Source of the DNA: a phage
Sequence record: PZ386947.1
Direction: 5' to 3' (one strand)
DNA length: 64,000 bases
In this document: positions 1-64,000 of the stretch, piece after piece
Position numbering within the stretch: the first letter of the stretch is position 1
Layout: each line of letters starts with the position of its first letter
The notes under the pieces: generated by a model
The model's database searches: none
What the model was told of the DNA's origin: nothing
What the model saw: the letters and a program-made list of their open reading frames with translations, nothing else
Made by a program: the position numbers and the translations under genes

Positions 1-210
1 GCGACTAAATTGTTCATAGTGCTGAATTACCTCTCTCAAACATTTGCATGTGAATGAAAACTTTTTAGCTACACCACATTCAAATATATGTTCTCTTAAA
101 TCACGTGTATCAATATATCCCATCTCAACAATAAAATGCCGTATTAGATTTTTATCTTTATCATTGAGAGAATTAAAATAGTCAGATTTTGAATTAATTT
201 CCCTGGCCAA
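1..210 (-). CDS. hypothetical protein, 5' part only (ORF runs off window start); start TTG at 210 or ATG at 123 uncertain
   Basis: minus-strand frame open from 210 to position 1; AAGGTGA SD 6 nt before TTG; no homolog recognised. Confidence 0.3.
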   Translation of the reverse strand, partial: MAREINSKSDYFNSLNDKDKNLIRHFIVEMGYIDTRDLREHIFECGVAKKFSFTCKCLREVIQHYEQFSR

Positions 211-490
211 ATTGAATCACCTTCAGTTGACGTTTTAATTCTTTTATCATTTCTTCGTTCATCGCAATATAAAGATCGCGTAAAGCAGGTTTTAACATTC
301 CATTTACTGGAGAACTAAATGGACATACATAATCTTTTCCTACGAGCTTTTTAGTTAATTCCATATCACAGAATTTAAATCCCGGTTCATTGGTATAAAT
401 TCCCCAATTAGTTGACATCATTTTATTGGCATATTCCAGCGCCTGGATTTGATTCATAATTCCATCAATTTGAAACTTTTTAATATTCAT
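194..490 (-). CDS. hypothetical protein (98 aa), motA-downstream early gene
   Basis: ORF track; ATG 488-490; GAGG upstream; 1-nt overlap with upstream gene stop. Confidence 0.5.
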   Translation of the reverse strand: MNIKKFQIDGIMNQIQALEYANKMMSTNWGIYTNEPGFKFCDMELTKKLVGKDYVCPFSSPVNGMLKPALRDLYIAMNEEMIKELKRQLKVIQFGQGN

Positions 491-954
491 TAGTAAAGGT
501 CCTCAGAGTAAAGTTCTTTTTCACTACCACCACGTTCAATACGTACTTGTCCAGCGTAAGTTGCAATAATCATTGCTTCTTCACGTGTCCAATAATTACT
601 ATATTGGTCAATAAACCCTTGGTCATCATCACAAACTTGTTGAGTAACTAATTGAGGTTTAACTACATCTAAAACTGCTGCCATATCTTTAGAATAATGA
701 CGAGCACCAGGAATAACAAGAGTTCCACCATCCTTTAATTTAAACCGATTAGCAGCACATACAATTCGTCGTTGATACTTTTGGTTTTCATCCCAGTATG
801 CAGGCTGCCAACAGATTTCAGGAACTTCTTTCAGAACATCTTCTTCCGTATAATTAGTATAACCTGCTGATTTAAATTTTTCGGCTAAACTCTCTGGAGT
901 CTCACGAGATAATGCAACGTTTAGCATTTCAAGTCTTTCTTCAAATGTTTTCAT
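490..954 (-). CDS. hypothetical protein (154 aa)
   Basis: ORF track; ATG 952-954 overlaps upstream stop (ATGA). Confidence 0.55.
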
Positions 955-1280
955 TTAAACCATCCTTTAATACGCTGCCACAAAGTTTTCTGTTGAGCTT
1001 TGTTAACACCAATTGAACGAATAACTGGTTGAGATTCCTGGAATTCTTTATAATCAGCAAGGTAAATTTCGTAAGCTGCATCCGTAAATGAACTTATCGC
1101 TGCCATAAAATTATTGCGAATACCTACTGGAGCATCTTTACTTTCACGAATAATCATGTATTTACCAGTCTTAATCTTTACGATAGTTCCAAGATAAGCT
1201 CCATGGTACCAGATGTCCCACCCCTCTTGAGTGGGTTCTGCACAACGACGAAGTTCATTGACAATTTCTAACTTGTTCAT
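951..1280 (-). CDS. hypothetical protein (109 aa)
   Basis: ORF track; ATG 1278-1280 preceded by GAGGAATAAATA. Confidence 0.55.
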
Positions 1281-1290
1281 TATTTATTCC

Positions 1291-1926
1291 TCACAGTTCA
1301 GATGCTACAGTGATTACAGCTTCAATGTTTTCTACCGAGCGTTTAATGTCAAGATACACATTACCGTTTTTAGCGATTTTACATGACATTCCGATATCAG
1401 TAAATTTCTGAATATGATGTTCCATCATTTTGTATCCAAAAATTCGCATATTTCCATTGTTGTTAATTTCAAAATTACGAATTCCGTGAGTGCGTTTTTC
1501 TAAAATAGCGAGATAGTTACTGCGGTAAGTTTCAACCTTTTTAAGAACAAATCCATTTTCATCTAAAAGTTTTAACATGAAGTCTTTATCTTCTTCCATA
1601 TCAGAAGTAATTTCGCGAGCTTTACGAGTTGCTCGTTTTTTCAGCAGTTCCGGAGCGTTTTCCTGTGCGTATAAAGTTGCTGCATTTGAAATAATATCCT
1701 GAGCTTCACCAGTAATGATTAATCCATCACCAGATTTCTCCACCAGGCCTTTTTTAATCAATACCCCAATATTACTATTAACTACTGCATTACCTAAATC
1801 TGGATGCACCTCACGAACTTCTGCGGCTGTAATGAAATCTTTCTTAGCAATGGTAATTAAAATCGCAGCAGTTTTTTCATTCAGAACATCGTTAGAAGCT
1901 TTGATGATGTAAGTTACTTTAGACAT
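1291..1926 (-). CDS. motA: MotA, activator of middle transcription
   Basis: 211 aa, sequence and length as recalled for T4 MotA (MSKVTYIIKASNDVLNEK...); SD ACGGAG before ATG. Confidence 0.85.
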   Translation of the reverse strand: MSKVTYIIKASNDVLNEKTAAILITIAKKDFITAAEVREVHPDLGNAVVNSNIGVLIKKGLVEKSGDGLIITGEAQDIISNAATLYAQENAPELLKKRATRKAREITSDMEEDKDFMLKLLDENGFVLKKVETYRSNYLAILEKRTHGIRNFEINNNGNMRIFGYKMMEHHIQKFTDIGMSCKIAKNGNVYLDIKRSVENIEAVITVASEL

Positions 1927-1963
1927 TTTAATCTCCGTTTCAGTTCATTTATTTGATAGGTCT

Positions 1964-1992
1964 ATAGTATCATGTTTAAAGCAGAAGTAAAC
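1964..1992 (-). promoter_or_regulatory. T4-type early promoter upstream of motA
   Basis: minus strand GTTTAC, 17-nt spacer, TACTAT. Confidence 0.5.
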
Positions 1993-2031
1993 ACTTTTTT
2001 GCACTCTTTTTCAAGAGCTCTAATAAAGTAC

Positions 2032-2259
2032 TTACTTAATGTTCAGATTACGAACTTCGATTTCGTCTTCATGGGCAAAATCAAACTGTTTGAATTCTGT
2101 GTCACCTTTAAATTTAAAAATCATTGTGAAGAAAGTCAGAACACCAGGTTTTTCTTCACGAACTCCACAGATATCATATTCAATACCATCTACAACCAGT
2201 TTGTTAGCAGTCAGAGCATTTTTAGCTTTAACGATTTCGTTTTCGATTTTAAATTTCAT
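2032..2259 (-). CDS. hypothetical protein (75 aa)
   Basis: ORF track; ATG 2257-2259; SD CCGGAGA; own early promoter. Confidence 0.5.
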   Translation of the reverse strand: MKFKIENEIVKAKNALTANKLVVDGIEYDICGVREEKPGVLTFFTMIFKFKGDTEFKQFDFAHEDEIEVRNLNIK

Positions 2260-2308
2260 TTTTTGTATCTCCGGGTTGTTTGTTTCAGTTCATTTATTTG
2301 ATAGTTGT

Positions 2309-2338
2309 ATAGTACCACAGTATGCTTTGGTTGTAAAC
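2309..2338 (-). promoter_or_regulatory. T4-type early promoter
   Basis: GTTTAC, 18-nt spacer, TGG TACTAT on minus strand. Confidence 0.5.
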
Positions 2339-2369
2339 CGTTTTGTGAAAAAATTTTTGAAATAAAAAA

Positions 2370-2389
2370 GGGAGAGCCGAGGCTCTCCC
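2370..2389 (-). terminator. intrinsic terminator-like hairpin (8-bp GC stem, CUCG loop, U-run follows on minus transcript)
   Basis: gggagagc cgag gctctccc; plus-strand A-run 2361-2369 gives U-tract after hairpin on minus transcript. Confidence 0.5.
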
Positions 2390-2394
2390 TAAAA

Positions 2395-2544
2395 TTACTG
2401 CATGACTGTGATAACTGTCATGATAACACGTTGAATTCCGAACGCAAGAAGACCTCCTGCTACGGCAGGAACAACACCTAAACCCGCCAGTAAAATGCCA
2501 CCAGATACTAATGCAGCGCTTGTGATACCAATGAATGGACTCAT
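2395..2544 (-). CDS. small hydrophobic protein (49 aa)
   Basis: ATG 2542-2544 overlaps gene 52 stop (ATGA); SD AGAGGAAA; not in ORF track (under 60 aa). Confidence 0.45.
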   Translation of the reverse strand: MSPFIGITSAALVSGGILLAGLGVVPAVAGGLLAFGIQRVIMTVITVMQ

Positions 2545-3869
2545 TTGATTTCCTCTAAATCTTTGGTGTATTCTGTAACTACATCAGTAGTTTTCCAATA
2601 TTCGTTTTCTTCTTTTTTGGCTTTAGCTTCTTCAGCAAGTTTCTTTGCTTCGTCGGAAGTCATATGAAAAATGTTCATTCCAACTAGTTTATCAACATAA
2701 GAAGAATACATATCAATTTTAGAAAGTTCTTCGGTCAGTTCTTTGCGAGTTTTACCTTGTACAACAATTTCACCTGAAATTACTTTCTTAATGAAATGTG
2801 CCTTGGCAAAAGCTAAACGAAATGCTGATTCAGTTTCTTTGATTTTGTTATCAATTCGTTTTTGGACATAAGTTTTACGAACTTCAACGAAGTCTTTGAT
2901 TAAATCAACTACATTATCGTAAACTTGCAGCTTTCCTTTCTCATTAATGACGGTAATATTCTGGGAACGACGCTCAATCAACCCGAAGTCTTTCATAATT
3001 TTTGCATGGCGTTCTTCTTCGTTATCGCTCAAAGAGTATTCTTTACGGAATTTAACTTTAAAGCCAAACCCATGCTCACCGCAAGCATCATCCCACGTAA
3101 TAAAGCCTTTATCTTCAAGCGGGTCTAAAATTTTGCTCACGTAAGTTTCACGATCATACTTATACGGAATCTCAGTGATATGCATTTGAGTTCGTGAAGT
3201 AAACTTGTACGTTCCACGAATTTCATATTGACCGTCAATTTCAACGACTTCACCGCGAAATTCTGGAAATTCTACCTTCGGTTTAGTTACTTTCTTTCCT
3301 TGAAGAGCTTGCAATACAGCTTTCTTGACAGAAGAAACACTATGAGGAAGAATATAAGTTGCATAACCAGTTGCAATACCGGAAACACCATTAAGAAGAA
3401 CAGTAGGAATAATAGGCAAATAGAAAGCAGGCGGAATGTGTTCTTTATCTTGATGTACCGGAGCATATTCAGTATCTTTATATACGTTATAGAAATTTTT
3501 ACTTACACGAGCAAAAATATAACGACTTGCTGCTGCTTTTTGGACGGTACGAGAACCAAAGTTTCCTTGACCATCTAACAGAGGAAAGTTATTATTCCAA
3601 GTATTAGCCATCAAAGCACCTGCGTCTTGTGCAGAGTTTTCACCATGATGATATCCAAGGTCTGCTACACCACCTGCAATAGAAGCGAGTTTGTGAAACT
3701 TATCTTTATTTCCTCGTGCCAAATCAAGAGCTCGAGCAATAACAAATCGTTGAACTGGCTTAAATCCATCAATCATATTTGGGATAGCACGATTTTCAAC
3801 CGTGTACATAGCATAAGCCAATGCTTCATTATCAATGATACTTTTTAAATCACGATTATTCAGTTGCAT
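2541..3869 (-). CDS. 52: DNA topoisomerase II medium subunit gp52 (GyrA-like)
   Basis: 442 aa, same length as T4 gp52; sequence recognised (MQLNNRDLKSIIDNEALAYAMYTVENRAIPN...). Confidence 0.9.
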   Translation of the reverse strand: MQLNNRDLKSIIDNEALAYAMYTVENRAIPNMIDGFKPVQRFVIARALDLARGNKDKFHKLASIAGGVADLGYHHGENSAQDAGALMANTWNNNFPLLDGQGNFGSRTVQKAAASRYIFARVSKNFYNVYKDTEYAPVHQDKEHIPPAFYLPIIPTVLLNGVSGIATGYATYILPHSVSSVKKAVLQALQGKKVTKPKVEFPEFRGEVVEIDGQYEIRGTYKFTSRTQMHITEIPYKYDRETYVSKILDPLEDKGFITWDDACGEHGFGFKVKFRKEYSLSDNEEERHAKIMKDFGLIERRSQNITVINEKGKLQVYDNVVDLIKDFVEVRKTYVQKRIDNKIKETESAFRLAFAKAHFIKKVISGEIVVQGKTRKELTEELSKIDMYSSYVDKLVGMNIFHMTSDEAKKLAEEAKAKKEENEYWKTTDVVTEYTKDLEEIK

Positions 3870-4006
3870 AAATTTACCATACTAGTGAATGTAGTGCCAT
3901 AATAACATCAGAAATGAAAAGCACGACTTGAATTAATCCGAACATTATTCCGTAATATAATGCTATCAATAAAATAGCAAGGGCTAATGAATAGCCCAAG
4001 ATTTTC

Positions 4007-4165
4007 TTAATCATTAGTAGATAACAACACAAATGTTAAATATGCACACATACCCTGAGCTAAAGCTTGCGAAAACACACTGCTGGCATCAATACAGATA
4101 GTTAAAACACATGCTACTATCCAACAAATAAATGAAATAACTCCTAATAATTTTGCAATATTCAT
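4007..4165 (-). CDS. ac: Ac-like small membrane protein (acriflavine sensitivity), 52 aa
   Basis: position between 52 and ndd as in T4; about 51 aa hydrophobic; SD GAGGAAAATATG; not in ORF track. Confidence 0.55.
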   Translation of the reverse strand: MNIAKLLGVISFICWIVACVLTICIDASSVFSQALAQGMCAYLTFVLLSTND

Positions 4166-4177
4166 ATTTTCCTCACT

Positions 4178-4193
4178 GGCGTCCGAAGACGCC
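4178..4193 (-). other. intercistronic RNA hairpin with UUCG tetraloop (ndd-ac junction)
   Basis: ggcgtc cgaa gacgcc; on minus transcript GGCGUC UUCG GACGCC directly upstream of ac SD; no U-tract. Confidence 0.45.
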
Positions 4194-4252
4194 TTTAGTT
4201 TTAAGATTATTACGATAGAACTGCATCACGTGTTCGTTGTGGAAATTACTCA

Positions 4253-4711
4253 TTAATATGCCTGCAAAACGAATTTAAAGTTATCAGCCAACATACGGTT
4301 CATTTCTTCAAGTGTTTGATACTCGGAATGATGATTACGGGTAAACGCCAAAGCTAACTGACCTTTACCAAATCCTGTCGTCAGAGGTTTCATCTTAGAA
4401 GCAGGCAGATAAAATACTGTGTATACCATATTGTTATTTGCAATAGTACGTGCAAGCTGAGACCGACGTTGACGAATATGACTTAGAACTGCACTGAATC
4501 CTTGCTTAGAACGCTGATTACCTACATAAAATCGTGCAGACACACATGGATTACTAAATGGACGACCATCTAATTTACTTACTAAAAAGTAAAATCCAGG
4601 TTTAGATAAAATATCTTTATGCGGAGTTCCTAAAAACCACTCACCACCCTTGATTGTACCAATAACAGTAGCGCCTGCGTTGTTCAGATCAGTAACAGTC
4701 ATGTATTTCAT
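4253..4711 (-). CDS. ndd: Ndd, nucleoid disruption protein
   Basis: 152 aa from ATG 4709-4711 (SD GAGGAAATTAAT); sequence recognised as T4 Ndd; track ORF start is an upstream extension. Confidence 0.8.
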
Positions 4712-4769
4712 ATTAATTTCCTCTAAATTATTTTCTACTCCAAGGCCGCATGAATACGCGGCCATTAAA

Positions 4770-4985
4770 TTAATCGTCGCAGTCGACGCTCAATTCCCAA
4801 AACTCTTCTACAGTATAAGTTTCAGTATCATTTTCAATACAGAAACGTTCATTACTGTTATTTGCTAAAGTAGCATTAACTGTCGGTTTCTCGCTAGTGC
4901 TCTTAAGAGGTGAAATACGAATTAACTGATCACCGTTATCTAAACAGAAAATTTCACCAACTTTTACATCTTTAAAACTTTTCAT
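4770..4985 (-). CDS. hypothetical protein (71 aa), ndd-denB region
   Basis: ORF track; ATG 4983-4985; SD GAGGTG. Confidence 0.45.
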
Positions 4986-4993
4986 AATTCACC

Positions 4994-5104
4994 TCAAGGA
5001 GTATAAAATCCAAATGCAGTTGTTGACCATCCCATCCAATACGGAAAATTTGCACCAATGTAAAACATAAGAATATAAAACCAAATGTTTAGTAAATTCA
5101 TCAT
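4994..5104 (-). CDS. small membrane protein (36 aa)
   Basis: ATG overlaps upstream stop (ATGA at 5101-5104); hydrophobic; below track size cutoff. Confidence 0.35.
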   Translation of the reverse strand: MMNLLNIWFYILMFYIGANFPYWMGWSTTAFGFYTP

Positions 5105-5298
5105 TTTACACCATTCCAAATTGTTTCAACTACGGATTTTAAACCATTCTGATGAATATCCATTCCGACTACCGCCATCAAATAGATTCCAACTACAACT
5201 GAACCTAAGGCAAAAATCAGCATGAAAATGAATAAAGCCGGAAAAATATTATCGAAAAACCATTCAATAAATGTAAAAGCACTGCGTTTACGCTTCAT
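5101..5298 (-). CDS. small membrane protein (65 aa)
   Basis: ATG 5296-5298 with SD GAGGAAAATATG; track ORF extended to upstream TTG. Confidence 0.45.
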   Translation of the reverse strand: MKRKRSAFTFIEWFFDNIFPALFIFMLIFALGSVVVGIYLMAVVGMDIHQNGLKSVVETIWNGVK

Positions 5299-5305
5299 AT
5301 TTTCC

Positions 5306-5419
5306 TCACATAAATCCAAAGTAAACGTTTAATACATCAATCATTAAAACGATTGGGAATATACTCAAAACTATTAGTATTATAACTACATTCCATATAG
5401 CTTTAACAATCTTTTTCAT
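5306..5419 (-). CDS. small membrane protein (37 aa)
   Basis: ATG 5417-5419 after SD ACGGAGGAACAG; track ORF reads through the promoter/leader. Confidence 0.35.
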   Translation of the reverse strand: MKKIVKAIWNVVIILIVLSIFPIVLMIDVLNVYFGFM

Positions 5420-5447
5420 TTTCTGTTCCTCCGTAGTTGATAGGGTA

Positions 5448-5477
5448 ATAGTACCACGGAAGAACAGTCTTGTAAAC
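5448..5477 (-). promoter_or_regulatory. T4-type early promoter
   Basis: GTTTAC, 18 nt, TGG TACTAT on minus strand. Confidence 0.5.
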
Positions 5478-5662
5478 AACTTTTTTAAAAATATTCGTAA
5501 TAAATGTGAATACCAACTACTACCGCTGAAACTTGCACAACCCACCACGCACAAGCAATAAGTACAGAATTCAAAATTTTCATAATAACCTCATCACAAA
5601 AGTAAATGTTAAACAAATTACTGGAATACTAATTAACCAAACAAAACACCACCATAATGAAC

Positions 5663-5926
5663 TCATAGCTCAATCTCAGCGATTTTCATTTCACTACTAT
5701 TAATAGCCGCTTTAAGACTATCTGAAAGAATTACATTCCAGTGGTCATTCATATGACCATTAACTAAGCGTGTAATTTCTTCAGGAGTTGAAAAATAAGG
5801 CTGATCAGACTCCCAATGCGATAATCCTAAGCGAGTATAAATCATGCCTTCATCATCGCTAGAATATTCAACTGACACAAACTCATCAGTTATTTTATGT
5901 TTAGCGTAATAAAATTTAAATTTCAT
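5663..5926 (-). CDS. hypothetical protein (87 aa)
   Basis: ORF track; ATG 5924-5926; SD ACGGAGGAG. Confidence 0.5.
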   Translation of the reverse strand: MKFKFYYAKHKITDEFVSVEYSSDDEGMIYTRLGLSHWESDQPYFSTPEEITRLVNGHMNDHWNVILSDSLKAAINSSEMKIAEIEL

Positions 5927-5951
5927 TTTTACTCCTCCGTAGCTGATAGTT

Positions 5952-5981
5952 GTATTACCACGGTCCTTGTGGTATGTAAAC
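5952..5981 (-). promoter_or_regulatory. putative early promoter (good -35, weak -10 TAATAC)
   Basis: GTTTAC, 18 nt, TGG TAATAC. Confidence 0.35.
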
Positions 5982-5998
5982 CATTTTGTGAAATTTTT

Positions 5999-6556
5999 TT
6001 AAATGGAAAGATACCATCCGTTGTAGTTGCTTTTTCTTACAACCTTACGAAGGTCTTCTCTGTCACCGATGAACTTCGGAGTGTACTGGATGACACCTGG
6101 ATGAATTTCTTTAGTGTTGAATATAATTATACAGTCAGCGACTTGATGATTTAGAATGGGCCCTAGATTTATTCCAGAACCGTATGGATACTCTCCGCTG
6201 CATCCTGTTGTTACAGAAATCCAACGTGAGTCAGTTTGGTGTGTCTTAACTTCTACACGAAGCCCGCAGTATCTTGGATGCGCCAATACATCCCATGCGT
6301 ATGTATACGGGTCATTAACATCCTCTTGGCCTTTATTAACATACCCGCTTAACCAATCTGCTACAAAAAATTCTGCGTACACAGCGATACGACATCTTTC
6401 AATAACTTCTGCTTTATCCTGGTTCGGGTTTTGTTTTAAAGAGTATCTTGCTGTATCAGCAATTTTGACCTTCATTTCACTAGTCAAGTCACTGTTCGAT
6501 AGGGTAAATGTCGGAATCTGAAATAGTCTCTGTAAACCCGGATTCGTTTTCTGCAT
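5999..6556 (-). CDS. denB: DenB, endonuclease IV
   Basis: 185 aa as in T4 DenB; position between ndd block and rIIB; strong SD AAAAGGAAAG. Confidence 0.7.
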   Translation of the reverse strand: MQKTNPGLQRLFQIPTFTLSNSDLTSEMKVKIADTARYSLKQNPNQDKAEVIERCRIAVYAEFFVADWLSGYVNKGQEDVNDPYTYAWDVLAHPRYCGLRVEVKTHQTDSRWISVTTGCSGEYPYGSGINLGPILNHQVADCIIIFNTKEIHPGVIQYTPKFIGDREDLRKVVRKSNYNGWYLSI

Positions 6557-6818
6557 TTAGACTTTCCTTTTTACCACTGAGATAGGCGTTATATACTTTA
6601 AGAGTGCCATAATAAATTCGGTCATTTTCATCTAAAGACTCGCGGTCAAGTTCATCGAGCTCTTTTTTATCCATGACTATAACATCATTACAGTAAAGAA
6701 ACCCAAGTTTTTCGTGACCAAACTCAAATTTATTACAGTACACAATATTAGCGTGATGATTTCCGTGCAGTTTAATCTCTTTTATGTCGGAATCACCGAT
6801 ATTCATACAATAAATCAT
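6489..6818 (-). CDS. hypothetical protein (109 aa); 3' end overlaps denB start by 68 nt
   Basis: ORF track; ATG 6816-6818; SD AAGGAAAAATTATG. Confidence 0.45.
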   Translation of the reverse strand: MIYCMNIGDSDIKEIKLHGNHHANIVYCNKFEFGHEKLGFLYCNDVIVMDKKELDELDRESLDENDRIYYGTLKVYNAYLSGKKESLNAENESGFTETISDSDIYPIEQ

Positions 6819-6836
6819 AATTTTTCCTTAAAACAA

Positions 6837-6852
6837 AAGGGCCGAAGCCCTT
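6837..6852 (-). terminator. UUCG-tetraloop hairpin, terminator-like
   Basis: aagggc cgaa gccctt; U-rich tract follows on minus transcript. Confidence 0.5.
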
Positions 6853-6854
6853 AT

Positions 6855-7049
6855 TTATTTGAATTGTGCAATTCTTTTCTCTAGACATTCAGCATAAGAT
6901 TTCATTGAGATGAACTGTGAAAGTAGCAATTCTTGCTCAACTGCACTAACTGTTAGAAACTTTGCGCTTTCTAAAAATTTGCTCAGTGCATTAATTTTGA
7001 GCATTAATTGATCGTATTCTTCTTTTACTCGTGCTTGATAACCTAACAT
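6855..7049 (-). CDS. hypothetical protein (64 aa) flanked by two identical hairpins
   Basis: ORF track; ATG 7047-7049; SD AAGGAAAATTATG. Confidence 0.45.
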   Translation of the reverse strand: MLGYQARVKEEYDQLMLKINALSKFLESAKFLTVSAVEQELLLSQFISMKSYAECLEKRIAQFK

Positions 7050-7062
7050 AATTTTCCTTAGT

Positions 7063-7080
7063 TAAGGGCCGAAGCCCTTA
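7063..7080 (-). terminator. UUCG-tetraloop hairpin downstream of rIIB
   Basis: taagggc cgaa gccctta overlapping rIIB stop. Confidence 0.45.
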
Positions 7081-8016
7081 TTTAAATTGTTCAGTAACGT
7101 CTTCAACTACTTCGTATTGGCAGGTACGCATTTTAGCATCGTTGTAATCAATCGGAATTGATACTACATCACGCGGATGTACTTTAACTTTTACGACTCG
7201 GCTGGTTGAACTGCCAAAGTGACGAATATAAGATTTAGAACACACATGCAGACCACGAGAACAAGTTTGTGTATCATCGTCATTCACACGAGTACGTGGC
7301 ATTTTAACTACTTTACCCGGACTGTTATCAAAGGTGTTTGAGTGACAGTCAAAGTAATTGCTGCGAACTACTTTCCAAGCATAGAAGTAACCATCTTCTG
7401 TAATTTCAATATCGTTTGCTACCAAGAAATCAAAGAGTCGAGATACCGCTTTTTGGCTTGGGTTTTCCAGCAGATTTTCCAAGAACGGAAAATAAAATTC
7501 AAAGTTTTCGCCTTTTTCCATCGAGTCAAGAATACGATCAACCAAACCAGACCGCAATTCAATATTTTGATAGAACAAGCTTCCACCTTCAATTCGAACA
7601 TCGCCGGAAATATATTTTTCAACAGCGCGACGAACATTAATTTTTTGTGCCGCTTCTTCCAACTTATCCGCTACAAGCAGATTAAGAATTTCCTGGAAGT
7701 TTGAATGAGTATTAGGAGTTGCATTATAAGTTACACCGTCAACAGTAATTGAAATGAATTTTTTAGATGCATTCCAAATAATGTCAGATTTAGCAACTGG
7801 AGCAATAACTGCATCGCTATTAACTTTAACTGTAATATCACCGCTAATAGTAACTTTAGAACGTTTAGCTTCTTCAGCATTTTTCAAAACACGACGGATT
7901 GTGTCAACCGATACATCCTTCCAATAAGCTAATTCCTGCTGAGTGTAATTACCACTTGAATACAGTTTAACAATTTCAGCTTGTTCGTTTTTGGTCAGGC
8001 ATTTAATATTGTACAT
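7078..8016 (-). CDS. rIIB: rIIB protein
   Basis: 312 aa; sequence recognised as T4 rIIB (MYNIKCLTKNEQAEIVKLYSSGNYTQQELA...). Confidence 0.9.
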   Translation of the reverse strand: MYNIKCLTKNEQAEIVKLYSSGNYTQQELAYWKDVSVDTIRRVLKNAEEAKRSKVTISGDITVKVNSDAVIAPVAKSDIIWNASKKFISITVDGVTYNATPNTHSNFQEILNLLVADKLEEAAQKINVRRAVEKYISGDVRIEGGSLFYQNIELRSGLVDRILDSMEKGENFEFYFPFLENLLENPSQKAVSRLFDFLVANDIEITEDGYFYAWKVVRSNYFDCHSNTFDNSPGKVVKMPRTRVNDDDTQTCSRGLHVCSKSYIRHFGSSTSRVVKVKVHPRDVVSIPIDYNDAKMRTCQYEVVEDVTEQFK

Positions 8017-8027
8017 AATTTTCCTTA

Positions 8028-10205
8028 TTAGGCCGCAAGGGCCTTCATAGTTTTAGCGATTTGGGAAACTTCATCATCACTTAAAGAGTTGCGATATCCG
8101 ATGAAGTCGGAAACAATACGGAATTTCTTGGTAAACTCAGCAACCATTTTATCACTGTTTTTTGAAGCATTATTTGATAATACATCAAAAAGATTAGTTA
8201 CTGTCCAGATGTCATGACCGATGGTATCTTTTCCACCATTAAAATATACACCGCGCAATGAACTAACTATATTAGCGAGTCGTGTATATTCTTCAGAAAC
8301 TTCATCTGTACTGAAGTACTTCATCATAAAATCTAGTTCAGGATACTTGATAATTTTATCAATATATCGTTGAGCTGAACTTGAATAACCTACATACTTA
8401 TCATAATCTACATCATCAAAAGCATCTACATATAAATCACGCAAAGCTTCAAAAATACATTGGCACTGACCGAGTTCTTTTACCTTTTTCTGTAAAAGCG
8501 GACGAATAACATAAAATTCATTAATGCCAATAAGATTAGCCATACGAATCAAAATATTCATAGATGGATGACAAAGAGATGTAGTACCATCCATAGAGAA
8601 AATATCAGAACGATGCATATACGCTACATAACCAGTAATTTCATCTGCTTCTGACGTAAGTGTAAATAGTTCCTCTTTTTCCCAGCGCCCGTCTTTAATT
8701 TCAAACTTAAATGCTGTAGCAGCTTTAGGACGAGGAGCTTTACTTTTAACTACCTTTGGAATATAGCTTTTAACTAAAGCTTCAATTTCTGACAAATAAT
8801 GAATGTTAACTTCATCACTTTCAAACATCGCCATAATATCAGGAAGTAAATCAATCTGCGATTCTACTTCTGGGTTAATAAACAGAAGGCGTTCGTTATG
8901 ATGAATATTTAAAGTGTTATTAAATTCACTATCATCTAACGCATGTGCTAATCCACGGACAATATTAACACGATTTTTAATATCATCAATAACGATATTA
9001 ATTTTTGTTGTATTAATACCAAACAGACGATAGCTTGATGCAACGGCTGAAGTTTCATGGCTTTGCTTAATACGTTTCAGCCGAGGGTCAAGATTTACTT
9101 CATACACAACTCCTGCATTGCATAACTTACTATCAGGTTCAAACATGCTCTGCATCTTCTTATATGACAGATTTTTAGTCGTAAATTTGACTGAATTACT
9201 AATCATATAATCTCGAGCAGAATACCCCATCTTCATCAATTCGCGATATGTGTGACGAGGAGATGTAGATTCTTTAAATCGTTTTACATCTTCATTAAAT
9301 GCTTTCTCACTGAGTTCTTTAACTCGTTCAATAATATTTTTACGAGTGCGATCATCCAGTGAAAGAGCCTCGCGAGATGGAGCAATATCAAGTGAACCCA
9401 TTGGAAACTTAATGTAATTCACTTCATTGCGAATGCTTAGCCAGTTACGGTCTCTAATAACACCATCGATAGGATAAACAATACCGCCATAGATAGCATA
9501 CAATCCGCCGCGATCAGGCCAGTATCTTTCTGGATTTACACCGTAATAGTCATCAAAATCTGGAAAATAATCAATTTCGCGGTCAAGACCATTAATGATA
9601 GCCAAATCTTTGAATGGTCGCATGATATAAGAAACTTCATAAGCAAAGTTTCTAAAGTCTTTTTCTTCAACTGGAACTACGATTTCAATGCCAGTTTTAT
9701 CATCTGGACCCATTTCTTTTACGAATGTAGGTTTAATCTGTGGACCATCACCATCCATGTAAGCTACATAACCACGAATTTCACCTTTATGATACGAAGT
9801 AATACTAAACGTATCAGTATAACTAAACGGAGATTTAGAACCTAAACCAAATCCGCCAATGAAATCGTTAGATTCAGCTTTAGATGAACTGAAGTATGAA
9901 TTATACAAGCCAGGAGAATTATCATCACCTTGAATATCAAAATCACTCATACCCGGACCAAAATCTCGACAAACAAATCGCGGGTCTAAACGTCCTGGAA
10001 CTTGTATGATAAATTTTTCAGGATTTCCATTGAGAGCATGGGCATCAATCATATTAGTAATCAATTCACGGACTACTGCGCGAATCTTGTTTGTATACAA
10101 ATCAGATGACAGAATTTTAAATACTTTAGGAGATGCTGTGATGCTAAATGCTTTTGATTTAGAACCATTGCCAAGAATTGTTTCTTTTTCAGTGGTGATA
10201 ATCAT
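8028..10205 (-). CDS. rIIA: rIIA protein (GHKL-ATPase-like)
   Basis: 725 aa as in T4 rIIA; sequence recognised; SD GAGGAAATTATG. Confidence 0.9.
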
Positions 10206-10215
10206 AATTTCCTCA

Positions 10216-19552: not shown

Positions 19553-20155
19553 TTATAGATTAAATCCTTCAAAATCAAGAGTATAGATAGTGTATGTTGA
19601 ATACTTTTTATACTCATATCTATCTGCAATTCTAAATACACTTCCAGCTGGTATCATTACTTCTTGTTCATCTGAAACTAATTCCATATTACGATAACGA
19701 TGACTATCCGGAAACTTAAAGTTTGGATTGTATTCTTTACAGCGTAGAGCTTTTATAGCATACTCCTGGAAATTGAATACCATAGGAGCTTTGAATTCAA
19801 AAATAACTTGTGTGTTATACTCTAAACCGGAAGCAAAATGTAGAGCTATATTTTTATCATATGAAGCTGATACGACTTTATCAAATGTAATAATATCAAT
19901 TCCTTGATTTAACACCTGCTTAGTCTCAGCTGGAACACCTCTCCAAAGAGGTTTATCGTTTGGAACCAAACGAGATTTGATTATTTCATTTAACCAAGAA
20001 TGATCGTCTGGTTTATTAGTAATACAATGAATTAAAAGTTCAATTTCAGATAAATTAAACCCTTCAGAAAGTAATTCTTCACGAATAGAAGCACGCACCG
20101 ATGCATCCATTGATTTTATTTTAAAATCTTTTAGTTGCATTACTGAGTATTTCAT
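19553..20155 (-). CDS. modA: ModA, ADP-ribosyltransferase
   Basis: 200 aa as T4 ModA; R / S-x-S / E-x-E ART motifs (LWRG, SAS, EQEVMIP). Confidence 0.7.
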   Translation of the reverse strand: MKYSVMQLKDFKIKSMDASVRASIREELLSEGFNLSEIELLIHCITNKPDDHSWLNEIIKSRLVPNDKPLWRGVPAETKQVLNQGIDIITFDKVVSASYDKNIALHFASGLEYNTQVIFEFKAPMVFNFQEYAIKALRCKEYNPNFKFPDSHRYRNMELVSDEQEVMIPAGSVFRIADRYEYKKYSTYTIYTLDFEGFNL

Positions 20156-20775
20156 TCAACTACCTCAATATCATAAACTTTAAATGTTCCAAATGAATCG
20201 TGTAATTTTTCTTTTGAAATAGAAGTTATTCTATACTTTCCAATTGGAATCATCCATTCCTGTTCACGCACAATCATCATTAAGTTATCAGTACGCTCTG
20301 AATCTAATCCATCAGTATCTTCATACGTGTACTTAAACTCAGTATTAGGAGAAGAAAGTATAATATCGCTGATATGGTCAGAATAATTAAAAGCTTTATT
20401 AGTTTTTAAGCGAAGTATTATTTTAGTAAAATATTCAGCGTAAGAAAAAGAACATGCTGTGAGCAAACTAGTAGTAAATGAATCTACTCTATTCGTTGAA
20501 AACACTTCTCCAACTTGTAAATCTTTAATAAGTTCTTCTGTTGATTTTGATATACCACGATATAACTGATAAGGTGATTTAGTTAAATGCTTTTTAATGA
20601 TTTTATTCAACTGCCGATGAAGAGCTTCATTCTTTTTGGCTTCCATACATTGCCAAAGAACTGACTGCTCAAAGTCAGTAAATTTTTCACAGACCTTTTT
20701 ATACATATCATATTGAAAATCGACGCTTTCAGCTTTTATAGATAACTGTTCAACATCTGCAAGATTAATAATCAT
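20152..20775 (-). CDS. modB: ModB, ADP-ribosyltransferase
   Basis: 207 aa as T4 ModB; motifs YRG, FSTNRV, EQEWMIP; SD ACGGAGG. Confidence 0.7.
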   Translation of the reverse strand: MIINLADVEQLSIKAESVDFQYDMYKKVCEKFTDFEQSVLWQCMEAKKNEALHRQLNKIIKKHLTKSPYQLYRGISKSTEELIKDLQVGEVFSTNRVDSFTTSLLTACSFSYAEYFTKIILRLKTNKAFNYSDHISDIILSSPNTEFKYTYEDTDGLDSERTDNLMMIVREQEWMIPIGKYRITSISKEKLHDSFGTFKVYDIEVVE

Positions 20776-20801
20776 GATAGCCTCCGTATACTTCAGAAGC
20801 T

Positions 20802-20831
20802 ATCATATCATCGTTAGAAAGGAAAGTAAAC
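20802..20831 (-). promoter_or_regulatory. T4-type early promoter upstream of modB
   Basis: GTTTAC, 18 nt, TATGAT. Confidence 0.5.
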
Positions 20832-20842
20832 AACTTTTTGAA

Positions 20843-21025
20843 TTATTTTGCCCAGGGAGCCCAGGGCGGAGGGTCAAGATGGTATGAAGCTAGTTCTTCT
20901 AGAAGAGCATCTGGGGCTTCAATTCCATAATTCTGTAATACTATACGGTACTCTTTCTTATAATCACTGGAATCATTCTGGTTATTCGTAAAATGATTAT
21001 CTTCTAACATCTCAAATAAATCCAT
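20843..21025 (-). CDS. hypothetical protein (60 aa)
   Basis: ORF track; ATG 21023-21025; SD AGGAATTAAT. Confidence 0.45.
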   Translation of the reverse strand: MDLFEMLEDNHFTNNQNDSSDYKKEYRIVLQNYGIEAPDALLEELASYHLDPPPWAPWAK

Positions 21026-21033
21026 ATTAATTC

Positions 21034-21504
21034 CTAGCGATAAAAACCAAATTGACGATTAGCTTCAATAATCTTTCTTTCTTCTTCGGACATTCTCCAG
21101 CGTAGTCCAACATCAAAATGAGCCCAGACCATCTTAACAAATGCATTTATATCTTTAATATCTTCAATAATGAATGATTTACTTTTAGAAGGTTGACTCG
21201 CTAATTTAACTTTATCGTCTTCAAACAGGTCAAAAAGACCATATTCATGGGCTCTTTTATAGCCTTTAATAGTTAAAGCTTCAGAAGAAGAAAAAGGTGA
21301 ATCTGTATTCTGCAAAATATCTTCAGTATGCTTTATAATTAGAATAACATTTTCTGGATATTTTCTTTCTTTTATATCTTTAATTAAAAGATCCGGATTT
21401 TCTGCTAAAGGAATAATTAATGAGCACTTTTTATCAAGTGTATTTACTGATTTACCTTCTTTGGACATAAATTCTATTGAATAATGTTTTGCTACTTCAA
21501 TCAT
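21034..21504 (-). CDS. hypothetical protein (156 aa)
   Basis: ORF track; SD AAAAGGAAATCAC. Confidence 0.5.
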
Positions 21505-21649
21505 GTGATTTCCTTTTGCCTACTAATGGACCGTCAGGAATTTTATTTTCCTGAATGTATTTTTCATTTTCTTCCATCATTTTACTGCCAATTTTAAGAA
21601 GCAAATCCATTGCTTCATTTGCTTTAGCTTTAGCCTCTTCTAATATCAT
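21497..21649 (-). CDS. small hypothetical protein (50 aa)
   Basis: fills the 21505-21657 gap; ATG 21647-21649; weak SD; below track cutoff. Confidence 0.3.
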
Positions 21650-21657
21650 ATCTCTGT

Positions 21658-21861
21658 TCACGATTTATCCCCATAGATGTCTCTCATTAATTTAAGCGCT
21701 GAGCGTTCTAATTTCTTTTCTTTCTCAGCACTAATCATTGATTTCATCCATTCTTCCGATTCGTTCTGCATTTCTTTATTTGCTTGTTCAACCCAACCAT
21801 CATCAATATACATCGAGTTTGGTCTATTGAACCATTCAAGCATCTTCTTCAGAGCTTTCAT
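21658..21861 (-). CDS. hypothetical protein (67 aa)
   Basis: ORF track; ATG 21859-21861. Confidence 0.45.
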
Positions 21862-22321
21862 TTGTTTTACCTAAAACAACAGTAGGAGCATCATCAAATT
21901 CATGAATTTTTAGCAAATTTGGATGTAAACTATTCCATACAGAAGAAATAAAGTATGATAACGCATCTTCACTTGCAATTATAAATTTATTTCCTTTATC
22001 TATTTTCCAACTATATAGTGAATCGTACGAATAAAAAGATAAAGGCTTATCATTATATTGTTCTGCGCTAACATTAATGTATTCGGATTTAGTAAATGCT
22101 TCAATTGCTCTAAATGGAATATTTGGTACAGTTTCAATAATACCAATCTTTTTAAGTTTTATTTCAGCATCTTCTGGAACTGGCATTGAAACGAAATTTT
22201 CTACGAGATACATTGGGTCACAATAACCCTTATCAATCATTACTGCTACGGTAATTGGAACGTCTTTAGCAAACGACATACTATTACTGCTAATATACAT
22301 TTCAAACAAAATCGCTTCCAT
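21836..22321 (-). CDS. hypothetical protein (161 aa), mrh position
   Basis: ATG 22319-22321 after SD TTGAGGAAAATT; track start is upstream TTG. Confidence 0.5.
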
Positions 22322-22329
22322 AATTTTCC

Positions 22330-22668
22330 TCAATCACAAGATGTAGATGAACAACTAGAATCACAAGAACTTCCACATGAATCGCCCGTCCATACATGAA
22401 CAGGAACATTAGTGTCATATGAATCAGAACTAGACTGTGTATTCTGCGTATTAGATGATGTAGGTGTTGACCAACGCCAAGGATTTTTATAATATTCCTG
22501 GGCTTCTTCATAAGTCATAGTAACTGCTTCTACTGTTCCATCTCCCATATAAACATATTCAACTACAGTTAAAGGGAGGTAGTCATTTGAAATAGGAACT
22601 ACACCTTCTCCGGGAGTTGTAGAGAAAAAATCCGTAAAGAAACTTTTAAACCAATTAAAGATAAACAT
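22330..22668 (-). CDS. hypothetical protein (112 aa) with hydrophobic N-terminus and Ser/Cys-rich C-terminal tail
   Basis: ORF track; ATG 22666-22668; tail ...[17 protein letters not shown]. Confidence 0.5.
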
Positions 22669-22874
22669 TACAAAAAGCCTCTTTTGAATTCGACCTGCTT
22701 CTCACCATAATCATATCGAATCTCTGCGTTAAATTCAACAGACCCATCTGCGTGCATCATAAATGAATGCACAACAACTTCTGTAGACCAGGGTTGCAAT
22801 TCATATTTCTTCATTACATGCCGTGAAATGATAATATCTAAATCTTCATTTGGTTTAATCCAACGATTTAACAT
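22668..22874 (-). CDS. hypothetical protein (68 aa)
   Basis: ORF track; SD AGAGGAGAGCACT. Confidence 0.45.
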   Translation of the reverse strand: MLNRWIKPNEDLDIIISRHVMKKYELQPWSTEVVVHSFMMHADGSVEFNAEIRYDYGEKQVEFKRGFL

Positions 22875-22900
22875 AGTGCTCTCCTCTATAAGATAATTCT

Positions 22901-22930
22901 ATTATACCATACTCATTTTGATATGTAAAC
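22901..22930 (-). promoter_or_regulatory. T4-type early promoter
   Basis: GTTTAC, 18 nt, TGG TATAAT. Confidence 0.5.
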
Positions 22931-22943
22931 CATTTAAATGAAA

Positions 22944-22965
22944 AAGGACTCCCGAAGGAGTCCTT
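22944..22965 (-). terminator. intrinsic terminator downstream of soc (9-bp stem, UUCG loop, U-tract)
   Basis: aaggactcc cgaa ggagtcctt. Confidence 0.55.
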
Positions 22966-22969
22966 GAAT

Positions 22970-23215
22970 TTATTCACCAGTTACTTTCCACAAATCTTCG
23001 TTTGCAGTAATCCATTCAGTACGTTGATTTTCTTCATATACTGTAGAATATGCTGCTTTTTCTGAAGGGAATGTCTGGTAATGTGCACCAGAAATTTTGT
23101 GAACGTCAGAATAAAGAGGGAAAGCTACGGAAATTTCCTTTCCTTCAATTTTCTTATTTCCATCTAATTTCTGCTCAAATGTTTTGATATTAACATAACC
23201 ACGAGTACTAGCCAT
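22970..23215 (-). CDS. soc: Soc, small outer capsid protein
   Basis: 81 aa; sequence recognised (MASTRGYVNIKTFEQKLDGNKKIEGKEISVAFPLYSDVHKISGAHYQTFPSEKAAYSTVYEENQRTEWI...); SD AAAAGGAGAATTAC. Confidence 0.85.
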   Translation of the reverse strand: MASTRGYVNIKTFEQKLDGNKKIEGKEISVAFPLYSDVHKISGAHYQTFPSEKAAYSTVYEENQRTEWITANEDLWKVTGE

Positions 23216-23245
23216 GTAATTCTCCTTTTATTTAAATTACATGAT

Positions 23246-23253
23246 TATTTATA
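23246..23253 (-). promoter_or_regulatory. T4 late promoter core TATAAATA upstream of soc
   Basis: plus-strand tatttata is TATAAATA on the minus strand, about 30 nt upstream of soc ATG. Confidence 0.5.
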
Positions 23254-23298
23254 ATAAATTCTCGCGGCTTTTAAGTCGTCGTTTATTTAAACGAGCTA

Positions 23299-23817
23299 TT
23301 AATAGCCTCGGTCTTGACGAGCGAAATTTTCAGCATTTTTCAGATAATAAAGTTTAAATATTTCTTCAGCTGACATTCCAAGAGCAATAAATTTATTCAT
23401 GAAAAAGTGAAATTGGTCAATCAGTTCAAATTTAATTTCAAGCTGATCTTCAGGAGATAAGTCTTGAATTTTCTTGGATTGCATTTCAGAATAACGTTTC
23501 TTCCAAGGTTTCCATACGGCAGAAGCTTCTTTTTCACCATTACTCATACCACCAAGAGAAGTATATAGTTCGCGAGTTTCATCTGCGATATAATCGTCTT
23601 GGTTTCGCAACCAAGCAAGAACTTCTCCTGCAGTTTCAAGTGAATCGGGATGACGATTTGTTTCTGGTTTATCATTAGCCAAACGAATCTGTAAATGCCG
23701 CTGCATATCAAGCATAACCTGCAGTGGGTCAATATTGTGCATAATATTCTCAGCATATGCACGATTTGCTTTATCAACACCTTCGATCAAATGAGCGCAT
23801 TCATTAAAGTGAGCCAT
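23299..23817 (-). CDS. 56: gp56, dCTPase/dUTPase (MazG-like)
   Basis: 172 aa from ATG 23815-23817; sequence recognised (MAHFNECAHLIEGVDKA...); track ORF is a GTG-initiated upstream extension. Confidence 0.85.
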   Translation of the reverse strand: MAHFNECAHLIEGVDKANRAYAENIMHNIDPLQVMLDMQRHLQIRLANDKPETNRHPDSLETAGEVLAWLRNQDDYIADETRELYTSLGGMSNGEKEASAVWKPWKKRYSEMQSKKIQDLSPEDQLEIKFELIDQFHFFMNKFIALGMSAEEIFKLYYLKNAENFARQDRGY

Positions 23818-23851
23818 TATTTTTCCTTTCAATTCATGAGTTAGTAGATTA

Positions 23852-23877
23852 ATTATACAATAAATATATAAAGCAAT
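23852..23877 (-). promoter_or_regulatory. MotA-dependent middle promoter upstream of gene 56
   Basis: MotA box ATTGCTTTA, 11-nt spacer, TATAAT. Confidence 0.5.
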
Positions 23878-23888
23878 AAGGAGGACAT

Positions 23889-24089
23889 ATGGTACAAAAA
23901 TTAATGGCACTTGTTAATGCCATCAAAGGTAATAAAAAGCGTATAGCTTTTACTATTTCTGCTATGGTAGGAATTTTACTCTGGAACTTTATTCTATCAC
24001 CTGTTGCAATTGCACATGGTATTAATATTCCAGTAGTTACTCTTGATACATTCGTAGATCTAGCATTTGCTTTAGTTGGGTTAATTTAA
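23889..24089 (+). CDS. hypothetical small membrane protein (66 aa), only plus-strand candidate gene in the window
   Basis: ORF track; SD AAGGAGG 4 nt before ATG; two hydrophobic segments; fills the 56-61 gap exactly; stop overlaps gp61 stop. Confidence 0.4.
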   Translation: MVQKLMALVNAIKGNKKRIAFTISAMVGILLWNFILSPVAIAHGINIPVVTLDTFVDLAFALVGLI

Positions 24090-25114
24090 ATCTTGGCATA
24101 TTTAGATAGCCGCATTTTAGCCATCAACCCCTGGGCAATATTATTTTTCATATATTCCATAATTTGTTCAGGGGTTGCACCTTCCTTTCTAATCATATCA
24201 TTAACATCTTTTGATTTCCAGGGAGATTTATCCCAAAACATAACCCTTTCTCCTGCATCAACTAATTTAGTCATTCGTTTGATAGTGTCAGGATGACGAG
24301 GTTCATTATCTAAAACCCACACACGTCTATCTTTAAATGGAACAACTTCTAGGTCTAATTGACCACCCGTAATAGCTATACCATTTTCAATAAAAAGTGA
24401 ATCTATAGGTCCTTCTAGAACATATACATCACCATTTTTAACTCGTTCGACTCCATAGATTTTTGTTGCCTCAGGATAAGCTTTGATAGTGATATATTTT
24501 TGAGGAGCATCTTTCTTTAATGCACGTCCTTGAAAAGACTCAGCTTTTCCATTAGCATTATAAATTGGAATAACAAGACGAGGCTCAGGTATTTCCTTTT
24601 TGTATGTTCCCGGTGCTATGCTATTAACTAATTTAGGCCATTCGGTTGTAAACCAAAGATATTTCCATTTATCCTTTGGAATACAACGAGCTTTTATATA
24701 TTTTATAATTGCATGGTCTTCCGCCAGTTTATCTAATCGAACACATGACGGAAGAGATTTAATTATTTTCTTCTCAGGTTGTTTAGGAAGTTCTTTAGGT
24801 TTTTCTACTGGACGACTTTTACCTTTTTCTTTTCTTATTTCAAAGATATACTCACGATATAAATCAGGTTCAAACTCCTTTAAATATATTCCGATTGGTG
24901 CATGATAGTTACAGTTATAACAATGAATATTTCCTTCATTATTATCACCATAATACCATCCACGAGCTTTATTCTGGTCGGTTTTTGAATCTCCACAAAC
25001 AGGACATCTAAACCGTAATTTAAAAGTTGAACTATTATTTACTTGTGTGAATTTAGGTAAATGAGCCAATGCACGATATGCAAACTCATTATCAATCCAA
25101 GGTATTGATGACAT
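24086..25114 (-). CDS. 61: gp61, DNA primase
   Basis: 342 aa as T4 gp61; N-terminal zinc ribbon CPVCGDS...CYNC; sequence recognised. Confidence 0.9.
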   Translation of the reverse strand: MSSIPWIDNEFAYRALAHLPKFTQVNNSSTFKLRFRCPVCGDSKTDQNKARGWYYGDNNEGNIHCYNCNYHAPIGIYLKEFEPDLYREYIFEIRKEKGKSRPVEKPKELPKQPEKKIIKSLPSCVRLDKLAEDHAIIKYIKARCIPKDKWKYLWFTTEWPKLVNSIAPGTYKKEIPEPRLVIPIYNANGKAESFQGRALKKDAPQKYITIKAYPEATKIYGVERVKNGDVYVLEGPIDSLFIENGIAITGGQLDLEVVPFKDRRVWVLDNEPRHPDTIKRMTKLVDAGERVMFWDKSPWKSKDVNDMIRKEGATPEQIMEYMKNNIAQGLMAKMRLSKYAKI

Positions 25115-25116
25115 TT

Positions 25117-25281
25117 TTACTCTTCTTTTTCTTTAGATTCCTCTTTTTTCTTTTTAGGAATCTGCTCAGGACCTTTATTTACTACAGCGCCTGATGTTGT
25201 TCCAGTAGAGATATTTTCAGGACTACCACCTGAATCTCCAGCGACCATATCTTCTTTGATAAATTCTTTATATGTTTTCAT
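25117..25281 (-). CDS. small acidic/lysine-rich protein (54 aa), 61.1 position
   Basis: ATG 25279-25281; stop 3 nt before gp61 ATG; below track cutoff. Confidence 0.45.
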   Translation of the reverse strand: MKTYKEFIKEDMVAGDSGGSPENISTGTTSGAVVNKGPEQIPKKKKEESKEKEE

Positions 25282-25282
25282 A

Positions 25283-25909
25283 TTAACCTCTATTCATAAA
25301 AGCATTAAAAATTTGGTCATCAATAGAAACATTTACTTTAGACTGTTTTTCTGATGGTAATTCATATCCACATATTACAATTTTGTGATCAATATCAAAA
25401 TACACAGAAGCAATATGATTAATGATGTTTTCAGTAAAGTCTAAATCAACATCAATATCTTTTTGACCACAGCCCAAAGGATAAATAATGCGAGTAATTC
25501 GATTATCTTTAACAAATATTCCACCGACATACTCTGTACTGCGTTTAAAGTCTACACGCCGACGAAATGAAAAATATTCAGGCTCTTTATGAGCTCGGCT
25601 CATAGGACACAACGAGTAACTAGAATAAGAGATGTCAAATCCTACGCCTTCGATATGAGCCAAAGTGTCATGATTAAACCAATTATAATCGTACGCCAAA
25701 TCCATTAGATTATAATATGTAAAAGGCACCGGATTAACATCATTAGTCACAAGCATGTAATTAGCAACTGCTATAATTTCATTGTTTTTAACGAATACAA
25801 ACCGTGATTGATGCGAATGACCTGGACCCGCGTTTTCACGATTAATGATATAACACTGGGCACCTTTATATTTGTATGTATCTTTGCATTTGTGCATTTG
25901 ATAGAGCAT
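25283..25909 (-). CDS. hypothetical protein (208 aa), 61.2 position
   Basis: ORF track; ATG 25907-25909. Confidence 0.55.
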   Translation of the reverse strand: MLYQMHKCKDTYKYKGAQCYIINRENAGPGHSHQSRFVFVKNNEIIAVANYMLVTNDVNPVPFTYYNLMDLAYDYNWFNHDTLAHIEGVGFDISYSSYSLCPMSRAHKEPEYFSFRRRVDFKRSTEYVGGIFVKDNRITRIIYPLGCGQKDIDVDLDFTENIINHIASVYFDIDHKIVICGYELPSEKQSKVNVSIDDQIFNAFMNRG

Positions 25910-26202
25910 TATTCACCTACCACTTCAGCGATGATATTTTTGTTATTAAAGTTTTTATCGCAATACAGAACATAATTATACTGCATTACACCACCAGACT
26001 TAAGTTGTTTTTGCACTTCAGCTTTCATTTCAGGACGATCGCGCTCAACGATATTCATAATATCCGCTTCAATTTGAGTTTCAACCTCAGTCTGATCCGC
26101 AGTCATAGACCATTCACACAAATCTTTATCATAACCTGCCATAGCAGGCTGAGCAGCACAAGAAGCTAAAGCAAAAATTGTGGCAAAGATAAATTTTTTC
26201 AT
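25909..26202 (-). CDS. sp: Sp (spackle)-like periplasmic protein
   Basis: 97 aa with cleavable signal peptide (…AQPAMA); size and position as T4 sp; SD ACTGAGGAGATTATC. Confidence 0.6.
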   Translation of the reverse strand: MKKFIFATIFALASCAAQPAMAGYDKDLCEWSMTADQTEVETQIEADIMNIVERDRPEMKAEVQKQLKSGGVMQYNYVLYCDKNFNNKNIIAEVVGE

Positions 26203-26230
26203 GATAATCTCCTCAGTAGTTTATGTTTAT

Positions 26231-26260
26231 ATAGTATCTCAATTTCCAACAAAAGTAAAC
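26231..26260 (-). promoter_or_regulatory. T4-type early promoter upstream of sp
   Basis: GTTTAC, 18 nt, TACTAT. Confidence 0.5.
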
Positions 26261-26262
26261 AG

Positions 26263-26520
26263 TTATTTTAAAATTTCTGCGTAATCACATGTTACAAACT
26301 GTTTCTCTAGCTTGACGATTTTACGAAAGTATCTTTTGCATTGGCGAATCTGCCGCTTCGTAGGGCGAACAGCAAACTTAATAAATTCCACTCGACCAAA
26401 TGGAGGACTTTCTTCTGCTGGAATATCTAACACCAATTCCCACGTATCTGCAATAAGTGCTTTGAATTGCGTATTTTTCCTGACGTTATACGGAGTAGGT
26501 TTAAATAAAACAATATGCAT
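26263..26520 (-). CDS. hypothetical protein (85 aa) immediately downstream of dmd (61.4 / tifA position)
   Basis: ATG 26518-26520 with SD GCCGAGGATAAT, one nt after dmd stop; track start is upstream TTG. Confidence 0.45.
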   Translation of the reverse strand: MHIVLFKPTPYNVRKNTQFKALIADTWELVLDIPAEESPPFGRVEFIKFAVRPTKRQIRQCKRYFRKIVKLEKQFVTCDYAEILK

Positions 26521-26521
26521 A

Positions 26522-26704
26522 TTATCCTCGGCAATCCACTTCACACACTTTCTTGTCATCAATGAAAGCTTTAACTAATGCTTTATTAACTTCAGCATAT
26601 TGAGTAGTAGCCCATTGAACGTCATCTTTCATCATTGTGGTTTCTTTAGTAAACATGCTTTCATTCTTAAACCACCCCATAAAAACTACCTTTACCAATT
26701 CCAT
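26522..26704 (-). CDS. dmd: Dmd, antitoxin against host RnlA/LsoA
   Basis: 60 aa; sequence recognised as T4 Dmd (MELVKVVFMGWFKNESMF...); SD AATGAGGAGATTGTT. Confidence 0.7.
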   Translation of the reverse strand: MELVKVVFMGWFKNESMFTKETTMMKDDVQWATTQYAEVNKALVKAFIDDKKVCEVDCRG

Positions 26705-26733
26705 AACAATCTCCTCATTTAACCAACAAGACT

Positions 26734-26763
26734 ACTATACCATAGTCTTGTCAGCTTGTAAAC
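26734..26763 (-). promoter_or_regulatory. T4-type early promoter upstream of dmd
   Basis: GTTTAC, 18 nt, TGG TATAGT. Confidence 0.5.
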
Positions 26764-28190
26764 TAAAATTTTAATTCATTTGCCAAAGCATCTAACTGAG
26801 CTCGAGTGGATTCATTTCTTTGATAGCGATTCTGCTCAGCCTGAATCTGTTGTGAACCTGCTACTTCACTCACTTCAGTTGGAGTAGAATCTTGTTCAAT
26901 TTCTACCCATTTTTGATTTCCTTTTTGAACACCCATCAAAAACTTATTCCACTTATTCTTATCACCATATCGTGATTTGATTTGCTTAATGAGTTGTTGT
27001 TCAGCAGCTGCTAGCTCTTCGGTTTCAATGACCGCAAGCATAAAATCAGCTGTTGCTGGAAGACCAGCAGATTCTGCAATATCGCTCATGTTAACATCAG
27101 AAGAATCCCAAGCCTGTTTACCAACCTGTGCTGCAGTCCAAAGAACAGTTTCGGTTTCAACAGCAAGAGCACGCAATTCCTCTGCAATAGCTTTAACAGT
27201 TGTGTAACTATTTTCTGAGTAAACTCTGATGCGGCAAGATTTACAAATACCTAGATAGTCGACAATAATGATTGTTGGAACAAAATTCTTTTTGAGCTTC
27301 AATTCATTCAAGAGAGACCTGAATGTGTTAGCATCTGCCCCACCAGTAGGGTACTGTTTAACAATTAAACGACCGAGAGTAGATTTCTCACGCCATTTTT
27401 CCATTTTTCCTTTATACTCAGCGTAAGAAATATGCCCATCATCAATGTCATCAAGAGAAACATCAAGCATATTAGCGTCAATACGTTTAGCACAGACTTC
27501 TTCTGCCATTTCCATGGAAATGTAAAGAACATTATGTCCGAGCTGTAAATAATCTGCCGCTAATGAACACAATCCTAATGATTTACCAACGTTAACGCCA
27601 GCCATTAAAACGTTCAGTGTTCCAGTTTCAGCTCCGCCTTTCGTAATTTTGTTTAGAATTCTGAGTTTAAATGGAACCTTACGAGCTTTATTCATATAAG
27701 ATAGCCAACGTGCTTCGTAGTCATCCATCCAATCATGACCAACGTAGCTATCAAATGAAATTGATAATGCTTGGCGCATGATGTCAGGAATAGCACCAAC
27801 ATCCGGCATTTTCTTATTTCGTTTTTCCGGAGGAAGTTCAGCATTAGTTTGAATTTCGATTATTTTAGACGTAGCATTAAACATCGCCCTTTGCTGAACA
27901 TATTTTTCTGTTTCTTTTATTAACCAACTGTGGTCTTCCGGAGAATCAGCTAGTTTTGAAATAAGTGTTTTTACACCAGAATATTCCGTTTCAGTAAATG
28001 AACTATTTTCTAATGCAACATTTAACGCATTAATAGATGGAACGCTATGATACTCATTAACATGGGATTTAATTAATTTGAATGTATTTTTAGCTGGACC
28101 ACTTTCAAAATATTCTGAATCCATATATGGCCAAACTTTTGAAAAATAAGCTTGATCAAATATGAGATGAGAAAGAATAATTTCTACCAC
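26763..28190 (-). CDS. 41: gp41, replicative DNA helicase (DnaB-like)
   Basis: 475 aa as T4 gp41; GTG start with SD TTAAGGAG; Walker A GVNVGKS. Confidence 0.9.
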   Translation of the reverse strand: MVEIILSHLIFDQAYFSKVWPYMDSEYFESGPAKNTFKLIKSHVNEYHSVPSINALNVALENSSFTETEYSGVKTLISKLADSPEDHSWLIKETEKYVQQRAMFNATSKIIEIQTNAELPPEKRNKKMPDVGAIPDIMRQALSISFDSYVGHDWMDDYEARWLSYMNKARKVPFKLRILNKITKGGAETGTLNVLMAGVNVGKSLGLCSLAADYLQLGHNVLYISMEMAEEVCAKRIDANMLDVSLDDIDDGHISYAEYKGKMEKWREKSTLGRLIVKQYPTGGADANTFRSLLNELKLKKNFVPTIIIVDYLGICKSCRIRVYSENSYTTVKAIAEELRALAVETETVLWTAAQVGKQAWDSSDVNMSDIAESAGLPATADFMLAVIETEELAAAEQQLIKQIKSRYGDKNKWNKFLMGVQKGNQKWVEIEQDSTPTEVSEVAGSQQIQAEQNRYQRNESTRAQLDALANELKF

Positions 28191-28199
28191 ACTTACTCC

Positions 28200-28538
28200 T
28201 TAAAAGAATTTAAATTTTTTCTTTGACCTTTTATTAAATGCATCTTGCAGTTGCATTGTAATACATTTTTCTACATGAGGAGCTAACTCAGCTTTTCTTT
28301 CTTGGTCAAGAACAGCAAAGTCCATTACAACCTTTCCATCAACCCAATCTAATTTTGTCACATACACAATGTGTGTAGAACCATCTTCTAGTTTAATGAC
28401 AATCTCCTGGATAACATTTTCCATAGCAGATTTAATTATCTTAAGAGACTCATTAAAAAGACGTTCTTTTCTTTCTTCTTCCCCCTCCGAAGAGGGAGAT
28501 TCATCGATAATTTCTAGATCTAAATCATCTTTACTCAT
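28200..28538 (-). CDS. 40: gp40, head vertex assembly chaperone
   Basis: 112 aa from ATG 28536-28538 overlapping the uvsX 3' end; track start is upstream GTG. Confidence 0.65.
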   Translation of the reverse strand: MSKDDLDLEIIDESPSSEGEEERKERLFNESLKIIKSAMENVIQEIVIKLEDGSTHIVYVTKLDWVDGKVVMDFAVLDQERKAELAPHVEKCITMQLQDAFNKRSKKKFKFF

Positions 28539-29712
28539 TAAATTCTTCCATATCACTTAACTGCTCGAGGTCAGTTTCTAAATCAGCAGCTGATTTACTT
28601 TTACTTTCTGGAGATTTAAATTTTTCAACCTTTGAGTTAATCAATTCATCAACTTCAGCTTCAACAATTTCATTACTATCAATAGCACCTAACTGATAAG
28701 CACGTTTAATAGCATCTCGGAATGGTTGATGCTTAAATAAAGGACCCCAGAATGTAGTGCAGTTGGTATCTTTTGCACGCCAAGATTTTTCTTCGCGAAT
28801 CATCTCGCCGGTTTCTTCATCAAGAAATTCACGAGCATACCAGCCATTTTTAGGTTTTACCACGAATCCTAATTCTAGAGCCATATCTAACAATCCAGAA
28901 TAAGGATCGATACCACCGTCAAATTTAACATCAATAAAGAATTTACTTTTTTCTTTAACGGTACGAGATTTTTCTACATTTAGAACAAATTGATACCCCT
29001 GAAGATCAGAACCATCTTTAATCTGACGCTTACCGATAATGAATACAGTATCAGCCGAATACATTACGCCTGTACCACCTGTCATCACGGTTTTACTAAA
29101 CATTTCAATTGTTTCAATTGTATGGTTAACCGCAACACATGGAATATTTTTAATGCTAAAGTAAGGAGTAACAATACGGAATAATGACTTCAGTGATTTA
29201 GCACGAGTCATATCTGCCACAGATTTTTCATTCAAGGCATCTTCAGTTTCTTTCTTAGAAGCCATATTACCGATTGAGTCGATGAATACAATAACTTTTT
29301 CACCGCGCTCAATAGCTTCAAGCTGATTCACCATATCAATTTTCAGCTGTTCAACTGACTGGATTGGCGTATGAATTACTCGTTCCGGGTCAACTCCCAT
29401 GGATCGCAAATAAGCTGGAGTAATACCAAATTCGCTATCATAGAATAGACAAACCGCGTCAGGATATTTGTTCAAATATGCCGCAACCATAGTCAAAGAC
29501 ATATTTGATTTAAAGTGTTTAGAAGGCCCTGCGAAAATAGTTAAACCAGACTGCATACCGCCATCAATCGCACCAGAAATAGCAATATTAAGCATTGGAA
29601 TTTTTGTACGAATTACATCCTTTTCATTAAAGAATTTAGATGTAGTCAGTTCAGCAGTCATTTTAGAAGTGGAAGCTTTAATCAAACGGGATTTTAAATC
29701 TGCAATAGGCAT
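28531..29712 (-). CDS. uvsX: UvsX, RecA-like recombinase
   Basis: 393 aa; C-terminal two-thirds matches T4 UvsX as recalled; N-terminus diverged. Confidence 0.9.
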   Translation of the reverse strand: MPIADLKSRLIKASTSKMTAELTTSKFFNEKDVIRTKIPMLNIAISGAIDGGMQSGLTIFAGPSKHFKSNMSLTMVAAYLNKYPDAVCLFYDSEFGITPAYLRSMGVDPERVIHTPIQSVEQLKIDMVNQLEAIERGEKVIVFIDSIGNMASKKETEDALNEKSVADMTRAKSLKSLFRIVTPYFSIKNIPCVAVNHTIETIEMFSKTVMTGGTGVMYSADTVFIIGKRQIKDGSDLQGYQFVLNVEKSRTVKEKSKFFIDVKFDGGIDPYSGLLDMALELGFVVKPKNGWYAREFLDEETGEMIREEKSWRAKDTNCTTFWGPLFKHQPFRDAIKRAYQLGAIDSNEIVEAEVDELINSKVEKFKSPESKSKSAADLETDLEQLSDMEEFNE

Positions 29713-29789
29713 TCATTTTTTCCATAGGCATCATTATATTTTCCTCACTGGTTAAAGATAGAGTAATTATAACACAATAAATTTAGGCA

Positions 29790-30632
29790 TTAATCAACTG
29801 CTATTGGATGAATAGCATTAAACTTATGAAATGCTTCTGATTTTTCTTTACGAGAAACACACATGCGAAGAACCTTTAATGGCTCGTCTTCTTCACCCAA
29901 CGATTTTCGTTTTTCAATATTAGAAGTTTTCCAACGAGCTTGCTCTGGAAACTCTCTATTGATTTGCTCAAGCGCTCTATTATGTTTAGAATTACTACGA
30001 ATTGAACTGCACCCGCCAGGAGCTTGTGCTTTTCCAGATACAACCAGATATTTGAACAAGGCCAAATGCGGATAACCTTGATTAATTAAATTGAGAAATG
30101 CATACATATCTTCGCACAAATCAATTTTTCCATACCCAATTTGTTCTGTCGTAAGTTTTCCGAGGTCATACCATGTATTCGTGAATCCATATGAATTTTC
30201 ACGATAATTACCCCAAGATGAAGTAATTTTAAAAATAGGTAGACGAGCATGGCCATGATAATACCCACAATCCATGGCATCCTCAACATATTGAATCAAT
30301 TCATAGAACTGTTCACGAGTCAATTGATTGACTTTATCCACACAACGACGATCATCTCTTTTTCGCATTGAACTCATACGAATAGTAGTATCATCGTCAA
30401 TCATCCAGATTCGTTGACCTGCATACATATCAGTAATTGCTTTACGAGTACCAGCAATTCCATTTACATCATCAGGAATAGTTATAATTTTAGCTCTAGA
30501 CCCATAGGCATCATAATAAGCTTTTTCTTCATGTTCACGCACTACAATATGGGGTTCATAATCAGTCGGAAACATATCAAGGGCAGAAACTGCCCCGACA
30601 CGCTGATAACTTGGAATTACGAATTGAATCAT
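29790..30632 (-). CDS. ba-gt: glycosyltransferase (GT-A, DxD), most likely T2/T6-type beta-glucosyl-HMC-alpha-glucosyltransferase
   Basis: 280 aa from ATG 30630-30632 overlapping gene 42 stop; DDD motif; occupies the T4 beta-gt slot between uvsX and 42. Confidence 0.55.
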   Translation of the reverse strand: MIQFVIPSYQRVGAVSALDMFPTDYEPHIVVREHEEKAYYDAYGSRAKIITIPDDVNGIAGTRKAITDMYAGQRIWMIDDDTTIRMSSMRKRDDRRCVDKVNQLTREQFYELIQYVEDAMDCGYYHGHARLPIFKITSSWGNYRENSYGFTNTWYDLGKLTTEQIGYGKIDLCEDMYAFLNLINQGYPHLALFKYLVVSGKAQAPGGCSSIRSNSKHNRALEQINREFPEQARWKTSNIEKRKSLGEEDEPLKVLRMCVSRKEKSEAFHKFNAIHPIAVD

Positions 30633-31369
30633 TTCCACTCACCTTTATAGTCTTTTTTCACAATATGAGTTTCGCCAGTATTCCACCAATGATCAACCAA
30701 GTAAAAATGACGAGAATATACATGAAGACTTCCGACATTCCATATAATAGAACCTGCTTTATACTGACGAGTTGAATCGCCGGCATTCAAATCAGATACT
30801 AATTTATCTAATACGTATTTTTGCCATGCATAATCATTACGGAATCCGAAGACCACGTCATTTGAGCGCATGCTTACTACTGCATTGACTTTCTTATCAC
30901 GAATCAGGTACTGTACTGTATTAGTACACATGAAATCTGACATACCATCTTTATTGTAGTCAAATTGCATGGATGGACGAGTATAAATCATGATACCACG
31001 TCGAGAATCAGGATTTTGACCAAGTTCAGCTAAACACATATCATACTGGGCATAGTTATCTTCTGACCAAATAGCCCAACCATAATTCGAGTTAATTTCG
31101 CCTTTAGAAGATGCTACCTGCTGCCAAATCTTTGGTGTTTCACCTGGAATATCTTTAACAAACAAGCTCTTAGATTTATACCATTCAAGTTCACGCTGAA
31201 TGTATTCATCATTAAGAGCGCCAAAAATAAACGGTTCATCTGCTACAAATGATGCGCCAATAATTTCAATAGTTTTAACACCGGTTTTATCAACTACGAA
31301 ATCTTTTTCTTTTAATGCAAGCCCCAAATGAAGACGGATTTCTTCAACTGTCATAGAGTCACTAATCAT
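30629..31369 (-). CDS. 42: gp42, dCMP hydroxymethylase
   Basis: 246 aa as T4 gp42; sequence recognised. Confidence 0.9.
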   Translation of the reverse strand: MISDSMTVEEIRLHLGLALKEKDFVVDKTGVKTIEIIGASFVADEPFIFGALNDEYIQRELEWYKSKSLFVKDIPGETPKIWQQVASSKGEINSNYGWAIWSEDNYAQYDMCLAELGQNPDSRRGIMIYTRPSMQFDYNKDGMSDFMCTNTVQYLIRDKKVNAVVSMRSNDVVFGFRNDYAWQKYVLDKLVSDLNAGDSTRQYKAGSIIWNVGSLHVYSRHFYLVDHWWNTGETHIVKKDYKGEWK

Positions 31370-31376
31370 TTAAACC

Positions 31377-31526
31377 TCAATTGATACATTCATATTTAAC
31401 TTGTAACAGTAATAAACCCCAACCTAAAATAATAGTTGGAATCATAAGAGGAACCGTTACACTATAGTATATACTTATTATAATCATCAAGATTAAAAGC
31501 AACACTGCTATAATTTTGCTTTTCAT
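31377..31526 (-). CDS. small membrane protein (49 aa)
   Basis: ATG overlaps imm stop (ATGA); hydrophobic; stop inside gene 42 SD region; below track cutoff. Confidence 0.35.
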   Translation of the reverse strand: MKSKIIAVLLLILMIIISIYYSVTVPLMIPTIILGWGLLLLQVKYECIN

Positions 31527-31774
31527 TCCTTCTCTCTGATGATAATTACCTGATTTGGTTGTGCAGACTTTTTAGTTTCACCCGCAATTGACCAAATAAA
31601 TGTAATAAACCAACCAATAATTGACCAGTTAAACAGTAAAGATGTGAAAAAGATTCCTACTGTCGATTTTGACCCACGCATCAAGGCGATAAACCATGGA
31701 AGCATGTATATAATAATAGCCAACACACCTGAAACTAAAACCATAAAAATTGAACCTGCTACTAAAGTTTCCAT
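31523..31774 (-). CDS. imm: Imm-like membrane protein (superinfection immunity)
   Basis: 83 aa, two TM segments; size and position as T4 imm. Confidence 0.6.
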   Translation of the reverse strand: METLVAGSIFMVLVSGVLAIIIYMLPWFIALMRGSKSTVGIFFTSLLFNWSIIGWFITFIWSIAGETKKSAQPNQVIIIREKE

Positions 31775-31781
31775 GTTTTCA

Positions 31782-32162
31782 TCACTTAGTCAAATTTTTT
31801 ACACATGAATTATAAGAATTCACTACATACTCCATCGGAGCATTTTTACCAGTACGCCATTGGTAATTATTAGCCCAATTAGCCCAAATTTCGGCGCAGT
31901 AGTTTTCAATTTTTTCTTCGCGTGTAATTACATCAGAATTACGATATGCTTGAGCAGATTCATCTGGACGAATAGCTTCGTCAAAATTCGCCTGCATTTG
32001 TTCGACTGTTTGCTTTGGAGCTTCTTTATAACACTTGACATTAGGATTATAAAATTTGCTTGAACAGTTTACAATTTTTCCTACATCAGACTGATTTACT
32101 ACCGGTCCTTGAGCTACACAACCAGTAAGACCTAATGCAATAACCAAAATAGCGATTTTCAT
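31782..32162 (-). CDS. putative lipoprotein (126 aa)
   Basis: ORF track; signal peptide with lipobox LTGC; SD TTGAGGAAATTATT. Confidence 0.5.
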   Translation of the reverse strand: MKIAILVIALGLTGCVAQGPVVNQSDVGKIVNCSSKFYNPNVKCYKEAPKQTVEQMQANFDEAIRPDESAQAYRNSDVITREEKIENYCAEIWANWANNYQWRTGKNAPMEYVVNSYNSCVKNLTK

Positions 32163-32172
32163 AATAATTTCC

Positions 32173-32409
32173 TCAAATGCAAGTAGTAATTACTCCAGTA
32201 GTGCTTATGCAGGTATTACCCATTTGCACACCTAAAGATCCATTTGTATTCACATGAAGATTATCATCAATTTTAACTGATATTTTACCATTAGTGTGAA
32301 TAACGGTGCTAGATTCAATCACAGGTTGAGTATCATTTTCAACACTAACAAATGGAACTGCTGCTAATGCAACTAAACAAACTGCTAAGCATCCCATAAC
32401 AATTTTCAT
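32173..32409 (-). CDS. small secreted protein (78 aa)
   Basis: ATG 32407-32409 after SD TTGGAGAATAAA; N-terminal signal peptide. Confidence 0.45.
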   Translation of the reverse strand: MKIVMGCLAVCLVALAAVPFVSVENDTQPVIESSTVIHTNGKISVKIDDNLHVNTNGSLGVQMGNTCISTTGVITTCI

Positions 32410-32443
32410 TTTATTCTCCAAATCCGTATTAGTTGATAGTTGT

Positions 32444-32473
32444 ATAGTACCATGGAAGAACAGTCTTGTAAAC
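32444..32473 (-). promoter_or_regulatory. T4-type early promoter
   Basis: GTTTAC, 18 nt, TGG TACTAT. Confidence 0.5.
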
Positions 32474-32560
32474 AGTTTTGTGAAAATTTTTTAGGGAATT
32501 CTAAAGGTCCAGAATCATCTGTTTTTCATAAGTATAGATTTATATTACTTGTATGAAAAA

Positions 32561-32576
32561 GGGACCCGGAGGTCCC
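32561..32576 (-). terminator. terminator hairpin downstream of gene 43
   Basis: gggacc cgga ggtccc followed by U-run on minus transcript. Confidence 0.5.
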
Positions 32577-32589
32577 TAGATTTATTCTA

Positions 32590-35286
32590 TCAGCCAAACA
32601 GGAAGTCTAACGAAGCTTTTTCTTCATAGTCCATACCAGCCGATTCACACATACCCGCAAGCGGTTTAACAAACGATTTTTGGAACAAAGTTGAGTAGTC
32701 AATCCAAGATAGTACATCAGAACGAATTTCTTTTGGAAGTTCTGTACCCGATGGCCAAGCAATGCACTTATCACCAAACGGATTTCCTTCACGTAATGGA
32801 AGAACCATTACTTTATTTCCATCCAAAATTGGAGCTACACCCAGACCACTAACAGCTCGACGATAAGTTAGCACACCACGAATATGGAACGGGCATTTAA
32901 ATCCTGGCCAACCTTTATCATCATATTTCGCTATATCGTTCGCAGTTTTTACTTCAGCAATAACTTTATAGTCAAGTTGACGATATTCTTTCTCGAAGTT
33001 CTTGTAATATTCTTGGACAGACTCTTCGCCTTCCTGAAGAATACGACGAATACTTTCTTCGAGAGCTTCTTGGACCGCTTTAGGCGTTGAACTCTGCTGA
33101 GTTTCCATACCCATGATTTTTAGATGTGGTTCAGCAAAACGCTTATCTTCCATATCATAAACGTTCAGAGCATAACGCTTTTTCGCTTTCCAAAATCCAC
33201 CAACACCCTTTGAACCAAGTGGAGGGCAAGAAATAGCTTCACGGTCCATATGCATCAGATGCTCGCGGTTATTCATATAATCACATAACTCACGATATGC
33301 AACATCAATCATAGGTTCCATCTTTTTCTTACCGAACTGATTCATGAATTCAACTAAATCGTTCTGCTCTTTGAATCGGTCAAGACCAACTTTTTCAATA
33401 ACTTTATCTACACAAACATATACAGAATCAGTATCACCCGCTGCGATGAAATCTTCGCCATTAGTTCCACACACCTTATTCAGGTATTCATTAATTTTAC
33501 GAGCAATCCACTGAATACCAACTTGACCAAAAATTGTGATAGCAGTAGCATTTCGCAAATCATAGTAACGGAAATGAATATTACCAAGAGCACCATAAAG
33601 ACTGTTGATAAGAATTTTACGGTTTAGCTGATTTGTGTTAGCAAGTGTAGCTGCTTTTTCACATTCTTCGATCAGACTATTAAGAACAGATTCGGTGTAA
33701 TTCGATAATTCATTTAAGAAATCATCACTGAACTTAACATATCGTTCAACTTCTGGTTTAGTTGAGCGAGACCCTGCACCTTTCATAATAATCTTTTTAA
33801 TAGCTTCGGCATTCATTTCTTCGGCGAACATTTTCTTTTTCCAATCTTTACGTTGGAAAAATACTTTAGCGATTTCCTTTGGAATGATACCTTCTTGATG
33901 CTTATCATACATCCATCCATTCGGAGAACAAGAATATTCATCACTTGGCTTAGGAGCTGTTCCTGCGATATATTCATGAATTGGATGAACTTTAAACTGA
34001 CCACGAATAGTCTCAGGACTAATGTTAACCTGACGAATAATGCTAGGATACAGAGACGTCAAGTCAAAACTCATAATGTATCGACGAGCAATCGGTTTAG
34101 GTTCAAATACAAATGCACCTGGAAAACTTTGTTTAACGTGCGAACCTTGTTGAGGAATAACCTTATGTTCACCTTTCAACGAGTTAAAAATAATAGCATC
34201 CCAAGTTTTAATAGGACTCATTACACCAGAAAAAGGCATTTTAGCATAATAAGACATACTTAAAACTAGATCGATAAACCCACGAATTTTATCAATTGCT
34301 TGAACTGATTCTACGTCAATGATGTTATAACTAATGTATCGTTGATGATTAGTCTCACGAAGTTTATTAATAGGACCGTCGTATGGCAATTTACCTTTTT
34401 TGGTTTCATGTTGAGCAACTGATTCCAAAGAGAATGATGGCAAATTAGTAAATGCGAATTTCTTGTACAAATCTAAATAATCAAGAATAGATACGCCATC
34501 AATAGAATAAATTTCTTTGCTACCGTACATATTTTGAATTAGTTTAGATTTTACTCGACCGATTGGAGAGAAGCGTTTCATACTGCGTTCGCCCAGAACC
34601 ATTTTAACACGATTCATGATATACGGAACGTCAAATCCCTCAATATTCCAGCCGGTAAAAATAGCAGGTCTTTTCTGTTCCCAGAGATTAATATATTCCA
34701 TGAGCATATCACGCTCATTATCAAATGGCATATAAATTACTCGGTCAAGAATTTCTTGAGGAACTTCATCACCACCTTCACAGTCAAGTTTAGCAGCTAA
34801 CTTTGCATCCCATTTTGATACTGAACCGTACATTGAATTCAACAAATCAAAGACGTAAAAACGGTCGTCAATTGAATCATAATGAGTGATAGCATCAATT
34901 TCATATTCTGCTTTCATTGGGTCAGGAAATTTATCACCAGTAACCTCAATGTCACAGTTAGCTACACGAACAAATTTTCGGTCATAAACAATTTCTGAAC
35001 CATATGTATCACTGATATAAGCGAGTTTAAAATCGTTCATACCGAGAGCTTCGAGACCGATGTCTTCCATTCGCTTCATCCAATCTCGAGCATCTTTCAT
35101 TGATGGAAATTTTTGAGGAGCGCAGTTTTTACCATAGATGTCTTTGTATTTTGACTCTTCCTTACAATGCCTAAACATAGTTGGAAGATATTCTACTTCA
35201 CGAGTACGTTCCTTTCCGTTTTCATCAATATAACGTTCAACAATGTTATTTCCGACTGTTTCAATAGAGATATAAAATTCTTTCAT
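32590..35286 (-). CDS. 43: gp43, DNA polymerase (family B)
   Basis: 898 aa as T4 gp43, near-identical to remembered T4 sequence; motifs DIE (exo) and DTDS (pol). Confidence 0.95.
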   Translation of the reverse strand: MKEFYISIETVGNNIVERYIDENGKERTREVEYLPTMFRHCKEESKYKDIYGKNCAPQKFPSMKDARDWMKRMEDIGLEALGMNDFKLAYISDTYGSEIVYDRKFVRVANCDIEVTGDKFPDPMKAEYEIDAITHYDSIDDRFYVFDLLNSMYGSVSKWDAKLAAKLDCEGGDEVPQEILDRVIYMPFDNERDMLMEYINLWEQKRPAIFTGWNIEGFDVPYIMNRVKMVLGERSMKRFSPIGRVKSKLIQNMYGSKEIYSIDGVSILDYLDLYKKFAFTNLPSFSLESVAQHETKKGKLPYDGPINKLRETNHQRYISYNIIDVESVQAIDKIRGFIDLVLSMSYYAKMPFSGVMSPIKTWDAIIFNSLKGEHKVIPQQGSHVKQSFPGAFVFEPKPIARRYIMSFDLTSLYPSIIRQVNISPETIRGQFKVHPIHEYIAGTAPKPSDEYSCSPNGWMYDKHQEGIIPKEIAKVFFQRKDWKKKMFAEEMNAEAIKKIIMKGAGSRSTKPEVERYVKFSDDFLNELSNYTESVLNSLIEECEKAATLANTNQLNRKILINSLYGALGNIHFRYYDLRNATAITIFGQVGIQWIARKINEYLNKVCGTNGEDFIAAGDTDSVYVCVDKVIEKVGLDRFKEQNDLVEFMNQFGKKKMEPMIDVAYRELCDYMNNREHLMHMDREAISCPPLGSKGVGGFWKAKKRYALNVYDMEDKRFAEPHLKIMGMETQQSSTPKAVQEALEESIRRILQEGEESVQEYYKNFEKEYRQLDYKVIAEVKTANDIAKYDDKGWPGFKCPFHIRGVLTYRRAVSGLGVAPILDGNKVMVLPLREGNPFGDKCIAWPSGTELPKEIRSDVLSWIDYSTLFQKSFVKPLAGMCESAGMDYEEKASLDFLFG

Positions 35287-35344
35287 AGATATTCCTTAGT
35301 TTATAGCCCGAGTTATTAGGCTCTTGATATATTATACTCCAATT

Positions 35345-35362
35345 AAGGGGCCGAAGCCCCTT
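35345..35362 (-). terminator. UUCG-tetraloop hairpin downstream of regA
   Basis: aaggggc cgaa gcccctt. Confidence 0.5.
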
Positions 35363-35364
35363 GC

Positions 35365-35733
35365 TTAATTACCAATCGTATATTTAGGAACGAGTTTCCA
35401 TTCATGTTTTTGTTTAAAAGAAATAACTCGGAAGTTATTAGTTAAATCTTTCATAAAAGTTCTTTGACCAGGAACGATTTCAATCAGTCCCCAATCTTCT
35501 AACAACCATGCAATCGAATCACGACGAACTTCATCTTCTTCTGTCATTTCAACCTGGCGACCATCCATACGAAGCATTTCTTTAAAATGAACGATATAGT
35601 ATAGTCCTTTTTTCTGAAGAATATGACAGGACTGATACAGAACTTTATCTTTATTATTAGCAATTCCCATACGAGTCAAAGTTTCTTTTACTTTCAGAAA
35701 ATCTTCAGGTTTTTTAAGAGTAATTTCAATCAT
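35365..35733 (-). CDS. regA: RegA, translational repressor
   Basis: 122 aa; sequence recognised as T4 RegA. Confidence 0.9.
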   Translation of the reverse strand: MIEITLKKPEDFLKVKETLTRMGIANNKDKVLYQSCHILQKKGLYYIVHFKEMLRMDGRQVEMTEEDEVRRDSIAWLLEDWGLIEIVPGQRTFMKDLTNNFRVISFKQKHEWKLVPKYTIGN

Positions 35734-35734
35734 T

Positions 35735-36298
35735 TTACCATTCCAATGCTAGTTTTTTGAGTTGTTTCTGTTCTTTTACGTTCTTAGTCACTTCTTTCAA
35801 AAAATCATCCGTGACTAATCCTTTAAGTTCTTTTAATACTAAAGGTAGTTTTCCATTTTTAGTAAGAATTGATTTATAGTTAATTGCATCATTTGTATTA
35901 ACTTGATAACGCTTAGCAAGTAACTTAATAATCAATACTTCGGTGGAATCTTCAACTAGTTTTGCCCATTTACCATATCTTTTACCACGAGGAACTGCAG
36001 CCATTAGATAATTAAAATGAGCTTCATCACTTAATCCAGAACCGATTAAATTCATAGCATATACAGCTGGCATGCACTCTGGAAATTGTGATAATGCATT
36101 TTCAACCATGAATTTTGAATAATCTTTTTGAGCAATAGAGCATTTAGTTTTATTATTAATAGCTCCAATTATTTCAAAAAACTCATTTTCAGCTTTTTCT
36201 TTAAAAGAATCAGCAGCGGATTGGACAGCCGTCCAATCTTTTGAATACCAAGCAACTTGATGCTCGTTTAATTGAATATCATCTTCAAATAAGCTCAT
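35735..36298 (-). CDS. 62: gp62, clamp loader small subunit
   Basis: 187 aa from ATG 36296-36298 as T4 gp62; track start is upstream extension. Confidence 0.85.
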
Positions 36299-36299
36299 A

Positions 36300-37259
36300 T
36301 CACTTCCACTGCATTTCACATGCTAACTGAATGAAAAGATAAGCTAAATGCAATTCAGTATTAGCTGCAATACCATGATACTGATTATTTTCGCCGACAA
36401 TTTCGTACATACGAATAATACTCTGTGGAGTTACACGTGAATAGATTTCTTCGGCAAGTTTACCCACGAACCACGAATAATCGGCTGCATATTTTGGTGC
36501 TAAAGCTCTGAGTTGTTTAACATCTTTATTTTTGAGAGACTCAAGAACATCATCAATAGCACCACGATCGTTAGTAACCAGTGATAAAATACCAGCATCC
36601 AAAACACCTTTAGATGAATAACTATCGAGCTCGCCAATAGTTTTACGAAAATCAGGAAAATTCTTTTTAACCAAAGCTGCTACAACTTTCATATCAGCTA
36701 TAGCAATTCCTTCATGCTTACAGATTTCAGTCAATCGACGAATCATCTGCTTCATCATTTCAATTTTATCTTCATCGGTCGGTTGACCGAACGTAATAAC
36801 TCGGCAGCGTGACTGAAGTGGTTTAATAATACCATCAATATTGTTAGCAGTAATAATAATACTACAGTTTGAACTATAAGCTTCCATAAAGGAACGAAGA
36901 TGTCGCTGAGACTCTGCTAACCCTGAACGGTCAAATTCATCAATAACGATTACTTTTTGACGACCGTCAAATGAAGCTGCGCTGGCAAAATTAGTCAAAG
37001 GACCACGAACGAAATCAATTTTACAATCTGATCCATTCACAAACATCATATCAGCATTTACATCATGACACAATGCTTTCGCTACAGTTGTTTTACCTGT
37101 TCCTGGAGAAGGAGAATGAAGAATAATATGTGGAATCTTACCTTTACTTGTAATAGATTTAAAGGTTTCTTTATCAAAGGCGGGAAGAATACATTCATCG
37201 ATAGTAGATGGACGATATTTCTGTTCAAGAATGTGTTCTTTTTCATTTACGGTAATCAT
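36300..37259 (-). CDS. 44: gp44, clamp loader AAA+ ATPase subunit
   Basis: 319 aa from ATG 37257-37259 (SD GAGGAAATT) as T4 gp44; Walker A GTGKTT. Confidence 0.9.
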
Positions 37260-37293
37260 AATTTCCTCATTCAAGTTTTAGTGTAAATTATAA

Positions 37294-37307
37294 AGGGCCG
37301 AAGCCCT
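37294..37307 (-). terminator. UUCG-tetraloop hairpin downstream of gene 45
   Basis: agggc cgaa gccct. Confidence 0.45.
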
Positions 37308-37310
37308 CTA

Positions 37311-37997
37311 TTAAAAATCGTGGGTAGAATCAGCTTCAAGAGCTACTACATAATTCGCATGTTCACCTTCAAATTTAGCAGCACCTTGTTTACCTTTTGC
37401 CCAGAGCAGAAGTTTATAATTTCCTGGTTGCATTTTCATATTTGCCATATTGATAATGAAATTAAATGTATTTTCACCATCATAATCACCAAGAGTCAAA
37501 GAATATTTAACACGGGTCAAAGCAGAATCTTCTACTTTATTAAAACCGTTAATTACGATTTTACCTTCTTTTACCGTGATAGCAATTGTATCAATTTGCA
37601 GACCACGAGATACACGCAACAGTTGTTGAAGGTCTTCAGCTTTAATTTCAGTAACAACAGATGCTACCGGGAATGGAATTGGTTTATTAGGAGCAACTAC
37701 TGTACTCGGATCGGCTGCTGGCCAAAAAATTGTTGAGCGGGCATCAGCAATTTTAATATTTCCATCTTCTGACTGGGAAATTTCTGCATCATCATTAACT
37801 AGCGACAGAATACCGAGAAAACCGTTCAAATCGTAAATTGCTACATCAAAATCAATAACGTCAGAAATATTTGCTTCCGCATAAGTTGTACCATTAACTG
37901 CGCGAGTCATAATAAATTGACCGGATTTAAGCATAATACCGGAGTTAATAGTAGCGAAATTTTTAAGCAGAGCAGTAGTATCTTTAGACAGTTTCAT
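37311..37997 (-). CDS. 45: gp45, sliding clamp
   Basis: 228 aa; sequence recognised as T4 gp45; SD AAGGAAATTAC. Confidence 0.9.
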   Translation of the reverse strand: MKLSKDTTALLKNFATINSGIMLKSGQFIMTRAVNGTTYAEANISDVIDFDVAIYDLNGFLGILSLVNDDAEISQSEDGNIKIADARSTIFWPAADPSTVVAPNKPIPFPVASVVTEIKAEDLQQLLRVSRGLQIDTIAITVKEGKIVINGFNKVEDSALTRVKYSLTLGDYDGENTFNFIINMANMKMQPGNYKLLLWAKGKQGAAKFEGEHANYVVALEADSTHDF

Positions 37998-38052
37998 GTA
38001 ATTTCCTTCAATTCAAATGAGATTTAATTTTATAACTAATTTAATAAAGCAA

Positions 38053-38442
38053 TTAACGATTAAAATCAGCCGCAATTGTTTCCGCAACAATTTGAGCAGC
38101 AACAATTAGACGTTCATCTGCATTACCACAATAATCATCTTCAAGGCGTTCACCACATGAAGTCATAATAAATTTAGCACCGGCGTTTAGGGATTCTGTA
38201 GTATGTTTGCGCATTAGTTCAATCCATTTATTACTTACTTCACGATCGATAGCTTCATAATACGCATGACGAGCAGGTGCAGATTTAATTTTGTTCTGAA
38301 TAACTTCCATTGCGTTATCAGAAAGAGACAAAACCCATGCTCGACGAATTTTATTTTGATTTTGTGGATTTGATTCAGAACGCACGTGTTTTGGCTGAAT
38401 ATCTTTTACATCAACAGTATAATTCACAGTAATTTTAGTCAT
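38053..38442 (-). CDS. rpbA: RpbA-like RNA polymerase binding protein
   Basis: 129 aa; size and position as T4 rpbA; SD AAAGGTGTATT. Confidence 0.6.
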
Positions 38443-38451
38443 AATACACCT

Positions 38452-38640
38452 TTAATCATAATAATCAGTAACAGTCCAAGCTTCATTTCTATTGGACATT
38501 ATTTTTGTATATTCTGCTTTAAATGCATTCTTAAGCATAGATTCAGTAACTATATGCTCTTCATTAGAAAAATTATTTCTCAGAATATATCGTTTTATTT
38601 CAGGAATAGTTAATAGATGCTGTCCAGTTGAATATTCCAT
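38452..38640 (-). CDS. hypothetical protein (62 aa), 45.2 position
   Basis: ORF track; SD GGAGGAAAAAC. Confidence 0.45.
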   Translation of the reverse strand: MEYSTGQHLLTIPEIKRYILRNNFSNEEHIVTESMLKNAFKAEYTKIMSNRNEAWTVTDYYD

Positions 38641-38657
38641 GTTTTTCCTCCATAGAG

Positions 38658-38683
38658 ATTATACTCTAATAAATTAAAGCATA
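38658..38683 (-). promoter_or_regulatory. MotA-dependent middle promoter (45.2 / rpbA / 45 operon)
   Basis: MotA box TATGCTTTA, 11-nt spacer, TATAAT. Confidence 0.5.
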
Positions 38684-38695
38684 ATCTCTTATAAA

Positions 38696-40378
38696 TTAAA
38701 CCATTACAGTAAATCGACCAACTTTCTTCATTTGAAGATGCTGACCATATTCTTGCGGGTCATGGTCTTTATGTGAAATTATAAAAACATTAGTGTTTTT
38801 CATTGAATTTATAATATTAGCTACACCTTTAATACCTTCGGCATCAAATGACCCATCAAACACTTCATCGAGTATTAATGTACTAATACTAACACCAGAT
38901 ACAATAGAAGCAATATCACGCCAAGTAAATAAAAGAGCAATATCAATTCGTGCTTTTTCACCTTCACTAAATGAAGCATAACTAAAATCTTCACGACCAC
39001 GGGATTTAATTGTCTCATTAAATTCTTCATCTAATGTAAACACATAATCCGCTTCCATTATTTTAAGATAATGGTTAATCTGCTTATTAAATAATGGAAT
39101 GTACTTTTTAATAATAGCACCTTTAATACCAGAATCTTTGAGCATATCAGTCAAAATTCCTCGGTGGTATTTTTCCATTACTAAATTAGTTTTTGTCTTA
39201 ACAATTTTATCAAGTTCTTCTTGAAGCAGTGCTATTTCATCAGCATGGTCAATAAACTCAGAAGATGCTTTTTCTATAGCCGCTTTAACTTTTTTGGCTT
39301 TATCTACCGTCGTGATTAGAGATTGCTTTTTATTGCGAATATCATTTGCCAACGACTGTTGGGTTTTAATATTATCTCGGTATTCATCAACAAGAACTTT
39401 TAAATTATCACGATGTGTTGAAAGCTGTTCAAACGAATGCGTACATTCAGAAACTTTATCTTTAATTTTAGAAACAACTTTATCACCGGAACTCAATTGT
39501 GACAAACAGGTTGGACATAATCCACCTTCGTGATACATATTAATGACTTTATTATACGAGTCAATTTTTGATTTAATTAAAACTGCTTCTTGACCGATTT
39601 TATTAAATGCATCAGTCGGGTCTTCATCCAAAACAATATTAACTAATCTTTCGTTAGCTTCTTCTATTTCCGATTTTAGCGTTCTAGCTTCTTTTGCCAA
39701 ATCATCATACATATTTTGCAGACGAGTAAGGTTGTCACCCGTTAATTTTTTCTGGCGTTCAACGTTATCATTATATATTTTAATTTGTTGGATAATACTA
39801 TCTTTTTTAACATCAAGCACTTGGTTCTGCGAATTTAATTCACGTATTAGTGCTTTATTAAGCTTATCCATTTCAGCTAATGTTCCTACCTCAAGCAGGT
39901 CTTCCACAAGCTTTCTTCGCGCAGGGGTCGACAAACCCATGAAAGGGGTATACCCTGCTGTACCAAGGACAACAATCTGCTTGAAACTGGCATATGACAT
40001 TCCGATAAGCTGTTCAAATTCTGCTTGGAAATCTTTACTGCTGGCAGATTCATTAAGACGTGTACCGTTAACGGTGATTTCGAAAACGTTTGGTTTTTGT
40101 CCTCTTTTGATATAGTACTTTTTCTCATCATATTCCATCCACAGTTCAACTAAAAGTTCTTTCTTATTTGTGCTGTTTATTAATTGACCTTTCTTTACAT
40201 CACGAAATGGTTTGCCAAAAAGCCCAAATGTGATGGCTTCTAACATAGTAGACTTACCACCGCCATTTCGGCCAGTAATAAGAGTTTTTTGAACCTTATC
40301 TAATTGAATGTCAACTCCATTTTGACCAACTGACATTATATTTTTATATTTTACTCTATTAAGTTTAAATGATTTCAT
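38696..40378 (-). CDS. 46: gp46, recombination nuclease subunit (Rad50/SbcC-like ATPase)
   Basis: 560 aa as T4 gp46; Walker A GRNGGGKST, long coiled coil, signature SGGE. Confidence 0.85.
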   Translation of the reverse strand: MKSFKLNRVKYKNIMSVGQNGVDIQLDKVQKTLITGRNGGGKSTMLEAITFGLFGKPFRDVKKGQLINSTNKKELLVELWMEYDEKKYYIKRGQKPNVFEITVNGTRLNESASSKDFQAEFEQLIGMSYASFKQIVVLGTAGYTPFMGLSTPARRKLVEDLLEVGTLAEMDKLNKALIRELNSQNQVLDVKKDSIIQQIKIYNDNVERQKKLTGDNLTRLQNMYDDLAKEARTLKSEIEEANERLVNIVLDEDPTDAFNKIGQEAVLIKSKIDSYNKVINMYHEGGLCPTCLSQLSSGDKVVSKIKDKVSECTHSFEQLSTHRDNLKVLVDEYRDNIKTQQSLANDIRNKKQSLITTVDKAKKVKAAIEKASSEFIDHADEIALLQEELDKIVKTKTNLVMEKYHRGILTDMLKDSGIKGAIIKKYIPLFNKQINHYLKIMEADYVFTLDEEFNETIKSRGREDFSYASFSEGEKARIDIALLFTWRDIASIVSGVSISTLILDEVFDGSFDAEGIKGVANIINSMKNTNVFIISHKDHDPQEYGQHLQMKKVGRFTVMV

Positions 40379-40393
40379 TTTGTATCCAATTGT

Positions 40394-41248
40394 TCACAAT
40401 GAAGAAAATTCTTTAACTAAAGCCTGTAATGAAGCCTCTATTGGATATCCATTCTTAACTAACATTTTCCTAAACATTACATGTTTAGGACGATTATATG
40501 ATATCCACAATTCATACAATTTATCTTTATTATCCCAATGATAGCCTTTTCGTCGAGATGCTATATGAGCTTTTCTAATCTCCGGATTTTTCCAACTAGC
40601 AGCTACTGAATTTGATATAGCTATTTTATATTCAGGTTTTGATAAAGCAGCACGAACAGCCTTTTGGTGTTTAATTTTATTTTCTTCGTTATTAAACCAT
40701 TCCCTTGAAGCCATTGAAATTTTTTGTTTTGTTTTAAAATTATTTAATCTTTCTTTATTATCTTTCCTATTTTTTGCTACTGAAAAATATTTTAATGCCC
40801 TTTCTCTAGCAGCATTTCTATTTTGCGGATTTGAATAATACTGTTGAAGCCTTTTTGATATTGTGTCACTTACATCTTGTTTTATAAAACTATATTCAGC
40901 AGCTATTAAATCAACTTCGGCTAAAGATAAATTTTTATATGTTTTTCCTGACATCATTCTATTTAAAGCATTTAGCATTTTTCCATTTTTACCTTTTGCT
41001 AATAAGAAGTGTGCTTTAAAATGATTAAAATGACTTAAATTAACTAAATTCCATGTAGATTTTAAATATTCAGGAAATATTGATTTAGGAAGCACGTGGT
41101 GTGCTTCCGTTTTACCTGGAGTTTTAACAGTTGAATTCACAGAAATAAAATTAATGTAAGACTTGGCGTCTTCTTCACTCAACGCTAATTTTTCAACTAA
41201 TTCCTTTATTAAAAATTCATCATTAATGTCAAGTTTAAAATTCTTCAC
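40394..41248 (-). CDS. HNH homing endonuclease-like protein with NUMOD3-like repeats (284 aa)
   Basis: HNH motif EAHHVLPKS...NLVNL...HFNHFKAH; GTG start with SD AAGGAATCTTTT; no equivalent recalled at this T4 position. Confidence 0.6.
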   Translation of the reverse strand: MKNFKLDINDEFLIKELVEKLALSEEDAKSYINFISVNSTVKTPGKTEAHHVLPKSIFPEYLKSTWNLVNLSHFNHFKAHFLLAKGKNGKMLNALNRMMSGKTYKNLSLAEVDLIAAEYSFIKQDVSDTISKRLQQYYSNPQNRNAARERALKYFSVAKNRKDNKERLNNFKTKQKISMASREWFNNEENKIKHQKAVRAALSKPEYKIAISNSVAASWKNPEIRKAHIASRRKGYHWDNKDKLYELWISYNRPKHVMFRKMLVKNGYPIEASLQALVKEFSSL

Positions 41249-41508
41249 AAAAGATTCCTTTTAATGTATCTTTTAGACCATTCTATCATATCATCATAAT
41301 CTAAAAAGTATTCATCAAATTCAGCCATGCAAACAACGCCTTGTGCTGCTTTTGATGTGATATAAATTATTCCAACATATCTAGAATCTTCTTCGGTGTA
41401 ATCAATATTTGCTATGAATTCATCATTAATGTCAAATGTCGAAAACTTCACAGTATGCATCCTTAATACAAGATACAGCCATATCTCGTAATGATTTAGG
41501 TGTGTCAT
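41245..41508 (-). CDS. hypothetical protein (87 aa; alternative ATG at 41460)
   Basis: ORF track; overlaps next ORF by up to 77 nt; start uncertain. Confidence 0.4.
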   Translation of the reverse strand: MTHLNHYEIWLYLVLRMHTVKFSTFDINDEFIANIDYTEEDSRYVGIIYITSKAAQGVVCMAEFDEYFLDYDDMIEWSKRYIKRNLL

Positions 41509-41695
41509 TATCTAAAATGTTGAAGTTAAAAGATACAGCCCAGTCAGTGCAGACTGTAACCTTTTTAATACAATTATCTTCAACCTCTAGCGGTTCAAAC
41601 CAATATTCAATAATTTCTTTATGACCAATATCATCTTTTACTTCGCATTCAAAATGCTGACTCATCATAACATTTTTAAATTCATCAAAAGTCAT
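41432..41695 (-). CDS. hypothetical protein (87 aa)
   Basis: ORF track; ATGA overlap with gene 47 stop. Confidence 0.45.
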   Translation of the reverse strand: MTFDEFKNVMMSQHFECEVKDDIGHKEIIEYWFEPLEVEDNCIKKVTVCTDWAVSFNFNILDNDTPKSLRDMAVSCIKDAYCEVFDI

Positions 41696-42711
41696 TGTGT
41701 TGCCTCTACATATAGCTGATTCGCATATTGAATAAGTGCTTCACGGTCAGAATCAGTGATGTCTGGAATTGCATTAATGTATTCTTCCATCAACGTCTGA
41801 AGAGATTGAACTTCAACTTCTTCACTTTCATCTGACTCGACAGAGTTATCAATTTTTGACACAACTCGTAATGAATGCACAACTTTTTCTAGTTCAGATT
41901 CGAACTTCGTCAGATTTTTGTCTACCTCAGTTACTATAACACGTACTGATAGATTTGTAAAATCTTTATAGTCAATTTTTCCTTTAAATGGATAATGAAT
42001 TCTACGATGCCAGGTAGTATTGTTTGGAATAAATTCCATTCGTTCTGTTTCTGTATCAAACATCCAGAACCCACGAGGGTCATTCTCGTCACCTGCAGTT
42101 AGTGTCCATGGTGTCCCAATATATCTGACGTTAGCAGCCTCAGAGATAGTATGGAAGTGACCAGACCACACCTCTTTATAAGTCTTAAGGAAATCAGGTT
42201 CAAGACCGTGAGATTTCATTCCTTTATAAAAATAAAATCCATTCAGCTCCCAGTGACCAACACAAAAAGAAGCAGATGAAGTTTTGATGTGTTCAAGAAT
42301 TTCACCAGTATTTTCTTCACACATCCAAGGAATTAAATCAATCAAACATCCGTCAAAATCTACTGTAGTAGGCTTATCATACACTTTAACATTAGGATAT
42401 TTAGCCAAAAGCTCAGTAGAGGCATTTGGAGTTAAAGTATTTTTAAAGTGCATATCATGGTTTCCTACAACAGTATGTAGGGTAATACCAGCATCATCAA
42501 GCATTTGAACTATTTCACGAGCGAACTCCATAGTTTTATGTGTGATTGCTTTTCGCACATCAAAAATATCACCATATTGAATCCATACAGTAATTCCATT
42601 TTTCTTAGAATATTCTATCGCTTGCTTAATTCCATCAATTTGAATACCGCGAATCCACTCATCATCGGCTTTAACGCCTAAATGCCAATCACCTAAATTT
42701 AAAATTTTCAT
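41692..42711 (-). CDS. 47: gp47, recombination nuclease subunit (Mre11/SbcD-like)
   Basis: 339 aa as T4 gp47; phosphoesterase motifs DWHLG, GDIFD, GNHD. Confidence 0.85.
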   Translation of the reverse strand: MKILNLGDWHLGVKADDEWIRGIQIDGIKQAIEYSKKNGITVWIQYGDIFDVRKAITHKTMEFAREIVQMLDDAGITLHTVVGNHDMHFKNTLTPNASTELLAKYPNVKVYDKPTTVDFDGCLIDLIPWMCEENTGEILEHIKTSSASFCVGHWELNGFYFYKGMKSHGLEPDFLKTYKEVWSGHFHTISEAANVRYIGTPWTLTAGDENDPRGFWMFDTETERMEFIPNNTTWHRRIHYPFKGKIDYKDFTNLSVRVIVTEVDKNLTKFESELEKVVHSLRVVSKIDNSVESDESEEVEVQSLQTLMEEYINAIPDITDSDREALIQYANQLYVEATQ

Positions 42712-42848
42712 ATATCAAGAACCGTCATTGAAATGCAAAATAAAATTATTGAAATAAACCCATCTGGTGTGCTAAAGAACCCAATCCAACATGCTCTAGT
42801 GAATAGATAAAATGCAAGAAAAAGTATCACATATCCAAGAAATATCAT
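42708..42848 (-). CDS. small membrane protein (46 aa), 47.1 position
   Basis: ATG 42846-42848 after SD ACGGAG; stop overlaps gene 47 ATG (ATGA); below track cutoff. Confidence 0.45.
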   Translation of the reverse strand: MIFLGYVILFLAFYLFTRACWIGFFSTPDGFISIILFCISMTVLDI

Positions 42849-42870
42849 TATATCAAACTCCGTATAAAGC

Positions 42871-42890
42871 TAAAGGGCCGAAGCCCTTTA
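42871..42890 (-). terminator. UUCG-tetraloop hairpin downstream of agt
   Basis: taaagggc cgaa gcccttta overlapping agt stop. Confidence 0.5.
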
Positions 42891-44090
42891 TTTTGTAATA
42901 ATGTCAAACTGTTCTTTAAAGCAGAAGCTTGAATCTTGATGCTGATACAAAAATTCATATGCTTTTTCTCGCTCACGGTCATAAAGAGCTCGGTCAGATG
43001 ACAGTTCTTTAATACGTTCAAATGTTGATTCCATATCATTTTCATCAAACCAAATGATACCGCTATCATGCGAGGTCAAAGGAGTATTATCAACACGGAA
43101 TTTTAAATTTTCGCCAGTAGATTTCCAAAATACCGGAATTGTTCCACATGCACCAAGCTCGAGATGAGTATATTCTAAAGAACGTTGTAGATATTTTTTA
43201 TCCAACTTACTCAACTGATAACCAAATCCGGATTTACTCATACGTTCAAGCATTTCGCTATTTACATAACGGTCAAGAATTTGCGTTGGCAAATTAGGAG
43301 CAATTTTAATTTGGTCTACTTGATGAAGACGATAATACTCGTATGGAATTCCTTTTTCTTTAATAGGAATGAACGCTGGAGAACGTTCCAGACCTTCCAT
43401 AATAGTACTTAGTCCTGCAGGTTTAAGATGTTTTTCGTGAAAATCAAACATCTGATAAAAACCTTTCCATGTAGTCGTACGACCAATCCAACGGTTGATA
43501 TTCATGTTAATTTCAGAAACATCTTTCCAGTAGGTTGACCGAACCTTCGCAATATCCATAGGAGGCTGAAAGTTATATACTGTCGGTGCTTCTTCAATAT
43601 CATCAAACAGAGAAACTGTTTCTGGATACCATTCTTTCATCAGAACTTTATTAAAATCGCCATTATCAGAATGACTAAAAATAACATCAGCTCGACGAAC
43701 AGTTTCTTCTAATCCCAAATTTCGGCGCAAAGAAAGAGAAGAATGGTCATGTTGATAAACTACAACACGAACAGAAGGTTTAATGTTATCAATAATTTTT
43801 TTATAGTTATTAATAGTGTCTTCTTCAACCGAAGTAGCAGGAACTGAATTGATAATTAGAATATCACAATCATTTACCAGCTTAAGTGTTTTATCATATT
43901 CTTTTGCCAATAAAACCGGAATTGAAAATGATTTATAATCATGCGCGCAATTACGAGTAAATGATTTATCTTTAGCATAAACCAAAGTTACTTCATGACC
44001 ATTTTTAATAAACCAATCACGTTGCTCAAGAGAAAATTTAGTTACACCACAACCTTCAAGACCTCGAGCCATAAAAATACATACTTTCAT
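42888..44090 (-). CDS. agt: alpha-glucosyltransferase
   Basis: 400 aa as T4 alpha-gt; SD AAGAGGATATTAA. Confidence 0.85.
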   Translation of the reverse strand: MKVCIFMARGLEGCGVTKFSLEQRDWFIKNGHEVTLVYAKDKSFTRNCAHDYKSFSIPVLLAKEYDKTLKLVNDCDILIINSVPATSVEEDTINNYKKIIDNIKPSVRVVVYQHDHSSLSLRRNLGLEETVRRADVIFSHSDNGDFNKVLMKEWYPETVSLFDDIEEAPTVYNFQPPMDIAKVRSTYWKDVSEINMNINRWIGRTTTWKGFYQMFDFHEKHLKPAGLSTIMEGLERSPAFIPIKEKGIPYEYYRLHQVDQIKIAPNLPTQILDRYVNSEMLERMSKSGFGYQLSKLDKKYLQRSLEYTHLELGACGTIPVFWKSTGENLKFRVDNTPLTSHDSGIIWFDENDMESTFERIKELSSDRALYDREREKAYEFLYQHQDSSFCFKEQFDIITK

Positions 44091-44114
44091 TTAATATCCT
44101 CTTTGTTTTGGTTT

Positions 44115-44140
44115 ATTTTACCAAAAATTTATAAAGCAAT
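44115..44140 (-). promoter_or_regulatory. MotA-dependent middle promoter upstream of agt
   Basis: MotA box ATTGCTTTA, 11-nt spacer, TAAAAT. Confidence 0.45.
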
Positions 44141-44160
44141 ATAGGAGCCGAAGCTCCTAT
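44141..44160 (-). terminator. UUCG-tetraloop hairpin
   Basis: ataggagc cgaa gctcctat. Confidence 0.45.
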
Positions 44161-44330
44161 CCACATAATACGCCATACAGAGACTCGTTAGAACTTTTAA
44201 ATTTTATGCGCTTATATGTTATAGTTCCTTCTGCTTTAGCTTTATCATGAGACTCTTTAAAGCGTCTCATCATTTCCTCTTTAGAGGAACGAATTTTATT
44301 ATAATCTATTTCAGAAGTCTGGATGTTCAT
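44157..44330 (-). CDS. small hypothetical protein (57 aa)
   Basis: ATG 44328-44330; stop inside hairpin; weak SD; below track cutoff. Confidence 0.35.
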   Translation of the reverse strand: MNIQTSEIDYNKIRSSKEEMMRRFKESHDKAKAEGTITYKRIKFKSSNESLYGVLCG

Positions 44331-44333
44331 CTT

Positions 44334-44537
44334 TCACAGTTGCCACCATTTTTTGACTTGATAAGAATCAACCCACACTTTCATATTAGGGTCTGCTCTT
44401 ACAATAGGAGGATTAACTTCTTTAATTGAACTATCATGGTATTCTTTTTCAGAAATTTTCACACAAAGATGACCATTCAAAGATTCAGTAAATCCTGCAT
44501 TAATTTTAAGACGCTTGAATTTTACGTGTGTAAGCAT
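44334..44537 (-). CDS. hypothetical protein (67 aa)
   Basis: ATG 44535-44537 after SD TTGAGGATATGATTG. Confidence 0.4.
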   Translation of the reverse strand: MLTHVKFKRLKINAGFTESLNGHLCVKISEKEYHDSSIKEVNPPIVRADPNMKVWVDSYQVKKWWQL

Positions 44538-44823
44538 CAATCATATCCTCAATTTGCGATCTAGTAGTCTTCCAAAGAATACTGATGAGTTCATCGTTAT
44601 ATGGCTGTTTTAGAATATCCCGACTTTTCTTGATAGCATATTCGTATTGAGCAAAATTATTGTTTTCAGCTGCGATCTGAGCGTGCTTATAAAGACGATT
44701 CAGTTCGCGTTTGTTTTTAGACAATAACTTATTTGCTTTTCTTTCTGCTTCAAGACGGTTCTTTTCTTCAATAGAAGAAATAAGCTTTTCCACTTCATCA
44801 TTAATTTCGGGTTTATCAGTCAT
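44506..44823 (-). CDS. hypothetical protein (105 aa)
   Basis: ORF track; SD AGAGAAATAAT. Confidence 0.5.
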   Translation of the reverse strand: MTDKPEINDEVEKLISSIEEKNRLEAERKANKLLSKNKRELNRLYKHAQIAAENNNFAQYEYAIKKSRDILKQPYNDELISILWKTTRSQIEDMIDAYTRKIQAS

Positions 44824-44824
44824 A

Positions 44825-45043
44825 TTATTTCTCTAATATAAAATAAAAATCATCATCTGTTAAATGATACCTGTAATTTAATTCTACACCATTAGATTTA
44901 AAAGCGGTATCATACGGATTTTCTGGATCAATATCAATGTCAAGAGCTAAAACTTCCCTGAGATACATTTTAAGTAAATAGGGAATAGCTTCAACTTCAG
45001 GTATTTCTTCCAAGAATCCGGAGAGGTTAATCGTTAGCCTCAT
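44825..45043 (-). CDS. hypothetical protein (72 aa)
   Basis: ORF track; ATG overlaps gp55 3' end by 17 nt; no clear SD. Confidence 0.4.
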
Positions 45044-45584
45044 ATAAAAAATCCAAACTAGGAGAATCGTCTACAACACTTTTCTTTTCAGCCCCCGGTG
45101 TTCTATAGGTTGATTCTTCGTAATGCGTCATTTTATCGTAAATGTCTTGAATAAAAGTTTCATCTACTAACGCAACCATATCGTCGTCACGGCTGTCATA
45201 GACATTGTGAACGAAGTAACTATATTTCTTTGCAACTTCCTTACGTTCTTTTTTAATACGTTGGACGAATGCATTAAAACAAGCTTGAGTTATATACGCA
45301 TGTGGGTTTTTATATTTCGTTTCATCAAAATTATGAAGCCCCTTAATAGAAGCTTCTATACCATCTGCAATCATTTCTTGTTTCCAAGACTGGGTGTATC
45401 CTGAAAAGTTGAAACGTTTAGATAAGCCTTCTGCAATAAGCATAATGGCTAATCCGATAGTATCATTCTGACGAACTACTTTATTTGGGTCTTTATTATT
45501 TGCTAATTCTGTTTTCCAATCAATAATAGCTTGTAAAAGCTCTTTATTGTTTACGTAATTATATTTAGGCTTAGTTTCTGACAT
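45027..45584 (-). CDS. 55: gp55, late-transcription sigma factor
   Basis: 185 aa from ATG 45582-45584 (SD AAGAGGTGAAA); sequence recognised ([24 protein letters not shown]...). Confidence 0.85.
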
Positions 45585-45662
45585 TTTCACCTCTTAGCTC
45601 AATTCATAGATCTATTATATCATAATATTTGAAGATCTATCTTAAAGCATAGAGGATATCAG

Positions 45663-45932
45663 TTATCTAAGTAAACAGTATGCTTGGAACACTTTATCCA
45701 TCATCTTTTTAAATTCATGAATATCTATATAATGACTAGTTAGATCAGCATGATATAAAAAGTCTAAAAACTTTTCATGTGTACTAACATATTCACTTTC
45801 ATTTAATTCAGAAACATGACTTTCCCAATATCCAACACCAGTCTTATTTGGGAAAAATGAAATTTTCATGTATTGGTCAACATAGAAAATGCCATAATTT
45901 TCAATAGTAATAGAAATATTAATAAATTTCAT
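45663..45932 (-). CDS. hypothetical protein (89 aa), 55.x region
   Basis: ORF track; ATGA overlap with upstream gene. Confidence 0.45.
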   Translation of the reverse strand: MKFINISITIENYGIFYVDQYMKISFFPNKTGVGYWESHVSELNESEYVSTHEKFLDFLYHADLTSHYIDIHEFKKMMDKVFQAYCLLR

Positions 45933-46150
45933 ACATTCATCAACTTAGCCGCTTCAAGAGCTGCATCTAGTGAATCAAATTGATCAACATATTCAATCAA
46001 TTCGCCGTAATTGGCATATAACCACCATTGGCTAAATTCATACTCAAGGATGAATCCGTTTCCTTCAATTTGAGTTAAACCAATGCCATTTGTATTTACT
46101 TCATATCCGGCAAGACGCAAATCGTTAATAAGAGCTTCGTTCATATTCAT
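45929..46150 (-). CDS. hypothetical protein (73 aa)
   Basis: ORF track; ATGA overlap. Confidence 0.45.
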   Translation of the reverse strand: MNMNEALINDLRLAGYEVNTNGIGLTQIEGNGFILEYEFSQWWLYANYGELIEYVDQFDSLDAALEAAKLMNV

Positions 46151-46473
46151 ACCTTAGCAATTTTCAGGTCTGCAAATTTTTTCTTGCGTTGATTTTTCAT
46201 GCGACGAATAGTTTTATCGGAAATTTCATGCTTTTGATAAGCTTTAGATTCTACGCCAAAAGCTTTAACATCAAATTCCGACAAGATATATTGAACCAGC
46301 AATTCACGGACAGTATTACGTCCAATCTTCTGATCATTCTGTTTCATCGTCTGATGAAGCTCTTTTTCCCATTTATCCAAAATTTGAGGAGTTACAATAT
46401 CGCCTTTTTCTAACAAAGAAACTACTTTATCATATGCGTAAGAATTGATGGCGTTTTTAATTTGAATAGTCAT
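46147..46473 (-). CDS. hypothetical protein (108 aa)
   Basis: ORF track; SD TTGAGGATAATGT. Confidence 0.5.
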   Translation of the reverse strand: MTIQIKNAINSYAYDKVVSLLEKGDIVTPQILDKWEKELHQTMKQNDQKIGRNTVRELLVQYILSEFDVKAFGVESKAYQKHEISDKTIRRMKNQRKKKFADLKIAKV

Positions 46474-46511
46474 ACATTATCCTCAATTACGTTAAAATTT
46501 TATTATCCAAA

Positions 46512-46527
46512 AAGGGCCGAAGCCCTT
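46512..46527 (-). terminator. UUCG-tetraloop hairpin
   Basis: aagggc cgaa gccctt. Confidence 0.45.
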
Positions 46528-46726
46528 AGCTAAACTTTTTGGCACCCTTCCAGCCTTCATACATCATTGCGGCTGATATTAATATTGCTCCTGAGCAACT
46601 TGAATATTTGTGATTCCAAAACCAGTTTAGAAAAACTTCATCATCAATACCTTGGGCTATCATATTTTCAAAGAACTGACGACGAGATTCGGCAATTCGT
46701 TGTGATAATTTAGATTCAGGATTCAT
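46526..46726 (-). CDS. hypothetical protein (66 aa)
   Basis: ORF track; ATG 46724-46726. Confidence 0.45.
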   Translation of the reverse strand: MNPESKLSQRIAESRRQFFENMIAQGIDDEVFLNWFWNHKYSSCSGAILISAAMMYEGWKGAKKFS

Positions 46727-46858
46727 TTAAATTTTCCAGTTACCGTTTTCATCAATAAATTTAATCCAGTCATTTACTGACCACTTAGTTGTATCGCCTT
46801 TTGGAGTAGCATTTAAAGTATATAGTCCTTGCTTAAAAAGCATTCGTTTGATATTCAT
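46727..46858 (-). CDS. small hypothetical protein (43 aa)
   Basis: ATG 46856-46858 after SD CTGAGGAAAATAT; track ORF is upstream TTG extension. Confidence 0.35.
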   Translation of the reverse strand: MNIKRMLFKQGLYTLNATPKGDTTKWSVNDWIKFIDENGNWKI

Positions 46859-46865
46859 ATTTTCC

Positions 46866-47159
46866 TCAGCTATAACGATAACACTCGTTTGATTTACGTT
46901 TAGCAACTCGTTGAGAAGTATTATAATCAAAATCATCGTCAATGTAAACAGATTTTTTCAACTTTCTTACTTCGCCGCGTAATTGACGATTTAGCTCATC
47001 TTTAACTTCTGAATCAATACCTTTCATTCTACGCCATTTATCTGAGCGAAAAATGTTTTCAACCATATCTTTATGACTTACACCATCAGGAGCTTTACGC
47101 TTTCCGAAATAGTCATAATCACGCACTTTTAAGTCTTTACGACGATACGTTTTACCCAT
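46866..47159 (-). CDS. basic hypothetical protein (97 aa)
   Basis: ATG 47157-47159; SD AAGGAAA about 11 nt upstream; track start GTG lacks SD. Confidence 0.4.
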   Translation of the reverse strand: MGKTYRRKDLKVRDYDYFGKRKAPDGVSHKDMVENIFRSDKWRRMKGIDSEVKDELNRQLRGEVRKLKKSVYIDDDFDYNTSQRVAKRKSNECYRYS

Positions 47160-47334
47160 GGAGTTTAATTTCCTTAGCAACTGAACTAAATACAGCACGA
47201 TCACAAATCATACGTTTATGTAACTTGAGTATAATATAGCAAACTTCAAAACTATTTACATGAGTAACACGAACAGCATTACCATTAATGAGATAATACT
47301 GTCCCTTTTTAATTTCTTTATCAACCACAACCAT
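47152..47334 (-). CDS. hypothetical protein (60 aa)
   Basis: ORF track; SD TTGAGGAATTGAT; early promoter upstream. Confidence 0.4.
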   Translation of the reverse strand: MVVVDKEIKKGQYYLINGNAVRVTHVNSFEVCYIILKLHKRMICDRAVFSSVAKEIKLHG

Positions 47335-47364
47335 ATCAATTCCTCAAAGGTAATTCATATGTTA

Positions 47365-47394
47365 ATAATACCACGGTTTGAACTTGTTGTAAAC
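47365..47394 (-). promoter_or_regulatory. T4-type early promoter
   Basis: GTTTAC, 18 nt, TGG TATTAT. Confidence 0.5.
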
Positions 47395-47475
47395 AACTTT
47401 GTGAAAATTATTTTAGGGAATGATAAGAAAGGAACGATAGCTTAGAATGGTAATATACAGAATGTGAGAAAGAAA

Positions 47476-47488
47476 GGCCCAGAGGGCC
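47476..47488 (-). terminator. GC hairpin plus U-tract downstream of nrdH
   Basis: ggccc aga gggcc followed by UUUCUUUCUC on minus transcript. Confidence 0.45.
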
Positions 47489-47492
47489 CGTC

Positions 47493-47801
47493 TTAATCTT
47501 CTATGATATCTCTATCATATCCAAGTGAAATGAGAGTTTCTTTGAAGTGTTTAATGTTCTTTTGTCTAGAATCATTAATGAAAATGACTGGATAACGAAT
47601 GTTAAGAGATGTGAATCCAGCGCGTTTAGCAAGAGATACAATCAGTGGACGATCATACTCAATCTTACCGTTATTTGTAAGAACTTTATAGAAAGTAAAA
47701 GGAGCATTGAGCTCCTTTAGAAGTTTTGTAACTGATTGACATCCAGGACAACGACCTACTTCATCTGGAATTCCATAGACTTCAATCTTATTTTGTTTCA
47801 C
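47493..47801 (-). CDS. nrdH: NrdH-like glutaredoxin
   Basis: 102 aa; CPGC redox motif; GTG start with SD AAGGAATAGTT; position upstream of nrdG as in T4. Confidence 0.6.
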   Translation of the reverse strand: MKQNKIEVYGIPDEVGRCPGCQSVTKLLKELNAPFTFYKVLTNNGKIEYDRPLIVSLAKRAGFTSLNIRYPVIFINDSRQKNIKHFKETLISLGYDRDIIED

Positions 47802-47803
47802 AA

Positions 47804-48016
47804 CTATTCCTTACTAAGAGCAGCATTCAGCTTGTTAGTAATTTTATCCAGACGCTCATTGAACTCACTAGAAGATAAGCCTTTTTCTGGAGAAATTAAG
47901 CTAATCACGAAAAATACAACAATAAAAGGAATAAGGAAAATAGCTCCAACTGCCATAAACAGAAAGAATGTTACAGTTGTAAGAAAATCAGCTAAACCTT
48001 TACGAAATTTATACAT
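47804..48016 (-). CDS. small membrane protein (70 aa)
   Basis: ORF track; one long hydrophobic segment. Confidence 0.45.
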   Translation of the reverse strand: MYKFRKGLADFLTTVTFFLFMAVGAIFLIPFIVVFFVISLISPEKGLSSSEFNERLDKITNKLNAALSKE

Positions 48017-48131
48017 ATTTTACCCTTAATTGATTAACCAAGCATTGATAAGCACTAAACTATACTGCGAATAAAATTCTGGACCAAAATGAAAAATCAT
48101 ATCATTTATAGTATCCATAATGTAATTCAAT

Positions 48132-48602
48132 TTAATCATGTTTCCACACCCCATCGGTATTTGACCAAAGCCGCTGATTATCTGATCCTCTCCACAGCTT
48201 TTTGGTCGGAAGATTTTTCTCATACTTCCCATCAATAATAACATCAACATATTTAAGCATTTCTAGTTGTTTAATATCTTCAAACTTATATCCTGTCCAC
48301 AACCAAATGCTTTTATTTGGATAAAGATTTTTTACTGTTTGAACAATGCAATGAATAACATCTCGATTATCAGGATAGAGAGGGTCTCCTCCAGTTATAG
48401 TTAATCCTTCTATATAATCATTATTCAAACATTCAATTAATTGTTCTAGTGTTTCACCAGTAAATGGAATACCATTTCTAGCATTCCATGTTGATTTATT
48501 ATAACACCCTTCGCATTTATGCAAACAACCTGTAACGAAAAGAACGGCCCTGCATCCAGGGCCGTTCACAAAATCGCAAGGATAAAATCTATCATAATTC
48601 AT
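48132..48602 (-). CDS. nrdG: NrdG, anaerobic ribonucleotide reductase activase (radical SAM)
   Basis: 156 aa as T4 NrdG; CxxxCxxC motif CLHKCEGC; ATGA overlap with nrdD. Confidence 0.85.
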   Translation of the reverse strand: MNYDRFYPCDFVNGPGCRAVLFVTGCLHKCEGCYNKSTWNARNGIPFTGETLEQLIECLNNDYIEGLTITGGDPLYPDNRDVIHCIVQTVKNLYPNKSIWLWTGYKFEDIKQLEMLKYVDVIIDGKYEKNLPTKKLWRGSDNQRLWSNTDGVWKHD

Positions 48603-50416
48603 TGGTGTTTAACCCTATGCATGATTTCTTTATTTTTACCGAGATTAAATCCGCGTTCGTTCGGATTTCCCAAATAACCACATGTTCTTCTTATTGTGTT
48701 CATCTTTTTAGGATCAGTTTCTCCACAAATAGAACAAACAAATCCGTTTTCAGTAGGAGTCATTTCATGGGTACTTCCACATGTAAAACATTTATCTACT
48801 GGCATATTAACACCAAAATAATCTAAATGTTGTGCAGCATAATCCCATACGGCCTCAAGACCCTTTAAGTTATTTTTCATATCAGGAAGTTCAACATAAG
48901 AAATGTGACCACCTGTCGCAATGAAATGATATGGCGCTTCACGAGAAATCTTTTCAAACGGAGTAATATTTTCTTCTACTGAAACGTGGAAACTGTTAGT
49001 GTACCAGCCTTTATCGGTAACATCTTTTACACTTCCATATTTTTCTGTATCAAGTTTACAGAAGCGATAACAAAGGTTTTCAGCAGGAGTCGAATATAAA
49101 CTAAAAGCAAATCCAGTTCTTTCAGTCCACTGTTTAAGATGAGCATTCATTTTAGTTAAAATTTCTTGTCCAATATCACGACCGACAAGAATATTCAATT
49201 CGTGAATACCAATGTATCCTAGGGACACTGAACTTCTACCGTTTTTAAATAACTCAATTATGTCGTCATCAGGTTTAAGACGAACCCCGAATGCACCTTC
49301 TTGGTAAAGAATAGGAGCAACAGTAGCTTTAACTCCTTTTAAGGAACTAATTCTACACATCAATGCTTCAAAACATAAATCCATTCGTTCATTGAACAAT
49401 TCAACAAATTTCTGTTCATTGAATTGTGTTCCAATATAAGAATCTAACGCGATGCGAGGAAGATTCAATGTTACAACACCAAGATTATTACGTCCATCAA
49501 GAATTTCATTGCCAGTCGAATCTTTCCATACGCTCAAGAAACTACGGCATCCCATCGGAGAAACAGGAACAGATGAACCAGTGATAGCTTTATTGTTCTT
49601 AGCCGAAATGATGTCAGGATACATTCTTTTGCTTGCGCACTCTAAAGCAAGCTGCTTAATATCATAGTTCGGGTCGTCTTTATAAAGATTAACACCTTCT
49701 TCAACGAACATAACAAGCTTAGGGAAAATAGGAGTTATCCCATCACGACCAAGACCTTTAATACGATTTTTCAGAATTGCTTTCTGAATCATTCGTTCAG
49801 TCCAGTCAGTTCCCGTACCAAATGTAATTGTTACAAAAGGCGTTTGTCCGTTTGAACTAAAGAGAGTATTTACTTCATATTCATAAGCTTGGAATGCATC
49901 GTATACGTCTTTTTCTGTTTTAGATTGAGCATAATTTAACGCATCAGCGATTTGCCATTTTTCTGCATCCTCAATATGTTTTGCATAGGTGCGTTTAACA
50001 TAAGGAGAAAGTACTTTATCTACATTAGCAAAAGTCGTTCCGCCGTATTGATGGGAAGCAACCTGTGCAGTAATTTGTGCCATAATTGCAGTAGCAACAC
50101 CGATTGATTTAGGAGTTTCAATCTGTGCATTACCAAGCTTAAATCCATTCTCAAGCATTCCTTTTAAATCTACTAAACAACAATTAGTAAATGGAAGAGC
50201 AGGGGAATAATCAATATCGTGGAAATGAATAATTCCGCTTTCATGCGCTTTCATAATAAAAGACGGGACCATATTTTTGGCAATGTGTTTAGACACAATA
50301 CCAGCCATAAGGTCCCGTTGAGTTGGAAAAACACGAGAATCTTTATTAGCATTCTCGTTTAAAAGGTCTTTATTAGTTTTATGAATCAATCCTTCAATTT
50401 CTTTTTCAATTGTCAT
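48599..50416 (-). CDS. nrdD: NrdD, anaerobic ribonucleotide reductase, uninterrupted
   Basis: 605 aa continuous ORF; C-terminal glycyl-radical motif RRTCGYLG and zinc site; no intron. Confidence 0.9.
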   Translation of the reverse strand: MTIEKEIEGLIHKTNKDLLNENANKDSRVFPTQRDLMAGIVSKHIAKNMVPSFIMKAHESGIIHFHDIDYSPALPFTNCCLVDLKGMLENGFKLGNAQIETPKSIGVATAIMAQITAQVASHQYGGTTFANVDKVLSPYVKRTYAKHIEDAEKWQIADALNYAQSKTEKDVYDAFQAYEYEVNTLFSSNGQTPFVTITFGTGTDWTERMIQKAILKNRIKGLGRDGITPIFPKLVMFVEEGVNLYKDDPNYDIKQLALECASKRMYPDIISAKNNKAITGSSVPVSPMGCRSFLSVWKDSTGNEILDGRNNLGVVTLNLPRIALDSYIGTQFNEQKFVELFNERMDLCFEALMCRISSLKGVKATVAPILYQEGAFGVRLKPDDDIIELFKNGRSSVSLGYIGIHELNILVGRDIGQEILTKMNAHLKQWTERTGFAFSLYSTPAENLCYRFCKLDTEKYGSVKDVTDKGWYTNSFHVSVEENITPFEKISREAPYHFIATGGHISYVELPDMKNNLKGLEAVWDYAAQHLDYFGVNMPVDKCFTCGSTHEMTPTENGFVCSICGETDPKKMNTIRRTCGYLGNPNERGFNLGKNKEIMHRVKHQ

Positions 50417-50886
50417 TTTAAACTCTTTCTAAGCTGCTTCTTAAATGAAGCTATTAATTGTGTTTTGGTGTCAGATTCATTATATTCAAATCCTCTTTGA
50501 AGCATCTCGGCCATCATTTCCTCTTTTCCTAAACGAGAAAATTCCTTTGTTTTATCTCCAACAAAGTTAGGGTGAATATTATTTTGGGTGTAATCGGATT
50601 TTAAATAAGTAAGTAAATTTTCTAACCATTCAAGATAATCAACACCTTGTCCCTTTAAGCCAGAACGATTAAATTTGTGCTTCATTTGACCTTCTGCGGC
50701 ATTACAGAGATTACAAAGCAATCCACGTACCTTTCCTGCTTTTGGTCCATTTAATTCATGGTCATGATCAAGATGATTAGCTTGAACATCAGGATTTAGT
50801 TCTCGTTGGCAAATTAAGCATTTACCGTTTTGTGCATCATAAAATTTCTGTTTTTCTTCTTTATATAATTTGCCAGTCAATAACAT
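50413..50886 (-). CDS. 49: gp49, endonuclease VII (Holliday junction resolvase)
   Basis: 157 aa as T4 endo VII; sequence recognised; zinc-binding cysteines. Confidence 0.85.
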   Translation of the reverse strand: MLLTGKLYKEEKQKFYDAQNGKCLICQRELNPDVQANHLDHDHELNGPKAGKVRGLLCNLCNAAEGQMKHKFNRSGLKGQGVDYLEWLENLLTYLKSDYTQNNIHPNFVGDKTKEFSRLGKEEMMAEMLQRGFEYNESDTKTQLIASFKKQLRKSLK

Positions 50887-50927
50887 AATAAACCCTTACC
50901 TTAAATAGATAAGGGTATTTATTATTT

Positions 50928-51413
50928 TCAAGTATTGTAAAACATTTGATGCAATCGCTTATATTGCCGAATCTTTTGGTCAGAAAAAGAAATTTGGGTT
51001 TCAAGCCATTCAATATATTCTGCCGCAGCTTGCATCAAATTTCCTTCATAGCCATCGTTATTTTCTTGTGCAGCTAATTTAGCTAATGCGTATGAAATAC
51101 GTTCACCCTGAAAATCGGCTTTAGGCTTCTGAACAACTTGATTAGTTCGCTCTACAACTTCTTCAATTTCGCCATTTTCGACTGATTCAGTATTCCACAA
51201 ACACCAATACGTAATTGGCTTATCGTAGATGTTAATAATCTTTCCATCAGAAAGTTCAATTTCAATAATTCCAGTATCAGGTTCTATATCATCTTCACAT
51301 TCTTTTGCAAGTTCACGAACCTTAAAGACAGTACCTGCACTAAGTTCCGGCCAGTAATTACACAGCCCTGTATCAGCACGATTAATTCTAAACCACTTAT
51401 CTACTGTAATCAT
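50928..51413 (-). CDS. pin: Pin-like protein (inhibitor of host Lon protease), 161 aa
   Basis: ATG 51411-51413 after SD GGAGATGGGAC; size and position as T4 pin; sequence not independently recognised. Confidence 0.45.
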   Translation of the reverse strand: MITVDKWFRINRADTGLCNYWPELSAGTVFKVRELAKECEDDIEPDTGIIEIELSDGKIINIYDKPITYWCLWNTESVENGEIEEVVERTNQVVQKPKADFQGERISYALAKLAAQENNDGYEGNLMQAAAEYIEWLETQISFSDQKIRQYKRLHQMFYNT

Positions 51414-51536
51414 GTCCCATCTCCATATCAATTAAGTCATTTATCGTTGGTTCATTATATACTGTTTCTTCATCAGTGTAAACCGGTTCTTCCGGCTCTG
51501 GCTCTACAGTTTCCCATCTAGCCGCCCACCAAGGTT

Positions 51537-51857
51537 TTATAGCGTAATCCATTCTCGTACTGTCTGAGTTACTACACGTTCATGGGGCTCGACTAGTTCA
51601 ACAGTCGGAACTGCATAATACCAGTCAGAATGATAAGAACCTGACCGAGATTCATTTACCGCTACATGTACATTATGTTTTGGACTAAAGTAAACAAACT
51701 GACGATATTGGCATTTACCATCTTGCACCCAGTCTTCTATTTCGATAGGTTTAAGATAGTCGGAAAAATCGAAATCATAGTTTTCCGAAAATGCATCATG
51801 GTCTTCAATGATTTCGCTCAGAACTGCATCAACATCTAATTTATTTTCAATAGTCAT
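51537..51857 (-). CDS. hypothetical protein (106 aa)
   Basis: ORF track; ATG 51855-51857. Confidence 0.5.
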   Translation of the reverse strand: MTIENKLDVDAVLSEIIEDHDAFSENYDFDFSDYLKPIEIEDWVQDGKCQYRQFVYFSPKHNVHVAVNESRSGSYHSDWYYAVPTVELVEPHERVVTQTVREWITL

Positions 51858-51867
51858 TTTTCACCAA

Positions 51868-52038
51868 TTAATTTCGCAATTTATTAAGTTCTTCATAATC
51901 AATCCAGGATTCTAATCCTGATGGCAAATCACATTCAATTTCCCAAAGAAGTTCTTCAATTTTATGAAGACGATCTAGTTCTTCAGCAGGAATAGTAACC
52001 ATTGACGGAGCTCTTGCTACATTAATATCGTAAATCAT
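51868..52038 (-). CDS. small hypothetical protein (56 aa; alternative GTG start at 52077)
   Basis: ATG 52036-52038 two nt after upstream stop; track ORF starts at GTG. Confidence 0.4.
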   Translation of the reverse strand: MIYDINVARAPSMVTIPAEELDRLHKIEELLWEIECDLPSGLESWIDYEELNKLRN

Positions 52039-52040
52039 AT

Positions 52041-52256
52041 TTACACCAGTTTGACCATACAATCGCCGTATTTCCACTTAGAAATAGACTTTTCACCATT
52101 AGAATAATAAACTTCAAGTTTAGCACGATTATTTTTAATTTGAATAACCTTTGCTGTCATCAAAGTTCCATACCCATAATAAACTGCAACTTCATCACCT
52201 ACATATACAGCGCTTCCGCGGTAATCGTGAATATAGTCAGTTCCTTCGAGCATCAT
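52041..52256 (-). CDS. hypothetical protein (71 aa)
   Basis: ORF track; ATG overlaps nrdC stop. Confidence 0.45.
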   Translation of the reverse strand: MMLEGTDYIHDYRGSAVYVGDEVAVYYGYGTLMTAKVIQIKNNRAKLEVYYSNGEKSISKWKYGDCMVKLV

Positions 52257-52516
52257 TTAAAATATTCTCGCAGTTGGTCAAATCCACCAATATGACTTCC
52301 ATCAGGAGCAAATACCTGAGGCATTGTCAAGCCGATTTGAGTATCACGACCTAGTTTAGTCAGAAGCTCAGCGATTTTCTCATCATCAAAAACACCTTTT
52401 TCCGGCATAATGTTGATAAATTCAAACGGCTGTTTCTTCACGGTCAAAAGACGTTTTGCATTATCGCAATACACACATTTATGAATGTTGCTATCATAAC
52501 CATATACTTTAAACAT
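52253..52516 (-). CDS. nrdC: NrdC thioredoxin/glutaredoxin
   Basis: 87 aa as T4 NrdC; redox motif CVYC; SD AAGGAATAAT. Confidence 0.75.
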   Translation of the reverse strand: MFKVYGYDSNIHKCVYCDNAKRLLTVKKQPFEFINIMPEKGVFDDEKIAELLTKLGRDTQIGLTMPQVFAPDGSHIGGFDQLREYFK

Positions 52517-52517
52517 A

Positions 52518-52760
52518 TTATTCCTTAATTCCTAGTACTTGTTTAAAAGTCTCGTCGTAATCAAGACTTTGGCCCGTTTGTTCTTTATGTTTGTATATAA
52601 TATCACTTACTTCTGATAGCATATTTTTATATGAACGAGTTAAAGCAGATTTAAGCACGCTGTATCTATCAGGAAATTTACCATGTTCATTATAATAAGC
52701 TATTGCTAATTCATGGACTGCCTTTTCAGCAGCCTCCATATATTCTTTACGCTTGGTCAT
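52518..52760 (-). CDS. hypothetical protein (80 aa)
   Basis: ORF track. Confidence 0.45.
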
Positions 52761-52762
52761 TT

Positions 52763-53152
52763 TTAATCCAAAATATTATTAGGCATTGGTTGAACACTCA
52801 CAAGTTCTTTAAAGAACTCAGTAGAGTCAGGCAATTTAACCATTTCCGGAGCATGCTTACTGAATTTATGTTTACATTGACGGCATTTATATTCAAGCTC
52901 TGGTTTACGCCAGTTAATCAATTGAACTTGTTCAGTACCGCATTCAGGGCAATTAGGAACGTTTTTAGAAGCTCTTTCACGTCGTTCAACCATAGCCATA
53001 ATAGCATCCCATGCTGGAGGTTTAAAATCTAAATCGTCGCAGCCGTGAATCTTTCCACGCATTTCCATATCATCTTCCTCACCAGCCATAATAATTTTAA
53101 TTAGACTAGAATTACTTGAAGCTGCAATATCTTCTAATAAACGCTTTTTCAT
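52763..53152 (-). CDS. C4 zinc-ribbon protein (129 aa)
   Basis: ORF track; CPECG...CRQC motif. Confidence 0.5.
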
Positions 53153-54075
53153 TTCAGTACCTCAATAGCATCACGTAAACCATTTGCTTTGGCGGTTAAA
53201 GCCTTAAGAACTTTAGTATGCTCTTCAATTTGTTTTTCAACTTCAATCAAACGAGCATTGAGATATTCGCGTTCTTCTTTCATAGTATCATTTCCATGAT
53301 TAGATTTTGGTGTAGGTTTAAATTCACTAGGGTCCTTTAATTTAATAACAAATTTAGTTTCAAACAGTGAAAGACCATAATTCGTATTATCATCAAAGGA
53401 TTTGACTACATCCATATCAGATAATAACACGCGCAAATTATAAGCCAAAGAACTAATAGTTTCATTGTGTTTATTAGCTTCGCGTGGTTTCATATACGGA
53501 AGATTTTTATATATCTCATGCGGAGCGCAAACGATAATTGACAATTCAAATTGTCCATTCTGGGACGATGGAATGAATTTAGCCGTAACCCAGTCTTTTA
53601 CATTCACATTAATAGTACGGTTATCACCATGACAAAACAGTCTACGAGAATGCTTAAAAAGCATATTCACGTTATTATTGAATTCGTGTGAAAATTCACT
53701 AGCAAATTTTTCTTTACTATCTTTAGAAAACCATTCTTCTAAATAAGTTCTTTTCACATCGTTAATAATATTAAATGTAACAACACTAGCATTTGATACA
53801 TTAGTCTCAATGTAGCTTGGATACATAAATTTTTTAACATTATTAACAGCTATCACAGAAGATAGTAATCGGGAACGTTTGAACCACTCGAGCAAAGAAC
53901 CAAGAGAATGTGAATACGCATTTTGTGTATCTTTACAAATATGGTTTTCCCATCCAATATAGTCTAAAAAATCACGAAGAATATTATTGATTACTGCTCT
54001 GTGTCCTATCTGATAATCACGATGTTTAGTAATAAGACTGTCAAAATAATCAATATAATGTTTACGAGTTTTCAT
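53149..54075 (-). CDS. hypothetical protein (308 aa) with C-terminal coiled coil; first of a tandem array
   Basis: ORF track; SD GTGAGAAGAAC; heptad-like C-terminal 45 aa. Confidence 0.55.
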   Translation of the reverse strand: MKTRKHYIDYFDSLITKHRDYQIGHRAVINNILRDFLDYIGWENHICKDTQNAYSHSLGSLLEWFKRSRLLSSVIAVNNVKKFMYPSYIETNVSNASVVTFNIINDVKRTYLEEWFSKDSKEKFASEFSHEFNNNVNMLFKHSRRLFCHGDNRTINVNVKDWVTAKFIPSSQNGQFELSIIVCAPHEIYKNLPYMKPREANKHNETISSLAYNLRVLLSDMDVVKSFDDNTNYGLSLFETKFVIKLKDPSEFKPTPKSNHGNDTMKEEREYLNARLIEVEKQIEEHTKVLKALTAKANGLRDAIEVLK

Positions 54076-54129
54076 GTTCTTCTCACTTGGTTAATGATTT
54101 ATACTCCGAGCCATCCTTGGCTTTAAATT

Positions 54130-55128
54130 TTACTTAATTAACTGTAAAGCTTGTTCAAGACGATCCAAGCGATTGACAGATTCTTCCCAAATCCTTTTAG
54201 CCTGCTCATATTCTTTCTGCGCTTTATTAGAAATTTCTAGAACTTCTTTATAAGCTTTTTCTAATGCAATAACTTCTGGACGAATTTCTACCGGTTCAGG
54301 TGAATCATCAAGACATTCCATTAGTTCCTCAAGGGTAGTTTCTTCTTTAGGAGTATTCACAATTTCATCACATTTTTGTTGGTAAATTTCTTTACTAGTA
54401 GGTGAATAAGTACATTTCACTTCACGAAGACTAACTACAATTTTATATCCTTCCCAACCGCATATATTCTTAAAAGGATATGTATGAATATTTTCTACTG
54501 TTTCCATACAGCCCAAAACCGCCTTTAATTGATAAGTTATAGTGCTAGCAATTGAGAAAAATTTATTAATATTCTTTTGGTTAGCGTTTGGTGTAAAAAA
54601 TCCATAATTCACAAAAATAGCTACTTTATTTTCATCAAGCTCATATTCTTTTACGATAATCATATCAGAAGCCAAAGGATGAATTTGACGATAATCGCCA
54701 TAACATAATTTAGAAGCTGATTTTAGAATTTGTCCTTTGAAAAGTCTGAAATTACTAATCCAACGACGAGTAAAAATATTCTCAGGGGCTTCTTTATTAA
54801 GATGATAAGAATTAACATCACCGAACCAATTATATCCTACTACATCTTTAGTTCGTTTAATTTCTTTCCCAAATTTACTAAGAATATCTCTGTTGACTAA
54901 GTATGAAAGAAGACGAGACCCTTTAAAGGTTTTCTTAATGTCATCTTTATCTACACGGCTAGAAATTTCACGAACTTCATGAATAAATTTGCCGGAAGAA
55001 ACAATACTTGCATCAGTATTATTGAGCCATTGATTGATAATAGAAATCACACTATTCTTACTAGACATAGGTTTAACTTTATCATCAATAACGCTATTGA
55101 ATGATTTGATATATTCGTTACGAGTCAT
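54130..55128 (-). CDS. hypothetical protein (332 aa) with C-terminal coiled coil
   Basis: ATG 55126-55128 after SD CTGAGGAGATTATT; track ORF reads through promoter. Confidence 0.55.
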   Translation of the reverse strand: MTRNEYIKSFNSVIDDKVKPMSSKNSVISIINQWLNNTDASIVSSGKFIHEVREISSRVDKDDIKKTFKGSRLLSYLVNRDILSKFGKEIKRTKDVVGYNWFGDVNSYHLNKEAPENIFTRRWISNFRLFKGQILKSASKLCYGDYRQIHPLASDMIIVKEYELDENKVAIFVNYGFFTPNANQKNINKFFSIASTITYQLKAVLGCMETVENIHTYPFKNICGWEGYKIVVSLREVKCTYSPTSKEIYQQKCDEIVNTPKEETTLEELMECLDDSPEPVEIRPEVIALEKAYKEVLEISNKAQKEYEQAKRIWEESVNRLDRLEQALQLIK

Positions 55129-55156
55129 AATAATCTCCTCAGTAGAAAGTAAGAAC

Positions 55157-55186
55157 ATTATACCACATCCTTGTGGCAAAGTAAAC
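55157..55186 (-). promoter_or_regulatory. T4-type early promoter
   Basis: GTTTAC, 18 nt, TGG TATAAT. Confidence 0.5.
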
Positions 55187-56205
55187 TAGTTCAGTGCATT
55201 TAGTGCATTGTTCAGTTTAGAACGTTGCTTCGTGAGATTTTTGACTTTTTCTTGAGCTTTTTCTAGCATCTTTTCAGCTTCTAGCACTTCATTGGTCGCT
55301 TTAACGAGTTCATCATCTACTGCCTTGATAGACTTCTCAATCGCATCCGCGTGCCATTTTTCAACAGGTTTAAGACTCGGATTTTCAATAGGAAGAAAAT
55401 TCACTTTATTGAATTTCCATGCATCTTTATTACCTGAACTATACATCCAAAATTTAGGATCGTTTGATGAGTAATTAGATGAATTTAAGTTATCTTGCAC
55501 TTCTTGCTTTTTCTCTTGCGGGACTTCGTCCTTTCTCAAAAAATCGTATTTAAATGAAACGATCATATCAAGTTCATATGTTGTTGTATGTTCCCAATTT
55601 CGCTCAAAACGAGGTAAAATCTTAGAATGAACAGCGGCAACAACATCCATATACTTAAATGCTTCTGTCAACTGCGATTTAAGGCATTCGCAAATTGAAA
55701 GAGAATTTTTTGTATTAGGTTTAAAGCTAATTCGTGCAGTTCTATTATTTTCTTTTAATGGTCTTACTTCCATCTGAAGAGTATAACCATCAAATTTCAG
55801 GTTCTTTAAGTTAATATCAGAACCTTTTAATCGACTAGCCGTCGACAAAATTTGCTTTAATTGTTTACGGAATAGAGCAATAAATCTCCATTCAATACGA
55901 TAATGATTTGGATTGAAAAATCCAGATGATAAATCGACCTTACTCTGACCAACACCTTGAACAAACAGAGGATTTTTATAATCAATAGTTTTACAGAAAT
56001 CGGTGAGCTGCTCACGAGCAGTCATTTGTGTAATATATCCCGCTTTACTAAAATGACGTAACCATTCACTGCTATTCATATACTTAAAGTGAATGGAACT
56101 ATTAACTCTATCAGGGTCTAAATTATTTTGGCACAAAAATGTCATAACATCACGAGTATAGCTGGCATTACGAACCATATCTTCAATTTGAGAACGAGTT
56201 TTCAT
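55186..56205 (-). CDS. hypothetical protein (339 aa) with C-terminal coiled coil
   Basis: ORF track; ATG 56203-56205. Confidence 0.55.
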   Translation of the reverse strand: MKTRSQIEDMVRNASYTRDVMTFLCQNNLDPDRVNSSIHFKYMNSSEWLRHFSKAGYITQMTAREQLTDFCKTIDYKNPLFVQGVGQSKVDLSSGFFNPNHYRIEWRFIALFRKQLKQILSTASRLKGSDINLKNLKFDGYTLQMEVRPLKENNRTARISFKPNTKNSLSICECLKSQLTEAFKYMDVVAAVHSKILPRFERNWEHTTTYELDMIVSFKYDFLRKDEVPQEKKQEVQDNLNSSNYSSNDPKFWMYSSGNKDAWKFNKVNFLPIENPSLKPVEKWHADAIEKSIKAVDDELVKATNEVLEAEKMLEKAQEKVKNLTKQRSKLNNALNALN

Positions 56206-56213
56206 AGTGTTCC

Positions 56214-57101
56214 TTAAGATTTAAGTAAATCAACAATTTTAATTAATTTTTCACGCTCAGATTTAGCTTTACTACTCAATCCAGATAGTCTGAAAATTTC
56301 ATCGTCATATTGTTGAATAGAAATATTCAGCTCTTCAATTTGCTTATTAAAATAATCAATTTGTTCAGAATGTTTTTCGTTACTACGAACTGGTACAGGT
56401 TTTGTAGGCAATTTAGTTGAACTGGATTCATCCGGGCGATAAATTAAAATACAACTTGAACCAATAGGGCATTTAGCACCAGATGAATATTCTAACGTTC
56501 CAGCTTCTTTTAAAACTTCAAAAGCTAAACAGAGATGATGCCCCATATTAACATAATCTGTAGAGCGAGCTCTGATATAATAATCATCGCCGCGAATACT
56601 AAATTTAAAGCATTTAAGGTCTTCTGTATTATTGGTCTTAAAAATCATTTGTTTATCTAGACCTTTAGCTAATCGAGCGCCTAATGCTAATAATCGTCGT
56701 TGATTTTCCCACAAATCCGCAATCATTTGATCGAATGATAATTTCGGCATTAGTCGACCATAAAGGTCATATCCTTTATTATAATTGCGAAGGATTTCAC
56801 TCGCATTAATACGAGACAACGCTCCAATTTTATTAAGGGCTTTCATAATGCGATTAGATAAACCCATTCCAGACCCGTTTGTTCGTTGTAAATGTTTATC
56901 TAATCCAAACCCAATATCAACTTTAAATTTATCTAAAATTTCAGCATGAACATCTCTGTCAATAACATTCAAATCCAAAGTTGGGTTAAATCTATGAAAA
57001 AATTTATCTGGCTCTCCACGACGAAGTACAGTCCATTCATTTAATTTTTTATTAACTAAAGATTTAATTACTGCATTGACATTATTAATTACTACTGACA
57101 T
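56214..57101 (-). CDS. hypothetical protein (295 aa) with C-terminal coiled coil
   Basis: ATG 57099-57101 after SD GAGTGAGAAAAAT; track start is upstream TTG. Confidence 0.5.
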   Translation of the reverse strand: MSVVINNVNAVIKSLVNKKLNEWTVLRRGEPDKFFHRFNPTLDLNVIDRDVHAEILDKFKVDIGFGLDKHLQRTNGSGMGLSNRIMKALNKIGALSRINASEILRNYNKGYDLYGRLMPKLSFDQMIADLWENQRRLLALGARLAKGLDKQMIFKTNNTEDLKCFKFSIRGDDYYIRARSTDYVNMGHHLCLAFEVLKEAGTLEYSSGAKCPIGSSCILIYRPDESSSTKLPTKPVPVRSNEKHSEQIDYFNKQIEELNISIQQYDDEIFRLSGLSSKAKSEREKLIKIVDLLKS

Positions 57102-57112
57102 ATTTTTCTCAC

Positions 57113-57517
57113 TCAATTTTCAATTTTACTAAATACACAGAATATGATGGAAAAGACTATATAAGCACAACACACAGATTGAACTAATACCATTCCAAAG
57201 AACCAAACAATATTATCAAACAATGTCTGTTTTACGTCGAAAGGACGTAAACTTACAGTAATATTATCGCCTTTTTCTATTGATGAATACATCTCTGGTG
57301 AAATATATTCGCTAAATCTATAACCGTCATTGAGTTCATATACGGCAATAAACGATAAACTAGACCCCTTTCCTTGAGTTCCTGTAAGGGTATTAACTAC
57401 AGTAACATCATAATCTTTATAATGCATATAATCATTAATTGCGTAATAACCATATGCAACTACTACACATAAACAACATATCAATAAATTCAATCTTTTA
57501 ATTATCAACTGTTTCAT
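57113..57517 (-). CDS. membrane protein (134 aa), two TM helices flanking a periplasmic domain
   Basis: ORF track; hydrophobic N- and C-terminal segments. Confidence 0.5.
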   Translation of the reverse strand: MKQLIIKRLNLLICCLCVVVAYGYYAINDYMHYKDYDVTVVNTLTGTQGKGSSLSFIAVYELNDGYRFSEYISPEMYSSIEKGDNITVSLRPFDVKQTLFDNIVWFFGMVLVQSVCCAYIVFSIIFCVFSKIEN

Positions 57518-57572
57518 AATAATCTCAATTAAAAGGGCTTAGAACCATTATACCATCCTTGGTATAAAGCGG

Positions 57573-58100
57573 TTATGCGAGTACCGTCTTTAACCGTTCT
57601 TCAAACTTCCGAAGAGTATTCTGGCGTTCAGCTCTTTGCTTTTTGTAAGTTTCAATACGCTCTGAAATGAGAGTGTATCGTTCATTTACTGATTCTTTCA
57701 TAAAATCAGGAATTTCACGAGAAGCTTTAATCTCATCAAATTTATCAATAACAGCTTGCTCTTCAGCAATTAAGTTATCATACATCAAAATATCTTTCTT
57801 GATGAACTCAATATCTTCTTGAGTTACACGAGATAACTTAGATGCTTTATCCTTTTTGTACTGTTCGTTAGTATCACGAGACCAGTGTAATGTACGATTT
57901 TTATTCGTATTCTTGTAAATTTCTACAATACCAATCTCATCAATAATAACGATCCAATTCCAACGAGATTTGTAAATTTGTCCTCCGTCAACCGTGATTT
58001 CACCTCCGATTGAGATGTCATTAAAGAACTTGCTTTGTGCTTCTGATTTAAATTTACCATCGTTGTAATTTACCAGGTTGAAAATATCTTTAGCGTTCAT
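57573..58100 (-). CDS. hypothetical protein (175 aa) with C-terminal coiled coil
   Basis: ATG 58098-58100 after SD ACGGAGGAACACAAA; track ORF reads through promoter/leader. Confidence 0.5.
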   Translation of the reverse strand: MNAKDIFNLVNYNDGKFKSEAQSKFFNDISIGGEITVDGGQIYKSRWNWIVIIDEIGIVEIYKNTNKNRTLHWSRDTNEQYKKDKASKLSRVTQEDIEFIKKDILMYDNLIAEEQAVIDKFDEIKASREIPDFMKESVNERYTLISERIETYKKQRAERQNTLRKFEERLKTVLA

Positions 58101-58128
58101 TTTGTGTTCCTCCGTAGTTGATAGTTGT

Positions 58129-58158
58129 ATAGTACCACAGAGGAACGGTCTTGTAAAC
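58129..58158 (-). promoter_or_regulatory. T4-type early promoter
   Basis: GTTTAC, 18 nt, TGG TACTAT; leader nearly identical to the one at 5419-5447. Confidence 0.5.
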
Positions 58159-58160
58159 AA

Positions 58161-58463
58161 CTAAAAGAAACTTCTTTCACAATTTTTTCCACTGAACCAC
58201 GCACTCACTGCTTTCTTAGTCTCAGGAGCAGTGTTATCCATAAACCATTCAAAGGCAGCCTTTTTATGATTCTGGAGGTCTTCTCGGGCTTTAATCTGCT
58301 CACGGTCTATTAACACTAACATATGAGCCTTTCTTGTCACCATGGGCTTCTTATGATTTTTTGAATACTCCCAGTCATTTGTCCATCGCATTGTCGTTGC
58401 GAATTGAAATACAGCTTCTTTAATTTTAGTTTCGTAAATTTCACGAGCCTTTGAGTATAACAT
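58161..58463 (-). CDS. hypothetical protein (100 aa)
   Basis: ATG 58461-58463 five nt after GGAGG; track start 12 nt upstream. Confidence 0.45.
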   Translation of the reverse strand: MLYSKAREIYETKIKEAVFQFATTMRWTNDWEYSKNHKKPMVTRKAHMLVLIDREQIKAREDLQNHKKAAFEWFMDNTAPETKKAVSAWFSGKNCERSFF

Positions 58464-58564
58464 CATTACCTCCATTTACCAGTTTAATTCTAGTCATCTT
58501 TTTGATGGCAGTCCATATAATCTATTTCTGAACTGCCTTTTTATCTTAGAAGGCCTCTTATGAA

Positions 58565-59533
58565 TTATTTCAGAAGAGTAACCTCAGCGATTTCTTCCCA
58601 ACCGTTTTTGTCGGTCATAATAAAGTCAGCAAGATAAAGAGCAGTACGCAGTGAAACATTGCGTAAACGATTAACATTGACTTTCATCCATGATAATGCT
58701 TTATAAGTTTCTTCATCAGAAAGACCGCGCTTTTGCATCATGTCAGTTGAAAGAATAACATCTTCAACCCTGACCATAATTTCTTCATTAGTGTGAACAC
58801 CCAAATCTAAATAAACTGAGCGGGACACTAATGCTTGTAAATGTGGAGCAAGTTTAGTACCACGGTCTAATTCGCGGTCAATATCAACGTTTGTGATAAA
58901 AACAATCGTTCCTTTAAATTCAAACTCACGCTCAATGCCTTTTTCTTCTAAGTAAGAAGATGCAGTGCTCCAGCAGACTTTACGGGTCTCTCCGGTGTCC
59001 AGAGCAGCTTTCAGAAGATTAAGAATGTCCATATCAGAGAAAACATCCACATCATCAATCAAAAGGACAGAATTCTCTTCACGATTATTCCAAAGCTGTT
59101 CATAAAGACCGATACCAGAGATTTTACCATTAATGCTTTTATACTCAATGTATCCAATATCATTTGCTTTATTTAAAGCTTTATCTAAAGAATACGTTTT
59201 ACCAATACCTGCTGCTCCCGAGATAATTAATGAACGAATGTTTCCGTTAATAATACCATTCGTCATCATTCCCATAACATTAAATCTTTTATTAATGCGG
59301 GTTTTCATATCTTCATACGATTCTTTAACTTCTTCAACTTTTACACCATCATATGAAATGTCTGATTTGTAAACCCAAACACCGCGACGTTTACCGTCAA
59401 TTTCAACAAAAACTTTACCATCTCCTTGTGCATCTACCGGAGCATTATCTGGGAACCATTCGCCTAAGAGCTCAAAAGTTCCAGAGATTTCTTTACCGAA
59501 GTAGATACCCTTATTGATAGTTACAGTTTTCAT
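58565..59533 (-). CDS. P-loop / AAA-type ATPase (322 aa)
   Basis: Walker A GAAGIGKT, Walker B VLLIDDVD; ATG 59531-59533 after SD GGAGAACAAA. Confidence 0.55.
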   Translation of the reverse strand: MKTVTINKGIYFGKEISGTFELLGEWFPDNAPVDAQGDGKVFVEIDGKRRGVWVYKSDISYDGVKVEEVKESYEDMKTRINKRFNVMGMMTNGIINGNIRSLIISGAAGIGKTYSLDKALNKANDIGYIEYKSINGKISGIGLYEQLWNNREENSVLLIDDVDVFSDMDILNLLKAALDTGETRKVCWSTASSYLEEKGIEREFEFKGTIVFITNVDIDRELDRGTKLAPHLQALVSRSVYLDLGVHTNEEIMVRVEDVILSTDMMQKRGLSDEETYKALSWMKVNVNRLRNVSLRTALYLADFIMTDKNGWEEIAEVTLLK

Positions 59534-59569
59534 TTTGTTCTCCAATTTCACATTTGTTTTGATAGGGTA

Positions 59570-59599
59570 ATAATATCACACTACTACCCTGCTGTAAAC
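59570..59599 (-). promoter_or_regulatory. T4-type early promoter
   Basis: GTTTAC, 18 nt, TATTAT. Confidence 0.45.
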
Positions 59600-59602
59600 A
59601 AT

Positions 59603-59866
59603 TTATTTTAATGTTTGCCAAATTTTTACTGCTTCACGACGAGATACTTCTACAGCTCCAAGTTCTACAGCTTTTTGGCGTCGCCGAGCGTGTAAGTCAT
59701 AATGTTTAATGCGTTTATCTTGAAACCAAGAACGTTTCATTCCTATTGCTTCTGCCATTTCATGAAGCTCTTCAATATCTCCATCAGTGAACATATGACA
59801 ATTTTTAGTTGGATGACCGCGAAGTTTCCATCCATGATTCATTAAAACATCTACGTAAACTGTCAT
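59603..59866 (-). CDS. DUF4031-like hypothetical protein (87 aa)
   Basis: ORF track; ATGA overlap with upstream ORF; motif pattern recalled from DUF4031 family. Confidence 0.45.
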   Translation of the reverse strand: MTVYVDVLMNHGWKLRGHPTKNCHMFTDGDIEELHEMAEAIGMKRSWFQDKRIKHYDLHARRRQKAVELGAVEVSRREAVKIWQTLK

Positions 59867-60012
59867 TGATTCTTCTCCAAATAAGTTTCGATAATTTTCT
59901 GAGCGAGATAAACTGCATTATCTTCAGTTGCATCTTCTAAGAAACTTTCAAAACACTCTGAAATTTCTTCTGTGTCAATCAACTTTTTTACTTCAATTGG
60001 TGTAATTTTCAT
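59863..60012 (-). CDS. small hypothetical protein (49 aa)
   Basis: ATG 60010-60012; track ORF reads through promoter/leader. Confidence 0.35.
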   Translation of the reverse strand: MKITPIEVKKLIDTEEISECFESFLEDATEDNAVYLAQKIIETYLEKNQ

Positions 60013-60049
60013 TTTGTTTTTCCGTTTAAGTGTTTGTTTTGATAGTTGT

Positions 60050-60079
60050 ATAGTACCATAAAGCTTTATGCTTGTAAAC
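60050..60079 (-). promoter_or_regulatory. T4-type early promoter
   Basis: GTTTAC, 18 nt, TGG TACTAT. Confidence 0.5.
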
Positions 60080-60109
60080 AATTTTGTGAAAAATTTTTGA
60101 AATAAAAAA

Positions 60110-60127
60110 GGGAGCCCGAAGGCTCCC
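60110..60127 (-). terminator. intrinsic terminator (7-bp stem, UUCG loop, U-run)
   Basis: gggagcc cgaa ggctccc preceded on plus strand by A-run. Confidence 0.55.
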
Positions 60128-60129
60128 TA

Positions 60130-61140
60130 TCATTTATAATAACTTCGGTGGTTTTCAAGATAAACCCTCTCAAGGAAGTCATCCCAAAAACCCATGTCTA
60201 CTTTTTGCTGCATACCGTTCTTAGAAGCTTCAGTAGATGCTGCTTCTACTTGATCGACCACATCTTCCAAAAACTCTTGAACCGTTTTAAATGGATGTTT
60301 ACCCAACTTCACGTCGAGAATAAATGGAGCATCTTGGAGTGGATAAACCAAGTCACCAGTTTTGTAAATTTCCAATAGTTGGAGTCCACCACGGCAAGCA
60401 TGACTCATAGCTTTCCAGTCAATACCTTCATTGGCTTCGGCCTTACGAGCACGTTCACCGTATTCAGCATCTAATTTGTTCAGTGACTGCTTAAGCTCAA
60501 TAAGAGAAAGCGTTGTCTGATATTTACGACCCAACACTGTGTAAAACGTCTGTGGGCCTGTTTTCTCATGATTATGGAACACCCATTCACAGAATTCGTT
60601 TTCTGGAAGACGATGCTTAATATCTTCAACTTTAGTACGACGCTGCTTAATGGAACCGTCTTCTTGGTAATCAACCCATTGCTCAGGGATTTGATTAACT
60701 ACTTTCAATACATCGCGTAATGCAGCCAAACGAGAACCCTTAACGCCGTATTTAGAAGCTTGCTTACGGACATATCCTAAATAGGATTTCATGTTAGTCG
60801 TATAAAAACGAGAACGGTTGTCTTGAATAAACTTCCACACATCAGGCAAATCAGATTTAACCACTAACTCAGGTGGAGTGTGAAGCATATCTAACGCTAC
60901 AGTTTCACCATCTGCTGCTAATTTAAAGAAATATTTAAGACTATACAATTCGTGGTCAATATCATCTTTAGTGTTTTTAGATGATGTGTTGTTAGTGTTT
61001 TTACTCATATGCTCTTTAACATTTCCGATAAGAATATCGCGAGCAGGAGGAACAAAAATTTCTTTAAAATCTACATCAGATTCTGGAGTAGAAGTTCCAT
61101 AAAGATGACTACCAAAATAAGACTTAACTACAGTTTTCAT
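60130..61140 (-). CDS. Pol-beta-superfamily nucleotidyltransferase-like protein (336 aa)
   Basis: N-terminal motif GS-x11-DVD (YFGSHLYGTSTPESDVDF); ATG 61138-61140 with SD AAAGGTC; track start TTG upstream. Confidence 0.5.
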   Translation of the reverse strand: MKTVVKSYFGSHLYGTSTPESDVDFKEIFVPPARDILIGNVKEHMSKNTNNTSSKNTKDDIDHELYSLKYFFKLAADGETVALDMLHTPPELVVKSDLPDVWKFIQDNRSRFYTTNMKSYLGYVRKQASKYGVKGSRLAALRDVLKVVNQIPEQWVDYQEDGSIKQRRTKVEDIKHRLPENEFCEWVFHNHEKTGPQTFYTVLGRKYQTTLSLIELKQSLNKLDAEYGERARKAEANEGIDWKAMSHACRGGLQLLEIYKTGDLVYPLQDAPFILDVKLGKHPFKTVQEFLEDVVDQVEAASTEASKNGMQQKVDMGFWDDFLERVYLENHRSYYK

Positions 61141-61903
61141 TATTAGACCTTTCATAATCTTCATTAAATTGTACAATCAATCGATGATAATTAGATTTTG
61201 GATATCCTAATTTACTTATATAAGTTCCGAATGACCCACGTTTAGGTCTATTTAATTTAATCCATAACTTATAAAGTAAGTCATAGTCTTGCCAATGTTT
61301 ACCAGTTCTTTGTCTAATTTTAGATGAATTTGATTGTTTCTTTTTAGTTTCAAAATTATTCAAAGATTTTTTGACTGCAGCAGAGTGTTTTTCTTTAACT
61401 CCCGGTCGTTTAAAAGCAGCTTTCACCCCTTTAGATATTTTTTCTTTAACTTCCGGTTTGTTTTGTGCTTCTAACTGGGATTCTGAAATTTTAGCCCTTA
61501 TTTCAGGAAGACTTAATGTTATCGAACGTTTTTCTCTGTATTCATTAGACTTCCACATTTCTTTCATTGTATTAGAATGTATTTTTGAAAATTTTTCTCT
61601 AACTAACTGATATCCTCTTGAAGTTAATTTGAGATTTCTTCCTAAAGAATCTTCTCCAAAATTATAAAATGACCACCATGCATAAATTAATCCAGGCGAA
61701 TTATAATGAATTTTAGCTAAAAGCCAATGGGCTATAAAATGCTCTCTAGCTGTTAATAAAACTAGATTATCAGAATCATCATTACCACCAATACAAGATG
61801 GAATAATATGATGCTTTTCCGTATAAAAATTTAATTTAGATTTATCTAATTTTCTGAGTTTTCCTTTCTTAATTAAATTATTATATACTTTAGTATAATT
61901 CAT
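61124..61903 (-). CDS. HNH homing endonuclease-like protein (259 aa), mobD-like position
   Basis: HNH motif EKHHIIPS...NLVLL...HFIAHWLL; lysine-rich NUMOD3-like C-terminal repeats; 3' end overlaps NTase start by 17 nt. Confidence 0.55.
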   Translation of the reverse strand: MNYTKVYNNLIKKGKLRKLDKSKLNFYTEKHHIIPSCIGGNDDSDNLVLLTAREHFIAHWLLAKIHYNSPGLIYAWWSFYNFGEDSLGRNLKLTSRGYQLVREKFSKIHSNTMKEMWKSNEYREKRSITLSLPEIRAKISESQLEAQNKPEVKEKISKGVKAAFKRPGVKEKHSAAVKKSLNNFETKKKQSNSSKIRQRTGKHWQDYDLLYKLWIKLNRPKRGSFGTYISKLGYPKSNYHRLIVQFNEDYERSNNENCS

Positions 61904-61977
61904 TGGTTTTTCGTCTCATTTAATTTTGCTTTGCATTTATAACACATGTCTGTTCCACTTGAAATAAACATATTTCC

Positions 61978-62535
61978 TCACTTTGAAATCATAGTTGGAA
62001 TGACAGAATCAAGATAAGTCTTTAGTGCAATAGCTTCGTCTTTGGTAAATGTGACAATATGTGCTCGAAAATCATCAATTTGACGAATAGTTAAGACATC
62101 TCCATCTTCATAACATTTTGATACGTTTAAAACAGTTTCATCATTCTGATTGCAAGCGTTAGTAATAATAGCATTGCAATTTTTAAACCATTTTAAACTA
62201 TGTTTTCTTTCATTAGAATAATAAAAATATTTAATCTTATCTATAAAACTATCCCAATGGATAACTGATAAACACATTGACTCACTTTTAATATTAAATC
62301 CTGGGCATGAAGAATAAAAATGAATTTTGTGCTCATCATTGATGCTTACTATTTTATCAGTATAAGGATATTCAATTTGGGTTAAATGAATGATTTCACT
62401 AGGCGTAAAATATAGCATATCGTCTTCTTGTGTCAAACGATACATATTATTTACTTTTTCTATAGCTAATTCACCAAAAAGCGGACTAACTTCTAATACT
62501 AATCGTTTCATATTGATTCTCTTCGACTCACTCAC
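61978..62535 (-). CDS. hypothetical protein (185 aa, GTG start; alternative ATG at 62511)
   Basis: ORF track; SD AAGGAG 9 nt before GTG. Confidence 0.45.
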   Translation of the reverse strand: MSESKRINMKRLVLEVSPLFGELAIEKVNNMYRLTQEDDMLYFTPSEIIHLTQIEYPYTDKIVSINDEHKIHFYSSCPGFNIKSESMCLSVIHWDSFIDKIKYFYYSNERKHSLKWFKNCNAIITNACNQNDETVLNVSKCYEDGDVLTIRQIDDFRAHIVTFTKDEAIALKTYLDSVIPTMISK

Positions 62536-62537
62536 AA

Positions 62538-62642
62538 TTACATACTCCTTTGAATAATATCAATAATGTTGTTCACCAGATTATAAGTAAACATTGGATA
62601 ATTATATTGAATCATCACATACACAACAAACAAAACTTTCAT
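62538..62642 (-). CDS. small hydrophobic protein (34 aa)
   Basis: ATG 62640-62642 after SD AAGGAGAAGAGA; own early promoter; below track cutoff. Confidence 0.35.
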   Translation of the reverse strand: MKVLFVVYVMIQYNYPMFTYNLVNNIIDIIQRSM

Positions 62643-62670
62643 TCTCTTCTCCTTGGAAGTTGACAAGATT

Positions 62671-62700
62671 ACTATACCATAACCTTGCCAACTTGTAAAC
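62671..62700 (-). promoter_or_regulatory. T4-type early promoter
   Basis: GTTTAC, 18 nt, TGG TATAGT. Confidence 0.5.
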
Positions 62701-62702
62701 CA

Positions 62703-62876
62703 TTAAATGGCGTTTTCAATAAAATTCTGAAGCTTTGTGTGAGCATCAACCATGATTTTCATTTCTTCTTTGGCGAAAGCTGTACCTCTTTCCCGAGAAG
62801 AACATTCATAGTCAGAAACTGCATTAGCATATTCTTCAATTAGTTTCATTAAAAACATCTGCTTTTCAGTTTTCAT
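62703..62876 (-). CDS. small hypothetical protein (57 aa)
   Basis: ATG 62874-62876 after SD AGGTGGAATA; below track cutoff. Confidence 0.35.
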   Translation of the reverse strand: MKTEKQMFLMKLIEEYANAVSDYECSSRERGTAFAKEEMKIMVDAHTKLQNFIENAI

Positions 62877-63060
62877 TATTCCACCTAATCATTTCAAGAT
62901 ATTGAACTAACTTAGCTTTAGATTTATCCAAATCCTTTTTAGCTGCTTCTATACCATCGTATGAATATCCTTCACAATGCTCAACTGCTAATTGATATGA
63001 ATCTATTTCAATATCACGTGCTAATTTAATGATTTTTTCAAACTGTTCGCGTGTTAGCAT
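62866..63060 (-). CDS. hypothetical protein (64 aa)
   Basis: ORF track; SD GAGAGTGTAAGT. Confidence 0.45.
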   Translation of the reverse strand: MLTREQFEKIIKLARDIEIDSYQLAVEHCEGYSYDGIEAAKKDLDKSKAKLVQYLEMIRWNNEN

Positions 63061-63062
63061 AC

Positions 63063-63266
63063 TTACACTCTCGTATTATGATCGATAATTTCATCAAGAA
63101 ACATATCTAACGCTTCTATAGCATTATCCACTTTAGTTTCAAAGTCTTTAATGCCTTTATTCGAAATACCCGATGAATACCAAGCAAAGTCAATCAGCTC
63201 TTCATCTGCTTTACGAATTGAAGCCACTAATTCCTTGATTTTATCTGCTTGCTCTATACTAATCAT
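63063..63266 (-). CDS. hypothetical protein (67 aa)
   Basis: ATG 63264-63266 overlapping upstream stop; track start is an upstream extension. Confidence 0.4.
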   Translation of the reverse strand: MISIEQADKIKELVASIRKADEELIDFAWYSSGISNKGIKDFETKVDNAIEALDMFLDEIIDHNTRV

Positions 63267-63454
63267 TATTCCACCACATATGACAGAGAGAATATTGCAC
63301 ACGCCATGTGAGTTGCAACTTCATCACACATATCATAACGTTTCTTAAGAAGTTCTACAAGTTCTTCACTAGTGACTTCATCCATGTCGACGAAAAAATC
63401 ACCATTAATGATGACATAGATATTTCCTTCTTGATTAAGTGCTTCAATTTTCAT
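63266..63454 (-). CDS. hypothetical acidic protein (62 aa)
   Basis: ATG 63452-63454 after SD AAAGAGGAGAACATC; track ORF reads through promoter. Confidence 0.4.
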
Positions 63455-63482
63455 GATGTTCTCCTCTTTATCCGATGGTTGT

Positions 63483-63512
63483 ATAGTACCACAGCTCAAA
63501 CGGAAAGTAAAC
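63483..63512 (-). promoter_or_regulatory. T4-type early promoter
   Basis: GTTTAC, 18 nt, TGG TACTAT. Confidence 0.5.
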
Positions 63513-63527
63513 CGGTAAAATGAAAAA

Positions 63528-63545
63528 AGTCTCCCGAAGGAGACT
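63528..63545 (-). terminator. intrinsic terminator (7-bp stem, UUCG loop, U-run)
   Basis: agtctcc cgaa ggagact preceded on plus strand by A-run. Confidence 0.55.
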
Positions 63546-63549
63546 AATG

Positions 63550-63936
63550 TTATTCGAGGGAAAGAAGATACTTACTCTGGTAAAACATTCCAGTAATATC
63601 ATCTATCGTGCTTTGGATGGCTGGAGGCATTTCTTTATAAATGCTGTTAGATTGGTCTAGTATGTGATCAATCATTCTAATTGTGTCGGTAGGAAGTTTA
63701 CTAGCATCTGGAATTGAAGGTGTGTATTTTCTACCAGAATACCCCAAATATTGCTCACCAAATTTATCAATCAAATCTGGCAACTCGGAGAAAATAAAAT
63801 CGTATGCTTTGTGTCTAGCATAACTTTTAGTTTCAAAATGTGCAGAATGAAAATAAGCTTGTGCAGCCATTAATAAACCTAAGTATTCATCTGCCTTTGA
63901 AGGTTTTCCACTTTGTGAAAAGTCGCTGAATTTCAT
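63550..63936 (-). CDS. hypothetical protein (128 aa)
   Basis: ORF track; SD TTGGAGACTGA. Confidence 0.5.
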
Positions 63937-64000
63937 TCAGTCTCCAATTTAATGTTCATAATTCTAGCGTATGATTGTGCCATCTCCGCGCCTCGCTCTA

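Follow-up and report, generated by a model that had tools for sequence, protein, structure and literature searches.

A conserved small gene for a predicted membrane protein, with late-type promoter signals, between genes 56 and 61 of T4-like phages

The interval between genes 56 and 61 of T4-like phages raises a question of orientation and of content: what is a single plus-strand open reading frame (ORF) doing within a block of minus-strand genes, in a place where T4 carries dam? We analyzed a stretch of phage DNA of 64,000 nucleotides (PZ386947.1), here called the window, which corresponds to positions 159221..167247 of Shigella phage CM8 (MK962750, genus Tequatrovirus) joined to positions 1..55973. 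The 1.9 kb around the ORF are 100% identical to CM8. The gap between the start of gene 56 and the stop of gene 61 is 268 nt, and the sole long ORF in it lies on the plus strand. The features of the interval, in window coordinates, are the following.

23299..23817, minus strand: gene 56 (dCTPase), the divergent neighbor, with its start at 23817
23852..23857, minus strand: TATAAT, the -10 element of the predicted gene 56 middle promoter, by sequence match
23859..23866, plus strand: T4-type late-promoter motif AATAAATA (-13 to -6), 22 nt upstream of the ATG
23869..23878, minus strand: MotA box TATTGCTTTA of the predicted gene 56 middle promoter, with an 11-nt spacer to the -10 element
23878..23884, plus strand: near-perfect Shine-Dalgarno sequence AAGGAGG, 4 nt before the ATG
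23889..24089, plus strand: ORF of 66 amino acids from ATG to TAA, entered for CM8 as CM8_00030 (hypothetical protein)
23896..23926, minus strand: terminator-like stem-loop (23926..23901) with UUUUU behind it, lying within ORF codons 5-13
24086..25114, minus strand: gene 61 (DNA primase), with its stop codon at 24086..24088, overlapping the ORF stop in TTAA

A first-pass annotation of this DNA had described a plus-strand ORF of 66 amino acids in the gap, preceded by AAGGAGG, and our check of the sequence agrees. The stop codons of the ORF and of gene 61 have 2 nt in common (24087-24088), as had been stated. It had also been stated that everything else here is on the minus strand, and this is borne out by the CM8 annotation, where the ORF is the sole plus-strand CDS between holin t and gene 53 (from the end of t at CM8 158415 to the start of gene 53 at 76522, outside CM8 50074-54838). 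Several plus-strand ORFs of equal length lie antisense within the neighboring genes.

A protein-coding gene conserved next to the primase gene

The ORF was already on record: it is an annotated gene in CM8 and in hundreds of other genomes, from an uncharacterized family. The exact CM8 peptide occurs in 259 public contigs, always under the name "hypothetical protein", and is identical to the protein of phage RB14, where the ORF is RB32ORF030w and is labeled "similar to RB69ORF029w"; the RB69 copy is RB69ORF029w itself. The CM8 product matches the phrog_2024 profile over residues 2-66 of 66 (E = 1.4e-31), and every member tested matches it, including relatives from other genera (E = 1.8e-22 to 2.9e-27). 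PHROGs lists this family under unknown function. CM8_00030 is a member of the RB69ORF029w / RB32ORF030w family (PHROG 2024), whose proteins have 61-69 amino acids.

The same ORF is present in T4 and T2. In T4, it occupies NC_000866 17738..17938, with dam on one side and gene 61 on the other, and its product differs by 2 amino acids. Neither NC_000866 nor MT984581 nor the historical record K03113 annotates it, and we found no NCBI accession for the exact T4 peptide.

The length of the ORF says little by itself. An ATG-initiated ORF of at least 66 amino acids arose in 54 of 5000 first-order Markov simulations of the region, so length is surprising only at about the 1% level and it is conservation that makes the ORF a gene. 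By tblastn the ORF is present in 699 phage records, and in 692 of these at least 80% of it is covered in one piece, i.e., it is intact. Ratios of dN/dS (Nei-Gojobori) are 0.10-0.20 for pairs within Tequatrovirus and Mosigvirus, 0.18 and 0.50 for two Gaprivervirus pairs, and 0.18-0.45 between genera. The second codon position has the fewest variable sites, and the amino acid replacements within Tequatrovirus are mostly conservative (V/I, A/T, N/S). As a control, we followed an ORF of equal size on the strand opposite gene 61 (24093..24296); stop codons break it up in PP01, RB69, and CkP1. These comparisons show a protein-coding gene under purifying selection.

Homologues on the plus strand that converge on the 3′ end of gene 61 are found in at least eight genera, namely Tequatrovirus, Mosigvirus, Gaprivervirus, Dhakavirus, Karamvirus, Jiaodavirus, Kanagawavirus, and Marfavirus, in phages whose hosts are Escherichia, Klebsiella, Enterobacter, Citrobacter, and Edwardsiella. 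Identity is 55% in Mosigvirus and 49% in Gaprivervirus. The 4-nt overlap of the two coding sequences is kept in most genera, occurring also in Mosigvirus, Dhakavirus, Karamvirus, Kanagawavirus, Marfavirus, and phage VR26, which has two tandem paralogues of the ORF. Direct contact with gene 61 is broken by inserts in RZ and EAWsc9 and by an 18-nt gap in KMI13, and in VR26, too, other DNA separates the ORF from gene 61. In RB49 (Krischvirus), genes 56 and 61 are just 14 nt apart and the ORF is absent. From this comparison of loci, the convergent position against the primase gene is shown to be conserved in Tevenvirinae of enterobacteria and in Marfavirus. A search for related loci with the CM8 protein alone gave 5 loci; searched against 5.8 billion proteins, the family profile matches 116 clusters, mostly on contigs of T4-like genome size, and the named ones among them are hypothetical proteins apart from two stray depositor labels.

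The relation to dam can be read from gene order. The statement in the first-pass annotation that T4 carries dam and the oriA region in the 56-61 interval is right; the T4 record places oriA at the 5′ end of gene 56. Its remark that the interval contains no methyltransferase can be extended, as there is none anywhere in CM8: the best tblastn match of T4 Dam to the whole CM8 genome has E = 0.23, and the DPPY motif, proposed there as a check, is absent from the long ORFs of the genome. T2 has dam first, then an additional ORF of 546 nt, and the small ORF last. A T4-type dam is present in ~184 phage records and the ORF in ~503 Tequatrovirus records, so the dam-less layout of CM8 is the common one. 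Judged from gene content and order, dam is an accessory insertion on the upstream side of the ORF, carried by about a third of Tequatroviruses. We reject a replacement of dam by the ORF, since T4 and T2 possess both.

Predicted promoter and terminator signals on the two strands

The plus strand upstream of the ORF contains a T4-type late-promoter motif. Transcription from AATAAATA is predicted to start at ~23872, giving a 17-nt leader, and the motif falls within the spacer between the MotA box and the -10 element of the predicted gene 56 promoter, which points the other way. The published consensus for late promoters is TATAAATA at -13 to -6, with a T at -13 that is poorly conserved (PMC1524935); A occupies -13 in 9 of 50 listed T4 late promoter sites and is given as the commonest variant (PMC2988020). 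In CM8, the AATAAATA variant is the form found at genes t, 15, and inh. We scanned the plus strand upstream of the ORF for other promoters and found no sigma-70-like or middle promoter.

Several genome-wide counts bear on whether the motif is meaningful. The pattern NATAAATA has 59 sites on both strands of CM8, against ~120 expected from base composition, and 26 of the 59 lie 12-36 nt upstream of a Shine-Dalgarno sequence, an ATG, and an ORF. The ORFs downstream of these 26 sites are nearly all known late genes (53, 9, 15, 18, 19, 20, 22, 24, 51, 34, 36, t, soc, e, inh). With its motif at 22 nt, the plus-strand ORF has the same spacing as these genes. Within the ~85-kb minus-strand early block, ATAAATA on the plus strand is depleted 4-fold (8 seen, 31 expected).

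The signal is also conserved at this locus. Of 11 lineages, 10 retain the ATAAATA core, at a distance of 15-22 nt from the ATG. Within Tequatrovirus it is present in three unrelated upstream contexts (no dam; dam; dam with an extra ORF), and it recurs in Mosigvirus, Gaprivervirus, Dhakavirus, Jiaodavirus, Marfavirus, and Kanagawavirus, where the flanks are unalignable. Marfavirus and Kanagawavirus have the form TATAAATA; Karamvirus CkP1 deviates, with one core mismatch (ATTAAATA). All lineages retain a Shine-Dalgarno sequence, GGAGG or GGAG. In the record of phage Lutter, the homologous GATAAATA carries a depositor annotation as a promoter of 8 bp, formatted like the one given there for soc. 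As mild evidence against a late promoter, the HMM-based list of RB69 late promoters of Nolan et al. 2006 has no site here. Our literature search found no transcript, ribosome-profiling, or proteomic data on the ORF; the supplement of the DksA RNA-seq study covers annotated genes only.

From these signals we strongly infer that the ORF is a late gene, which would be transcribed by RNA polymerase with gp55 from AATAAATA and translated from the near-perfect Shine-Dalgarno sequence. As a late gene, it would be the sole gene of late polarity (plus strand) in the ~85-kb early/middle block.

The minus strand has its own signals in the same DNA. The first-pass annotation placed the MotA box of the gene 56 middle promoter against the ORF, and the box, read from 23878 to 23869, does adjoin the plus-strand Shine-Dalgarno sequence. 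The predicted gene 56 promoter has the features expected for MotA dependence, i.e., a box of the form (a/t)(a/t)(a/t)TGCTT(t/c)A, a spacer of 11-13 bp, and a -10 element TAnnnT. The hairpin, 18 nt upstream of the MotA box, has a predicted energy of -12.4 kcal/mol (z = -4.3) and looks like the terminator of the gene 61 transcript. It is found only in Tequatrovirus and is absent in Mosigvirus, Gaprivervirus, and Karamvirus, where the peptide motif persists without it; the hairpin is thus ruled out as the reason for the conserved 5′ end of the ORF. Minus-strand sigma-70-like matches inside the ORF are weak (9/12) and do not exceed the shuffled expectation for the region.

On the plus strand beyond the ORF, there is no terminator-like site for ~4.2 kb. 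A late transcript should therefore run antisense into gene 61 and beyond.

The predicted protein and its possible role

The protein is probably a single-pass inner-membrane protein with a basic, amphipathic N-terminal helix in the cytoplasm and its C-terminus outside. Family members have 4-6 lysines and arginines before the transmembrane helix and 0-1 after it. TMHMM run on RB69ORF029w gives one transmembrane segment, at residues 21-41 (PMC1524935 supplement). Two AlphaFold2 runs (pLDDT 80 and 77) predict helices at residues 2-12, 16-42, and 52-62/63, with a loop at 43-51. In these models, the transmembrane helix has 27 residues and a stripe of small and polar residues, and a tail of ~24 residues would lie in the periplasm or at the membrane interface.

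The first-pass annotation described two hydrophobic segments. Both stretches exist, at residues ~19-42 and 49-66 behind a basic N-terminus, but the second is not a membrane span across the family. The C-terminal 18 residues are hydrophobic in Tequatrovirus (KD 2.05), Mosigvirus, and Gaprivervirus type A (KD ~2), but not in Kanagawavirus, Karamvirus, and Jiaodavirus (KD 0.6-0.9). The C-terminal helix in the AlphaFold2 models has just 11-12 residues. Because these 18 residues are hydrophobic in Tequatrovirus, the segment could, in CM8 itself, be a second span or a re-entrant one. As a whole, the earlier reading survives in that this is a genuine, conserved gene for a small membrane protein; it erred in treating the ORF as filling the place of dam, for which it is no substitute, and it overlooked the late-promoter motif.

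Conserved residues are concentrated in one part of the protein. Across 31 diverse members, W32, N33, and P38 never vary, A40, G44, P48, and G64 are nearly invariant, and position 53 is Asp or Glu in most. T22, N33, and S37 form a polar stripe on the transmembrane helix, and type B members carry an Asp in the helix. The invariant and nearly invariant positions place the conserved surface in that half of the transmembrane helix which would face the periplasm and in the tail next to the membrane.

Database searches returned the family itself. When six to ten members were scanned against Pfam, NCBIfam, and PADLOC, the output was empty or limited to noise below threshold, such as Borrelia P13, and at E <= 10 there was no match to any holin, antiholin, or spanin family in Pfam or NCBIfam. 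A phmmer search of 1.84 billion representatives recovered T4-like phage proteins only, besides three long repeat proteins (with PQQ-like "ALLWNF..SSPAVANG" repeats, and others), which we rejected as relatives because their E-values are sums of chance matches. A sequence search of the PDB and Foldseek searches of the PDB and BFVD found no relative outside the family.

The whole is best explained by a conserved late gene for a single-pass membrane protein, and we give this reading a rough probability of 0.55. The mechanism is more tentative. From the predicted late timing, the strong Shine-Dalgarno sequence, and the conserved face containing an Asn, we propose, by analogy and with low confidence, that the product may behave like a small membrane-protein regulator. 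Late in infection, the face with the Asn, close to the periplasmic leaflet, would mediate lateral association, either between copies of the protein or with a different membrane protein; polar Asn residues within membrane-spanning helices are well known to drive helices together. This association could then tune an event at the envelope in the late period, for which lysis timing (holin T, lysis inhibition) is the leading candidate, though a doubtful one. Against a role in lysis, nothing connects the protein to it: the gene shows no linkage to e, t, or the spanin genes, its product resembles no holin, antiholin, or spanin family, and no r-type locus is known at its map position. A modulator of late envelope events or of lysis timing, acting through association of transmembrane helices, is our best guess and one that we hold loosely.

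About as likely as lysis timing or lysis inhibition is a target in the host, either an inner-membrane protein or a membrane-bound defense effector, with a role in anti-defense, superinfection exclusion, or host takeover. The invariant residues in the periplasmic half of the helix and in the tail fit a partner that is conserved across five host genera. Genes in the neighborhood include dmd and 61.2 (tifA), which are known counter-defense genes, and sp and imm, which are exclusion genes. The known exclusion and counter-defense genes of T4 are early, however, whereas the ORF has a late-type promoter and neither a sigma-70 nor a middle promoter on its own strand, and PADLOC and the other family collections provide no lead to such a target.

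It is improbable that the product is a holin- or pinholin-like pore former that permeabilizes the inner membrane late in infection. The protein has the small size and hydrophobicity for this, a predicted late promoter whose form, AATAAATA, is also that of gene t, the polar stripe of T22, N33, and S37, and, in type B members, the Asp in the helix; two records even label it "Holin" or "holin family protein". Those labels carry no evidence, however, and no holin family in Pfam, NCBIfam, or PHROGs matches. The charged C-terminal tail is absent, with an uncharged, hydrophobic C-terminus and the charge cluster at the N-terminus instead, and only one membrane span is found across the family. Holin T is already present in these phages, and the ORF is not close to the endolysin or spanin genes.

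Like pore formation, a purely antisense role is less likely than lysis timing or a host target, and we consider it slightly more improbable still. The selected function would be the promoter, from which a late convergent antisense RNA would down-regulate 61, 61.1, 61.2, and sp, with the peptide secondary. The overlap of stop with stop leaves no room for a terminator, in keeping with the long plus-strand stretch free of terminator-like sites noted above, and the tail-to-tail order of the ORF and gene 61 is retained from genus to genus. Transcription of both T4 strands at different times has been described at several sites (PMC2988020), which also counts in favor. Purifying selection, however, acts on the peptide frame, with residues that stay invariant at 20-30% overall identity; the strong Shine-Dalgarno sequence is conserved, and an antisense RNA needs neither it nor a peptide. 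The DNA lying between the ORF and gene 61 in RZ, EAWsc9, and VR26 is a further point against.

The idea that this is a chance ORF in AT-rich DNA, kept because the region holds the 3′ UTR or terminator of gene 61 and the promoter or origin region of gene 56, could draw on the minus-strand hairpin, the MotA promoter, and the ~1% of simulations with an ORF of such length, but it is effectively refuted by the comparative data: dN/dS is 0.1-0.2, codon position 2 is the least variable, the ORF is kept at 20-55% amino acid identity where the DNA, hairpin included, is not conserved, and the control antisense ORF decays.

As a sequence feature, the ORF is ordinary: an annotated hypothetical gene, identical across hundreds of genomes. 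Its interest lies elsewhere. The gene is intact and under selection in T4, and yet NC_000866 and MT984581 omit it, so gene-level screens, proteomics, and RNA-seq counts that are based on the T4 reference annotation are blind to it. It is present in every Tevenvirinae genus examined besides Krischvirus RB49, and in Marfavirus, and could reveal an unrecognized function in the envelope or in lysis. As the sole plus-strand gene of the block, with its predicted promoter intertwined with that of gene 56 near the annotated position of oriA in T4, it would be a small, self-contained system in which to follow convergent transcription and the switching of promoters over time. That the locus encodes an overlooked late inner-membrane protein of lysis timing, lysis inhibition, or envelope control, or else provides a promoter that silences the primase operon in antisense, seems unlikely when put in those specific terms; if true, either would be a new player in a well-studied phage system.

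Comparison with known systems

RB69ORF029w and RB32ORF030w have the same length, the same convergent position, and the same ATAAATA and GGAGG signals as the CM8 gene, and there is no difference of substance.

A parallel for a small late gene in the early block is soc of T4, ~600 nt away, which also has its own late promoter directly upstream (TATAAATA at CM8 15227). It differs in that soc is on the minus strand like its neighbors and codes for a capsid decoration protein that is soluble.

T4 holin T (class III) resembles the CM8 product in its AATAAATA-type late promoter in CM8 and in the topology proposed here, with N-terminus in, a single span, and C-terminus out. Holin T is a protein of 218 amino acids with a large periplasmic domain that binds RI. 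The CM8 ORF has a tail of ~24 residues and no sequence or profile similarity to it. Small holins and pinholins, whether of two spans (phage 21 S68) or of one (T7 gp17.5), share with the CM8 product a size of 60-70 amino acids, hydrophobicity, and its predicted late timing; the CM8 ORF lacks their charged C-terminal tail, a conserved second span, linkage to an endolysin, and a family match.

Type I toxin-antitoxin systems (hok/sok, tisB/istR) offer another likeness, a gene for a small hydrophobic peptide that is fully overlapped on the opposite strand, here by the 3′ end of the gene 61 transcript. We see no dedicated antisense RNA gene or promoter at the locus, however, which belongs to a lytic phage and is probably under late-promoter control, and there is no homology.

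A functional analogy may be drawn with regulators of the MgrB, AcrZ, SgrT, and MgtS type. These are bacterial and have no homology to the CM8 ORF, which is phage-encoded, but its product is likewise a predicted single-span protein of < 70 amino acids with conserved residues in or next to the helix. The analogy suggests that it may act by binding a larger membrane protein.

A T4 copy of the small ORF and its annotation

The 66-aa small ORF has a counterpart in T4, with AAGGAGG ahead of its ATG:

NC_000866.4 17738..17938 (4739-4939 of L001, the T4 reference), plus strand: intact 66-aa small ORF between dam and gene 61
NC_000866.4 17709-17716: GATAAATA upstream of this ORF

It is without annotation in the T4 reference genome, in MT984581 and in the historical record K03113, and there is no NCBI accession for the exact T4 peptide. 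Three long repeat proteins returned by the phmmer search (P0032, P0036, and P0037) match the 66-aa query with E values of 1e-5 to 1e-20; the repeat-protein matches include a PQQ-like beta-propeller with repeated 'ALLWNY/F..SSPAVANG'. We rejected these proteins as relatives because their scores are solely the sum of many weak repeat matches, a trap for automated annotation.

The annotation of Shigella phage CM8 lists ipI, 'Ip5', and '57B' twice each, in tandem (CM8 71437-73559, which is L020 16438-18560). Such doubling may reflect a local duplication, or it may be an artefact of assembly or annotation.

Late-promoter motifs, possible readthrough, and a minus-strand hairpin

ATAAATA occurs 8 times on the plus strand of the 85-kb minus-strand gene block of CM8 (158416..167247 plus 1..76521) versus 31 expected (~4-fold depletion), and NATAAATA occurs 59 times in the whole genome, covered by the window together with L020-L022, versus ~120 expected. 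Such scarcity would be expected if stray late promoters were selected against. Downstream of the small ORF, in window 24089-28297, we found no plus-strand terminator-like site before the one at 28277-28297. A late transcript starting at the small-ORF promoter would run antisense through genes 61, 61.1, 61.2, and sp, and further still.

The opposite strand has a terminator-like site of its own:

Window 23896-23926, minus strand: terminator-like hairpin followed by UUUUU, within the 5′ end of the plus-strand small ORF

The hairpin, found in Tequatrovirus only, has 11 pairs, including 2 G-U (-12.4 kcal/mol, z = -4.3), and precedes the gene 56 MotA box by 18 nt. The gene 61 transcript probably ends here.

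The gene 56-gene 61 interval among relatives

The interval immediately upstream of the small-ORF promoter motif is a hot spot for insertions, and Tequatrovirus phages show three different layouts of it. In T2 (L014 572-1910), gene 56 and the small ORF are separated by dam and an extra hypothetical ORF of 546 nt. Gaprivervirus VR26 (L005 2495-2901) encodes the small protein as a tandem pair of paralogues, of which one is Tequatrovirus-like and the other Dhakavirus-like. In RZ (L018), the second paralogue is reduced to a remnant adjoining an inserted gene of ~750 nt, which bears a homing endonuclease annotation elsewhere. In EAWsc9 (L006), as in VR26 and RZ, other DNA lies between the small ORF and gene 61. 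Genes 56 and 61 of the Krischvirus RB49 (L031 1491-3052) are just 14 nt apart, with no convergent small ORF between them, and for this reason the family appears to be restricted to Tevenvirinae and Marfavirus.

Follow-up and report, generated by a model that had tools for sequence, protein, structure and literature searches.

A predicted dmd-tifA operon against host RNase toxins in the T4-like Shigella phage CM8

The dmd-tifA locus and its layout

We analysed a 64,000-nucleotide stretch of phage DNA (record PZ386947.1; hereafter, the window), in which dmd and an ORF of 85 codons directly 3' of it both lie on the minus strand, within the gene order 41 - dmd - 61.4 - sp - 61.2 - 61.1 - 61 that the window shares with T4 (Table 1). 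Positions 25900-26800 show 100% DNA identity to Shigella phage CM8 (MK962750 / NC_054939, Tequatrovirus cm8) and 98.3% DNA identity to T4. Both ends of the window (its first 6 kb and its last 6 kb) also match CM8 at 100% identity, at record positions 159221-165220 and 49973-55973. The window is hence CM8 in circularly permuted form, window position 8028 corresponding to position 1 of the CM8 record.

On the coding strand, the junction between the two genes reads ...GAT TGC CGA GGA TAA T ATG CAT..., with the dmd stop codon TAA (26524..26522) separated by a single T (26521) from the ATG of the second gene (26520..26518), whose frame ends with its stop at 26263. The Shine-Dalgarno (SD) sequence GAGGA (26529..26525) is 4 nt 5' of this ATG. 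These features bear out the original prediction, which had placed within 26263-26704 a 60-residue Dmd and, 1 nt after its stop, an 85-residue ORF with a strong SD, a fair wording for GAGGA. The TAA-T-ATG layout suggests translational coupling of the two genes. A longer, 99-residue form of the second ORF starting at TTG (26263..26562) was considered and set aside, as it would share 41 nt with dmd and as the ATG is used in the T4 and CM8 annotations and in the published 85-residue protein.

Table 1. Features of the dmd-tifA locus and adjacent genes (window coordinates).
Feature	Position	Strand	Basis
Early promoter of dmd-tifA (sigma-70-type)	26734..26762	-	Promoter scan; T4-identical
Shine-Dalgarno GAGGAG of dmd	26711..26716	-	Sequence reading; 6 nt 5' of ATG
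dmd (61.5), 60 aa, ATG start, RnlA/LsoA antitoxin	26522..26704	-	Pfam Dmd, T4/T2 identity, PDB match, PHROG 2102
Shine-Dalgarno GAGGA of tifA, in final dmd codons	26525..26529	-	Sequence reading
tifA (61.4), 85 aa, pI 9.8, predicted ToxN inhibitor	26263..26520	-	T4 gp61.4 identity, Pfam DUF7279
GAAAU, candidate ToxN cleavage motif, tifA codons E82-I83	26273..26277	-	Motif scan
sp (61.3, spackle), periplasmic protein, next gene 3' of tifA	25909..26202	-	Pfam T4_Spackle 1.3e-44
adfA (61.2), anti-DarT factor A, 208 aa	25283..25909	-	Pfam AdfA 1.5e-136, full length
61.1, 54 aa	25117..25281	-	PHROG 1823, 'unknown function'

Expression signals and neighbouring genes

In a promoter scan of the region, the top promoter-like site consists of a -35 box TTTACA (26762..26757) and a TG-extended -10 box TATAGT (26739..26734) on the minus strand, 17 nt apart, with 10/12 matches besides the extended TG. 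Its sequence is the same in T4, its -35 box abuts the stop codon of gene 41, and we infer that transcription would start at about 26727. In T4, dmd and tifA form a two-gene operon with an early promoter upstream of dmd (PMC9391042). The 60-nt spacer between tifA and sp contains a weaker promoter-like stretch, read by eye and under the scan threshold. A scan for intrinsic terminators over 25800..27000 found none, the interval between tifA and sp included, and the sequence thus does not define where the dmd-tifA transcript ends. A search of the whole window against Rfam returned 0 families at the gathering score, and so no known RNA element at the dmd-tifA locus.

Between the gene 41 stop codon and the dmd SD there is also a 15-bp hairpin (26721..26756, minus strand; -18.9 kcal/mol, z = -4.78 relative to shuffled sequences), in which the one difference between the window and T4 turns a G-U pair into a G-C pair. 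Because it shares sequence with the -10 box of the early dmd promoter, the full hairpin can form only in RNA that reads through from gene 41. As no U-tract follows, it is not a classical terminator, and it may be an element for mRNA 3'-end stability or processing.

The genes dmd and tifA and a homologue of AdfA are all contained in 25283..26704, in the interval that separates gp41 from the primase gene 61. An 'anti-TA island' that includes adfA (61.2) was proposed in the discussion of PMC9391042 and, judged by its sequence, the set of dmd, tifA and adfA in the window, the last being two genes 3' of tifA, is this published island. In the CM8 record, adfA is annotated as hypothetical. The lone gene of the 41-61 interval without a known function is 61.1, which has no Pfam or NCBIfam match and whose product has a Lys/Glu-rich C-terminal tail (KKKKEESKEKEE). 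NCBIfam likewise contained no model matching Dmd, TifA or AdfA.

Other parts of the window were also compared with T4. Where T4 has dam, for a DNA adenine methyltransferase, between genes 56 and 61, CM8 has a spacer of ~270 bp (~23817..24086) with an annotated 66-residue ORF on the plus strand, and tblastn with T4 Dam found nothing within the 64-kb window. The CM8 annotation has a fused 'gp60plus39' topoisomerase large subunit at ~10474..12291 (minus strand), in place of the split gene 60 of T4 with its translational bypass, and a glucosyltransferase beside uvsX (~29790..30632, minus strand) annotated as 'beta-glucosyl-HMC-alpha-glucosyltransferase'. The fused gp60plus39 and this type of glucosyltransferase are features that we take to be T2/T6-like rather than T4-like.

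The Dmd and TifA proteins and their homologues

The dmd product aligns to Pfam PF17587 over positions 1-60/60 (E = 1.8e-45, 153.5 bits) and matches chain B, 'Antitoxin Dmd', of the LsoA-Dmd complex in PDB 5HY3 (5hy3_B, 9.6e-37). It is 59/60 identical to T4 Dmd, with I22T as the sole change, and 100% identical to T2 Dmd, and 100 phage records have it at >= 99% identity. Position 22 is I or T also in more distant homologues, and T22 of the window protein is the T2 allele, a common one. The window gene thus encodes the same protein as in T4 and T2. In T4, Dmd inhibits the host HEPN RNase toxins RnlA and LsoA, and dmd mutants fail on hosts with rnlAB or lsoAB (Otsuka & Yonesaki 2012; Wan et al. 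2016; both as cited in PMC8266594).

The 85-residue protein is identical to T4 gp61.4 (NP_049652) at 85/85 positions, and it matches Pfam DUF7279 at 2.3e-20 and 72.7 bits (cut-off 24.5). The corresponding DNA differs from that of T4 at 3 synonymous and 0 non-synonymous sites (Ser38 AGT/AGC, Arg56 CGG/AGG and Leu71 CTA/TTA). The ORF, which had been proposed as tifA from its position next to dmd, is hence confirmed as 61.4 by alignment. It matches its T4 counterpart in the whole protein, including F41, in promoter and SD and in its place after dmd, and it is set apart by the three synonymous base changes and by residing in another phage, CM8, and no functional difference would be expected.

Residues of TifA with a published role in activity, F41, P53, T54, K55, R56 and R59, are all present in the window protein. 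Its sequence R52-P-T-K-R-Q-I-R-Q-C-K-R-Y-F-R-K is part of a basic segment with 10 K/R in residues 52-73. A search of PDB sequences with TifA gave no match at E <= 1. AlphaFold2 in single-sequence mode gave a model too poor for a fold search (mean pLDDT 45.6), in which the strands (residues 2-6, 22-24 and 27-31) and the helix (residues 55-69) all have low confidence. [quoted passage not shown] We aligned homologues from Tequatrovirus (sb4, HZ_ZJUN4), Mosigvirus (mar005P1, RB69-like), Dhakavirus (dhaeg) and Mosugukvirus (Pectobacterium phage PM2). PTKRQIR is invariant in the 6 aligned homologues from these 4 genera, and the residue-41 loop differs among them (F, S, F, H, Q-E region, W), in line with the published model, in which the RNA-binding helix is conserved and the loop confers specificity. 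The position of tifA directly 3' of dmd is kept in the Tequatrovirus and Mosigvirus loci, and in dhaeg one small ORF lies between the two; in PM2, there is no annotated dmd within the 2.5-kb stretch examined. HZ_ZJUN4 has an extra 84-residue gene between tifA and sp (1519-1773 of its locus stretch), which we considered as a tandem duplicate of tifA and rejected as such, since the two align, with gaps, at 29% identity and PTKRQIR is absent from it; its product is not a TifA homologue.

The Mosigvirus TifA, as in RB69, belongs to the same family as the window protein, with the same place after dmd and the same PTKRQIRQ basic helix, but the aligned homologue is ~57% identical, has 70 residues, lacks the C-terminal extension and carries H41 instead of F41. 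RB69 TifA itself, with 56% identity, H41 and the extension likewise missing, is the more potent ToxN inhibitor (PMC9391042, PMC10853763). Within Tequatrovirus, TifA of Shigella phage sb4 (1201-1458 of its locus stretch) has a natural S41, the strong allele, whereas that of CM8 has F41, the weaker one.

Mechanism, alternative readings and implications

Our assignment draws on published work with T4. When T4 was evolved on E. coli carrying toxIN, it underwent segmental amplification of the two-gene locus formed by dmd (61.5) and 61.4, and the latter was renamed tifA, for 'ToxN inhibitory factor A', ToxN being the toxin of the type III system toxIN (Srikant, Guegler and Laub, eLife 2022; PMC9391042). 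Expression of tifA abolished defence by toxIN and rescued ToxN toxicity, ToxN co-precipitated with TifA-FLAG, and T4 tifA knock-outs lost ~100-fold in plating efficiency on chromosomal toxIN; the wild-type single copy of T4 tifA was insufficient against toxIN on a ~20-copy plasmid (PMC9391042). That the T4 gene beside dmd inhibits ToxIN, as stated in the original prediction, is therefore correct, and T4 61.4 lies directly 3' of dmd. A 2026 paper reports that the homing endonuclease SegB is needed for the tifA locus to be amplified (PMC13096335).

TifA binds both ToxN and RNA, the latter by its basic C-terminal helix, which is capped by P53-T54, and the P53A T54A and K55A R56A R59A variants no longer bind RNA, co-precipitate ToxN or give rescue (Guegler et al., NAR 2023; PMC10853763). 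The ToxN-TifA complex is a large, high-molecular-weight RNP enriched in 16S rRNA, and F41S or F41H makes T4 TifA stronger, residue 41 being in a loop at the predicted ToxN interface (PMC10853763). The co-precipitation of TifA with ToxN and the tuning of potency by residue 41 could also be read as plain stoichiometric blocking, in which TifA occupies the active site of ToxN or its toxI groove much as Dmd acts on RnlA, with RNA binding as a mere side effect of its basic charge. We consider this distinctly unlikely, given that the helix substitutions remove RNA binding, ToxN co-precipitation and rescue together and that the complex has the size of an RNP. Since RNA binding is needed, TifA differs from Dmd in being more than a simple blocker of an active site, and this refines the earlier reading of the locus. 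Dmd is a phage protein antitoxin for a type II HEPN toxin and binds a groove directly, whereas TifA is aimed at a type III toxin and requires RNA.

The candidate motif at 26273..26277 is GAAAU, the consensus for ToxN cleavage. Its presence in tifA mRNA, together with the RNA nature of the native ToxN antitoxin, would favour an active tifA transcript, acting as an RNA decoy or pseudo-antitoxin or as a competitive GAAAU substrate. For such a role there is a parallel in the pseudo-ToxI RNA of Pectobacterium phage PhiTE (Blower et al. 2012, as cited in PMC9391042), also a phage substitute antitoxin against ToxN but an RNA mimic of toxI rather than a protein and with no sequence relationship to TifA. 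Yet in T4, whose TifA is identical to that of the window, deletion of the tifA start codon inactivated the gene and a recoded version (55/258 bases changed) was active, so that translation is required, and ablation of a putative ToxN site at the tifA 3' end had no effect on inhibition (PMC9391042). GAAAU at 26273..26277 is consequently not part of the mechanism, and activity of the transcript itself is very improbable. That the ORF is a chance or decaying frame 3' of dmd with no protein of its own, as its shortness, the label 'hypothetical protein' in nearly all listed records and the PHROGs entry of unknown function might suggest, can be dismissed with near certainty in view of the protein's 100% conservation relative to T4 with only synonymous DNA differences, its Pfam family match and good SD, its occurrence in 675 records down to 30-57% identity with PTKRQIR invariant among the aligned homologues, and the published start-codon-deletion and recoding genetics, which require the protein (PMC9391042).

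The locus is thus, very probably, a dmd-tifA operon, carried by the T4-like Shigella phage CM8 and working as in T4, and nothing in its sequence contradicts this assignment. Judging by the sequence and the T4 precedent, transcription of dmd and tifA by host RNA polymerase would begin straight after infection at the early promoter next to the gene 41 stop codon. Because of the 1-base gap and the tifA ribosome-binding site within dmd, the two proteins would be made together, probably by translational coupling. On host shut-off by the phage, labile antitoxins would vanish and free RNase toxins that would destroy phage mRNA. Dmd would then stand in for the lost RnlB or LsoB, as shown for T4, and TifA for the lost toxI RNA, as shown for the identical T4 protein and for its RB69 homologue. 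TifA would simultaneously grip ToxN, by a surface that includes the residue-41 loop, and RNA, by the basic helix with P53, T54, K55, R56 and R59, and in the resulting large RNP rich in 16S rRNA, ToxN would be unable to cut phage transcripts; the trapping of ToxN on rRNA is what the authors of that work proposed. We infer by analogy that CM8 TifA and Dmd act as their T4 counterparts. The view of the pair as a compact counter-defence locus against RnlA/LsoA and ToxN is supported by the published dmd-tifA operon and 'anti-TA island'.

A further refinement concerns dosage, a single copy of the T4 allele being insufficient against plasmid-borne toxIN. Extrapolating from T4, one CM8 tifA copy should neutralise single-copy toxIN and should fail against toxIN on a multicopy plasmid, short of locus amplification or a change of F41 to S or H. 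As regards range, TifA is proposed to tether its toxin to bulk RNA rather than to act by lock-and-key recognition alone, and it might hence also act on RNA-bound RNase toxins other than the close ToxN relatives in the published tests. In published cross-tests, however, TifA did not rescue distant ToxN homologues or TenpN, which speaks against a broad range. The eLife authors considered the other genes of the region to be attractive anti-toxin candidates (PMC9391042). We find it unlikely that TifA blunts further RNA-bound RNase toxins or that 61.1 is an additional anti-toxin factor of the island.

This gene pair is already known, as are its function and mechanism, all published in 2022-2023 for the identical protein. 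Annotation lags behind this literature: tifA is called 'hypothetical protein' in CM8 and in nearly all listed phage records, and has unknown function in PHROGs. Transfer of the names tifA and, for 61.2, adfA is therefore a correct and useful update. One possible source of error is an Enterococcus phage 'TifA' (type IV restriction inhibiting factor A, PMC11322646), which, to go by the title of that paper, is distinct and shares the name alone; this collision could mislead annotation. The F41 allele predicts that CM8, like T4, would be blocked by multicopy but not by single-copy toxIN, and this would matter for host-range prediction in biocontrol use.

Follow-up and report, generated by a model that had tools for sequence, protein, structure and literature searches.

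In T4, genes 47 and 46 are separated only by the small genes 46.2 and 46.1, as a preliminary description of the DNA studied here had stated. In this stretch of phage DNA (sequence record PZ386947.1; 64,000 nucleotides, hereafter the window), the same interval contains in addition a 284-aa open reading frame (ORF), which that description, made from the letters alone, had interpreted as an inserted HNH homing-endonuclease gene (HEG). The locus therefore raises the question of what this ORF is, how it came to lie at the start of the essential gene 46, and whether it moves between phages.

An additional gene between genes 47 and 46

The interval 40200-41800 of the window matches Shigella phage CM8 (Tequatrovirus) at 100%, and many T4-like phages at 97-99%. 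All genes of the locus are on the minus strand, and the order of transcription is 47, 46.2, 46.1, the HNH ORF and 46 (Table 1). It follows that the ORF is located upstream of gene 46 in transcription, and not directly downstream of it, as had been stated. The 87-aa ORF that had been considered its neighbour is an over-extended call of the 68-aa gene 46.1: in RefSeq and in the T4 annotation 46.1 starts at the GTG at 41451, and the Pfam domain DUF5487 aligns from residue 20 of the long version.

Table 1. Features of the 47-46 locus, in coordinates of the 64,000-nucleotide window
Feature	Position	Strand	Basis or remark
Gene 47 (Mre11/SbcD-like subunit)	41692..42711	-	ORF list and RefSeq annotation
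Gene 46.2 (87 aa, T4_Y03C family)	41432..41695	-	Pfam, RefSeq annotation
Gene 46.1 (68 aa, DUF5487, GTG start)	41245..41451	-	RefSeq and T4 annotation, Pfam, PHROG
HNH homing-endonuclease ORF (284 aa, Mob-like)	40394..41248	-	GTG start overlaps 46.1 stop (GTGA)
Gene 46 (Rad50/SbcC-like recombination nuclease subunit, 560 aa)	38696..40378	-	ORF list, RefSeq
HNH motif, codons 50-80 (HH-x15-N-x8-H-x3-H)	41009..41101	-	14-sequence family alignment
870-bp insert	40361..41230	-	Junction alignments; boundaries slide within the 9-nt direct repeat
9-nt direct repeat TTTAAACTT, left copy (codons 4-6 of the original gene 46)	41231..41239	-	Junction alignments
9-nt direct repeat TTTAAACTT, right copy (codons 4-6 of the present gene 46)	40361..40369	-	Junction alignments
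Captured native gene 46 start GTGAAGAATTTTAAACTT (MKNFKL), HNH ORF codons 1-6	41231..41248	-	T4 comparison
Replacement gene 46 start: spacer with weak GGA ribosome site, and ATGAAATCA (MKS)	40370..40393	-	PhAPEC2 comparison
19-nt repeat, HNH ORF copy (last two bases of codon 6 through codon 12, DINDEF)	41214..41232	-	Exact match
19-nt repeat, 46.1 copy (codons 6-12)	41417..41435	-	Also in HEG-less phages including T4
A patch of gene 46, codons 7-22 (linked to the HEG; predicted to be the immune form of the target)	40312..40360	-	Allele comparison

Homology places the ORF among the free-standing HNH homing-endonuclease genes of the Mob family, and nuclease activity is predicted for its product. 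Firstly, it matches the PHROG families phrog_655 ('homing endonuclease', 8e-45) and phrog_12434 ('HNH endonuclease', 4e-15), and tblastn aligned it with mobC-type genes (36% identity over 73-81% of the query, E~1e-22) and with mobD (30% identity over 83% of the query, E~1e-11). Secondly, the HNH catalytic motif that had been noticed in the 284-aa ORF was confirmed: the residues H50-H51...N67...H76...H80 are invariant in all 14 diverse family members aligned. Residues 47-84 are predicted to form a strand-strand-helix in the confident N-terminal domain of the AF2 model, with a block-mean pLDDT of 85-91 over these residues and a fall to ~70 across residues 41-50. HNH nucleases were not among the matches of fold searches with the AF2 models, the protein had no match at E<=1 in Pfam or NCBIfam, and a PDB sequence search found no relative. 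An exhaustive HMMER search of 1.8 billion representatives yielded 967 relatives at E<=1e-3, only three of which reached E<=1e-30; a word-indexed protein search returned 6 proteins only, and scans of IMG/VR and of the JGI metagenomes contained no close relatives.

NUMOD3-like repeats had also been proposed for the protein. Five degenerate 'N-P-E-x-R/K' units can be recognised by eye, and they have diverged too far for the protein itself to obtain a Pfam NUMOD3 score; in the region aligned to it, however, the homologues P0058, P0062, P0070 and P0084 do contain Pfam NUMOD3. One of these, P0070, also barely reaches Pfam HNH, at 21.7 bits versus a cut-off of 21.4. The gene is already annotated in databases, as 'homing endonuclease' in the RefSeq records of CM8 and T6 and as 'mob-like' in the T2 record, and it is uncharacterised. 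Petrov et al. (2010) tally putative HNH HEGs in T2, T6 and RB51, in a Table 5 that gives no positions (PMC2993671). Our literature searches found such inventories of putative HNH HEGs, and no characterisation or experimental study of this ORF.

The gene is present in 72 of 519-563 related phage records, and is missing from ~86% of about 500 relatives. Nearly all of the remaining records (~430) contain an empty site that is exactly 870 bp shorter. The site is empty in T4 and most relatives, and T6 has an intact copy; the copies of T2 and RB51 are frameshifted by a 2-nt deletion (40637-40638) and a 1-nt deletion (40725), respectively. Since T2 and RB51 are viable, the gene is dispensable. This distribution shows the invasion-decay pattern of a selfish element, and agrees with the original view of a freestanding homing-endonuclease insertion with empty-site alleles, and not of a gene shared by T4 and all its close relatives.

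The insert, the linked patch in gene 46 and their transfer

Compared with T4-type empty sites, the insert has a size of exactly 870 bp (the same query spans 1331 bp in empty-site records versus 2201 bp in CM8) and is placed after codon 6 of gene 46. It is flanked by a perfect 9-nt direct repeat, TTTAAACTT, which was overlooked in the preliminary description, as was the HEG-linked patch in gene 46 discussed below. In T4, the stop codon of 46.1 overlaps the GTG start of gene 46, and AAAAGGAATCTTTTGTGAAGAATTTTAAACTT runs directly into AATAGAGTAAAA. In CM8, the T4 sequence is kept through AAACTT and is then followed by GACATTAATGATGAATTT, which belongs to the HNH ORF; at the other end of the insert, TTCATTGTGAACAATTGGATACAAAATGAAATCATTTAAACTT runs into AATAGAGTAAAA. 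The 18 nt of GTGAAGAATTTTAAACTT and the sequence upstream of them do not differ from T4 at the start of gene 46, and the 3' end of 46.1, which contains the AGGA ribosome site used by the HNH ORF, is unchanged. The HNH ORF has no start of its own, and reads in frame from the original ribosome site, GTG and first six codons of gene 46. Therefore, its translation presumably remains coupled to that of 46.1.

At its 3' end, the cassette contributes a stop codon and a short spacer, followed by a new ATG and initial codons for gene 46, which now begins MKSFKL (new ATG, ATGAAATCA, as in Mosigvirus) instead of the original MKNFKL, and whose translation would now rely on a weaker GGA site 6 nt upstream of the ATG. 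Fifteen nucleotides of this cassette start (ATGAAATCATTTAAA) recur unchanged at the native start of gene 46 in PhAPEC2, a Mosigvirus that lacks the HEG, and part of the right end of the cassette thus comes from another lineage. A HEG-less phage with ATGAAATCATTTAAACTTAA was absent from IMG/VR, and the related Mosigvirus start was later found in PhAPEC2. We rejected the possibility that the cassette has its own promoter, because sigma-70 promoter-like sites in the region did not exceed the expectation from shuffled sequence and the T4 late promoter TATAAATA is absent from the insert. Presumably, the ORF shares the transcript of the 47-46 operon, and its translation depends on that of 46.1.

The sequence of gene 46 that adjoins the insertion point exists in two versions in HEG-less Tequatrovirus phages. 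Allele A (T4, G8, PYPS2T) matches the gene 46 start of the HEG+ phages, and the majority allele B is present in RB3, Ozark, pSs-1, fPS-90 and others. There are 13-14 fixed differences between allele B and the HEG+ group, all of which lie within ~47 nt (40315-40361) next to the insertion point, whereas the remainder of the 4-kb interval contains none. A census by 82-nt junction queries counted about 72 HEG+ records, all with the A patch, about 72 empty sites of type A and about 355 of type B. In Gelderlandvirus, the flanks of the HEG+ phage SEA1 are 97-100% identical to those of the HEG-less phages S16 and STML-198, whereas their gene 46 sequences agree at only 54 of the first 80 nt; the SEA1 and CM8 patches share 24 nt (TTTAAACTTAATAGAGTAAAATAT). 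The same local contrast is seen between F2 and PhAPEC2. At the protein level, HEG-less gp46 of Tequatrovirus, Mosigvirus and Gelderlandvirus reads Y-Q12-NIMSVG-G19-(N/S)-P, whereas the three HEG+ types read Y-(K/K/S)-NIMSVG-Q19, with K or S at position 12; this three-genus association consists of three lineage pairs with related sequences. It should be noted that further divergent patches occur elsewhere in genes 46 and 47, and that mosaicism alone can therefore yield patches.

A Logan contig (L029, Mosigvirus-like) bears on the movement of the gene. Across genes 47 and 46.2 and the body of 46 it shares 98-100% identity with F2 and only 60-85% with CM8. Between the equivalents of window positions ~41340 and ~40312, on the other hand, it is 98-100% identical to CM8. 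This stretch of ~1 kb comprises the last ~95 nt of 46.1, the whole HNH gene, and the new start of gene 46 together with ~50 nt beyond it. The presence of the CM8 cassette with its flanks in an F2-like backbone indicates transfer with co-converted flanks. In addition, nucleotide diversity in seven HEG+ Tequatrovirus genomes is ~0.007 across 41299-40300, compared with 0.02-0.03 in the flanking genes, a level also found among HEG-less phages.

Based on these data, we consider it likely, with a probability of about 0.7, that the locus holds a free-standing Mob-family HNH homing-endonuclease gene on a mobile cassette of ~1 kb, placed inside the 5' end of the essential gene 46. We infer that the target of the enzyme lies in codons ~11-22 of gene 46, in the Q12/G19-type sequence of HEG-less phages. 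In a mixed infection, the enzyme would cut HEG-less gene 46 at this place, and repair of the break off the HEG+ genome would copy in both the endonuclease gene and the uncuttable patch. The process would be one of intronless homing with co-conversion. The T4-type empty sites with an A patch probably result from loss of the HEG by deletion between the 9-nt repeats, and their carriers would be immune survivors; T4 differs from the HEG+ phages at 40315-40316, and therefore such sites are not simple deletion products of today's cassette.

The polarity of the two alleles could also be the reverse, the A patch being the sensitive natural target and B a resistant escape variant that spread, with the insertion protecting HEG+ genomes by splitting the site. 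We regard this as unlikely. It would account for the A patch in every HEG+ Tequatrovirus, which is expected if A-type genomes were invaded, and for the fact that the B patch starts exactly at the insertion point, and the immunising change could then be that of the first three codons of gene 46, from the old GTGAAGAAT to the new ATGAAATCA. However, B-like Q12/G19 is common to HEG-less phages of three genera, and the three HEG+ lineages have non-Q12/Q19 sequences, a split that agrees with an ancestral B and a cassette-linked A. Furthermore, the A patch moved with the cassette into a foreign backbone in L029, and the SEA1 cassette has the 24 nt of it mentioned above.

Origin of the N-terminus of the endonuclease

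The 19-nt identity between the HNH ORF and 46.1, pointed out in the preliminary description, is exact and maximal, since it cannot be extended on either side. It had been considered unlikely by chance, and this is supported by 60 first-order Markov simulations of the 64-kb window: 0.03 direct repeats of at least 19 nt are expected per window, and in none of the 60 simulations did such a pair lie within 500 nt. Thus, the repeat is real. The other long repeats of the window are promoter and terminator families. The 46.1 copy is also found in HEG-less phages, and this copy is therefore native to 46.1. Codons 7-12 of the HNH ORF (GAC ATT AAT GAT GAA TT) are the same as codons 7-12 of 46.1, in the same register. 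Hence, the supposed duplication of FSTFDINDEF is confined to DINDEF. Similarly, the suggestion that the endonuclease gene captured the 5' end of its neighbour needs to be divided: only codons 7-12 (17-19 nt) come from 46.1, and the start and codons 1-6 come from gene 46. In the CM8 HNH protein, residues 1-12 are unmatched in the family, the homology of whose members begins around residue 13, and the 19 nt are not part of a longer family motif. The N-terminus is therefore chimeric: codons 1-6 derive from gene 46 and codons 7-12 from 46.1, and the endonuclease itself follows.

The closest relatives of the CM8 HNH protein, which are 44% identical to it, share the 47/46 locus and are present in phage F2 and Salmonella phage SEA1. 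The gene order is 46.2, HNH, 46 in F2 and 47, HNH, 46 in SEA1, with the endonuclease in place of 46.1 in both. The F2 HNH gene begins with 22 nt, ATGACGAAGACTGATTATGAAA (MTKTDYE), which are likewise the first 22 nt of 46.1 (79 aa) in PhAPEC2, a HEG-less Mosigvirus, and in contig L029; the F2 endonuclease is thus fused to the first 7 codons of the 46.1 of its lineage. Together with the fusion to the gene 46 start in CM8, this means that a resident start has been captured at least twice.

The 19-nt repeat may be a relic of the formation of the left junction. By analogy with F2, codons 1-12 of a T4-type 46.1 probably once formed the beginning of the endonuclease gene. The starts of 46.1 and 46 resemble each other (GTGAAG...TT, 12 of 18 nt identical), and an out-of-register join between them could have followed. 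Its product would be 46.1, then an endonuclease gene composed of 46 codons 1-6, 46.1 codons 7-12 and the HNH part, and then gene 46. The predicted ancestor, in which codons 1-12 of 46.1 are joined to HNH codon 13, was absent from INPHARED, GTDB genomes and JGI metagenomes; the INPHARED search with the ancestral junction gave two-piece matches only, to the two separate repeat copies.

It is improbable that the identity is due to chance or to a functional signal shared by the two 5' ends, such as the site of a translational regulator or an RNA structure, instead of being a recombination relic. Both copies are equally distant from a GTGAAG start, and the likeness of the starts of 46.1 and 46 in another lineage (16 of 21 nt in L012) hints at constraint or repeated conversion. 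However, apart from the low expectation per window, a pair within 500 nt is expected by chance at about 5e-4, and synonymous changes break the identity in T2, Pu-Krd-SF7, P8, pSs-1 and fPS-90, while FNLGDEF replaces FDINDEF in other lineages, so that no strict DNA-level signal is conserved at the repeat.

We consider it slightly less probable still that the copy went the other way, 46.1 being a decayed earlier endonuclease gene whose N-terminus is homologous to the HNH N-terminal region. This would be in line with the occurrence of the endonuclease in place of 46.1 in F2 and SEA1, with the similar starts of 46.1 and 46 in L012, and with a BLASTP alignment of 46.1 residues 1-33 with HNH residues 1-39 (14/39 identical, E=4e-4 in a single comparison) that extends past DINDEF to EED..Y..I..S. 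A profile comparison of 46.1 with the HNH family, however, gave a probability of 0.2%, which does not support homology, the first 12 HNH residues are absent from other family members, and an exact 19-nt identity amid weak similarity points to a recent copy and not to old homology. Finally, it is very improbable that the ORF has been domesticated as a non-mobile accessory nuclease acting together with the gp46/gp47 recombination nuclease: its position between the Mre11-like and Rad50-like genes, its presumed co-transcription and translational coupling and the failure to find a promoter of its own would suit this role, but it is missing in about 86% of close relatives including T4, frameshifted in the viable T2 and RB51, transplanted with its flanks into a diverged backbone in L029, and less diverse than its flanks.

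Returning to the mobile cassette, we tentatively suggest a wider reading, which we hold to be possible though rather less than evenly probable. Members of the HNH clade found at the 47/46 locus may be transferred as one self-contained 'start-swap plus immunity' cassette, which takes the resident start (of 46 or 46.1) and delivers an uncuttable gene 46 5' end that is partly conserved in three genera. The K12/Q19 of T4 would then be the scar of an invasion followed by precise loss, and 46.1 is maybe the fossil of an earlier round.

Relation to known systems and implications

HNH endonucleases of the I-HmuI type with NUMOD modules combine an HNH motif with a long series of small DNA-binding modules behind it. 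The ORF resembles them in its HNH motif and putative module array, but has no PDB sequence or fold match and is not intron-encoded. Closer to it are the T4 proteins MobA-E, especially MobC, MobD and MobE, to which it is homologous (36% identity for MobC-type, 30% for MobD). Both have an N-terminal HNH module, a middle region (putatively of NUMOD3 type in the ORF) and a C-terminal module, and both are free-standing, patchily distributed, and located between or within conserved T-even DNA-metabolism genes. In contrast to the T4 Mob genes, the closest relatives of the ORF are only 44% identical and are also found at the 47/46 locus, and the ORF lacks its own start and reads from six codons of the interrupted gene. 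Experiments have demonstrated that MobE mobilises both itself and the defunct I-TevIII (PMC2790892); for the ORF, cleavage and target are predicted from sequence.

The intronless homing and marker exclusion of SegF and SegG in T4 x T2 crosses likewise involve a free-standing endonuclease gene beside an essential gene (PMC2988022, PMC2993671). As for SegF and SegG, the predicted target of the ORF lies in the adjoining gene, tens of bp from the insertion, with putatively resistant polymorphisms in the host genome, and flanks are co-converted, here represented by the A patch and the L029 transplant. SegF and SegG, on the other hand, are GIY-YIG enzymes whose cleavage sites have been mapped, whereas cleavage by the ORF product is inferred and its cassette rebuilds the start of the target gene. 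The mobE-type insertion in nrdA of the Aeromonas phage Aeh1 is also a Mob-like HNH gene within an essential coding sequence whose function is kept (PMC3045599). In that case nrdA is left as two polypeptides that reassemble, whereas gene 46 loses only six codons, which are replaced by the duplicated start of the cassette, and gp46 therefore remains a single protein.

What the present analysis adds to the existing annotation is a corrected junction, a linked patch in three genera, a natural transplant, and testable predictions of target and sensitivity. A practical consequence concerns annotation: the starts of genes 46 and 46.1 are often miscalled in these T4-like genomes, which calls for caution. 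With this ORF, the T-even system gains a free-standing homing endonuclease that is uncharacterised and for which a specific target is predicted. The predicted target, gene 46, encodes the Rad50-like recombination nuclease on which homing may itself depend, and it is predicted that laboratory phages of the RB3 type are sensitive and that T4, T2 and T6 are immune. The junction shows how a selfish gene can reside within the coding sequence of an essential gene without cost to its host, by borrowing one start and supplying a new one. Contig L029 preserves the trace of a natural transfer between diverged T4-like lineages, and as such bears on the role of homing endonucleases in creating local mosaicism and marker exclusion in phage crosses.

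Hairpins and repeated motifs

Within the endonuclease ORF of CM8 there is a perfect hairpin with a 9-bp stem, GGAAGCAC-nnn-GTGCTTCC, which coincides exactly with the codons of the catalytic E-A-H-H-V-L-P motif, and which scored as terminator-like on the antisense strand in our scan. The window also contains five intergenic copies of a GC-rich hairpin, AAAGGGCCGAAGCCCTTTA, one of which lies just upstream of the 47 operon; these look like a common family of intrinsic terminators. In addition, a motif of 20-23 nt, TTGATAGTTGTATAGTACCA, is repeated at no fewer than four sites, and its copies appear to be T4-type early promoters of one family.

Coordinates of the features and the records concerned (locus, position in the 47-46 locus of the relative)
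Feature	Record	Locus	Window
Perfect hairpin in the endonuclease ORF	CM8		41088-41108
AAAGGGCCGAAGCCCTTTA hairpin copies	CM8		6836, 7064, 37292, 42872, 46511
AAAGGGCCGAAGCCCTTTA copy upstream of the 47 operon	CM8		42871-42890
TTGATAGTTGTATAGTACCA motif copies	CM8		2298, 32433, 58118, 60039
Highly divergent patches inside genes 47 and 46			42400-42699, 39900-39999, 38700-38899
Gene 46 start miscalled	L020 PYPS2T, L021 RB3, L024 fPS-90, L027 Sf21, L028 G9062		
Synonymously recoded segment	L016 Ac3	2203-5244	
207-aa HNH endonuclease gene, between a-gt and gene 47	L024 fPS-90, L026 phiC600P9, L028 G9062	3420-4043	equivalent to ~42712-42890
mobB-like gene, just past the gene 46 stop	L015 RB51	4755-5251	equivalent to ~38641-38695 (also for F2 and Ozark)
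mobB-like gene	L005 F2	5476-6192	
mobB-like gene	L022 Ozark	1-298	

Starts of 46.1 and gene 46, and two unusual records

In a more divergent phage (L012, IMG/VR UViG 2706795408), the start of 46.1, ATGAAGACTTTTGAATTTAAT, and that of gene 46, GTGAAGACTTTTAAGCTTAAG, are identical at 16 of 21 nt, and relative to T4 their third codons co-vary. The pattern gives a hint either of an old copying of the gene 46 start into 46.1 or of gene conversion between the two starts. As regards annotation, many public records, including those listed in the table, place the start of gene 46 too far downstream, by 42 nt (14 codons), missing the GTG that overlaps the 46.1 stop; the 46.1 start is likewise miscalled in several of them.

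The record of phage Ac3 (OK040907) matches that of RB51, down to the 1-nt frameshift in the HNH gene. However, a stretch that opens directly behind the start codon of the HNH gene and runs past gene 46 is synonymously recoded, with 777 differences and a GC content raised from 31% to 46%, the protein being unchanged. This public record thus seems to contain a segment that was engineered or recoded by computer. In the case of phage HP3.2 (OP978391), the match covers 38% of the 47-46 query and spans 911 bp; 46.1 and 46.2 appear to have been lost, and the endonuclease gene also appears to be absent.

Other endonuclease genes and divergent patches

Some relatives, such as those in the table, carry an HNH endonuclease gene different from that of CM8, which is located directly upstream of gene 47 and overlaps its start; at this position, CM8 has only a small 47.1-like ORF. 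Furthermore, RB51, F2 and Ozark have a mobB-like homing-endonuclease gene on the opposite strand between genes 46 and 45.2, which CM8 lacks.

Genes 47 and 46 contain short patches with 15-37 differences per 100 nt between phages that are elsewhere 97-99% identical. Those near the start of gene 47 and near the 3' end of gene 46 adjoin the insertion sites of the two other endonuclease genes, and could be target or co-conversion patches of those genes. Endonuclease genes have a hot spot in the region around genes 47 and 46.

Follow-up and report, generated by a model that had tools for sequence, protein, structure and literature searches.

What work is done by a row of tandem genes in a T4-type phage, five of whose products end in similar helices? 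The window analysed here (the whole stretch of 64,000 nucleotides in record PZ386947.1) comes from such a phage, and its 5-kb region of interest is 100% identical to that of Shigella phage CM8. The five ORFs and an intervening membrane protein ORF lie where the earlier note on this DNA had placed them, all on the minus strand (Table 1). The T4 names nrdC.3, nrdC.4, nrdC.5, nrdC.6, and nrdC.8 were confirmed for the five, with nrdC.7 between nrdC.6 and nrdC.8. Identity to the T4 proteins is 93% for nrdC.3, 92% over the full length for nrdC.5, and 98% for nrdC.6; nrdC.5 also matches its Pfam family end to end (E=1.6e-125). The intervening nrdC.7 product has two hydrophobic segments (aa 5–28 and 103–133). 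The site upstream of nrdC.8 is promoter-like, a candidate proposed from its position and consensus; it belongs to a set of four nearly identical sites (tTGTTTAC-N17-TGTGGTAyTAT). The answer we favor, with a probability of about 0.6, is that the locus is an accessory early-gene island given over largely to counter-defense, in which nrdC.3 to nrdC.6 are tandem, Straboviridae-specific paralogs acting as oligomerizing inhibitors and nrdC.8 is a separate gene.

Table 1. Genes, C-terminal helices, and candidate promoters of the array (positions in the window).
Feature	Position	Strand	Details
nrdC.3, paralog 1	53149..54075	-	308 aa; head about 1-240, linker 241-262, tail helix 263-308
nrdC.4, paralog 2	54130..55128	-	332 aa from ATG; α/β head 1-235, probably disordered linker 245-283, helix 284-331
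nrdC.5, paralog 3	55186..56205	-	339 aa; Pfam DUF7235
nrdC.6, paralog 4, most diverged of the four	56214..57101	-	295 aa from ATG
nrdC.7, intervening membrane protein, outside the family	57113..57517	-	134 aa; phrog_2547
nrdC.8, separate family	57573..58100	-	175 aa; PF26901
nrdC.3 C-terminal heptad helix	53152..53289	-	aa 263-308
nrdC.4 C-terminal heptad helix	54133..54279	-	aa 284-332, ends ...RLEQALQLIK
nrdC.5 C-terminal heptad helix	55189..55350	-	aa 286-339, ends ...KLNNALNALN
nrdC.6 C-terminal heptad helix	56217..56369	-	aa 245-295, ends ...KLIKIVDLLKS
Early-type promoter-like site directly upstream of nrdC.8	58129..58157	-	TTTACA, 17 nt, TACTAT, with TG
Early-type promoter-like site, nrdC.5/nrdC.4 spacer	55157..55185	-	TTTACT, 17 nt, TATAAT, with TG

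The claim that all five proteins close with a heptad-patterned helix is borne out, and the tail sequence quoted in its support is the C-terminus of the 332-aa nrdC.4 protein. On an ad hoc measure of a/d positions, taken in 35-residue windows over the 64 minus-strand ORFs of 100 aa or more, the five together hold ranks 1, 3, 4, 5, and 8 (nrdC.5 is first, nrdC.3 third, nrdC.6 fifth, and nrdC.4 eighth), and the best window of each lies at 87–95% of protein length. The hypergeometric probability that five named genes would all rank among the best 8 of 64 by chance is about 7e-6. AlphaFold2 monomer models were made for nrdC.4 (mean pLDDT 82.6) and nrdC.8, and the nrdC.4 tail is predicted as a single helix at residues 284–331 (pLDDT 76–86). 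The tails of nrdC.3 to nrdC.6 are helices of 45–50 aa with the end motif [KR]-L-x-x-A-[LI]-x-x-L-K, which is exclusive to these four among 81 ORFs, having been defined after these proteins were inspected. Most orthologues of the paralogs keep the motif; the nrdC.6 family keeps it loosely, with the window copy carrying it and the strict expression fitting one of five family sequences.

Could this be a trivial likeness, in which five unrelated small proteins happen to carry the generic Glu/Lys-rich amphipathic end helix that is common in AT-rich phage genomes? Other proteins of the window, gp46 among them, have high heptad scores too, and profile comparisons of the tails alone are weak. Between paralogs, tail-only hhalign gives E-values of 1e-3 to 0.4, with the nrdC.3 and nrdC.5 tails aligning in register at E=1.4e-3. 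Against it stand the ranks just given and the constant C-terminal place of the best window. The heads of nrdC.3 to nrdC.6 are, moreover, homologous, so that the tail they share comes from common descent and not from coincidence, and chance likeness is ruled out for these four. As an account of all five proteins the idea is highly improbable; for nrdC.8 it is essentially what the data say.

The four paralogs share one architecture, in which an α/β head (about 230 aa) is followed by a linker of 20–60 aa, poorly conserved and probably disordered, and then by the C-terminal helix. That they are full-length, colinear, diverged paralogs is supported by profile comparisons with shuffle controls and by a Foldseek match. 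The nrdC.3 and nrdC.4 families align with an hhalign probability of 98.6%, and an nrdC.4 profile recovers an nrdC.3 representative (E=3.7e-7) from among 1.84 billion proteins. The nrdC.4 and nrdC.5 heads give a profile score of 33.3 versus 14.0±2.3 for shuffles, and nrdC.3 and nrdC.4 combined reach an hhalign score of 40.8 (E=4.6e-5) against the nrdC.5 head, a value attained by none of 100 shuffles. The link to the nrdC.6 head is weak, consisting of a score of 24.8 (E=0.012; shuffles 13.2±2.3, 0 of 100 reaching it) for the merged head profile of the other three and one Foldseek match of the nrdC.4 model to nrdC.6 of phage JS10 in BFVD (E=3.5e-5, probability 1.00, with a TM of only 0.39–0.45). 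The same model matches an nrdC.3-type protein in BFVD at E=3.2e-8, and its matches there include proteins of 300–370 aa from other Straboviridae; neither a solved structure nor a cellular relative was found. An independent MAFFT alignment of the paralogs brings an N-terminal TR-x-E-[YF]-I into colinear register, together with three motifs of the head and the end of the tail.

PHROG and Pfam split these proteins into three or four families without an assigned function, with nrdC.3 and nrdC.4 in phrog_1435 and PF26897, nrdC.5 in phrog_2351, and nrdC.6 in phrog_2257; the 337-position profile phrog_26858 matches the nrdC.4 head at 90–270 and the nrdC.5 tail at 269–335. The profile, Foldseek, and MAFFT evidence joins all of them into one superfamily. 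The N-terminal domains had been described in the earlier note as very different, but in nrdC.3 to nrdC.6 they are diverged homologues with one fold and colinear motifs. The broader picture of paralogs that have diversified, with a common tail and variable heads, holds for these four and does not extend to nrdC.8, which has no demonstrable membership.

The nrdC.8 model has a β-rich N-terminal part followed by a helix hairpin (94–126 and 132–174, pLDDT 76–92), and in BFVD it matches its own family only. Comparison with nrdC.3 to nrdC.6 by hhalign gave no signal, and the terminal motif is absent. The protein evolves slowly (68–85% identity across genera, dN/dS 0.07) and is identical at 174 of 175 residues to bas37_0203 (QXV82184.1). 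With the four paralogs it shares just a general C-terminal amphipathic helix and no detectable relationship.

In each of the four paralog families, orthologues from different genera resemble one another more closely in the tail than in the head. For nrdC.3 and its Mosigvirus orthologue, identity is 70% in the tail versus 54% in the head; for nrdC.6 it is 59–69% versus 25–39%, and for the other two families about 60% versus 36–52% and 30–35% versus 15–23%. One reading of such tails is a shared docking module, by which a common partner (a host hub, a phage scaffold, or a hetero-oligomer of the paralogs) would gather the heads at one place. It would explain why conservation within each paralog is highest in the tail and why the same short motif stands at the very C-terminus of four tails and most of their orthologues, loosely so in the nrdC.6 family; the Acinetobacter phage homologue Acj61 p120 likewise ends in ...LNKALEIMML, and the paralog genes, lying in one or two transcription units, would be co-produced. 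However, once the heptad pattern and about 10 final residues are set aside, one paralog's tail has no significant likeness to another's, which fits family-specific self-association better than docking. Some arrays also lack nrdC.3 or nrdC.4, and plasmid-borne nrdC.5 alone rescued a T4 clone with a multi-gene deletion on cells carrying the defense protein Dsr1, although that clone may retain other paralogs (PMC9391042). We consider docking unlikely. With Ala, Ser, or an aromatic residue at several core positions of the tails, the helix might also pack on a partner instead of oligomerizing.

Across the Straboviridae, members of the family stand in tandem between nrdC and nrdC.10. The genes that make up the array vary among Tequatrovirus, Mosigvirus, Dhakavirus, and Gaprivervirus, with split copies and a fusion, and the nrdC.3 sequences fall into three identity classes. 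In Mosigvirus a homologue of nrdC.7 lies elsewhere in the array; among the plus-strand ORFs of 100 aa or more at the Dhakavirus and Gaprivervirus loci, none was detected. Acj61 has a tandem pair of 330 and 304 aa with heptad tails, again between nrdC and nrdC.10, agreeing by organism and length with the BFVD matches E5E4A1 and E5E4A2. The dN/dS is 0.18–0.27 for nrdC.3 to nrdC.5 versus 0.02–0.07 for nrdC.6 and nrdC.8 to nrdC.11, a 3- to 10-fold difference, and nrdC.7 stands higher still at 0.38. All values are below 1, so that no gene as a whole shows a sign of positive selection. The description of the array as fast-evolving suits nrdC.3 to nrdC.5 and the turnover of genes from genus to genus, and does not suit nrdC.8.

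A role in host interaction, as had been suggested, finds support in the literature. Supplied in trans, T4 nrdC.5 allows the phage to infect Dsr1 cells again (Srikant et al. 2022, PMC9391042); Dsr1 is a SIR2-type defense protein of E. coli ECOR17 that depletes NAD+ (PMC9391042). In a HIDEN-SEQ preprint (bioRxiv 10.1101/2025.11.20.689424), Bas37_0203 of phage KarlGJung, the nrdC.8 orthologue, is reported as a Druantia type III inhibitor and nrdC.1 as a Septu inhibitor; nrdC.2 to nrdC.11 are given there as non-essential on K-12, and among the strains listed in its tables none showed a significant effect of disrupting nrdC.3, nrdC.4, or nrdC.6.

Alternatively, the paralogs might be factors for host takeover or metabolic complexes, such as organizers of nucleotide synthesis, and the effect of nrdC.5 on Dsr1 might be indirect. 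The genes adjoin nrdC, nrdD, nrdG, and tk, many GenBank records label them "thioredoxin," and a metabolic bypass of Dsr1 is conceivable given that it depletes NAD+ (PMC9391042). The nrdC-based names, however, record map position only. Pfam at E up to 0.1 yields no thioredoxin, glutaredoxin, or other enzyme family, and the nrdC.4 model, whose fold is not that of thioredoxin, has no match in the PDB. The paralogs turn over in sequence far faster than the neighboring metabolic genes, they are dispensable on laboratory hosts, and their neighbors nrdC.1 and nrdC.8 are reported as direct anti-defense factors (the last two points from bioRxiv 10.1101/2025.11.20.689424). This alternative appears somewhat less probable than docking.

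In the counter-defense reading, each paralog would be made early, and each would inhibit a different immune protein of the host by binding it stoichiometrically. Target specificity would reside in the fast-diverging head, with Dsr1 the target of nrdC.5, and the conserved tail would form a homo-oligomer, lending avidity against oligomeric defense complexes. Both the direct binding and the oligomerization are inferred. Given that nrdC.5 and the nearby nrdC.8 are reported to block bacterial immunity, nrdC.3, nrdC.4, and nrdC.6 become candidate immune inhibitors. The nrdC.8 protein would be a separate, slow-evolving factor against Druantia III that also ends in long helices by happenstance.

How does the array compare with known systems? 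The 339-aa protein of the window is the orthologue of T4 NrdC.5, which was reported as a single uncharacterized gene, without mechanism, structure, the paralogs nrdC.3, nrdC.4, and nrdC.6, or the coiled-coil tail (PMC9391042). The window nrdC.8 differs from Bas37_0203 at one of 175 residues and holds the same array position; its family (PF26901) is set apart from nrdC.3 to nrdC.6 by predicted structure, the lack of detected homology and of the terminal motif, and slow evolution. DSAD1 of phage SPbeta is a small protein that inhibits the SIR2-domain defense protein DSR2 by direct binding. It resembles nrdC.5 in proposed mode of action only, being an unrelated protein of an unrelated phage with DSR2, not Dsr1, as its target. 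The internal proteins IPI, IPII, and IPIII of T4 are diversified, dispensable T-even proteins that join a short common module to variable bodies directed against host defenses. IPI acts against GmrSD and IPIII against an unknown ECOR17 system (PMC9391042). Their module is an N-terminal capsid-targeting one that is cleaved off during packaging, and the proteins enter the host together with the injected DNA, whereas the common module of nrdC.3 to nrdC.6 is a C-terminal heptad helix and their genes have putative early-type promoters. No relationship of sequence or fold was seen between the two groups, yet in joining a common module to variable bodies they have a comparable way of working.

The five ORFs that the earlier note had grouped by a common C-terminal coiled coil are known T4 ORFs, named here by aligning them with the annotated T4 record: nrdC.3, nrdC.4, nrdC.5, nrdC.6, and nrdC.8, with the membrane protein nrdC.7 between the last two. 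Over these 5 kb, the sequence is 100% identical to that of Shigella phage CM8, and hundreds of Tequatrovirus genomes match it at 92-96% identity. The overall explanation favored here is that nrdC.3-nrdC.6 are a family of tandem paralogs with an anti-defence role, to which a probability of roughly 0.6 can be given. The original idea was mostly borne out for four proteins of the five, with the corrections that their heads are homologous and that the fifth protein is unrelated.

Features of the nrdC-nrdC.11 region (dN/dS by Nei-Gojobori with T4 as reference; tail and head columns give cross-genus identity)
Feature	Position	Strand	Description	dN/dS	Tail	Head
nrdC	52253-52516		87-aa ORF, true thioredoxin NrdC
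nrdC.1	52518-52760		80 aa, 97.5% identical to T4
nrdC.2	52763-53152		129 aa (104 aa in T4)
nrdC.3	53149-54075	minus	308 aa	0.18	70%	54%
nrdC.4	54130-55128	minus	332 aa	0.27	59-63%	36-52%
nrdC.5	55186-56205	minus	339 aa	0.25	30-35%	15-23%
nrdC.6	56214-57101	minus	295 aa	0.07	59-69%	25-39%
nrdC.7	57113-57517	minus	134 aa, two hydrophobic segments	0.38
nrdC.8	57573-58100	minus	175 aa	0.07
nrdC.9				0.06
nrdC.10	58565-59533			0.03
nrdC.11	60130-61140			0.02
Promoter-like site	55157-55185	minus
Promoter-like site	58129-58157	minus
Promoter-like site	59570-59598	minus
Promoter-like site	60050-60078	minus
Terminator-like hairpin	60109-60128		GC-rich strong hairpin then T run, directly after nrdC.11

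The heptad tails are real in all five proteins; in nrdC.3-nrdC.6 they are helices of 45-50 residues. An ad hoc heptad score of our own (the best 35-residue window with hydrophobic residues at a and d and polar ones at b, c, e, f, and g) was applied to all 64 minus-strand ORFs that reach 100 aa, and the five ranked 1, 3, 4, 5, and 8, with the best window at 87-95% of the length in each. Only gp46, a Rad50-like protein, and one other ORF score comparably, and the hypergeometric chance of the top eight holding all five named genes is about 7e-6. Together with the AlphaFold2 helices of nrdC.4 and nrdC.8, the score indicates a hydrophobic a/d periodicity that runs through at least 4-5 heptads of a predicted helix. 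The tail end L-x-x-[AI]-[LIV]-x-x-[LIM], at most two residues from the C-terminus, occurs in nrdC.3-nrdC.6 alone among the 81 same-strand ORFs of at least 80 aa scanned with this motif, which was defined after inspection. Among orthologues it is kept in 3/3 nrdC.3, 25/27 nrdC.4, and 11/13 nrdC.5 sequences, but in only 1/5 of the nrdC.6 family. In each of nrdC.3-nrdC.6, identity between genera is highest in the tail. Profile comparisons of the last 60 residues alone are weak (the best, nrdC.3 with nrdC.5, is in register at E=1.4e-3), as expected of some 50 residues of biased composition, and tail-only homology was rejected as a stand-alone proof of kinship.

The heads, about 230 residues at the N-terminus, had been described as very different, and this part of the claim fell: those of nrdC.3-nrdC.6 are homologous. 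BLASTP aligns nrdC.3 with nrdC.4 across 200 head residues, phrog_1435 contains both, and hhalign relates them with a probability of 98.6% when family alignments of database matches and of orthologues from Mosigvirus, Dhakavirus, and Gaprivervirus loci are compared. The nrdC.4 profile, run as an exhaustive HMM search against 1.84 billion representative proteins, returned seven proteins in total, all T4-type, with the nrdC.3 representative at E=3.7e-7; no cellular or distant sequence relatives of the nrdC.4 family were found among these representatives. With the tails removed, the heads of nrdC.4 and nrdC.5 score 33.3 against 14.0±2.3 in 100 column shuffles, and merging nrdC.3 with nrdC.4 raises the score against the nrdC.5 heads to 40.8 (E=4.6e-5), a value reached by none of 100 shuffles. 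The three merged families score 24.8 against the nrdC.6 head (E=0.012), with shuffles at 13.2±2.3 and a maximum of 19.3, so that again none of the 100 comes up to it.

AlphaFold2 modeled nrdC.4 from a 27-sequence alignment with a mean pLDDT of 82.6, predicting an α/β domain (residues 1-235, pLDDT about 90) that is joined by a linker of low confidence (245-283) to a single unbroken helix (284-331). Foldseek places this model next to a nrdC.3-type protein (E=3.2e-8) and the nrdC.6 protein of phage JS10 (E=3.5e-5, probability 1.00) in BFVD; against PDB its best E value is 0.046 (TRAPP Bet3, TM 0.18-0.30), which was not regarded as a match. No related solved structure emerged by sequence either: in PDB searches with the five proteins, no match fell under E=0.006, and the matches were designed helical repeats. 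When 17 sequences of the four families are aligned by MAFFT, the N-terminus M-x-T-R-x-E-[YF]-I, three head motifs (FK-x-SRLLS...L-x-x-F, [RK][FW]-x3-[FL][RK]-x5-[IL]L-x2-[AG][SA][RK]L, and M[DE][VT]VE), the P-[VI] immediately ahead of the tail, and the tail end are all colinear. A homologous α/β head with these motifs is found in nrdC.3, nrdC.4, and nrdC.5, more weakly in nrdC.6, and not in nrdC.8. It is highly probable that nrdC.3-nrdC.6 are four tandem paralogs of a single family and keep the same architecture.

The proposed fifth member did not hold. nrdC.8 belongs to its own family, PF26901 (67-100% identity); hhalign finds no similarity between it and the nrdC.3-nrdC.6 profiles (E at least 0.019), its model matches only its own family in BFVD, and the terminal tail motif is absent, so its candidacy as a truncated family member was rejected. 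Coincidental resemblance, as a rival to common descent, is therefore accepted for nrdC.8 and refuted for the four paralogs by their head homology. The AlphaFold2 model of nrdC.8 (pLDDT 69) has a β-rich, poorly defined first 90 residues (pLDDT 43-63) followed by long helices at 94-126 and 132-174 (pLDDT 76-92), and the modeled helical part suggests an intramolecular two-helix hairpin. A distant fold relationship to nrdC.3-nrdC.6 could still lie in the poorly modeled N-terminal 90 residues, though nothing found speaks for one.

The array sits in tandem between nrdC and nrdC.10 in Tequatrovirus, Mosigvirus, Dhakavirus, Gaprivervirus, and Acinetobacter phage Acj61 (Twarogvirinae), and its content varies. 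Writing c1-c8 for nrdC.1-nrdC.8, the order is c8-c7-c6-c5-c4-c3-c2-c1-nrdC in Tequatrovirus, c8-c6-c5-c3-c2-c7-nrdC in Mosigvirus, where nrdC.4 is absent, and c8-c6-c5-c4-c2-c1-nrdC in Dhakavirus and Gaprivervirus, where nrdC.3 and nrdC.7 are absent. By tblastn (E≤1e-3) in 50,697 phage records, nrdC.8 and nrdC.6 are present in 742, nrdC.3 in 654, nrdC.5 in 582, and nrdC.4 in 554. The GenBank phage collection was more useful here than IMG/VR, whose scans yielded four loci for nrdC.6 and eight for nrdC.8. The genes were also called fast-evolving, which stands for nrdC.3-nrdC.5, applies to nrdC.6 between genera only, and fails for nrdC.8. The array behaves as a set of accessory genes, being dispensable and turning over rapidly in sequence and gene content, with the exception of the conserved nrdC.8 as regards turnover.

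Several individual events in the array were also seen. The 654 records with nrdC.3 include 138 at 90% identity or more, 194 at 60-80%, and 320 below 60%. In one Tequatrovirus contig (L004, 10035-10964), the nrdC.3 allele is 60% identical and looks in its middle like the Mosigvirus one; next to it, nrdC.2 has been replaced too, with a dS of about 1 compared to about 0.1-0.2 for its neighbors, which suggests recombinational allele exchange. The same contig (8950-9980) has nrdC.4 split into 193 + 158 aa, and in phage SP18 (L013, 7940-8844) two ORFs of 170 and 106-125 aa stand in place of an intact nrdC.5 homologue; each case looks like pseudogenisation under way or a sequencing frameshift. A natural nrdC.5::nrdC.3 chimera of 299 aa (P0056), found on contigs up to 167 kb, including one of complete-genome size, with nrdC.4 deleted, joins nrdC.5 residues 145-271 (90% identical) to residues 134-308 of a nrdC.3 allele (56% identical), corresponding in the window to about 55390-55773 joined to 53149-53676. 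The junction falls at a short shared peptide (KFNKVN / NNNVNMLF), suggesting a microhomology deletion within the array.

Further Foldseek matches of the nrdC.4 model are uncharacterised proteins of 300-370 aa from T4-like phages of Acinetobacter, Pectobacterium, Erwinia, Serratia, Klebsiella, Yersinia, and Enterobacter. Acj61 carries a tandem pair of 330 and 304 aa between nrdC and nrdC.10, both with heptad tails and one ending in ...LNKALEIMML; by organism and length, the pair would be the BFVD matches E5E4A1 and E5E4A2. The same phage (L019, 9028-11322 and 1229-3938) has a second tandem duplicate, the 372-aa hypothetical proteins p076 and p077, and in these intervals a nicotinamide phosphoribosyltransferase adjoins a ribose-phosphate pyrophosphokinase, reminiscent of reported phage NAD+ reconstitution pathways.

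Four near-identical promoter-like sites, with the consensus tTG-TTTAC(A/T)-17 nt-TGTGGTA(C/T)(T/A)AT, are found in the spacers immediately upstream of nrdC.10, nrdC.8, nrdC.4, and a 72-aa ORF, and fit the T4 early-promoter consensus. A scan for σ70-like sites gave a total of 43 versus 38.7±6.1 in shuffles, which is not above chance, and of its output only these four intergenic sites deserve notice. The gaps are short or overlapping in nrdC.8/nrdC.7/nrdC.6/nrdC.5 and in nrdC.4/nrdC.3/nrdC.2/nrdC.1/nrdC, suggesting two transcription units. A mechanical ORF finder uses TTG starts inside two of the promoter-like sites and thereby produces spuriously similar N-terminal peptides (...CGTIQLS... and ...YGTIQLS...). 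Among the neighboring genes, nrdC.2, whose stop region overlaps the end of nrdC.3 by 4 nt, contains a CxxC...CxxC segment resembling a zinc ribbon (Pfam Zn_ribbon_8, E=6.6e-6, below cut-off). The P-loop/AAA matches of nrdC.10 are weak and below Pfam cut-offs, and for nrdC.11 the match is to the RlaP-type nucleotidyltransferase family (E=3e-11). Across genera the two genes keep 77-84% identity, far above the array between them and nrdC.

Two of the five genes have published anti-defence phenotypes. A T4 clone with a deletion fails on cells carrying dsr1, the gene of a SIR2-type defence protein of E. coli ECOR17, and nrdC.5 expressed alone restores infection of these cells (Srikant et al., PMC9391042). 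In the HIDEN-SEQ preprint (10.1101/2025.11.20.689424), nrdC.1 is a reported Septu inhibitor and bas37_0203 of phage KarlGJung a reported Druantia type III inhibitor; the supplement places bas37_0203, a gene of 528 nt, in the nrdC.8 position and classes nrdC.2 to nrdC.11 as dispensable in T4 and Bas37. The bas37_0203 protein (QXV82184.1) is identical to the nrdC.8 of the window at 174/175 positions. Anti-defence phenotypes are thus reported for at least three genes inside 6 kb. The literature search found no functional discussion of nrdC.3, nrdC.4, or nrdC.6, and nrdC.5 is absent from the list of the EVADES preprint.

The names of these genes have invited another view of their function. Many GenBank and UniProt records label homologues of nrdC.2 to nrdC.9 (the 53149-58475 region) as "thioredoxin," single records call array homologues "tail sheath protein" or "ribonucleotide reductase alpha subunit," and a DRT1 paper (2026) treats nrdC.8 as a nucleotide reductase, for which its sequence gives no support. 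The nrdC.2-nrdC.9 labels appear to have been propagated from the nrdC-based gene names, with neither sequence nor fold behind them. In Pfam, none of the proteins matches a thioredoxin or glutaredoxin family at E up to 0.1, no such fold with a CxxC active site was found, and the topology of the nrdC.4 model differs; a thioredoxin or nucleotide-metabolism identity was rejected on these grounds. A metabolic or takeover role, the Dsr1 effect of nrdC.5 being then an indirect one, is an unlikely rival.

In these paralogs the tail is constrained and the head diverges fast, the genes themselves turn over frequently, and they lie among genes with reported anti-defence activity. That all four paralogs act against defence systems is only slightly favored. 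In such a mechanism, each head would bind a different host immune protein, the tail would form a homo-oligomeric coiled coil giving higher avidity for oligomeric defence complexes, and the flexible linker would let the heads reach. The conserved tail could instead serve a shared docking function or a hetero-oligomeric assembly, which is improbable. One could consider a bolder form, in which the four paralogs are subunits of one modular anti-defence assembly, their tails zipping together by the conserved end ...L-x-x-A-L-x-x-L-K or docking on one shared hub. The resulting particle would carry several different heads side by side so as to neutralise several host immune systems together, and paralog gain, loss, and allele exchange would re-equip it; this is a shade less probable again. 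Tandem paralogs with an anti-defence role remain the preferred explanation.

The nrdC.x genes are part of the uncharacterised set of T4, which is among the best studied phages. What is new is the union of nrdC.3-nrdC.6 in one head-linker-tail superfamily and the candidates that result. Since nrdC.5, the lone paralog with a published phenotype (anti-Dsr1), is one of four tandem copies within a family that T4-like phages conserve, nrdC.3, nrdC.4, and nrdC.6 become candidate inhibitors of other defence systems, as do the relatives in Acinetobacter, Klebsiella, Serratia, Erwinia, and Yersinia phages. A widespread "thioredoxin" mislabelling is corrected as well. The advance is incremental, as the genes and the phenotypes of two were known and the mechanism is inferred. 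Databases keep the pieces separate and of unknown function (DUF7235, PF26897, PF26901, and PHROGs 1435, 2351, 2257, and 2274). The T-even internal proteins have no sequence or fold relationship to nrdC.3-nrdC.6, and their module is an N-terminal capsid-targeting peptide, yet they offer the closest functional analogy, for in them too a short shared module is joined to diversified bodies directed against host defences.
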